From Thermosulfurimonas dismutans (lineage in GTDB: Bacteria; Desulfobacterota; Thermodesulfobacteria; Thermodesulfobacteriales; Thermodesulfobacteriaceae): DNA of 32,000 bases. Of this stretch, positions 1-32,000 are shown piece by piece. A program made the translations under genes and the position numbers. The notes under the pieces are model-generated. The model did not search any database and was not told where the DNA came from. It worked only from the letters and a program-made list of their open reading frames with translations. Each line of letters begins with the position of its first letter. Positions within the stretch are counted from its first letter, which is position 1. The stretch is from positions 90,001 through 122,000 of the forward strand of contig NZ_LWLG01000003.1 of NCBI RefSeq assembly GCF_001652585.1, in the 5' to 3' direction.

Positions 1-66
1 TAACTAAAAATGAGACAAAATAAGAGCTTTTGTTATTTTTTATTTCCTGAAGAAATTTTTCAAACA

Positions 67-735
67 TTATTGTTTGGTGATAATGCGTCCTTTGTCTAAA
101 TGTACAACTTTTCGATGGCGATTTTGATATAGACTTTCATCATGGGTAGCGAAAAGTATGGTTATGCCCTCCGCGTTCAGTTCTTCCATAATTTCTAAAA
201 TTTCACGACTTGCTTGAGGATCGAGGTTTCCGGTGGGTTCGTCTGCTAGGATGAGTTCCGGTTCCCTCACTACGGCCCTGGCAATAGCTACCCGTTGCTT
301 TTCGCCTCCGGACAGAGCCTTTATTTTCAAATTTTTTCGACCAACTAGTCCTAATCTCGAAAGCACGCTATCTATGCGTTTGCGGGCTTCTTTTTCCGAT
401 ATTCCTAAAACTTCTAAGCCGAGATAGACGTTCTCATAGACCGTTTTTTCTGAAAGGAGTTTGAAATCTTGGAAAACAAAACCCATTTTCCTTCGCAATT
501 TCGCAAGATCTTTGCGTTTGAGATTATGGTATTCCAGATCCATGAAGGATATCCTTCCAGAGGAGGGCCTTTCTAAACCGAAGATAAGGTTCAAGAGAGT
601 AGTCTTCCCAGCTCCGCTCGAGCCGGTAATGAAAACGAATTCTCCACGGGTGATTTTTAGAGAAACTTCGTCCAGAGCCTTAATATAAGGTGGATAAACT
701 TTAGAAACCTTCTCTAAGGTGATCAGGACATTCAT
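67..735 (-). CDS. ftsE: Cell-division ABC transporter ATP-binding protein FtsE
   Basis: 222-aa ORF with Walker [13 protein letters not shown] signature [14 protein letters not shown] and Walker [13 protein letters not shown]. Length and overall sequence resemble FtsE. No ftsX start is visible in the 66 nt downstream (left) of the stop. Confidence 0.8.
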
Positions 736-805
736 TTTTGAGATTTTCTTTTGTCGAATTTTTGGCTATTATACTCGATAGTCTGAGGAAAAGAAGGGGG
801 GGATC
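736..805. promoter_or_regulatory. Divergent ftsE/pilT intergenic region with the pilT Shine-Dalgarno sequence
   Basis: 70-nt AT-rich gap between divergent genes. It has -10-like hexamers TATTAT (767-772) and TATACT (770-775) but no well-spaced -35. A strong SD, AAGGGGGGG (794-802), lies 3 nt before the ATG at 806. Confidence 0.3.
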
Positions 806-1897
806 ATGGCTAAAATCGACGCCTTCCTGAAACTGATGGTGGAGACCGGAGCCTCAGATCTTCATCTTTCGGCTGGTAATCCCCCCATTCTTAGGGTGCA
901 TGGAGATCTCCAAAGGGTTAAATACAAAGCCCTTGAAAATGAAGAACTTAAGTCCATGCTCTATGAAATCACTCCTGAAGAAAAGATCAAAGAGTTTGAG
1001 GAAAGCGGGGATGTGGATTTTGGTTTCGAGATTCCGGGACTAGCCCGTTTTAGGGTGAATTTCTTCCAGCAGCACCGAGGTGTAGGGGCAGTCTTCCGAT
1101 TGATTCCGAGTCAGGTTAGGACAGTGGAGGAACTGGGACTTCCTCCCATTTTGAACAAGTTGGCCCTCCTCCCCAAAGGTCTAGTTTTGGTAACCGGACC
1201 TACAGGTTCTGGAAAATCTACTACTTTGGCGGCTATGATAGACTATGCCAACCGTATGCGCAAAGATCATATTATTACCATTGAAGATCCTATCGAATTT
1301 GTGCACAAGCCCAAAAACTGTTTGGTCAACCAGAGAGAAGTGGGGGTGCACACCCGTTCTTTTGCTGCGGCTCTGAGGGCGGCCTTGCGTGAGGATCCAG
1401 ATATCATCCTGGTAGGTGAAATGCGGGATCTCGAAACCATTCAGCTTGCTCTAGAGGCCGCTCTTACCGGACATTTAGTAATGTCAACCTTGCATACCAT
1501 CTCCGCCTCCCAGACCGTGGACCGAATTATCGAGATCTTTCCCCATGACCAGCAACCACAAATTCGTTCCTCTCTGGCAGAGTCTCTTAGAGCTGTAATT
1601 TCACAGACGATGTTCAAACGCATAGATCGGCCTGGACGGGTGGTGGCCCTAGAGATCATGATTGCTACCCCGGCGGTGCGCAACCTCATCCGGGAAGGCA
1701 AGACCTATCAGATACCTTCCATTATCCAGACCGGCCGAAAATACGGTATGGTTTCTTTGGACGATGCTATTATGGAATATCTCCAAAAAGGCATCATTGC
1801 TCCGGAAGAAGCCTTAAACAAGGCCCTAGATAAGAGCAGATTCATTCCTTTTGTTAAAGAGGCTAAACTAGCCGACTTTACGGAGATCCCCGGATGA
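806..1897 (+). CDS. pilT: Type IV pilus retraction (twitching motility) ATPase PilT
   Basis: 363-aa ORF with Walker A GPTGSGKST and Walker B/Asp box IILVGEMRD. It carries the PilT-diagnostic AIRNLIRE-type motif as PAVRNLIREGK. Strong SD upstream. Confidence 0.9.
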   Translation: MAKIDAFLKLMVETGASDLHLSAGNPPILRVHGDLQRVKYKALENEELKSMLYEITPEEKIKEFEESGDVDFGFEIPGLARFRVNFFQQHRGVGAVFRLIPSQVRTVEELGLPPILNKLALLPKGLVLVTGPTGSGKSTTLAAMIDYANRMRKDHIITIEDPIEFVHKPKNCLVNQREVGVHTRSFAAALRAALREDPDIILVGEMRDLETIQLALEAALTGHLVMSTLHTISASQTVDRIIEIFPHDQQPQIRSSLAESLRAVISQTMFKRIDRPGRVVALEIMIATPAVRNLIREGKTYQIPSIIQTGRKYGMVSLDDAIMEYLQKGIIAPEEALNKALDKSRFIPFVKEAKLADFTEIPG

Positions 1898-3075
1898 TCG
1901 GAGAAATAGACATTAGTGAGTTAATAGCTGCTCTGTCTAATCATCGTGAAAGGATTACCGATATCCTTTTTATCGTTGGTCGCCCCTTGCAGGTGGCGGC
2001 TGATGGGAGATTACATGAAGTAAAATTGCCCGATTGGCCTATTGATAGGCTAACTCCTCTTCAAACCGAGACCATAGCCTTCAATCTTATGCGAAAAAAT
2101 CCCAAACTCTTTCAGGATCTGGTGCGAACCGGCTCTGCGGATTTTTCCTATCGTCTTCCGGATGGGACCCGCTTCAGGGTCAATGTCTATTCCCGTCAAC
2201 AAAGCTACAACATTGTGATGCGTAAACTTTCGGCCAAGGTACCTTCTATTGCTGAACTGGGGCTTCCGTCGGCCTTCTATCGTATTGCTCAAGAGAGAAA
2301 CGGTATCATTTTGGTTACTGGTGCTACCGGTCAGGGAAAGACCACCTCTCTGGCGGCTATTTTGAATGAGATAAACGAGAAAGAGGCCGTCCACATAATT
2401 ACTCTCGAGGATCCGGTGGAATACATCCACCTCCCAAAAAAAGCCACCTTCAGTCAACGGGAGCTCGGTACAGACTTTGATACCTTTGCGCATGGGTTAC
2501 GGGCGGCGTTAAGACAGGCCCCGCAGGTGATCCTGGTGGGAGAAATCCGCGACCGAGAGACCATGGAAATAGCTCTTATGGCTGCCGAGACTGGGCATCT
2601 GGTCTTCTCCACGCTCCATACCGTAGGGGCCGGAAATACCATTAATCGTATCCTGGGGTTTTTTACGATCGAAGAAGAACACCAGATTCGTTACAGGCTG
2701 GCCGATACTTTGCGTTGGATCGTTGGGCAAAAGTTGGTCCCTAAGGTAGGTGGAGGCCGAATAGCTGTTTTCGATATTCTTTATAACAATATTCGAGCCA
2801 AGGAAACTATTCTTAAGGGTGAAGAGGAAGGACGGACCTTTTATGACATTATGCGTCAAGGTAGTCCCTATCATATGCAAACCTTTGATCAACATCTTAT
2901 AGAACTATATCGAAAAGGCTTGATTACCGAAGAAACAGCCTTAGCTTACTGCGTGAGAAGAGATATCGTAGGGCGTGAGATAGATCGCATCAAGGCCTCT
3001 AGGGGTGAAAAGACCTCAGACATTGAAGGTTTGGAGCTTGACCTTGAGGGAGAAGGTCGGTGGCGGAGAAGATAG
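1894..3075 (+). CDS. Second PilT/PilU-family hexameric secretion ATPase (divergent paralog)
   Basis: 393-aa ORF with an ATGA overlap onto pilT. It has Walker A GATGQGKTT, ILVGEIRD and the His box STLHT. The AIRNLIRE motif is not conserved (NNIRAKETILKG). It has a charged C-terminal tail. Confidence 0.8.
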   Translation: MIGEIDISELIAALSNHRERITDILFIVGRPLQVAADGRLHEVKLPDWPIDRLTPLQTETIAFNLMRKNPKLFQDLVRTGSADFSYRLPDGTRFRVNVYSRQQSYNIVMRKLSAKVPSIAELGLPSAFYRIAQERNGIILVTGATGQGKTTSLAAILNEINEKEAVHIITLEDPVEYIHLPKKATFSQRELGTDFDTFAHGLRAALRQAPQVILVGEIRDRETMEIALMAAETGHLVFSTLHTVGAGNTINRILGFFTIEEEHQIRYRLADTLRWIVGQKLVPKVGGGRIAVFDILYNNIRAKETILKGEEEGRTFYDIMRQGSPYHMQTFDQHLIELYRKGLITEETALAYCVRRDIVGREIDRIKASRGEKTSDIEGLELDLEGEGRWRRR

Positions 3076-3698
3076 AGTTTGTCTGTGAGGGGTGCGGTCG
3101 GAAATATAGGCTAAGAGGTTCTCCAGAGGAACTCCGGGAAGACCTCCTTTTCTGTCCCGAGTGTGGGGGGAAGTTAACCCTTTACGGAGAACAAACTCTA
3201 GGATCATCTTCCTCCCAAGGGATCTCCCCAACTCCTCGGAAAGACTTTCTTGAAGATCTTCTTATTACCGGGCCGGTGGCTCTAATTTACTGGACACTGC
3301 CAGCTAGTAAGGATCGGGTAGAAGAGGTGCTCCGAAATGAAGGCTACGTGATTAAGGACTTTCAGGCTCAGGAAGACCTGAAGTACTGGCTCAGACTCTT
3401 TATCCCTGAAGTGGTGGTCTTTGCTACGGAAGATGAGGGGCGGGTTGCCGATTTTGAGGCCATGCTTTTGGATCTCCCCATGGAAGATTACCGGAGGATC
3501 TTTCGGATAAAGATTGCCTCCAGATACCGAACCCTCGAGCCCACCGAAGTCTTCTTGGCAGGGGTGCATCTGGTCTGTAACCCCCGAGACCTTGAGAAGT
3601 TTGAAGAGATTTACCACAAGGCTCGTGATTATTGGAAAGTACTTTACGCCCCATACTTTAAAGCCTATGAGAGTTTGGAGGAGGGAAGAATCAAATGA
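3060..3698 (+). CDS. Uncharacterised protein: N-terminal CXXC...CXXC zinc ribbon plus C-terminal alpha/beta (degenerate receiver-like) domain
   Basis: 212-aa ORF with a GTG start preceded by GGGAGAAGG. It overlaps the PilT-like gene by 16 nt and galU by 4 nt (ATGA). Cys pairs C9/C12 and C32/C35 (nt 3084-3164) resemble MJ0042-type zinc ribbons. A Ser-rich linker follows, then an alternating beta/alpha pattern (ALIYW, YVIKDF, EVVVFATED, FRIKIAS, LVCNP). I recognise no family. Confidence 0.6.
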   Translation: MAEKIEFVCEGCGRKYRLRGSPEELREDLLFCPECGGKLTLYGEQTLGSSSSQGISPTPRKDFLEDLLITGPVALIYWTLPASKDRVEEVLRNEGYVIKDFQAQEDLKYWLRLFIPEVVVFATEDEGRVADFEAMLLDLPMEDYRRIFRIKIASRYRTLEPTEVFLAGVHLVCNPRDLEKFEEIYHKARDYWKVLYAPYFKAYESLEEGRIK

Positions 3699-4558
3699 TT
3701 AAAAAGGCAGTTCTTCCAGTAGCTGGACTTGGGACTAGAATGCTTCCGGCCAGTAAGGCTATTCCCAAAGAGATGCTCACCATTTTAGATAAACCAGCCA
3801 TTCAGTATATCGTAGAAGAGGCTCAAAGCTCCGGGATAGAAGATTTTATTTTCGTGATTTCTAGGGGAAAAGAGGCCATCTTGGATCATTTCGATCTTTC
3901 TCCGGAACTTGAAATGGAGCTTGAGAACCGGGGAAAGAAGGCGTTGCTTGAAGAGATAAAAAAGGTTTCTGGATTGGTTAAGAATCTTTCGGCCGTAAGA
4001 CAAAAGAAGGCTTTGGGGCTGGGACATGCTATTTTGGTGGCTGCCCCCCTAGTGGGTAAGGAGCCCTTTGCGGTGCTCCTTGGAGATGATATCGTGGACT
4101 CGGAAAAACCTTGTCTCAAGCAACTCATAGAAGTAGCCGAGAGGATCAAAGCCCCGGTGATAGCGGTGGAACGGGTACCTAAAGAGCAGGTTTCGCTCTA
4201 CGGAATTATTTCCGGTGAAAAAGTGGAAGATGGTCTCTGGAGAATGACTGGAGTATTAGAAAAACCCCGTCCAGAAGAAGCGCCTTCGGATCTGGCCATC
4301 ATCGGCCGTTATATCTTTTTTCCCGAGATCTTTGAATATCTGGAGAAGACCCCTCCCGGAAACGGGGGCGAGATCCAGCTTACGGACGCTATCTCTAAGA
4401 TGATAACCGATGGCCACGAGATCTATGCCTTTGAATTTGAAGGCACCCGTTATGATGCCGGCAACAAGTTGGGCTTGGTAAAGGCCACCCTGAACTTTGC
4501 CCTGAAACACCCTCAGATAGGCCCTCATTTAAGAGAATATATCAAGAGTTTATTATAG
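3695..4558 (+). CDS. galU: UTP--glucose-1-phosphate uridylyltransferase
   Basis: 287-aa ORF. The N-terminal signature AVLPVAGLGTRMLPASKAIPKEML is typical of GalU, and the length is right. Confidence 0.9.
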   Translation: MIKKAVLPVAGLGTRMLPASKAIPKEMLTILDKPAIQYIVEEAQSSGIEDFIFVISRGKEAILDHFDLSPELEMELENRGKKALLEEIKKVSGLVKNLSAVRQKKALGLGHAILVAAPLVGKEPFAVLLGDDIVDSEKPCLKQLIEVAERIKAPVIAVERVPKEQVSLYGIISGEKVEDGLWRMTGVLEKPRPEEAPSDLAIIGRYIFFPEIFEYLEKTPPGNGGEIQLTDAISKMITDGHEIYAFEFEGTRYDAGNKLGLVKATLNFALKHPQIGPHLREYIKSLL

Positions 4559-4572
4559 CTCCTGTTTGAGTC

Positions 4573-6891
4573 GTGTATTTTTATGAAATTGTTCTGCCTC
4601 TGCCTTTGTACACACCTTTAATTTACGCCTCCTCTAAAGAAATTCCCTGCGGGGTTAGGGTGTTAGTCCCGGTAAGGGGGCGACGTTGTGTAGGGTTGGT
4701 GTTCAGGAGATGGCCAGAGGGAGAGTCCCCCGATTTTCAGGTCCGTGAGATCGAGGAGATAGTTGATGATGAACCCTTATTGCCCGCTGATCTCCTCGAA
4801 TTTTTGGCCTGGTGCTGGGAATACTATCTTCATCCCCCGGGGGAGGTGGTTAGAAGTGCCTTTCCGCCGGGTTTCTTTCGGGAAATCAAGAAAAAGTACG
4901 TCCTTACGGCCGAGGGGAAACGGCTTCTTTCCGAGGGTGCGCTTCCAGGTTGGGCCGAGCATCTCAAAAGGCCTCGCACCTTGAAAAACCTCATAGCCAG
5001 GGCTGGAAGAGATCTCAGTCGGGAGCTTGACGTGCTGGTGGAAAGGGGCCTGGTTAAAGAGACCGAGGACCTTTCAGGGCTTAAGCCCCCGTTTGAGCCT
5101 TGGCTGGAGTACCTCGCAGAGGAGGTTTCCTCCCCCATAGAGGAGTTTCTAAAAGAGAAAGGCCGCTGGCCTAAAAGGTTCCTTGAAGAAAGTTTTGGAA
5201 AAGAGCCTGTTAAGAAGCTCGTCTCTTCGGGCCGGGTCCGGCTGATTGAGCTTCCCCGGATGCGTAGGGGAGTAGTTCTTGATTCCGGAGAGCCTCCGGT
5301 CCCCAATCTGGAGCAAACGAAGGCCGTGGAGGCTATAAAAGAGGCCTTGGATAAAGGATTTGAGGTCTTTTTGCTTCATGGAATTACGGGGAGCGGAAAA
5401 ACCCTGGTCTATCTTTACGCCGCGGAGGCGGCTCTTCGCCGGGGAAAATCCGTTTTGATTCTGGTGCCTGAAATCGCCTTGACTCCTTATGTAGAGACCC
5501 ATTTTGTATCCAGATTCGGCACACAAGTGGCCATTCTCCACAGTGCTCTCCCACCCCGAGCCCGGGCTGCGGAATGGTTTCGGGTGGCCCGAGGGGAGGC
5601 TCGCGTGGTGGTGGGGACCCGTTCGGCCCTCTTTGCTCCTTTGAGGGATCTGGGGCTCATCGTAGTGGACGAGGAACACGAAAGCTCTTACAAGCAAATG
5701 GAGGGGTTGCGCTATCAGGCGAGGGATATGGCCCTTATGCGTGGAAAGCTTGCGGAGGCTTCGGTAGTGTTGGGATCCGCCACGCCTAGCGTTAAGAGCT
5801 ACTATTTGGCTAAAACCGGAAAGTACCGCCTACTAACCCTTACCCAAAGACCGAAGGGCAAAACTCTCCCGGAAATAGAGGTGGTAGGGCTCAAACGCCC
5901 CGGAGAACTTTTCACCGAAAGGCTTCTTTCAGCTATAAATGAAACCCTCTCCCAAGGTCAACAGGTTCTTCTCTTTTTGAATCGTAGGGGCTACGCCCCG
6001 ATAGTCTTTTGCAAGGATTGTGGGGAGCCTCTTATGTGTCCCAACTGTACTTTGAGTCTCACCTATTATCGTTCGCAAGGCCGACTTCTCTGCCATCACT
6101 GTGGATTTGAAAGGCCGGCTTTTCCGCTTTGTCCTCACTGTGAAGGAAAGGAGTTTCGGCTGGTGGGTTTCGGCACCGAAAGGGTGGAGGCCGAGATTAT
6201 GAGAATCTTTCCTTCATCTAGGGTGGCTCGCCTGGATCGGGAGACCGTGACTTCCGAAAGGAAACTTCTTGAGCTCATCCGAAGACTCAAGAGGGGAGAG
6301 ATAGACATTCTGGTGGGCACACAGATGGTAGCCCAGGGACACGATCTCCCGGGAGTGAGCTTGGTAGGGGTGCTCTGGGCTGAAGGGGGACTTCATTTTC
6401 CCGATTTCCGGGCTGCGGAGCGGACTTTCCAGCTATTGGTACAGGTGGCCGGTCGGGCCGGGAGGGGCCGGGTTCCTGGACGGGTCATCCTTCAGACCCG
6501 CATGCGGGATCATTATGCTATAAGTGCGGCTTTGAAACAGGACTATGAGGCTTTTTTTGAAGAGGATCTTAAAAGACGTAAGACCTTGCGTTTTCCGCCC
6601 TTTTCGCGTTTGGCGCTCTTGATCTTTTCGGCCCTTAAATCCGAGAAAGCCGAGTCTGCAGCCCATAAAGCCAGAGAATTCCTTTCAGCCTTTAAAAATA
6701 CTGAGGTTTTAGGGCCGGTGCCGGCACCGCTTTTCCGCCTTTCGGCCCGCTATCGCTGGCAGCTCCTTCTTAAAGCCGAGACTGTAGGAGGGCTCGATAG
6801 GGCTCTCAAGGCTTTCTGGCAGGCAAGGGATAGCCTTATACCCGCTGGAGTCAGGCTTACCCTTGATAGAGATCCCGAAGAACTGTTATAA
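4573..6891 (+). CDS. priA: Primosomal replication-restart helicase PriA (protein N')
   Basis: 772-aa ORF with a GTG start. Walker A is GITGSGKT and the DEAH-type box is VVDEEHE. The PriA-specific Cys-rich zinc insert is CKDCGEPLMCPNC...CHHCG...CPHCEG. The N-terminal MYFYEIVLPLPL resembles the PriA 3'-DNA-binding domain. Confidence 0.9.
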   Translation: MYFYEIVLPLPLYTPLIYASSKEIPCGVRVLVPVRGRRCVGLVFRRWPEGESPDFQVREIEEIVDDEPLLPADLLEFLAWCWEYYLHPPGEVVRSAFPPGFFREIKKKYVLTAEGKRLLSEGALPGWAEHLKRPRTLKNLIARAGRDLSRELDVLVERGLVKETEDLSGLKPPFEPWLEYLAEEVSSPIEEFLKEKGRWPKRFLEESFGKEPVKKLVSSGRVRLIELPRMRRGVVLDSGEPPVPNLEQTKAVEAIKEALDKGFEVFLLHGITGSGKTLVYLYAAEAALRRGKSVLILVPEIALTPYVETHFVSRFGTQVAILHSALPPRARAAEWFRVARGEARVVVGTRSALFAPLRDLGLIVVDEEHESSYKQMEGLRYQARDMALMRGKLAEASVVLGSATPSVKSYYLAKTGKYRLLTLTQRPKGKTLPEIEVVGLKRPGELFTERLLSAINETLSQGQQVLLFLNRRGYAPIVFCKDCGEPLMCPNCTLSLTYYRSQGRLLCHHCGFERPAFPLCPHCEGKEFRLVGFGTERVEAEIMRIFPSSRVARLDRETVTSERKLLELIRRLKRGEIDILVGTQMVAQGHDLPGVSLVGVLWAEGGLHFPDFRAAERTFQLLVQVAGRAGRGRVPGRVILQTRMRDHYAISAALKQDYEAFFEEDLKRRKTLRFPPFSRLALLIFSALKSEKAESAAHKAREFLSAFKNTEVLGPVPAPLFRLSARYRWQLLLKAETVGGLDRALKAFWQARDSLIPAGVRLTLDRDPEELL

Positions 6892-6900
6892 TTTTCTGCC

Positions 6901-8541
6901 ATGGCAACTCGTTTCAATCCCCAGAGGATAAACTGGGCGGCGAGGGAAAAATCTTCGCTTGCCAATTTTGCTCTCAAACCGGAAGAACTTGAGGCCTATT
7001 TGGACGAGTACGTAGTAGGACAGAGAGAGGCCAAGGGTATTCTTTCCACCAAGATCTGCACACATTTCCACCGGGTAAAGTACCTCCTCGAGAGGGGAGA
7101 GCGTTTCGACGAGGTGGGCTTTGTCAAGAACAACATTATCATCATTGGTCCTACTGGTGTGGGGAAGACCTTTATCGTAAAACTCATTGCCCGCAAGATC
7201 GGAGTGCCTTTTGTTAAGGGAGATGCCACTAAGTTCAGCGAGACCGGTTATGTTGGCGGGGACGTGGAAGACCTTATTCGAGATCTGGTCCAGGAGGCGG
7301 ATGGCAATTTGGAAAAGGCCCGTTTTGGGATCGTCTATCTGGATGAGGTGGACAAGATCGCTTCCAGCGGAAATGTGTTTGGTCCGGATGTTTCACGCAC
7401 CGGTGTACAGAGGGCCCTGTTGAAACCTCTTGAGGAGACCGAGGTCGAACTTCGTGTCCCTCATGATCCCATCAGTCAGATGGAGGCCATCGAATATTAT
7501 CGTCGTACTGGCCGTCGTAAACGGAATTCTATTAATACCCGTTATATCCTCTTTATTGCTAGCGGCGCCTTTAACGGTCTTGAGGAGATCATCCGAAAGC
7601 GACTTCGTAAACAGAAACTCGGTTTCCTTTCAGAACTTGAAGGCCGGGAAGAGGTCTCTATAAATTATCTGCGTTTTGTGACGCCGGAAGACCTTATAAC
7701 CTATGGGTTCGAGTCCGAATTCGTAGGGCGTTTCCCGGTGATAGCGGTTTTTGATCCTTTAGAGGAGAAAGACTTTTTCGAGATCTTAGCCAATCCCAAT
7801 AGTGTAATCGTGGTGAGCAAGAAGCGCGATTTTAAGGCCTATGGTATAGATTTGGCTTTTACGGATGAGGCCTTAAGGGAGTTAGCCCGAAGAGCAGCGC
7901 GAGAGAACACCGGGGCCAGGGCCCTTTCCCGAGTCCTTGAAAGGGTCCTCATTCCCTTTGAAAAAAGTCTTCCCAGCCTGGGAGTCTCATTTTTGGGGGT
8001 AAGCCGGGAGATAGTGCTTGAGCCTGAAAAAGTCCTTTCTGAGATGAAGCTATCCCCAGAAAATCCACGCTGGCGAGTCTGGTATGAGAAGGCCCTTAAG
8101 GATGAAGAAGGGCGCACGCTAACTTTCCTTGAGACCCGCAAAAAGAGCTTTTTTGAAAATTACAGGTTGCCCTTTACTCCGGCCAAACTTGAGCTGGCGC
8201 TGCTCCTGCACCGAAAGGAAGATCTGGATCTTCAACAGGCCTTGGAAGAACTTCTTATGTTATGGCGTCAGATTCGGAGTTTTGAGAAGAGTTTCGAGAG
8301 ACGTTCGAGGCTTAAGGTTTATTTTTCAGAGGGGGCCCGGGACCTTATCCTTTCCGAGGTCATTAAAAAAGACGAAGGGGTGTACGCCTTCTGTGATCGG
8401 ATATTGAGCGTACTTGAATACGGGCTTAAGCTTGTAGGAGACAAAACCGGAAAGACGATTTTTGAACTTCCGGAGGAGGCGGTGAGGTCTCCCGAAGAAT
8501 ACCTCAATCAACTGGTGCGTTCCTCTTACCATCTGGGTTAG
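6901..8541 (+). CDS. ClpX-family AAA+ unfoldase paralog lacking the N-terminal zinc-binding domain, with an extra C-terminal helical domain of about 160 aa
   Basis: 546-aa ORF that is collinear with the ClpX AAA+ module. Matching elements are YVVGQ, Walker A GPTGVGKT, pore-1 loop GYVG (7246-7257), Walker B IVYLDEVDK, an LGF tripeptide at the IGF-loop position (7618-7626) and sensor-2 GARAL. There is no C4 zinc finger at the N-terminus. Residues from about 381 to 546 (nt about 8041-8541) have no ClpX counterpart. Confidence 0.8.
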   Translation: MATRFNPQRINWAAREKSSLANFALKPEELEAYLDEYVVGQREAKGILSTKICTHFHRVKYLLERGERFDEVGFVKNNIIIIGPTGVGKTFIVKLIARKIGVPFVKGDATKFSETGYVGGDVEDLIRDLVQEADGNLEKARFGIVYLDEVDKIASSGNVFGPDVSRTGVQRALLKPLEETEVELRVPHDPISQMEAIEYYRRTGRRKRNSINTRYILFIASGAFNGLEEIIRKRLRKQKLGFLSELEGREEVSINYLRFVTPEDLITYGFESEFVGRFPVIAVFDPLEEKDFFEILANPNSVIVVSKKRDFKAYGIDLAFTDEALRELARRAARENTGARALSRVLERVLIPFEKSLPSLGVSFLGVSREIVLEPEKVLSEMKLSPENPRWRVWYEKALKDEEGRTLTFLETRKKSFFENYRLPFTPAKLELALLLHRKEDLDLQQALEELLMLWRQIRSFEKSFERRSRLKVYFSEGARDLILSEVIKKDEGVYAFCDRILSVLEYGLKLVGDKTGKTIFELPEEAVRSPEEYLNQLVRSSYHLG

Positions 8542-8543
8542 TC

Positions 8544-8915
8544 ATGGCTAAAACTCCCCTGGTTTATCTAGCATTATCGGAAAGTGTAGCCCAAAAAGTA
8601 AAGGAGATTCTCAAAGGTTTTAACTGCCGGGTGGAAAGCGTGCCTGATGGTGAAGCCCTTATAAACCTTTCGCGGGAAACATTGCCCGATCTTATAATAA
8701 TAGAAAAAGAGATACCTAAACTCGACGGTTACGCAGCTGTTTTGCTTTTAAAAAACGATGAGAAGACTGCGGAAATCCCGGTGGTAGGGATTTGTAAATG
8801 TCTTTCGGACATTGAAGCCGAAAAGGCCCGGGATGCTGGGTGTGACGATTATGTGTGTTATCCTTTTGAAAAGGAAGAACTGGAAAAAATCCTAGAAAAA
8901 TTTTTGGTGAGGTAA
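8544..8915 (+). CDS. Single-domain response-regulator receiver with degenerate active site (pseudo-receiver)
   Basis: 123-aa ORF starting 2 nt after the AAA+ stop. It is CheY-like in length and in its beta/alpha pattern. Aligned to CheY, D12/D13 become L/S, D57 becomes E54 (gaa, 8703-8705), T87 becomes C and K109 becomes Y (DYVCYPF). Confidence 0.75.
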   Translation: MAKTPLVYLALSESVAQKVKEILKGFNCRVESVPDGEALINLSRETLPDLIIIEKEIPKLDGYAAVLLLKNDEKTAEIPVVGICKCLSDIEAEKARDAGCDDYVCYPFEKEELEKILEKFLVR

Positions 8916-8918
8916 GGC

Positions 8919-10103
8919 ATGATAGGCATTTCCAAACTCTATTGTGGCACAGTTGAGGCTTCGGACCCTTTACGTTACGGCCGAAGAGCTAAAGATTTAC
9001 CTTCCCATCTTCTCCAGTTTTCGGCGGACAAGCGGCCGGTAGTGGTCTGGAACGTGACCAAGAGATGTAATCTCCGGTGCGTTCACTGTTACGCCTCCGC
9101 GGATCCTTCCCCTCATCCGGATGAACTTACCACGGAAGAGGGTATGGCCCTCCTTGAGGATCTGGCGCAGTTCGGATGCCCGGTGGTTCTCTTTTCAGGC
9201 GGTGAGCCTCTTATGCGTCCGGACATCCTAGATCTGATTCATAAGGCGGTGACTCTCGGCCTGCGGGCGGTGGTTTCTACCAATGGAGTCCTTATAGATC
9301 GGGCTCTGGCCCGTGAACTAAAGAAGTTCGGTCTTTCTTATGTAGGCATCAGTATGGACGGCTTACGAGAGGTTCACGACCGTTTTCGGGGAGTAAAAGG
9401 GGCCTTCGATAAGGCAATGGAGGCGGTAGAGAACTGCAAGGCCGAAGGCATCAAGGTGGGCCTGCGGTTTACTATCAACAAACTCAACGCCCAGGAGATT
9501 CCGGGTATCTTTGACTTGGTTGAAGAGTATCAGATCCCGCGGATCTGTTTCTACCATCTGGTCTACGCCGGTCGCGGATCAAAATTGATGGAACAGGATC
9601 TCTCTCACGAGGAGACCCGGCGCTGGGTGGATTACATCATTGATCGTACTAAAGAACTCCACGAGAAGGGGCTCAAGGTGGAGGTCCTCACGGTGGACAA
9701 CCATGCTGACGGACCCTACCTCTACCTCCGTATGAAGCGGGAGGGCAACCCCCGGGCCGAGGAGGTCTATGAACTGCTGAAAATGAACGGGGGCAACAAT
9801 TCCGGGGTGGGGATAGGCTGTGTTTCCTGGGATGGTTCGGTGCATGCGGACCAGTTCTGGCGGCACTATTCCTTTGGAAACGTCCGGGAGCGGCCCTTTA
9901 GCGAGATCTGGATGGATACCTCAGACCCCCTCATGGCCAAGCTCAAAGAGAAAAAAAAGCATGTAAAGGGGCGGTGTGCCAAGTGCCGCTTCCTTGAGGT
10001 CTGTGCTGGAAATTTCAGGGTGCGGGCGGAGGCTGCTACCGGGGATGTTTGGGCCCCGGATCCCGCCTGCTATCTTACGGATGAAGAGATTGGTATAGCT
10101 TAA
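8919..10103 (+). CDS. Radical SAM enzyme with C-terminal SPASM/twitch-like Cys cluster, NirJ/AhbC/AhbD-like
   Basis: 394-aa ORF with the CX3CX2C motif CNLRCVHCY (9066-9089). The N-terminal ISKLYCG...DPLRYGR resembles the NirJ/Ahb heme-pathway radical SAM family as I recall it. C-terminal cysteines are GCVSWDG...[10 protein letters not shown]...DPAC. Radical SAM membership is confident; the subfamily is not. Confidence 0.8.
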
Positions 10104-10120
10104 GAAAGGAGGAAGAAGGG

Positions 10121-10723
10121 ATGAGGAAAATAGAAAGAGCCCTTATCAGTGTGACAGATAAGACCGGGGTGGCGGAGTTTGCGAAGGCCCTGCACGAGAT
10201 GGGCGTCGAGATCGTTTCCACCGGGGGCACGGCCCGCGTAATAAGAGAGGCCGGGGTTCCGGTAACGGATGTCTCAGAGGTTACCGGTTTCCCGGAGATG
10301 CTTGACGGTCGAGTAAAGACTCTGCATCCCAAAATCCACGGAGGGCTTCTTTTCATAAGGGACAAAGAGGAGCACGTACGCCAGATTCAGGAACACGGCA
10401 TTAAGCCCATAGACCTCGTGGCCGTAAACCTTTACGCCTTTGAGAAGACGGTGGCCTCCGGTGCGGATCTTGAGACCGCCATCGAGAACATTGATATCGG
10501 CGGCCCCACTCTTCTTCGGGCCGCGGCCAAAAACTTCAAATATGTGACGGTAATTGTGGACCCCGCAGATTACGAACGGGTACTTTCCGAGATGAGAGCC
10601 AACAACGGGGCCACTACGCTTAAGACCCGGTTTGACTTGGCCCGCAAGGTCTTTGAGACTACCTTTCGCTACGACCGGGCTATTGCGGAATACCTTGCGC
10701 AGGTCTCCCCTCCCGAGGAATAG
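10121..10723 (+). CDS. purH: IMP cyclohydrolase (MGS-like N-terminal domain of PurH only; AICAR formyltransferase domain absent)
   Basis: 200-aa ORF with a strong SD (GAAAGGAGGAAG). [11 protein letters not shown]...STGGTA...[21 protein letters not shown] is the classic PurH N-terminus. The ORF ends at the domain boundary, and its TAG stop directly abuts the aroD ATG. Confidence 0.85.
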
Positions 10724-11407
10724 ATGATATGTGTTTCCATTGCGGAGCCTACGGTCGAGGCCGTCCTCAGGGCCCTCGCGCAGGCGCAGGGGCAGGCCGA
10801 TCTCTTTGAGATAAGGCTGGATGCCCTTGAGAAGCCCGCGGTAGCTCCCTTCCTTTCCGTTCGGAAAAAACCCCTTCTTTTCACTTTCCGGGCGGAAGAG
10901 GAAGGGGGTTTTCGTCCTGTTCCTCTTTCCGAGCGTCTGACGTGGCTTCGCGAGGCCGCCTCTGCCGGGGCGGACTATGTGGACCTCGAACTTTCCGCCG
11001 GCCCCGAGGCTATCCGGGAACTTCTCAAAGTCTCCAGGACCACGAAGCTCATTCTTTCGTATCATAATTTCGAAAAAACTCCGAAAGAAGACTACTTAAA
11101 AGACAAAATTAAAGAAATGGTTGAAATGGGGGCAGCCATCGGAAAGGTGGTCTGCATGGCGAAGGAGGTGGAGGACGGGTTGAGGCTTCTCGGGCTTATT
11201 CCCTGGGCCAGGGAGTGTTTTGATATACCGCTTATGGCCTTTGCCATGGGGCCGCTCGGGAAATGGACTCGGGTGGTCTCGGTGCTCTTGGGAGCCCCTT
11301 TTGCCTATGCGGCTGCAAGACCCGGTGGTGCGACCGCCCCTGGGCAGCTTACGGCGGAGGAATTGCGTAAGGCGCTTGCTCTTCTTTCTGAGGAGAAGAT
11401 TTCATGA
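10724..11407 (+). CDS. aroD: 3-dehydroquinate dehydratase, type I
   Basis: 227-aa ORF with typical AroD type I motifs: ICVSI..., LFEIRLD, DYVDLEL, ILSYHNFEKTP. It sits in an aro gene context. Confidence 0.85.
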   Translation: MICVSIAEPTVEAVLRALAQAQGQADLFEIRLDALEKPAVAPFLSVRKKPLLFTFRAEEEGGFRPVPLSERLTWLREAASAGADYVDLELSAGPEAIRELLKVSRTTKLILSYHNFEKTPKEDYLKDKIKEMVEMGAAIGKVVCMAKEVEDGLRLLGLIPWARECFDIPLMAFAMGPLGKWTRVVSVLLGAPFAYAAARPGGATAPGQLTAEELRKALALLSEEKIS

Positions 11408-12216
11408 AGGTCTTCGGGGTTATAGGCTATCCAGTGTCTCACTCCCTCTCGCCAGTGATGCACAACGCGGCTTTAAGGCATCTCGGGATCCCAGCGGTTT
11501 ACGGGGCCTTTGAGGTCGGCCCCGAGGATCTTCCGGCCGCCATCTCCGGAGTCCGGGCCCTCGGGATAGGTGGACTTTCGGTAACTGTCCCCCACAAGGA
11601 GGCCGTAATGGCCTGGCTTGACGAGATAGACCCGGTGGCCGAAAGGATCGGGGCGGTTAACACCGTAGTGAACCGGGAGGGATGTCTTTTCGGAACCAAC
11701 ACCGACTGGCTCGGGGTCAAACGTAGTTTGCTAGAGGCCGGGGTGGAACTTTCTGGGAAGAAGGCCGTGGTAGTGGGGGCTGGGGGAGCAGCGCGGGCGG
11801 TGGTCTATGCCCTCTGCGAGCTAGGGGCCGAGGTTGAGATTTACAACCGCACGTTTCCGAAGGCCGAAAAACTCGCGCGGGATTTCGGGGGAAGAGCCTA
11901 CGCCCTTTCCGAAATTATTAAGGCTTCTGGGGAAATCATCATTCAGACCACGAGTGTGGGGTTAAAGAGCTGGAAGAGTCCGGTGCCGAAGGAGGTCTTT
12001 GAAAATTTTCAGGTGGCTATGGACATCGTGTATGTGCCGCTCAAGACCAGGTTTCTTTCCGAAGCGGAGGCTGCTGGCTGCCAAACCATTGACGGCCTCA
12101 AGATGCTGGTTTATCAGGGAGCAGAGCAATTTAAACTTTTTACGGGGTACGAACCTCCGGTAGAATTGATGTATCAGGAAGCTCTAAGGAGTCTTCATGG
12201 AAAAGAAAGAGATTAA
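11404..12216 (+). CDS. aroE: Shikimate 5-dehydrogenase
   Basis: 270-aa ORF with an ATGA overlap onto aroD. It has GVIGYPVSHSLSPVMHNAA, the NTD motif (GTNTDWLG) and the NADP-binding VVGAGGAARAV. Confidence 0.9.
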   Translation: MKVFGVIGYPVSHSLSPVMHNAALRHLGIPAVYGAFEVGPEDLPAAISGVRALGIGGLSVTVPHKEAVMAWLDEIDPVAERIGAVNTVVNREGCLFGTNTDWLGVKRSLLEAGVELSGKKAVVVGAGGAARAVVYALCELGAEVEIYNRTFPKAEKLARDFGGRAYALSEIIKASGEIIIQTTSVGLKSWKSPVPKEVFENFQVAMDIVYVPLKTRFLSEAEAAGCQTIDGLKMLVYQGAEQFKLFTGYEPPVELMYQEALRSLHGKERD

Positions 12217-13468
12217 GCCCCTTAATAGCTCGATTGCAATAAAACTAAGGCTTCCAGGGTCAAAGAGCCTCACACAGAGGGCCCTTCTCTGTGCGGCTCT
12301 GGCTAAAGGAGAGTCGGTTATAAAAAATCCCCTAATTAGTGAAGATACGGAGCTTCTTTCCGAAGCCCTGCGGACTTCGGGTTGCGGGCTGGAACGCAGG
12401 GACGGGTCTTTTGTGGTTTCTGGAGTCTCTGGAGAACCAGTCTTTTCCGGGGAGGAGATCTTTTTCGGAAACAACGGCACCGGTTCCAGATTTTTTCTGG
12501 CCTATGCCGCGCTTTCCCGGAATGGGGAGGCTGTCCTTTATGGGAAACCACGGCTCCATGAAAGGCCCATGGGGCCCCTGATTACGGCTCTCAGGAGTTT
12601 GGGGGCAAAAGTAGAGTGTCTCTCCAGAGAAGGGTATCTTCCGGCAAGGGTCTCTCCCGGAAGGCTTTCAGGAGGTCGGATTACGCTCCCGGCCACTCAA
12701 AGTAGCCAGTATATCTCGGCTCTCCTTCTCATCGGTCCTTATCTTCCCGGAGGGCTTGAACTGGAGATCGAAGGACAGATGGTCTCCACCCCGTACGTGG
12801 AGCTCACCCTTTCGGTGATGTCGGCCTTTGGGGCGGAGGTGGAGAAGATTTCCGGTGGTTTCAGGGTTAGTGAGGGCGGCTATCGGGCCCGGATCTATGA
12901 GGTGGAGGGGGATGCCTCAAGTGCCTCTTATTTTCTTGTTCTTCCGGCCCTTCTTGGAGGCTCGGTGGAGGTGGAAAATCTTTCCCCTGATTCCCCCCAG
13001 GCCGACACGCTGTTTTTCAAGATACTTTCAGAGAGCGGGGGCCGGGTCGAAAGGGCAGGGCAGGGTGTAAAGGTGGAGTTCTCCACACCTCCCCGGGCCT
13101 TTGAGGTTGATTTGCGAGAGGCTCCGGATCTCTTTCCCACCCTCTGTGTGCTAGCTGCGGTGGCCGAAGGCAAAAGTCGGATCTACGGGGCTCCGCATCT
13201 GAGATACAAGGAATGCGATCGCATAGCCGCCATGGCCACTGAACTTTCAAAGACCGGAGTCAAGGTGAGAGAACTTCCCGATGGTATAGAAATAGAAGGC
13301 GGCAGAGAACTTCACGGAGCCGAGATTGAGACCTATGATGACCATCGCATCGCCATGTCTTTTGCGGTTCTCGGGCTTAAAGTCCCGGGCATGGTCATTC
13401 GCAATCCCGCCTGTGTGGCCAAGTCTTTTCCGGAATTCTGGGAATATCTGCGTAAGGTTTACGCCTGA
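12197..13468 (+). CDS. aroA: 3-phosphoshikimate 1-carboxyvinyltransferase (EPSP synthase)
   Basis: 423-aa ORF with LPGSKSLTQRALLCAAL, NNGTGSRF and a DHRIAMSFAV C-terminal motif. It overlaps aroE by 20 nt. Confidence 0.92.
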   Translation: MEKKEIKPLNSSIAIKLRLPGSKSLTQRALLCAALAKGESVIKNPLISEDTELLSEALRTSGCGLERRDGSFVVSGVSGEPVFSGEEIFFGNNGTGSRFFLAYAALSRNGEAVLYGKPRLHERPMGPLITALRSLGAKVECLSREGYLPARVSPGRLSGGRITLPATQSSQYISALLLIGPYLPGGLELEIEGQMVSTPYVELTLSVMSAFGAEVEKISGGFRVSEGGYRARIYEVEGDASSASYFLVLPALLGGSVEVENLSPDSPQADTLFFKILSESGGRVERAGQGVKVEFSTPPRAFEVDLREAPDLFPTLCVLAAVAEGKSRIYGAPHLRYKECDRIAAMATELSKTGVKVRELPDGIEIEGGRELHGAEIETYDDHRIAMSFAVLGLKVPGMVIRNPACVAKSFPEFWEYLRKVYA

Positions 13469-14041
13469 TTAGATCCAATATTCGGGATATCTTCGACTAG
13501 CCGGTATATTGTTAACTAATACGGCAATGATTAGCATGATAAGGGCCCCCAGGCCAGCCGGTATAATAGCGTACAGGTAACCCAAATTGTGAATCTTATT
13601 ACTACCTATGACCGCGATCAGGGCCGTGGCACCACCCGGAGGATGTAAGGTCCTCGTAGCATGCATAATAGCAATGGCTGTGGAAACCGCTAGAGCGGCT
13701 GCCAGCCACATCTCAGAATGGAATAGTTTATAACAGGTGACTCCCACGAGGGCCGATATGATATGCCCCCCAACTAGATTTCTCGGCTGAGCCAATGGAC
13801 TTTTGATGGCACCGTATATCAAAACCGCAGAGGCTCCAAAAGAGCCTATGACCATGACCAGGTCCGTGTTTGTGAGCAGGTTGTAATGGATGTAAGATAC
13901 GGCTGCGATCCCCAGAAACGCCCCGATCCATGACCAAATGATTTCGGAAAGGCTTACCCGGGGCGGGCTTTTAGTTACACCTTTCATTTTTGATAGATAT
14001 TCGGATAAATAACTGTGTCTATGTTGTTTGATTTTTTCCAT
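13469..14041 (-). CDS. HPP-family integral membrane protein
   Basis: 190-aa ORF with a GTG start (an SD-like AAGGT lies 8 nt upstream). It has four to five hydrophobic segments and the eponymous motif TLHPPGGATALIAV. Its stop codon is directly adjacent (0 nt) to the convergent aroA stop. Confidence 0.8.
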   Translation of the reverse strand: MEKIKQHRHSYLSEYLSKMKGVTKSPPRVSLSEIIWSWIGAFLGIAAVSYIHYNLLTNTDLVMVIGSFGASAVLIYGAIKSPLAQPRNLVGGHIISALVGVTCYKLFHSEMWLAAALAVSTAIAIMHATRTLHPPGGATALIAVIGSNKIHNLGYLYAIIPAGLGALIMLIIAVLVNNIPASRRYPEYWI

Positions 14042-14043
14042 CC

Positions 14044-14072
14044 TTTGGATACCTTGGAACTTTTTGCTATAA
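14044..14072 (+). promoter_or_regulatory. Putative sigma-70 promoter with extended -10, facing aroK
   Basis: The -35-like TTGGAT (14044-14049) is followed by a 17-nt spacer, an extended -10 TG (14064-14065) and a perfect TATAAT (14067-14072). This would give a leader of about 100 nt before the aroK ATG. Confidence 0.4.
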
Positions 14073-14176
14073 TGATCTAATGCTTCTTTGGTGAGTTAGC
14101 AAGTTAAAATTTATAATTTTGTGGTTAAAAATTTGTAAACTGTGTTTTAACTGGCTTTAATTTATGAGGATATAAG

Positions 14177-14692
14177 ATGTGCTCCAGAATCATATTGATC
14201 GGTTTTCGAGCCACGGGTAAGACCACCGTGGGTAAGTTGTTGGCCAAAAGGTTGGGCTACCCTTTTGTGGATCTGGATGAGTATATTGAAAGGAAACTCG
14301 GTAAAAGCATCCGGGAGGTGGTGGAGGAAGGGGGCTGGCAGGCCTTCCGAGCGGAAGAAAGGAAGGCCATGCGGGAGTTTGCAGAAAAGGGAGACCTGGT
14401 GCTTTCGCTCGGGGGCGGGGCGGTGATGCACGAGGCCGAAATGGAGGCCCTGAAGGAAGAGGCTTTGGTGGTCTGGCTCTCGGCCCCGGTTGAGACCATT
14501 ATTGAACGTCTTTCCCGCGATCCGAAAACTGCCACCCAGCGCCCGTCCTTGACGGAAAAATCCCTAGAGGAGGAGGTGAGGGAACTCCTTTCCCGCCGGG
14601 AACCGCTCTACGCCCGCTTTGCGGATCTTCGGATCTCCTCGGAGGGCTTATCCCCGGAGGAGATCGTCCGGAAGATTTTGGAAGTCCTTTGA
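14177..14692 (+). CDS. aroK: Shikimate kinase
   Basis: 171-aa ORF with the SD GAGGA 6 nt upstream. The P-loop is GFRATGKTTVGK, followed by FVDLDEYIE and GGGAV motifs. Confidence 0.9.
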   Translation: MCSRIILIGFRATGKTTVGKLLAKRLGYPFVDLDEYIERKLGKSIREVVEEGGWQAFRAEERKAMREFAEKGDLVLSLGGGAVMHEAEMEALKEEALVVWLSAPVETIIERLSRDPKTATQRPSLTEKSLEEEVRELLSRREPLYARFADLRISSEGLSPEEIVRKILEVL

Positions 14693-14766
14693 GTTCAACT
14701 TTTGGTAAACGAACCTTGAGTTGCTTACTGAGGCGCTTGACCCGAGCTTCCCACACAACGTCGTTT

Positions 14767-16383
14767 TTATCTTAAAACCTCGACAAAGCGGAAGGTCCGG
14801 ACATCGAATAGCCCCCGATCGGTGAGCTTGAGCTCGGGGATCACCGGAAGGGCCATGAAGGAGAGGGTCATGAAGGGGGCCGTAAGGCGGGAACCCAAGA
14901 CCTCTTTGCTAAAGCGATCAATTTCCTCGTATTTCCGGGCCACCTCGAAGGCCTCCTCCGGGCTCATGAGACCGGCCACCGGCAGCGGCAGCACCATTTC
15001 GGCCTCCTCGCTTACCGCCGCAAGGCCGCCCCGGTTCTCTATTACCAGGTTTACGGCTTTGGCGATAAGCTCGTCGCTAACCCCTACGGCCACGAGGTTG
15101 TGGGAGTCATGCGCCACCGAGGAGGCGATGGCCCCTTTCTTCAGACCGAAACCCTTTACGAAGGCCACCGCCGGTGGGGCCTCTTGATACCGATTGATGA
15201 TGGCTATTTTCAGGATGTCGTGTTCGGGATCGGCCTCGAAGATCCGGCTGCGGGTCCTGAAGCTTGTCTCCCGGGTAAAAAGTTCGCCATCAAGGGCCTC
15301 TATGACCCTTATTTCCCTGAAATCGGAAACAAATTCAAAGTCTTGGAGGTTTTTGGGTCTGGCCTCAAACCGGTTGGGGATGGGGCAGGGCGGAGGGGCC
15401 ATCCTCACCTCGCCCTTCTCGAAGACTACCTGGCCGTTGATGACGGTTCTCACGACCTCAAAGTCTGTGAGATCCCTCACCTCGATGAAGTCGGCTGGCT
15501 CTCCCTCTTTCAGGGTTCCCACTTTAAGGCCATAATGCCTTACGGGGTTAAGGCAGGCGACTTTAAGGACTTCAAATAAATCATGTCCTTCCTTTACGGC
15601 CCTTGCCACCAGGGAATTTATATGACCCCTGAGGAGATCGTCGGGGTGGCTGTCGTCGGTGCAGAACATGAGACTTTCGGGATATTCGGAAATAAGCGGG
15701 GAGAGGGTTTCGAAGTTTCTGGCTGCCGAGCCCTCTCTTATGAGGATTTTCATACCCTTTTCTATCTTCTCCCGGGCCTCCTCATAGCTTGAAGCCTCGT
15801 GATCCGTAGAGATGCCGGCCTCGATGTAGTGGGTAAGGGCCTCTCCGCGAAGCCCCGGGGCGTGTCCATCCACGGGTTTTCCGTATTTTTGGGCCAGCGC
15901 TATCTTGGCAAGTAGTTCCTCATCACCAGCAAGGACCCCGGGAAAGTTCATCACCTCGCTGAGGAAGCCTATCTCCGGAAGTTTCAGAAGTTCCTCCACT
16001 TCTGCCGGGCCCAGGCGGGCCCCGCTGGTCTCAAAGGGAGTAGCGGGCACACAGGAAGGGGCCCCGAAACAGAACTTAAAAGGCACCCTCCGAGCGTCCT
16101 CCAGCATGAAGCGGACGCCCTCAAGACCAAGAACATTTGCGATCTCGTGGGGATCGGAAACCACGGCCACCGTCCCGTGTCTTACCGCAAGTCTTGCAAA
16201 CTGTGAGGGCACCATCAGGGAGCTTTCGATGTGAACGTGGGCGTCCACGAATCCGGGAAGGATGTAAGTCTGACAGGGTTCGTTTATCCTCCGGATGGCT
16301 TTTATGACTGGCCCCTCCACCTCTATTTCAGAAGGGATGATGGTCCGCTCCTCGGGGTTTACCAGGTTGGCCCTGAACTTCAT
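14767..16383 (-). CDS. ade: Adenine deaminase
   Basis: 538-aa ORF from the amidohydrolase superfamily. GFVDAHVHIESSLMVP...VSDPHEIANV is characteristic of adenine deaminase, and the length is appropriate. Confidence 0.88.
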   Translation of the reverse strand: MKFRANLVNPEERTIIPSEIEVEGPVIKAIRRINEPCQTYILPGFVDAHVHIESSLMVPSQFARLAVRHGTVAVVSDPHEIANVLGLEGVRFMLEDARRVPFKFCFGAPSCVPATPFETSGARLGPAEVEELLKLPEIGFLSEVMNFPGVLAGDEELLAKIALAQKYGKPVDGHAPGLRGEALTHYIEAGISTDHEASSYEEAREKIEKGMKILIREGSAARNFETLSPLISEYPESLMFCTDDSHPDDLLRGHINSLVARAVKEGHDLFEVLKVACLNPVRHYGLKVGTLKEGEPADFIEVRDLTDFEVVRTVINGQVVFEKGEVRMAPPPCPIPNRFEARPKNLQDFEFVSDFREIRVIEALDGELFTRETSFRTRSRIFEADPEHDILKIAIINRYQEAPPAVAFVKGFGLKKGAIASSVAHDSHNLVAVGVSDELIAKAVNLVIENRGGLAAVSEEAEMVLPLPVAGLMSPEEAFEVARKYEEIDRFSKEVLGSRLTAPFMTLSFMALPVIPELKLTDRGLFDVRTFRFVEVLR

Positions 16384-16387
16384 CCGG

Positions 16388-17605
16388 CTAGCCCTCCCTG
16401 TGGTTCCTGTCGGTTTTTTCTCGCGGCACGGCCTTTATCACAAGGGGGACTAGGAGGAGGGGCGGGAGCGATATCCAAAATGTGAGGAAGAAGAAGCTGG
16501 CGTAGCCCAGGTATTCGGCCCCGAAGCCCCCGAGGGCCCGCGAAAGGGTAAAGGAAAGGCTGAAAAGGGTGGAGAGTAGGGCGTACTGGCTGGCGCTCAT
16601 GTCCTTACGGCAGAGGCGCATGAGGAAGGCCAGAAAGGCCGCCGTGCCAAGCCCTCCGGTGAAGCTTTCTATAATGGAGGCTCCGTAGACGGTCCAGCGG
16701 GCACTATCAGGCAGGGCGGCGTAGGCGTAGCCCAGGTTTGAGAGGGACTGGGTTAGCCCCAGCATCCATAAGGCCCGGAAGAGCCCGAGATACCGGATGA
16801 GCCCCCCTCCCACGAGGGAGCCTACGATGGTGGCGATGCTTCCGAGGGTGCCGGAGATGAGGCCGATCTCAAGCTTCGTAAACCCCCGATCCACCCAGAA
16901 GGGATAGATCATGGAACCCATGGTGGCATCCCCGATCTTGAAAAAAAGTACGAAAAAGAGAATGGCCAGGGCATAGGGCCTCTTAAGAAAATCTTTTAAT
17001 GGTAAAAGATACTGCTCAAATATATTGTAAGTCTTTTGGGTAATAGATGGCTTCTTGGTATCCGGGAGGATGAGGATGAGGCCGGCAAGGGCCAGGAAGA
17101 CCACCGTTAAGGCCAGGAAGGCCGGTTTGAAGCCTAGGAAGTGGGAGAGGGCCACGAGACCGCCTCCGGAGCCGATCATGGCCACCCGGTAGGCCGAAAC
17201 CCGCACCCCGTTCCCGGGGCCGAGTTCCTCTTCCGTGAGGAGTTCTATGGTGTAGCCGTCCACGGCGATGTCCAGGGTAGCCGAAGAAAGCGTGCATAAA
17301 AAAACAAAGAGGATGTAAAGTTTTCCCGCCGGAGGAACCAGGGAAAGGAGGGCTACGGAAAGGCCAAGACCGAGAAGGGCTCCCACCATCCAGTGGTATT
17401 TCTGCCCGTAGCGGTCAACCAGCGGGGCCCAGAGGGGTTTTAGACTCCAAGAGAGTCCGGCCAGTGATAGTAGGCCGATCTCAATGAGGTTGACCCCTTC
17501 GCTTCGGAGATAGACCGGAAGGGTGACATAAACAAACCCGAAGGGTAGCCCTTCAGCCAGATAGAGCAGGGCCACTACCATCATTTTGCGATAGAAGTCT
17601 CTCAT
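16388..17605 (-). CDS. MFS transporter, AmpG/PAT-family-like (muropeptide or related permease)
   Basis: 405-aa polytopic ORF. The N-terminal LYLAEGLPFGFV...LKPLWAPLVDRYG resembles AmpG-type permeases. It overlaps the upstream methyltransferase gene by ATGA and lies 4 nt upstream of ade. Confidence 0.65.
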   Translation of the reverse strand: MRDFYRKMMVVALLYLAEGLPFGFVYVTLPVYLRSEGVNLIEIGLLSLAGLSWSLKPLWAPLVDRYGQKYHWMVGALLGLGLSVALLSLVPPAGKLYILFVFLCTLSSATLDIAVDGYTIELLTEEELGPGNGVRVSAYRVAMIGSGGGLVALSHFLGFKPAFLALTVVFLALAGLILILPDTKKPSITQKTYNIFEQYLLPLKDFLKRPYALAILFFVLFFKIGDATMGSMIYPFWVDRGFTKLEIGLISGTLGSIATIVGSLVGGGLIRYLGLFRALWMLGLTQSLSNLGYAYAALPDSARWTVYGASIIESFTGGLGTAAFLAFLMRLCRKDMSASQYALLSTLFSLSFTLSRALGGFGAEYLGYASFFFLTFWISLPPLLLVPLVIKAVPREKTDRNHREG

Positions 17606-18180
17606 CGCCGAAACCTCGGAAGAAAGCGGGGCGTTTTTTCTCGGTAGGCCTTATAGGTTTGACCGAAACGCTCAAGGAGCTCCCTTTCTTCAAGCGGTAT
17701 GATCACGAGCTGCACCACCAAGAAATCCAAAAGGGCCACCAGCCCCACCACCCAATAGCCCGTAAGGAGAAAAGCCCCGAGGAAGATCAGGGTGTGGGCC
17801 AGATAGGTGGGATGGCGCGAGAGGGCGAAGGGTCCCTCGGTAACCAGGAGGTCCTTGGAGGTGGTCTTGAAATGGGGAAGCCCGATAATCCTTCTTCCCA
17901 GAATGAGGGCGGTGGCTATTTGGAGCCCGAGTCCGACCAGGAATAAGACTGCCCCTAAAAGGGCTATTAGGAGCGGGGGTTCGAAACGTCCTAGGAAGGC
18001 GTGGGCCCTTTTGGTAAACATCAGATAGGCCAGGGCCAACCAGATAGCGATGATCAGGGGGTAATAGCAAAGCCCTAGGCGTTTTCTTAGGCCGGGAAAC
18101 AGGTGAAGGGGTATCCAGAAGAGGGGTATGAGAGGCCAAAAGGCCATCGTTGAGGCCGCTACAGCTTCCCAAAAGGTCAT
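17602..18180 (-). CDS. Membrane methyltransferase of the ICMT/PEMT (isoprenylcysteine carboxyl methyltransferase-like) family
   Basis: 192-aa ORF with about five TM segments. The C-terminal signature is LVTEGPFALSRHPTYLAHTL...PLEERELLERFGQTYKAYREKTPRFLP. The start is uncertain because no SD is visible; an alternative Met lies 11 codons in. Confidence 0.7.
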   Translation of the reverse strand: MTFWEAVAASTMAFWPLIPLFWIPLHLFPGLRKRLGLCYYPLIIAIWLALAYLMFTKRAHAFLGRFEPPLLIALLGAVLFLVGLGLQIATALILGRRIIGLPHFKTTSKDLLVTEGPFALSRHPTYLAHTLIFLGAFLLTGYWVVGLVALLDFLVVQLVIIPLEERELLERFGQTYKAYREKTPRFLPRFRR

Positions 18181-18182
18181 AA

Positions 18183-18198
18183 CTTTAGAATTCTAAAG
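18183..18198. promoter_or_regulatory. Perfect 16-bp palindrome CTTTAGAATTCTAAAG (candidate operator or 5' hairpin) in a divergent promoter region
   Basis: Read directly from the sequence: half-sites CTTTAGAA and TTCTAAAG with no mismatch. It lies 2 nt from the minus-strand start codon at 18180 and 60 nt upstream of the plus-strand ATG at 18258. The sequence is certain; the function is inferred. Confidence 0.4.
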
Positions 18199-18219
18199 AC
18201 CTTTTGGTATGAAGAAAAG

Positions 18220-18228
18220 TGCTATAAA
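18220..18228 (+). promoter_or_regulatory. Putative extended -10 promoter element (TGcTATAAA) for the 18258 operon
   Basis: TG lies at 18220-18221 and TATAAA at 18223-18228, about 30 nt upstream of the ATG, with the SD GGGAG at 18246-18250. No good -35 is present. Confidence 0.3.
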
Positions 18229-18257
18229 ATTTTAGCAAAATTTCTGGGAGCAGATGG

Positions 18258-18914
18258 ATGACCTATTTTACCTCGCGTTGGGTGACCGAGGCCTTTGAGC
18301 GCTATCGTAAGCGCAGGCCGCAGGACACCATCATGGGAAAACAGGTTATTTTTTCGGATAATCATTATCTCGCGGCCCTGCTTCACATCTATACCGGTAC
18401 TTTTACTCTAGAGCGTATTGCGGAGCTTGCCGGTTTGGGTCTTGAAGAGTTGCGTTTCCAACGCTCTCAGGTGGACTTCATGAGCCTGGTAGATTATCTG
18501 CGGACCAGGTTCTCGGAATGGTTCCGGGAACATCTTCTCATGCGGGATTTCGCACTTGGGGAGTACGGACGTCTCGCCCTAGAATACCTCCATCTTGAGG
18601 AGCAGGTCCAGTCCCAGATCAAGATTCCTCTTTTGAATCAGTTGAAGAACCTCTGCTATGAGCTCGAGGATAAGCTTGCCGGGGGAAAGCTACTTGCCCC
18701 TTATGACGAGTCTCTTTTTCGAAGGTTGTTACTTTTCTTCCTCTCCAGCGAGGCCTTGCGTCCCACCTTGAGCTCTCGCCTCGTCAATCAGGCCAAGGAG
18801 GCCGGAGAAAGGGCCTATCCCGGAGAATTCTCGCGGCTCGAGCTTCCGGAAAAGACGGGCTTTTCGGAGGGACTCTTCAAGCACCTCAAGGAGACCTTCG
18901 AGGAAAGGCTATGA
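18258..18914 (+). CDS. Hypothetical all-helical protein with a possible helix-turn-helix segment
   Basis: 218-aa ORF with no competing antisense ORF, an SD present, and an ATGA overlap with nth. The segment FTLERIAELAGLGLEELRFQRSQ looks HTH-like. I recognise no family. Confidence 0.6.
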   Translation: MTYFTSRWVTEAFERYRKRRPQDTIMGKQVIFSDNHYLAALLHIYTGTFTLERIAELAGLGLEELRFQRSQVDFMSLVDYLRTRFSEWFREHLLMRDFALGEYGRLALEYLHLEEQVQSQIKIPLLNQLKNLCYELEDKLAGGKLLAPYDESLFRRLLLFFLSSEALRPTLSSRLVNQAKEAGERAYPGEFSRLELPEKTGFSEGLFKHLKETFEERL

Positions 18915-19552
18915 GGGATAGAGAAAAGATTCACGAGATCTTGAGGATTTTAAAAGAGACCTATTCTGATGCCAAGATTGCCCTACGATTTGAAAATCCC
19001 TTGCAACTTCTCGTGGCCACCATCCTTTCGGCCCAGTGTACGGACGAGCGGGTAAATCAGGTGACCTCGGAACTTTTCAAAAAATATCCCGATGTCAGGG
19101 CCTTTGCTGAGGCTGATCTGGAAGAACTGGCTCAGGACATACGGCCCACGGGTTTCTATCAACAGAAGGCCAAATACATCAAGGAGGCCTGTCGGATCCT
19201 GGCCGAAAAATATGGCGGCGAGGTTCCTAAGAGCATGGAGGCTCTGCTTGAGCTTCCGGGAGTGGCCCGAAAGACGGCCAACATCGTGCTTGCCAACGCC
19301 TATGGCATTGTGGATGGCATTCCGGTGGACACCCACGTGAGGCGCCTGGCCCACCGGCTGGGTTTATCTCAAGAAAAGGACCCCAACAAGATAGAAAAGG
19401 ACCTCATGGACCTCATCCCGAGGGAAGACTGGGCCGTTATCCCTTATGTGCTCCAGGCTCATGGTCGTAAGATCTGTACCGCCCGAAAACCTAAGTGCGA
19501 GAAATGTCCCGTTAAAGACCTCTGTCCCTCGGCCAAGGAGTACCTTGCCTGA
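18911..19552 (+). CDS. nth: Endonuclease III (DNA glycosylase/AP lyase)
   Basis: 213-aa ORF with LLVATILSAQCTDERVN, the HhH-GPD motif LPGVARKTANIVL and the C-terminal 4Fe-4S ligand pattern CX6CX2CX5C (CTARKPKCEKCPVKDLC). Confidence 0.92.
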   Translation: MRDREKIHEILRILKETYSDAKIALRFENPLQLLVATILSAQCTDERVNQVTSELFKKYPDVRAFAEADLEELAQDIRPTGFYQQKAKYIKEACRILAEKYGGEVPKSMEALLELPGVARKTANIVLANAYGIVDGIPVDTHVRRLAHRLGLSQEKDPNKIEKDLMDLIPREDWAVIPYVLQAHGRKICTARKPKCEKCPVKDLCPSAKEYLA

Positions 19553-20480
19553 AGAGAAAGTTTTTCTTTTGAAAGTTGATGCCGAGGACGCCGGTAAACG
19601 TCTGGACGCCTTCCTTGCGGAAAAAATTCCTGAGCTTACCCGTTCCCGAATAAAAAGGCTTGTGACCGAGGGTCTGATTGAGATCAAAGGGATAGGGGAG
19701 CTCAAGGCCTCCCGGAAGGTGAGAACCGGGGAGGAGATCATGGTTAGGGTGCCTCCGCCCGAGGAGGTATCCCTTGAGCCTGAGGAGGTCCCCTTTGAGA
19801 TCCTCTATGAAGACGGAGATCTTGCGGTGATCGTAAAGCCCCCGGGGGTGGTAGTGCACCCCGGGGCCGGGCACCTAAAAGGCACCCTAGTACACGGGCT
19901 TTTAAAGAGGCTTTCCGGGCTCTCCGGTGTAGGCGGGGAGCTTCGGCCCGGGATCGTGCACCGGCTGGACAAGGATACTTCCGGCCTCATGGTGGTGGCC
20001 AAAAATGACCGGGCTCACCTCAGGCTTACCGCCATGTTCAAGGGCCGGGAGGTGGAGAAATGGTATCTGGCCCTGGTCCACGGGGTGCCAGAGCCCCGGG
20101 CCGGAAGGATAAACGTGCCCATAGGACGGCATCCGGTGCATCGCAAAAAGATGATGGCCGGGGCTCTCAGGGGGCGGGAGGCCGAGACTTTTTACCGGGT
20201 GCGGGAGACCTTTCGGCGGGCGGCCCTCCTTGAGGTTCGCCCCCTCACCGGCCGCACCCATCAGATACGGGTGCATCTTTCCCATATCGGGCACCCCATC
20301 GTGGGAGATTCCCTTTACGGGGGAAGGCGTCCCCAAGGGCCGAAGGCCGAAAGACAAATGCTTCACGCCTGGCGGCTTTCCTTTGAACACCCTGTAAGCG
20401 GGGAGAAGCTTTCCTTTGAGGCTCCACCGCCTCCGGATTTCCAAAAACTCCTTGAGGAGCTCAGGGGTTGCGAAAGATAG
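19545..20480 (+). CDS. rluD: 23S rRNA pseudouridine synthase, RluD/RluA family
   Basis: The ORF is open from 19446, but the S4-domain N-terminus begins near EEKVFLLKVDAEDAGKRLDAFL. A TTG at 19545 is preceded by AAGGAG (19535-19540) at 4-nt spacing. The catalytic motif HRLDKDTSGL is present. Start uncertain; TTG 19569 is an alternative. Confidence 0.85.
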   Translation: MPEEKVFLLKVDAEDAGKRLDAFLAEKIPELTRSRIKRLVTEGLIEIKGIGELKASRKVRTGEEIMVRVPPPEEVSLEPEEVPFEILYEDGDLAVIVKPPGVVVHPGAGHLKGTLVHGLLKRLSGLSGVGGELRPGIVHRLDKDTSGLMVVAKNDRAHLRLTAMFKGREVEKWYLALVHGVPEPRAGRINVPIGRHPVHRKKMMAGALRGREAETFYRVRETFRRAALLEVRPLTGRTHQIRVHLSHIGHPIVGDSLYGGRRPQGPKAERQMLHAWRLSFEHPVSGEKLSFEAPPPPDFQKLLEELRGCER

Positions 20481-21067
20481 CTGTAACCGGTGGCCCAGCC
20501 ACCGGAAAAACCACCTTCCTCGCGATCCTCAAGGAACTCGGTTATCCTACCTTTTCGGCCGATGAGGTTGTAAGGAGACTTATAGCTCCGGGTGGTCCAG
20601 CCCATGAAAGGATTAGAGAACTTTGTCCGTGGGCCGTAGGACCTGAGGGCGCCCTCGATCGTCGGCTAATTTTAAGACGCCTTGTGGAGGATGTGGCCTT
20701 TCGAAGTGTGCTTGAGGATCTGCTTCATCCCCTAGTTAAAGACGAGCTTCTTGCCTTCTTCGAGGCTCACTCCGGGACGGAGTTTGTCTTTGCTGAAATC
20801 CCCCTCCTTTTTGAGGCCGGCTGGGAAGAGCTTTTTGACGAGGTTTGGGTGGTGGCCTGTGATAAGGAAACTCAGAAAGCCAGGCTCCACCAAAGGCTAT
20901 CTGACCCGGAGCTCGTGGAGAGACTTCTCGCCACTCAACTTTCCTTATCAGAGAAGATCAAGCGGGCCGACCGAACCTTTTCGTCCGAGAAAGCTCCGGA
21001 AGTTTTGAAGCGTGAACTTCAAGAGTTGCTCTCAAGGATGCGGAGGCCCTGCTCCGAAAGACCATGA
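20468..21067 (+). CDS. coaE: Dephospho-CoA kinase
   Basis: 199-aa ORF with a TTG start after GAGGAG. It has the P-loop IAVTGGPATGKTT, ADEVV and the CoaE-like EIPLLFEAG. The 3' end overlaps convergent ribD by 49 nt. Confidence 0.8.
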   Translation: MRKIAVTGGPATGKTTFLAILKELGYPTFSADEVVRRLIAPGGPAHERIRELCPWAVGPEGALDRRLILRRLVEDVAFRSVLEDLLHPLVKDELLAFFEAHSGTEFVFAEIPLLFEAGWEELFDEVWVVACDKETQKARLHQRLSDPELVERLLATQLSLSEKIKRADRTFSSEKAPEVLKRELQELLSRMRRPCSERP

Positions 21068-22149
21068 AAGAGAAAGGAATCTCCAAGGCGCCTGACCTTT
21101 AAATTTTTCAGCCAGAGGGCCTGAGAGAGCCTTTTGGGGCCCATGCCGGCTACCGCCTGTGGGGCCTCCCTTCCACCGATGACCACCGAGCCTACGAAGA
21201 AGAAGACCTCGTCCACCAGCCCTTCGTCCAAAAAACTCCCGTGAACCTCGCCCCCGCCCTCGACGAGGACCGAGAGGATGTTTTGTCTGGCGAGGACCTC
21301 AAGTAGGGATGAAAGGTCTATCCGTCCGGCCTTCTCCGGCAAACGGAAGACCTTCACTCCCAGGTCTTGGAAGACCTTCTCCTTTTCGGGATCGGCCTCT
21401 TTTCCGCAGACGATCCAGGTGGATACCTTCCGCGCAGTTTCAAAGACCTTGAAGTCCGGGGAAAGGGAAAGACGGGTGTCTAGAATGATCCTTATTGGAT
21501 TCCGGCCACCTGGAATCCTACAGGTGAGCTCGGGATCATCGGCAAGCACGGTGTTTCTCCCCACCAAGATGGCGTCGCAGATGTTCCTCAGCCGGTGACC
21601 GAAACGACGAGCCTTATCGCCGGTAATCCACTTCGAGTCTCCGGTGCGGGTGGCAATGCGACCATCAAGGCTTGCGGCCACCTTTATGATGACCCAAGGA
21701 AGGCCAGTAAGGACCTTTTTTAAAAAAAATCGGGTGAGATACCGACATTCCTTTTCAAGAATCCCGGAGCGAACCTCAAGGCCCCGGCTAAGGAGGTATT
21801 CCAGACCTCCCCGGGCCTTGGGATTAGGGTCTCTCGTGCCCGCAACCACCCGGTTTATACCCGCGGCCAGAATGGCCTCGGTGCAGGGTGGGGTACGCCC
21901 AAAATGATTGCAGGGCTCAAGAGTGACATAGAGGGTAGCCCCACGAGCCCGCTCTCCGGCGCGCCTCAAGGCTTCCACCTCGGCATGAGGTTCTCCGGCC
22001 TGGCGGTGATAGCCCCGGGCGATGATTTCTCCGCTTTTCGGATCAACCACCACCGCCCCTACCGGGGGGTTGGGGCTTGTTCTCCCAAGACCTTTCAGGC
22101 CCTCCTTTATGGCCAGCCGCATGAAACGGACGTCTTCTTTTTCCTTCAT
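21019..22149 (-). CDS. ribD: Bifunctional riboflavin biosynthesis protein RibD (pyrimidine deaminase/uracil reductase)
   Basis: 376-aa ORF with TSPNPPVGAVVV, the zinc deaminase motifs HAEVEAL and PCNHFGRTPPC, and a C-terminal reductase domain. Confidence 0.92.
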   Translation of the reverse strand: MKEKEDVRFMRLAIKEGLKGLGRTSPNPPVGAVVVDPKSGEIIARGYHRQAGEPHAEVEALRRAGERARGATLYVTLEPCNHFGRTPPCTEAILAAGINRVVAGTRDPNPKARGGLEYLLSRGLEVRSGILEKECRYLTRFFLKKVLTGLPWVIIKVAASLDGRIATRTGDSKWITGDKARRFGHRLRNICDAILVGRNTVLADDPELTCRIPGGRNPIRIILDTRLSLSPDFKVFETARKVSTWIVCGKEADPEKEKVFQDLGVKVFRLPEKAGRIDLSSLLEVLARQNILSVLVEGGGEVHGSFLDEGLVDEVFFFVGSVVIGGREAPQAVAGMGPKRLSQALWLKNLKVRRLGDSFLFHGLSEQGLRILESNS

Positions 22150-22161
22150 GGTCTTTTAGCA

Positions 22162-22167
22162 TATAAT
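22162..22167 (+). promoter_or_regulatory. Consensus -10 hexamer TATAAT immediately upstream of the regulator ATG (possible leaderless transcript)
   Basis: A perfect TATAAT ends 6 nt before the ATG at 22174. No SD lies in between (AAAATC). The -35 position reads TTTTCC, which is weak. Confidence 0.3.
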
Positions 22168-22173
22168 AAAATC

Positions 22174-23520
22174 ATGCCCACCCAAAGACCCGAAATCTTG
22201 ATCGTGGACGACGACCCAAGTTTTCGCGAGTTTTTGAGCCTTTTTCTTAAAAAAGAAGGCTATCAAGTGCTTGTAAGTCAGAATGGAAAGGAGGCTTTGA
22301 CCATCCTTAAAAGAAAGCGGCCTCACCTTATCCTTCTAGATCTTCGTATGCCCGAGATGGAAGGCCTTGAATTTTTGGAAATCATTAGGAAACGGGGAAT
22401 TGATGTTCCGGTTATTGTTATTACGGCTTACGCTTCCCTAGATTCTGCAGTCAGGGCCAAGAAAGAGGGGGCCTTCGATTACGTTCCTAAACCCTTCAAG
22501 CTCGAGACTCTGAGAAATAAGATCAATGAGGCTCTGAGGCTTCCTTCTGTGGAAGAGGCCCCTCCAAAAGAGTTCATGGGAATTGTGGGGCAGAGTCCTC
22601 CCATGAGGAGGCTTTTTGTCCTGCTTCCCAAGGTTGCCCAGGCGGAAAGCAACGTTCTTATCACCGGGGAGTCTGGGACCGGGAAGGAGCTCGTGGCCCG
22701 AGCCATCCATGAGCTTTCGCCGAGGAAAAACAAGCCGTTTTTAGTAGTAAACTGTGGCGGCATTCCGGCCTCGCTTCTCGAATCAGAACTTTTTGGTTAC
22801 AAGTCCGGGGCCTTCACCGGAGCCACTAAGGACAAGCCGGGGCTCTTTGCCCTGGCCCACCAGGGAACCATCTTCCTTGACGAGATCGGAGATTTGCCTC
22901 CAGAACTCCAGGTTAAACTCCTCCGAGTGGTGGAGAACAAGACCTTCACCCCTCTTGGAAGTACTAAAGAGGTTAAAGTAGATGTACGTATCATTTCGGC
23001 TACCAATAAAAATCTTGAGGAGGAAGTGCGAGCCGGACGATTTCGGGAGGATCTCTATTTTCGCCTCAATGTCCTTTCCATTCATCTTCCTCCTCTTCGT
23101 GAAAGGAAGGAGGATATCCCACTTCTGGTGAACCATTTCTTGAAAAAATACGCCCGGAAGATGAAAAAAGATGTTCAAGGGATTTCGGAATACGCCCTCA
23201 AGGCCCTTATGGAATACGATTTCCCGGGAAACATTCGGGAGCTTGAGAACATTATCGAGCGTTCCGTGGCCTTGGAATCTGGACCTCTCATTCTCCCGGA
23301 AAGCCTTGATCTTTCCTTCTCTAAAAAGAGTCTCCCTGAGAGGAACTTTCCCATTCTTCCGGAAGAGGGACTTAATCTGGAGGCCTATCTGGCTTCTATA
23401 GAAAAATCATTGCTAAAGCAAGCCCTAGAGAAAACCGGCGGGAACCGGGAAGCCGCTGCTAAACTTTTGGGTCTTTCAACTAGATCATTGCGATATCGTT
23501 TGCAAAAATACGGCCTATGA
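22174..23520 (+). CDS. Sigma-54-dependent response regulator (NtrC family: REC + AAA+ + Fis-type HTH)
   Basis: The start is taken at ATG 22174 (MPTQRPEILIVDDDPS); the ORF track's 21904 start is read-through antisense to ribD. It has a canonical receiver (DD, LILLDLRMP), Walker A GESGTGKE, the GAFTGA motif and a C-terminal HTH (EAAAKLLGLSTRSLRYRLQKYG). Confidence 0.9.
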   Translation: MPTQRPEILIVDDDPSFREFLSLFLKKEGYQVLVSQNGKEALTILKRKRPHLILLDLRMPEMEGLEFLEIIRKRGIDVPVIVITAYASLDSAVRAKKEGAFDYVPKPFKLETLRNKINEALRLPSVEEAPPKEFMGIVGQSPPMRRLFVLLPKVAQAESNVLITGESGTGKELVARAIHELSPRKNKPFLVVNCGGIPASLLESELFGYKSGAFTGATKDKPGLFALAHQGTIFLDEIGDLPPELQVKLLRVVENKTFTPLGSTKEVKVDVRIISATNKNLEEEVRAGRFREDLYFRLNVLSIHLPPLRERKEDIPLLVNHFLKKYARKMKKDVQGISEYALKALMEYDFPGNIRELENIIERSVALESGPLILPESLDLSFSKKSLPERNFPILPEEGLNLEAYLASIEKSLLKQALEKTGGNREAAAKLLGLSTRSLRYRLQKYGL

Positions 23521-24950
23521 TGAAATCTCTTTTTATAATTCGTCTTGTCTTAGCCTCCTTTTTAGCTCTGTTTTTGCTGAATCTTGGTTTGAAATCCCTT
23601 ATCCCAGGGTTAGCGATATACCTAATGATATGCTTTCTGGTTTGTTCTTTTTTAATGCGCATCCTTTCTGAAAATTTTCTTTTTTGGTTTAGCAAATCTT
23701 TGGATTTTGTTTTGATTTTTATTTTGCTTTATTTTACTGGAGGCCAAGAAAGTCCTCTCTTTTTTCTTCTTTTTATGCCCGCATTAGAAACGGCTTTAAC
23801 CAAAGATGTTAAAAAGACGGATAGTATAGCCCTAGTTTCTCTTCTGCTTATGGTCTATTTCTTCTTTAATAAAGGTTTTGTTTTGAGCTATAACGATTGG
23901 CTGTCTTTTTTTCTTTATGTAGGCGCCCTCGGTCTTATAAGTTATTTAGCCCTAAAGTTGTCGGAACTGCGAGAAGAAATTACCCAAAAGGAGGACATTC
24001 AGCGTTATTTGCTTTCTTCGCTTTCGGCAGGTCTTCTGTTTTTGGATCCGAATTTGAAGGTCCTTTCATGGAATCCAAGAGCCAGAGAAATATTGGGAAA
24101 GATCGCTCGTGGTCAGTCCTTGAAGGAGATTTTAGGACAAGATATTAGTACGGAAGTTTCGAGAGGAGAGACGAATCTGGGAAAGCGGATCCTGGGCTAT
24201 TCGATCTTCCCCTTGAGGCGCGAAAAGGAAATACTGGGTTGGGGGTTCCTGTTCCAGGATATTACAGAACTTAAAAAGAAGGAAAGGCGTTTGAGAGAGG
24301 CCGAGAAGTTGGCCTCTCTAGGGACCATGGCCGCAGGCCTGATACACGAAATCAAAAATCCTTTGGCTAGTATAAGCGGTGGGGTCCAATTTTTAAAGGA
24401 AAATCTGGGATCTTCCGGGGAGTTGGGACAAGTTTTAGAGGTTATCTCCAGGGAGACCGAGAGATTGAATCGTTTGGTGACCAATTTTCTTTTCTTTGCC
24501 CGTCCCGAAAGAGGGGAAAAGGAAAGATTTAATTTGAAAGATCTACTCCGGGAGATCCTGGATACCAATCAACCATTATTTTCTCAAGTGAAAATGAAGG
24601 CTCGAGTTCCCAGTGTAGAAATAGAGGCTAATAAAGAACAATGGCGTCAGATCCTGGAAAATCTTCTGATAAATGCCGTAGAGGCTTCGAGAGAAGTCCA
24701 AAGATCTGAGGTAGAGATAGAAGTGGAGCTCTTGGACAGGGATTACCTCATAAAAGTAAGGGACTATGGTTCGGGAATAAAAGAAGATATTCGTTCCCGT
24801 ATCTTTGAACCCTTTTTCACTACTAAACCCACCGGGACAGGTTTGGGACTTGCGGTGGTTTACAGAATAGTGGAAAATTTAAAGGGAGAAGTGAAACTTT
24901 TTTCCAAAGAAGGGGAAGGAACCTTGTTTGAAATAAAATTACCAAGGTAA
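23517..24950 (+). CDS. Polytopic membrane sensor histidine kinase (TM bundle + PAS-like + HisKA + HATPase_c)
   Basis: 477-aa ORF with an ATGA overlap onto the regulator. The N-terminus of about 150 aa has 5-6 hydrophobic segments. The H-box is LIHEIKNPLASI, and N, G1 (DYGSGI) and G2 (GTGLGLAVV) boxes are present. Confidence 0.85.
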   Translation: MMKSLFIIRLVLASFLALFLLNLGLKSLIPGLAIYLMICFLVCSFLMRILSENFLFWFSKSLDFVLIFILLYFTGGQESPLFFLLFMPALETALTKDVKKTDSIALVSLLLMVYFFFNKGFVLSYNDWLSFFLYVGALGLISYLALKLSELREEITQKEDIQRYLLSSLSAGLLFLDPNLKVLSWNPRAREILGKIARGQSLKEILGQDISTEVSRGETNLGKRILGYSIFPLRREKEILGWGFLFQDITELKKKERRLREAEKLASLGTMAAGLIHEIKNPLASISGGVQFLKENLGSSGELGQVLEVISRETERLNRLVTNFLFFARPERGEKERFNLKDLLREILDTNQPLFSQVKMKARVPSVEIEANKEQWRQILENLLINAVEASREVQRSEVEIEVELLDRDYLIKVRDYGSGIKEDIRSRIFEPFFTTKPTGTGLGLAVVYRIVENLKGEVKLFSKEGEGTLFEIKLPR

Positions 24951-24953
24951 ATC

Positions 24954-25694
24954 ATGACTATTTCGGGATACGAAGATCTGGCGGAATCTTTAGTCTTAGA
25001 GATCAAACGTGAGATTGCGGAGAGGTATTTCACCCATCGCAAGGTCATTGAGGAAGAGATTGAGGACTATGGGCGAAAGTTGAAGGAGTTTGAAAAGGAG
25101 GAGGAGAATCTTTTAAAAGAGCTGATCAGGCTGGCTTATATGCTCAGAGACAAAAATCTTTTGAAAAGGTTTGAAGAAATTACCGGAGTTTCCCTGGAGC
25201 CATATTATGATGAGTATATTCTTTCCTCCAAAAATATAAGGCGCAGACTTTTTAAAGAATTGAAGAGTAAGGGGTTTACTTCTAAAAGGAAATTTATAAA
25301 GCTTTTTGAACAAACCTACAAAAGACTTTTAGAGAAAAACGAAGCATATCGAAAAAAGTTTGACTCTTTGAAGACTCAAGCAGAGCTCATCGAACAGGAC
25401 ATAAAAGAGTTCAATAAGGAGTATGATCTTGGAAGTATCTTTTCCTTTTTGGGATCCTTGGGGGAAAGGGTACCCTCTGAGATAGCCGGCATTGAAGAGA
25501 AAGATAAGGTTATCGAAAGTCTTGGGACTCAATTGCAATTTCCTAAAATTCGCCCCCCGGAGGAAAAATTTGTCCATTTAGGGACCTTGCCTTCTTGGAA
25601 GGAAGTGGGTAGCGAACTTTTAGGATTGGCCAAAGAAGCTTACAGACGCCATACCGGAGAAGCTAAGGAGATCCTTGAGGTCCTCTCTTCTTAG
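24954..25694 (+). CDS. Hypothetical Glu/Lys-rich, predicted coiled-coil protein
   Basis: 246-aa ORF that starts 3 nt after the kinase stop and overlaps tilS by 20 nt. It is strongly helical and heptad-like (EEEIEDYGRKLKEFEKEEENLLKELIRL). I recognise no family. Confidence 0.55.
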   Translation: MTISGYEDLAESLVLEIKREIAERYFTHRKVIEEEIEDYGRKLKEFEKEEENLLKELIRLAYMLRDKNLLKRFEEITGVSLEPYYDEYILSSKNIRRRLFKELKSKGFTSKRKFIKLFEQTYKRLLEKNEAYRKKFDSLKTQAELIEQDIKEFNKEYDLGSIFSFLGSLGERVPSEIAGIEEKDKVIESLGTQLQFPKIRPPEEKFVHLGTLPSWKEVGSELLGLAKEAYRRHTGEAKEILEVLSS

Positions 25695-27033
25695 AACCGT
25701 CAAAAAGACTATTGAACGATATGGTCTTCTTTCTCCTGGAGACAGGGTTTTAGTGGCGGTCTCCGGGGGAGTGGATTCCATGGTTTTGCTAGAGGTGCTC
25801 TACCTGCTAAGGAAGGAATACGACCTCAGGCTGTGGGTGGCCCATTACGATCACAGATGGCGTAAAGATTCTTTAAAGGATGCCCTCTTTGTTTATCGCC
25901 AGGCCCAAGAGAAAGGATTGCCTTTTATTTATGGTGTAGCCCCGGTCAAGGAATATGCCCGGAGAGAAAAGATTAGTCTGGAGATGGCTGGCCGAGAATT
26001 GCGTTATCGCTTTTTTGAAAGGCTTTATAACCTCCTTGATCTCCAGAAGATCGCCTTAGCCCATCATGCCGACGATCTGGCCGAGGAGGTTTTGCTCAAG
26101 TTTATTCGCGGAGCCGGCAGAAGAGGGCTTGCCGGTATCCCTATCAAAAGAGAGGCTCACCTCATAAGACCTCTTCTTCTGGTTACCAAAGAGGAAATCG
26201 AAGTCTTTGCCAGGGAGTGGGGACTTTCTTGGGTAGAGGACGAGAGCAATCAGGATGTCCGTTTCTTACGCAATCGGGTAAGGCATCTCTTGATTCCTTT
26301 TCTCGAAAGACATTTTCACCGAAAGGTTAGGGAAAACCTCAAGCGTACGGCCCTTATCTTGGCCGAGGAGGAGGAACTAATTGAGGACTTGGCCCGGAAG
26401 GCTTATGAAAAGGCCCTGGTGCGTAAACCACAGATCGCTTTAAGGGTCCCGGTGCTCAAAGATATACCGCCGGCTCTAAGGCGTCGGGTTTTTTGGTTGG
26501 CCCTAAGGGAAGCTGGAGTGTCCCTTTTTCGAATGCGTCAAAGTCATCTTGAGGCTCTGAACAACCTGATTTCCGGCAAGGCTAGAGGGCCAGTGCCCCT
26601 TCCCGGAAATTTTCAGGCCATCAGGGGACCGGGGTTCATACGCTTTGTTCCAAAACCTGCGCTTTTTTCTCCGTTCGTTTTAAAGATTCCTGGACCGGGG
26701 AGATACTCCTTGCCTATCGGAGGGGAGGTCATTTTAGAGATCAAGACCCGCTGTTCTCCACGAGACATTAAATTGAAGCTTGAGAAGGTTTCTTTTCCCA
26801 TCATCATCCGAAACCGCCAACCAGGGGATCGCATTTATTGGCCGGCGGTAGGGCACAAAAAGCTCAAGAAATTTTTCTGGGAGAAGGGTCTTACGGCCGA
26901 AGAAAGGGATCGGATACCTATAATTGAGATTGACGGTCGAATCGTGGCTATCCCAGGATACTATGTCCATCCGGAATACAAGGCTTCTTCTGAGGAAGAA
27001 GGGCTTTGTTTAAGCTTTCAAAAGATTGCCTGA
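25675..27033 (+). CDS. tilS: tRNA(Ile)-lysidine synthetase
   Basis: 452-aa ORF with a TTG start preceded by AAGGAG (25665-25670) at 4-nt spacing. It has the PP-loop VAVSGGVDSMVLL, a central HHADDLAE motif and a C-terminal TilS substrate domain. Confidence 0.88.
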   Translation: MRSSLLRTVKKTIERYGLLSPGDRVLVAVSGGVDSMVLLEVLYLLRKEYDLRLWVAHYDHRWRKDSLKDALFVYRQAQEKGLPFIYGVAPVKEYARREKISLEMAGRELRYRFFERLYNLLDLQKIALAHHADDLAEEVLLKFIRGAGRRGLAGIPIKREAHLIRPLLLVTKEEIEVFAREWGLSWVEDESNQDVRFLRNRVRHLLIPFLERHFHRKVRENLKRTALILAEEEELIEDLARKAYEKALVRKPQIALRVPVLKDIPPALRRRVFWLALREAGVSLFRMRQSHLEALNNLISGKARGPVPLPGNFQAIRGPGFIRFVPKPALFSPFVLKIPGPGRYSLPIGGEVILEIKTRCSPRDIKLKLEKVSFPIIIRNRQPGDRIYWPAVGHKKLKKFFWEKGLTAEERDRIPIIEIDGRIVAIPGYYVHPEYKASSEEEGLCLSFQKIA

Positions 27034-27049
27034 TTCTTTTGTTTTTTTT
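27019..27049 (+). terminator. Weak intrinsic-terminator-like hairpin plus T8 overlapping the tilS stop
   Basis: CAAAAGA (27019-27025) pairs with TCTTTTG (27035-27041) across a 9-nt loop, followed by eight T (27042-27049). The stem is only 7 bp and AT-rich, so it is probably at most an attenuator. Confidence 0.3.
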
Positions 27050-27054
27050 AAAAT
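27026..27054 (+). promoter_or_regulatory. Putative internal sigma-70 promoter for ftsH
   Basis: The -35 TTGCCT (27026-27031) is followed by a 17-nt spacer and the -10 TAAAAT (27049-27054). This lies in the only sizeable gap (53 nt) of the tilS-to-glmM gene string. Confidence 0.3.
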
Positions 27055-27086
27055 AGCTTTTTAGTTGAAGCCGTGAGGTCTGAGTT

Positions 27087-28889
27087 TTGATCGATATCTG
27101 GAAAAAGGTAGGGATAGCAAGTTTTGGTCTCCTGCTTGTCTTTTTTTTGGTGGTTTTTTTCTATCCCTCCTCTCAGGACAACTTGAGTTATAACTTGTTT
27201 TTGGACGAGGTTAGGGCTGGAAAGGTCAAGGAAGTCGTTTTCAAGGGGCGCCAAATAGAAGTCCTGACCACCAAAGGCAAAAAGTATACCGTATATGCCC
27301 CAGAAGATCCGGAACTTATTCCCTTTTTGAAAAGGTATCTGGTCGAAGTTTATGTCAAAAAATCCGGGTTGGATTTTTTTTCTTTCGAAATGCTTTTTTT
27401 GATAGTGATAGGAATATTCTTACTAATCCTCTTGATTTCTTCTAGACCGGTTTCGCCCTCCTCCAAATTGTTTTCCTTTGTGCGTAGCCGGGCTCGCTTG
27501 GTGCGTCCGGAAGAGGTAAAAATCCGTTTCGAAGACGTGGCTGGGGTGGAGGAGGCCAAGGAAGAACTCAAAGAAGTGGTTGAATTTTTGAAGGATCCTC
27601 AAAAGTTTGCCAGGCTAGGCGGACGGATGCCCAAGGGTATTCTTCTGGTCGGGCCGCCAGGTACAGGGAAGACCCTTCTAGCCAAAGCCATTGCCGGGGA
27701 GGCCGGGGTGCCTTTTTTCAGCATCAGCGGTTCGGATTTCGTAGAGATGTTCGTAGGGGTAGGGGCGGCCCGGGTACGAGATCTTTTTACTCAGGCCAAG
27801 AAACACGCCCCCTGTATCATCTTTATCGATGAGATAGACGCCGTAGGACGCCACCGAGGAATTGGGGTCGGCGGGGGACATGAGGAGAGGGAGCAGACTC
27901 TCAATCAGTTATTGGTCGAGATGGATGGTTTTGAATCCCAAGAGGGAATTGTGGTGATAGCGGCTACCAACCGTCCGGACATTTTGGATCCGGCCCTGCT
28001 GCGTCCCGGTCGTTTCGATCGTCGGATAGAGGTTCCTCCTCCAGACTTAAAGGGCCGGGAGGCCATTCTGAGAGTGCATGCCCGCAAGATACCACTGGCC
28101 AAAGAAGTTGATCTTTCTCTGGTTGCGAAAGGTACCCCTGGTTTTACCGGAGCCGATCTTGCCAATCTTTTGAATGAGGCGGCTTTAATAGCGGCTCGAC
28201 AGGGTAAATCCCAGGTGGAAATGGAGGATATAGAAAAGGCTAAAGACAAACTCCTTCTGGGAAGCGAAAGGAAGGGTATCGTCATAAGTGAAGAAGAAAA
28301 ACAGCTTTCGGCCTATCACGAAGCCGGTCATGCCCTCATAGCTTACCTCCTTCCGGGGACAGATCCCGTTTATAAAATTTCTATTATTCCTCGAGGGAGG
28401 GCCTTAGGGGTTATCCAACAACTCCCTTTAGATGAACGCCACGTATATTCTAAGGATTACCTTTTGAAAAAAATTATGGTCCTTTTGGGAGGAAGGGTGG
28501 CCGAGGAATATGTTTTCGGACAGGCCACCACCGGTGCGGGAGATGATCTGGAAAAGGCTACCGAGATTGCCAGAAAGATGGTTTGCGAGTGGGGCATGAG
28601 CAATAGGCTAGGGCCCTGTACTTTTCCCCATCGGGAGCCCGGACTGCTTTCGGGACGAGATTATACGGACCTTCGGGCTTATAGCGAGGAGACGGCCCGT
28701 GAGATAGATGAGGAAATCAAGAAAATCGTTCGCGCGTGTTATGAGAAGGATCGGGAATTACTAGCCAAGAATATTAAATACCTTCATATCTTGGCCGAGA
28801 CCCTTTTGGAGGTAGAAACTATCGACGGCGAGGGCTTGAAAGAACTCTTGAAGGATTTGAGGCCTCTAGAAAATGTTGAGATCGCTTAG
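27087..28889 (+). CDS. ftsH: ATP-dependent zinc metalloprotease FtsH
   Basis: 600-aa ORF with a TTG start (SD GAGGT 8 nt upstream). Two TM segments flank a small periplasmic domain. It has Walker A GPPGTGKT, Walker B IIFIDEID, the SRH and the zinc motif HEAGHAL. Confidence 0.93.
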
Positions 28890-29718
28890 TATTAGGGGAA
28901 AGATTTTTGAGTGGGGAAGACGTACCTATTTGATGGGGATTCTAAACGTTACCCCGGATTCTTTTTCTGATGGCGGCCAATTTTATCAAAAAGAAGCGGC
29001 CTTAAGGCAGGCCGAAAGGCTTATCAAAGAAGGGGCCGATATCCTGGATATTGGGGGCGAGTCCACTAGACCCTTTGCTAAACCGGTCCCAGAAGAAGAA
29101 GAGTTGCGCAGGGTTATTCCGGTGATAGAGGCCATCAGGCGAGAATTTCCTGAAATTCCGATTTCGGTGGACACCTATAAGGCCCGGGTGGCCGAAGAGG
29201 CCCTTTTAGTCGGCGCGGACATTGTAAACGACGTGAGTGCTTTAAGGTTTGATCCCGGAATGCCAGAAGTAATTCGTAAATATCGTCCTCCGGTGGTTCT
29301 CATGCATATGAAGGGCACTCCTCAGACCATGCAGATGGACCCTAAGTATGAAGACGTATTGGGAGAGATAAAGACCTTTCTCAAGGAGAGGGCTCAACTG
29401 GCCCTTTCTTTAGGGCTCGCCCCGGAAAAGGTCATTCTTGATCCCGGGATCGGATTTGGGAAAAGGTTCGAGGACAACCTCAGACTTATCAGAGAAATTT
29501 CGGTTTTTCGGGAGTTGGGCTATCCGGTTCTTCTCGGGCCTTCCCGCAAGTCTTTTCTAGGGGAGATTTTAGGGAAGGAGGCCCGCCTGAGGGATGCTGG
29601 CACCGCTGCGGTGGTGGCCTATGGGGTCCTTCAGAAGGTGGATATTGTGAGGGTACACAATGTGGAGATGTGCAAGGATGTCATAAGGGTGATAGAGGCC
29701 CTTATAAGGGAGCCTTAA
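28873..29718 (+). CDS. folP: Dihydropteroate synthase
   Basis: 281-aa ORF with LMGILNVTPDSFSDGG, DIGGESTRP and DPGIGFGK motifs. It overlaps ftsH by 17 nt. Confidence 0.92.
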   Translation: MLRSLSIRGKIFEWGRRTYLMGILNVTPDSFSDGGQFYQKEAALRQAERLIKEGADILDIGGESTRPFAKPVPEEEELRRVIPVIEAIRREFPEIPISVDTYKARVAEEALLVGADIVNDVSALRFDPGMPEVIRKYRPPVVLMHMKGTPQTMQMDPKYEDVLGEIKTFLKERAQLALSLGLAPEKVILDPGIGFGKRFEDNLRLIREISVFRELGYPVLLGPSRKSFLGEILGKEARLRDAGTAAVVAYGVLQKVDIVRVHNVEMCKDVIRVIEALIREP

Positions 29719-30510
29719 ATGGAATTCTGGCCCTTCTGGAAGTTTTTACGCTGGCAGGACGTTTTGGACATCCTGATAGTGGCCTATCTTTTTTACCGCA
29801 TCCTTCTTCTCATTCGTGGGACGCGGGCGGTTCAGATGGCTGCCGGCTTGAGCGTAATCGTGGTCATGTATTTTTTAGCCGGAGAACTCAAGCTCCTCAC
29901 CCTTCACTGGCTTCTCGGAACCTTTATGTCTTCCATCTTTCTGGTGGTGGTTATCATCTTTCAGGAAGATATCCGCCGGGCCCTCATTCACATGGGCCGA
30001 TCTCCGTTTGTGAGGGTTCAGACCGAATATTCCCAAGTGATCGAAGAAGTGGTCAAAGCCGTAAGTTTTATGGCGGAAAAAAAAATCGGAGCCATTATCG
30101 TCTTTGAAAGAGAGACAGGACTTAACGAGTTTATCGAATCGGGTATTCCGGTAGAGGCCCGTGTTAACCGAGATCTCCTGATAAGTATTTTTCATCCCAC
30201 CTCCCCTCTGCACGACGGAGCGGTCATTATTCGAGAGGGACGTCTGCTGGCCGCTTCTGTGATCCTTCCTCTTTCGACCAACCCCCATATAGGTCGAGGG
30301 CTCGGTACCAGGCACCGGGCGGCCATCGGTATCACAGAGGTAAGCGATGCGGTTTCAGTGGTGGTCTCCGAAGAGACCGGAGCTATTTCTCTGGCGGTGG
30401 GAGGGAAGATAACCCGGGACATTTCCGCTCCCACTTTGAGGAAGATGCTTTCCGAATTTTTGGGATTTCATTCCATAGAACCCTGGTGGCGGAGAAAGAT
30501 CTTTAAATGA
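29719..30510 (+). CDS. cdaA: Membrane-anchored diadenylate cyclase CdaA (c-di-AMP synthase)
   Basis: 263-aa ORF that starts immediately after the folP stop. Three N-terminal TM helices precede a DAC domain with GAIIV, HDGAVII, GTRHRAA and VVVSEETG motifs. Confidence 0.9.
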   Translation: MEFWPFWKFLRWQDVLDILIVAYLFYRILLLIRGTRAVQMAAGLSVIVVMYFLAGELKLLTLHWLLGTFMSSIFLVVVIIFQEDIRRALIHMGRSPFVRVQTEYSQVIEEVVKAVSFMAEKKIGAIIVFERETGLNEFIESGIPVEARVNRDLLISIFHPTSPLHDGAVIIREGRLLAASVILPLSTNPHIGRGLGTRHRAAIGITEVSDAVSVVVSEETGAISLAVGGKITRDISAPTLRKMLSEFLGFHSIEPWWRRKIFK

Positions 30511-31154
30511 GGCGCAGAAGAAAAAAAGATTTGTTTCTGAAATTTCTCGCCCTCTTTTTTGCCTTTCTACTGTGGTTTTTTGTAGTTCTTCAGGATAAGA
30601 TAGAACGAGAACTTCCCTTGAAGCTGGTTTTTCGAAACCTGCCTCCCAACACCCTTTTACTTAACGTGAAACCATCCACCTTTCGCCTCAAAGTTATCGG
30701 TCCTAGGAGTATCATGAGGAGTCTTTCCGGGGAGCCCTTGATCCTTAGTCTAGATCTTTCCCGTTATCCCCCTGGGCGACACATTCTGAGGATTCCTCCC
30801 GAAAATGTAAAACTTCCTTCGGGATTGAAGCCTATAGAAGTTATTCCTCAAGAGGCCGAGATCTTGTTAGATTCTGTGATTCAGAAGTGGATCAAAGTGA
30901 AAGTGGACCTCAGAGGTGAGTTACCGGAGGGTTTCAAGGTCAAAGAGGTGAGGATAAGACCTGCTAGTGTAAGGATAAAGGGAGCCCGAACTGTACTTCG
31001 AGATCTGAAGTTCCTTTACACGGCTCCGGTATATCTTTCAGAAAGACGGGAATCCTTTAAGCTGGAGGTACTTCTCTCTATTCCGGAAGGTATAGTAGAA
31101 GTTTATCCTGAGAGGGTCCAAGTAGTAGTCAAAATTGGGAGGAAGGAACCATGA
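30507..31154 (+). CDS. cdaR: YbbR-domain protein CdaR (CdaA regulator), short form
   Basis: 215-aa ORF with an ATGA overlap onto cdaA. An N-terminal TM anchor is followed by beta-rich YbbR-like repeats ([13 protein letters not shown]..., [16 protein letters not shown]...). It occupies the conserved position between cdaA and glmM. Confidence 0.75.
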
Positions 31155-32000
31155 ATCTTTTTGGCACCGATGGCATAAGAGGCGAGGCCAATCGCTATCC
31201 GGTCACTCCGGAGGTGGCCCTCAAGGTGGGGCTGGCTGTAGGTTATCTATTTCGCAATCAAGGTTATCATCGGCGTATAATCGTGGGCAAGGACACTCGA
31301 CTTTCCGGATATATGCTAGAGATGGCCCTTTCGGCTGGCATCCTATCCATGGGAGCGGAAGCCTGGCTGGTAGGGCCCATGCCTACTCCGGCCATCGCCT
31401 TCCTTACTCGAGATCTTCGGGCTGAAGCCGGCGTGGTCATTTCAGCCTCTCACAATCCCTTTTACGACAACGGTATCAAGATATTTGGAGCGGATGGCTT
31501 CAAACTTTCGGATGAACTTGAGGCCCGGATTGAAGCCCTGCTTGAAGATGAGGTTTTGGAACAAGAAAAGGCCTTAGGGAAGGAATTGGGTAAGGCCCGC
31601 CGGATAGAGGACGCCCGGGGGCGTTACATGGTACATCTCAAGAAGGCCTTTCCTGAAAGACTAGACCTTGAGGGCTTGAAGGTGGTGGTGGATTGTGCTC
31701 ACGGAGCTACCTACCGTATAGCCCCCGAACTTCTTGAGGAACTAGGGGCTAAGGTGATAAGGATGGGCTGTGAACCCAATGGAGTGAACATCAATGATGG
31801 TTGTGGGGCTCTACATCCCGATGGTCTGCGAGAAAGGGTCCTTTCAGAGGGGGCCGATCTGGGGCTGGCCTTTGACGGAGATGGAGATCGGCTGGTGTTG
31901 GTGGATGAAAAAGGGGGGGTGGTGGATGGCGATCAAATCATGGCCCTATGCGCTCTGTTCTTAAAGGAAGAGGGGGCCCTAAGGAAGAATACCGTGGTGG
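31151..32000 (+). CDS. glmM: Phosphoglucosamine mutase (5' portion; continues beyond the window)
   Basis: The frame is open from ATG 31151 (ATGA overlap with cdaR) to the window end; I checked it codon by codon. It has [14 protein letters not shown], the catalytic SASHNP and the metal-binding DGDGDR. It is missing from the ORF track because no stop lies in the window. Confidence 0.9.

Follow-up and report, generated by a model that had tools for sequence, protein, structure and literature searches.

A second, unusual ClpX copy and a pseudo-receiver encoded upstream of heme genes suggest that bacteria control heme production at the protein level in an undescribed way

The window analyzed here is a 32,000-nucleotide stretch of the Thermosulfurimonas dismutans genome (contig NZ_LWLG01000003.1, positions 90,001 to 122,000). 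Three open reading frames on its + strand code for a ClpX-like AAA+ ATPase (6901-8541, 546 amino acids), a receiver-like protein referred to below as the pseudo-receiver (8544-8915, 123 amino acids) and the radical SAM/SPASM protein AhbC (8919-10103, 394 amino acids). The AAA+ gene ends with a TAG codon at 8539-8541, which is followed by TC and then by the receiver ATG at 8544; the receiver gene ends with TAA at 8913-8915, followed by GGC and the AhbC ATG at 8919. It thus follows from the positions of stop and start codons that the intergenic gaps are 2 and 3 nt, and the coordinates, common strand and gaps given in a first-pass annotation of this DNA were exact. That annotation also took the tight spacing to suggest co-translation and possibly a physical complex. 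We rejected spacing as the mark of a special trio, since the three genes belong to a run of 12 consecutive + strand genes (806-13468) that are all packed equally close (gaps of -20 to +17 nt, median 0); the priA stop codon is 9 nt upstream of the AAA+ gene, and a purH fragment begins 17 nt past ahbC. The trio is therefore not singled out by its spacing; what does single it out is conservation in other genomes. Apart from the module, the stretch contains housekeeping genes. No hemB, ahbD or ahbA was found in the 32-kb window by tblastn and blastp, and only ahbC is still linked to the module here, the other three lying elsewhere.

A promoter-like site is located on the + strand at 6863..6892 (TTGATA-18 nt-TATAAT with an extended -10 TG). 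It matches 11 of 12 consensus positions and is the best of nine consensus matches in the region 600-14800. Its -10 element stops 9 nt upstream of the AAA+ ATG, so that an mRNA made from this site, should it be active, would be leaderless or have a very short leader. Promoter-like sites at equal distance from the AAA+ gene, likewise consensus matches only, are present at two related loci (L052 and L006). This candidate promoter may mark the start of a transcription unit.

ClpX was the best match of the AAA+ protein, yet the scores were under the cutoffs of both ClpX equivalog models: 306.9 bits for NF003745 (cutoff 359; model positions 56-401 of 418) and 286.4 bits for TIGR00382 (cutoff 370.75). 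The N-terminal C4 zinc-binding domain of canonical ClpX is lacking, as the HMM match begins at model position 56 and residues 1-25 are Cys-free; longer relatives have an N-terminal extension, also without Cys. Residues ~25-372 correspond to a ClpX-type AAA+ module that could be aligned to solved ClpX chains over ~340 residues (E 6e-68), mitochondrial ClpX being a weaker match (E ~4e-53) than bacterial ClpX. The protein contains the motifs GPTGVGKT, TGYVGGD, VYLDEVDK, EFVGRFP and TGARAL, which show little or no variation in 74 relatives. Among these 74 family sequences, Walker A is invariant, the GYVG pore-1 loop is found in 73, and Walker B, the Arg finger and sensor II are conserved, with only conservative flanking substitutions. 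The ClpP-docking loop reads LGF (residues 240-242) and corresponds in the alignment to the LGF/IGF found in solved ClpX chains; an [ILM]GF tripeptide is present at this place in 74/74 sequences. Judging from these alignments, none of the catalytic motifs has been lost from the ATPase, and its GYVG pore loop and [I/L/M]GF loop are retained too. It shares with canonical ClpX the AAA+ module with Walker A/B, the GYVG pore-1 loop, Arg finger, sensor II and the IGF-type loop, and differs from it by the missing zinc-binding N-domain, by an insertion in the RKH loop, by a C-terminal extension of ~170 amino acids and by the position of its gene, which is not beside clpP or tig.

The RKH-region loop is enlarged by an insertion of ~11 residues and is strongly basic. 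We considered and rejected its identity with the "mitochondrial insertion" of mtClpX, which precedes the Walker A region of the AAA+ domain (PMC12970495), whereas the extra elements of the window ATPase are at the RKH-loop region and at the C-terminus. The C-terminal part (residues ~373-546) begins with helical hairpins and ends in a degenerate second lid domain. The structural model of this domain had a pLDDT of 93, and its last ~75 amino acids resemble the ClpX small domain; when the C-terminal end was compared by hhalign with the protein's own small domain, the probability was 67% (E 5e-5). A library-wide search with the C-terminal domain retrieved 181 representatives, all of them proteins of ~516-609 amino acids or apparent fragments, and no other architecture containing the domain was found among them. 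At one related locus (L039), a canonical ClpX (a fragment; 558.6 bits against the cutoff of 359) is encoded 5.7 kb away from the ClpX-like gene. Since both are present there, the ClpX-like ATPase is a true paralog in at least one genome. The AAA+ proteins are currently labeled "AAA family ATPase" or "ClpX" in databases.

The 123-amino-acid protein matched PF00072 with 48.5 bits (cutoff 30.2). Its AF2 model (pLDDT 90) has the (beta-alpha)5 REC fold and superimposes on DivK, RpaA and other receivers with TM scores of 0.85-0.92. In what we take to be CheY numbering, Asp57 is replaced by Glu, the acidic pair by Leu-Ser, Thr87 by Cys and Lys109 by Tyr. A search with the single sequence found 16 close relatives only, and a profile search, which was required to reveal the family, retrieved more than 100 clusters at E<=1e-34. 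The position of Asp57 is occupied by Arg in 101, Glu in 16, His in two and Lys in one of 120 family members and by Asp in none; position 87 is Cys in 114/120, and position 109 is Glu, Tyr or Asp in 118/120. The pseudo-receiver forms a family of its own, which by these substitutions is predicted to be non-phosphorylatable throughout. The window protein scored 26.7 bits against RssB and is no nearer to RssB by sequence than to many other regulators. Current database labels of the pseudo-receivers are of the "response regulator/DivK/CheY-like" kind.

The radical SAM enzyme scored 726.8 bits against the AhbC model TIGR04546 (cutoff 650), 548.7 bits against NirJ1 (cutoff 650) and 232 bits against AhbD (cutoff 500). 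NirJ or another SPASM maturase was rejected, TIGR04546 being the only model whose cutoff was passed. The protein contains Radical_SAM (PF04055, 113 bits) and SPASM (PF13186, 29 bits) domains and a CxxxCxxC cluster motif, CNLRCVHC, at residues 50-57. By family score, the third protein is a bona fide AhbC, the predicted 12,18-didecarboxysiroheme deacetylase of the siroheme-dependent route to heme, on which sulfate reducers, sulfur disproportionators and many archaea rely. The domain calls of the first-pass annotation, i.e., a ClpX paralog without a zinc-binding domain and with a new C-terminal domain, a non-phosphorylatable receiver and a radical SAM/SPASM enzyme, were right. It had reasoned that a bona fide AhbC found elsewhere with ahb genes would speak against a link with the unfoldase; the enzyme is such an AhbC, and hemB, ahbD and ahbA do accompany it elsewhere, yet the ClpX-like gene is part of the same cluster.

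Linkage was counted at 70 related Thermodesulfobacteriota loci whose downstream sequence extended over at least 1.5 kb, a heme gene being scored when ahbC or hemB started within 1 kb downstream of the AAA+ gene on the same strand. A heme gene was next after the AAA+ gene at 53 of the 70 loci, in several classes (ahbC at 36, hemB at 17). This supports the earlier proposal of a functional unit tied to heme or cofactor maturation, and the adjacency is not confined to close relatives of T. dismutans. AhbC orthologues (67-88% identical) are encoded directly 3' of the AAA+ gene at 36 other loci; at 18 related loci, they are followed by hemB and/or ahbD and, in five of the 18, by ahbA too. AAA-ahbC-hemB-ahbD(-ahbA) is thus a recurrent gene order among the 70 loci, with intergenic distances in related loci that are often <=25 nt or negative due to gene overlap, which fits co-transcription. 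The identities of ahb/hem neighbours passed NCBIfam cutoffs. On gene order, the module is at the head of the siroheme-dependent heme cluster (ahbC-hemB-ahbD-ahbA) at related loci, where genes of the known ahb cluster (AhbA/B, AhbC, AhbD) come after the ATPase gene. Besides this genome, the hosts of the module are sulfur-cycling bacteria of several classes.

Heme genes are not the only neighbours. At 9/70 loci, which make up a whole clade, the next gene after the AAA+ gene codes for a J-domain (DnaJ/CbpA-like) protein, and no recognizable gene is present downstream at 8/70. Other recurrent neighbours that are unrelated to heme include miaB, hisB, sod, ttcA, acyl-CoA dehydrogenase, an NtrC-type regulator with a histidine kinase, hflX, purL/Q and adenine deaminase, most of which were named by reading representative sequences rather than by family search. 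Since the AAA+ gene is away from heme genes at about a quarter of the loci, a general chaperone role fits too. The protein could be a general-purpose second ClpX with an altered substrate range, the proximity of ahb/hemB being an old, vertically inherited order with no heme-specific function. In the tree of AAA+ proteins, gene contexts follow clades, and so part of the conserved order could indeed be due to vertical inheritance; the J-domain clade, the loci with no recognizable partner, the retention of all generic unfoldase and ClpP-docking motifs and the housekeeping character of the rest of the window agree with such a role. However, heme-gene linkage spans the deepest splits of the tree and outlasts rearrangements that change both the first heme gene (ahbC or hemB) and the upstream neighbours (ntrC/HK, hflX, purL, guaA/dnaE and others). 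The window's own flanks, priA and the purH fragment, adjoin the module at only three Thermodesulfobacteria loci and are not adjacent to it outside this one class, and wherever the dedicated pseudo-receiver occurs, its gene separates the ATPase gene from a heme gene. We therefore consider a general-purpose ClpX rather improbable, though a serious alternative.

At 14/14 contexts examined, the pseudo-receiver gene has the AAA+ gene on one side and a heme gene on the other. Seven of these are sampled members of the receiver family, all found in AAA-REC-HemB trios with differing flanks; the other seven are genome loci in which REC is preceded by the AAA+ gene and followed by AhbC or HemB. These contexts support the pseudo-receiver as a dedicated partner, which would be obligate in two basal clades. 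In most members of the AAA+ family, a receiver gene does not adjoin, and the ATPase can thus function where none is encoded beside it. At 7/7 sampled loci, the REC and hemB genes share 4 nt. Since this overlap with hemB is more regular than the contact of REC with the AAA+ gene, the pseudo-receiver could be a partner of the HemB enzyme and not of the ATPase.

The first-pass annotation considered, as one possibility, a physical complex of the three proteins, with the unfoldase acting on the radical SAM enzyme (AhbC) itself. The AAA-REC-AhbC order is kept in Thermodesulfobacteria (the window, L001, L002 and L052), and AhbC is the commonest immediate neighbour of the ATPase overall (36/70 loci). 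But the order is limited to this class: in all other REC-bearing lineages examined, the third gene is hemB (four genome loci and 7/7 sampled contigs), and hemB alone comes after the ATPase gene at Desulfobulbales-type loci. These loci show that AhbC is not an invariant partner, contrary to its supposed role as the specific conserved third component. Occurrence of the module across phyla, about which the annotation had asked, was not seen; nearly all named matches are in one phylum. We regard a complex dedicated to AhbC as very unlikely.

The reading that we prefer, and to which we give an even chance of being correct, is that the trio is the local form of a conserved, dedicated Thermodesulfobacteriota unfoldase module that controls heme-pathway enzymes, with the pseudo-receiver as its partner in two basal clades. 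The hexameric ATPase would unfold or remodel at least one heme-pathway enzyme and would most likely feed such enzymes to ClpP via its [I/L/M]GF loops, which would set the flux through the heme pathway at the protein level. The pseudo-receiver would be an adaptor or a ligand-gated regulator of the ATPase. Since there is no ClpX zinc-binding domain for it to bind, the C-terminal helical and lid-like domain is a candidate docking site.

Receiver-fold proteins associated with a ClpX-type ATPase are known: CpdR of Caulobacter, a single-domain receiver of ~120 amino acids, is a ClpXP adaptor (PMC11519897; bioRxiv 10.1101/2023.01.07.523045). The present case resembles CpdR and enterobacterial RssB in this association, which here consists of gene adjacency in 14/14 contexts; both of those proteins are phosphorylatable and are switched by phosphorylation, whereas Asp57 is lost in 120/120 members of our family. 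CpdR acts through the ClpX N-domain, which the window ATPase lacks, and the adaptor role of the pseudo-receiver is putative.

Mitochondrial ClpX (Mcx1/CLPX) is tied to heme biosynthesis via ALA synthase and has a heme-dependent adaptor, POLDIP2 (PMC7077987, PMC8361296, bioRxiv 10.1101/2024.07.05.602318). The logic of the proposed module would be akin to that of mitochondrial CLPX, which activates ALAS and, with POLDIP2, allows its heme-responsive degradation. In both cases, a ClpX-type unfoldase is linked to heme synthesis, here by gene order only, together with an accessory protein possibly conveying feedback. The systems differ in that the siroheme-dependent Ahb and HemB pathway without ALAS is found here and in that the accessory protein is a receiver fold unrelated to POLDIP2.

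The mitochondrial precedent, in which ALAS is activated by partial unfolding for PLP loading (PMC7077987), also lends itself to a role independent of ClpP. The ATPase would then be a chaperone or maturase that partially unfolds its clients for cofactor loading or a change of assembly state, with the pseudo-receiver as a specificity factor; [4Fe-4S] loading into AhbC and AhbD and the oligomeric state of porphobilinogen synthase are candidates. In favour of this role, the enzymes encoded next to the ATPase depend on cofactors, a client could be held by the additional lid-like domain at the C-terminus, and no clpP was found near the AAA+ gene at any locus examined by tblastn and blastp with a ClpP query sequence. 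On the other hand, the ClpP-docking tripeptide, invariant in 74 sequences, is hard to explain without ClpP binding, which makes us think this role unlikely.

A more specific form of our preferred reading, control of heme-pathway enzymes by the unfoldase module, can be proposed tentatively, and we would sooner expect it to fail than to hold. The former phospho-pocket, apparently rebuilt with Arg/Glu at position 57, an invariant Cys at 87 and Glu/Tyr at 109, might make the pseudo-receiver a small-molecule sensor for heme or a polyanionic tetrapyrrole intermediate, gating a dedicated ClpX-paralog/ClpP protease by which a heme-pathway enzyme would be degraded or remodeled.

In the literature, we found nothing describing an AAA+/pseudo-receiver/heme-gene module, no paper naming both AhbC and ClpX and no account of the siroheme-dependent pathway with an AAA+ ATPase or a receiver protein. 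To our knowledge, flux control of this alternative heme pathway has not been worked out. A second, unusual ClpX copy and a pseudo-receiver directly upstream of heme genes suggest that heme production in bacteria is controlled at the level of proteins in a way not yet described.

The AAA+ protein represents a new ClpX architecture, which has lost the adaptor domain at the N-terminus and acquired a helical region and a duplicated lid domain at the C-terminus, and the receivers would define a large, uniform pseudo-receiver family with a rebuilt active-site pocket; family-specific names become possible for both in annotation. The unfoldase and pseudo-receiver pair at the head of the ahb/hemB cluster is a concrete, testable candidate for post-translational control and, if this is true, the link between ClpX and heme synthesis would extend beyond mitochondria. 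Should the sensor reading hold as well, the siroheme-dependent pathway would have a self-contained feedback circuit, an independently reached bacterial counterpart of mitochondrial CLPX-POLDIP2-ALAS control.

The three plus-strand ORFs described in the first-pass annotation were recovered with the same coordinates, lengths and spacing: an AAA+ gene (6901-8541, 546 aa), a pseudo-receiver gene (8544-8915, 123 aa) and a radical SAM gene (8919-10103, 394 aa), separated by 2 and 3 nt. At 100% identity, the AAA+ protein matches the NCBI entry “AAA family ATPase [Thermosulfurimonas dismutans]”; the source organism belongs to the class Thermodesulfobacteria of the phylum Thermodesulfobacteriota. The tight spacing had been read as a hint of co-translation and possibly of a physical complex. 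However, the trio sits in an unbroken run of twelve plus-strand genes (806-13468) that encodes, in order, two PilT/T2SSE-like ATPases, an unknown ORF, galU, priA, the trio, a purH fragment, aroD, aroE and aroA. Since all gaps of this run are equally short (−20 to +17 nt, median 0), the spacing within the trio is not distinctive and, alone, gives no ground for grouping the three genes.

The best σ70-like match in 14 kb is an extended −10 sequence on the plus strand (TTGATA-18-TGnTATAAT, 6863-6892; 11 of 12 positions, a consensus match only), which overlaps the 3′ end of priA and ends 9 nt ahead of the AAA+ ATG. No Shine-Dalgarno sequence is present at the AAA+ start codon. Comparable promoter-like sites lie at the same distance from the AAA+ gene in L052 and L006, two of the loci in other genomes that carry relatives of this gene (all L-numbers below denote such loci). 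This candidate promoter suggests a boundary before the AAA+ gene, with a transcript that has a very short leader or none. No terminator-like site was found downstream of the radical SAM gene in the window, so transcription probably reads on into the purH and aro genes.

Several other features of the window were recorded. The run begins with two tandem genes for T2SSE/PilT-type secretion ATPases (806-3075, plus strand), which overlap by 4 nt. The purH fragment (10121-10723, plus strand) encodes 200 aa comprising only the IMP-cyclohydrolase (MGS-like) domain; the match to the AICARFT_IMPCHas profile (311 positions) ends at position 59, and this locus encodes no AICAR formyltransferase domain. 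The shortened gene also stands after ahbC in L001, L002 and L052, which suggests a split purH in Thermodesulfobacteria. Two plus-strand ORFs inside operon-like runs, at 3060-3698 (212 aa) and 18258-18914 (218 aa), gave no Pfam hit (E ≤ 1e-4). Between 23001 and 26000, GC content falls to 0.41-0.43 vs ca. 0.50-0.57 around it; this region contains the gene for a histidine kinase (23517-24950), an ORF without a Pfam match (24954-25694) and the first part of tilS.

The radical SAM protein, which carries a CxxxCxxC motif and a SPASM domain, exceeds the cutoff of the AhbC model TIGR04546 (726.8 bits, cutoff 650), and its profile match identifies it as AhbC. NirJ1, NirJ and AhbD were considered as alternative identities, and all scored under their cutoffs.

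When one genome per species was scanned, the AAA+ protein had at least 592 relatives. Gene context was analyzed in the best 80 loci (47-65% identity), nearly all of them named Thermodesulfobacteriota or “Deltaproteobacteria”. Neighbors were classified by ORF calling followed by BLAST against reference proteins verified by NCBIfam, namely HemB (NF006762, 505.6 bits, cutoff 297), AhbD (TIGR04545, 560 bits, cutoff 500) and AhbA (NF040708, 164 bits, cutoff 140). Downstream genes on the same strand that start within 1 kb were counted in the 70 loci whose downstream sequence was at least 1.5 kb long. A heme gene directly follows the AAA+ gene in 53 of these 70 loci (ahbC in 36, hemB in 17); a J-domain (DnaJ/CbpA-like) gene does so in 9/70, and nothing recognizable in 8/70. 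The order AAA-ahbC-hemB-ahbD is found in 13/70 loci, with ahbA next in 5 of the 13, and many AAA-ahbC pairs overlap or are at most 25 nt apart.

It could be argued that this linkage is partly a matter of inheritance rather than a sign of a heme-specific role, and in a neighbor-joining tree of the AAA+ proteins contexts indeed track clades. The heme linkage also reaches across the deepest splits of the tree. The flanks of the window provide an internal control: galU and priA upstream and the purH fragment with aroD/aroE/aroA downstream adjoin the module only in the three Thermodesulfobacteria loci, while elsewhere it is preceded by unrelated genes (an NtrC-type regulator together with a histidine kinase, hflX, purL/Q, adenine deaminase or guaA/dnaE). 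That these flanks are kept only in Thermodesulfobacteria supports selection for the linkage between the AAA+ and heme genes. We conclude that one phylum has a conserved module in which a ClpX paralog, in some lineages together with a pseudo-receiver, stands ahead of siroheme-dependent heme and hemB genes.

The first-pass annotation had viewed the AAA+ protein as a ClpX paralog without a zinc-binding domain, and profile searches agree: two ClpX equivalog models are its best matches, both below cutoff (306.9 vs 359 and 286.4 vs 370.75), and they align only from model position 56, past the zinc-binding domain. Residues 26-371 align with solved ClpX chains (E 6e-68), on which LGF at residues 240-242 falls onto the IGF/LGF ClpP-docking loop, while the position of the ClpX RKH loop is occupied by an insertion of ca. 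11 residues and a very basic stretch, YYRRTGRRKRNS. Among 74 family members Walker A is invariant and GYVG is present in 73; conservation across the whole set also extends to Walker B, the Arg finger, sensor II and the [I/L/M]GF tripeptide. The protein is thus predicted to be an active, catalytically intact unfoldase that keeps the ClpP-docking loop. Since a canonical ClpX (558.6 bits) is encoded 5.7 kb away from the paralog in L039, the paralog is an addition to ClpX and not its replacement. Most relatives outside Thermodesulfobacteria, as seen in P0090-P0120 (numbered relatives of the protein) and L081-L089, have a Cys-free N-terminal extension of ca. 50-70 aa (consensus resembling IPSQKELEKEISDYLSKKYG..V.VV), which the window protein lacks.

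The C-terminal part of the AAA+ protein (residues ca. 373-546) has no sequence match in the PDB. Its AF2 model, built from an alignment of 44 sequences (pLDDT 93), consists of helical hairpins followed by an alpha/beta unit. For the last ca. 75 residues, Foldseek matches in the PDB are only to the ClpX small (lid) domain (rmsd 2.6-3.0 Å, probability ca. 1.0, weak E-values of 0.13-1). When this region was compared with the small domain of the same protein by hhalign (probability 67%, E 5e-5), GFKVYFSEEARD...EGVYAF was paired with GIDLAFTDEALR...TGARAL. With moderate confidence, the C-terminus can be read as a degenerate duplicate of the lid domain without the sensor-II Arg. A library-wide search (representatives at 50% identity) limits the domain to the family of this ClpX paralog: all 181 representatives are proteins of 516-609 aa or fragments.

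The fold of the 123-aa protein is that of a canonical receiver: it matches PF00072 (48.5 bits), and its AF2 model (pLDDT 90) superimposes on DivK, RpaA and other receivers with TM 0.85-0.92. It has Glu at the phospho-acceptor position, lacks the acidic pair, and carries Cys where Thr87 and Tyr where Lys109 would be. None of 120 family members has the phospho-acceptor Asp (Arg in 101, Glu in 16, His in 2, Lys in 1), so the annotation of this receiver as one that cannot be phosphorylated is borne out. The Thr87 position is Cys in 114/120, the Lys109 position is Glu, Tyr or Asp in 118/120, and the charge-swapped pair Arg57 and Glu109 is the commonest form; the family is uniform and selected rather than a set of decaying response regulators.

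In the 70 loci, the receiver gene follows the AAA+ gene seven times, always between it and a heme gene. Thermodesulfobacteria (L001, L002, L052 and the window) have ahbC as this heme gene, and L004, L006, L007 and L009 have hemB; the two groups are the basal clades of the AAA+ tree. A profile search with the receivers retrieved more than 100 clusters of single-domain proteins of 121-126 aa (E ≤ 1e-34). Seven sampled across the cluster list were all encoded in trios of the type AAA (583-660 aa)-REC-HemB whose flanking genes differ, the REC and hemB genes overlapping by 4 nt in each case. By gene context, the pseudo-receiver is a dedicated partner.

Several conserved, family-specific cysteines and a histidine might make up a site for redox chemistry, a metal or a heme ligand. 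In the AAA+ protein these are in the motif K[I/V/M]CTH[F/Y] at residues 51-56 (7051-7068), which is present in 74/74 sequences and takes the place of a Tyr-Asn-His stretch of ClpX, and at the near-invariant Cys498 (8392-8394) of the lid-like domain; in the pseudo-receiver, Cys84 (8793-8795) occupies the Thr87 position and Cys100 is near-invariant.

The AAA+/pseudo-receiver pair may act on heme-pathway proteins, most likely through regulated ClpP-dependent degradation or remodeling of a heme-pathway enzyme. The pseudo-receiver would serve as an adaptor or a ligand-gated regulator and, because the usual adaptor-binding N-domain is missing, the new C-terminal domain of the ATPase is a candidate docking site for it. 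The earlier proposal of AhbC as the client loses ground, since hemB stands in its place in most REC-bearing lineages. Against a heme-specific role, the linkage is absent in a quarter of loci, one clade has a J-protein gene beside the ATPase gene instead, and there is no clpP gene near the loci. The J-domain protein of that clade (L018, L028, L032-L034, L036, L040, L041, L057, L066 and L073) is ca. 325 aa long, lacks a zinc finger and is encoded directly downstream of the ATPase gene at a gap of −4 to 26 nt.

For the favored role in the heme pathway, the closest functional precedent is mitochondrial ClpX, which activates ALA synthase via partial unfolding (PMC7077987), controls heme-enzyme turnover (PMC8361296) and, with POLDIP2, mediates heme-induced ALAS degradation (bioRxiv 10.1101/2024.07.05.602318). 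There is no family-level match between the two proteins, and the mitochondrial insertion is at another position. Likewise, CpdR, a single-domain receiver that is a ClpXP adaptor (PMC11519897), is a functional precedent for the pseudo-receiver with no match at the family level.

No NCBIfam model is passed by the AAA+ protein, and in public records the ATPase and the receiver go by generic names (“AAA family ATPase”, “ClpX”, “response regulator”, “DivK”, “CheY-like”). No account of a ClpX paralog or receiver within ahb/hemB clusters turned up in full-text literature searches that covered few subscription journals. What appears new about this ClpX-family unfoldase with its receiver-type accessory protein is the architecture and the link to the heme pathway. 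Through this ATPase/pseudo-receiver module, control of the alternative heme pathway becomes testable.
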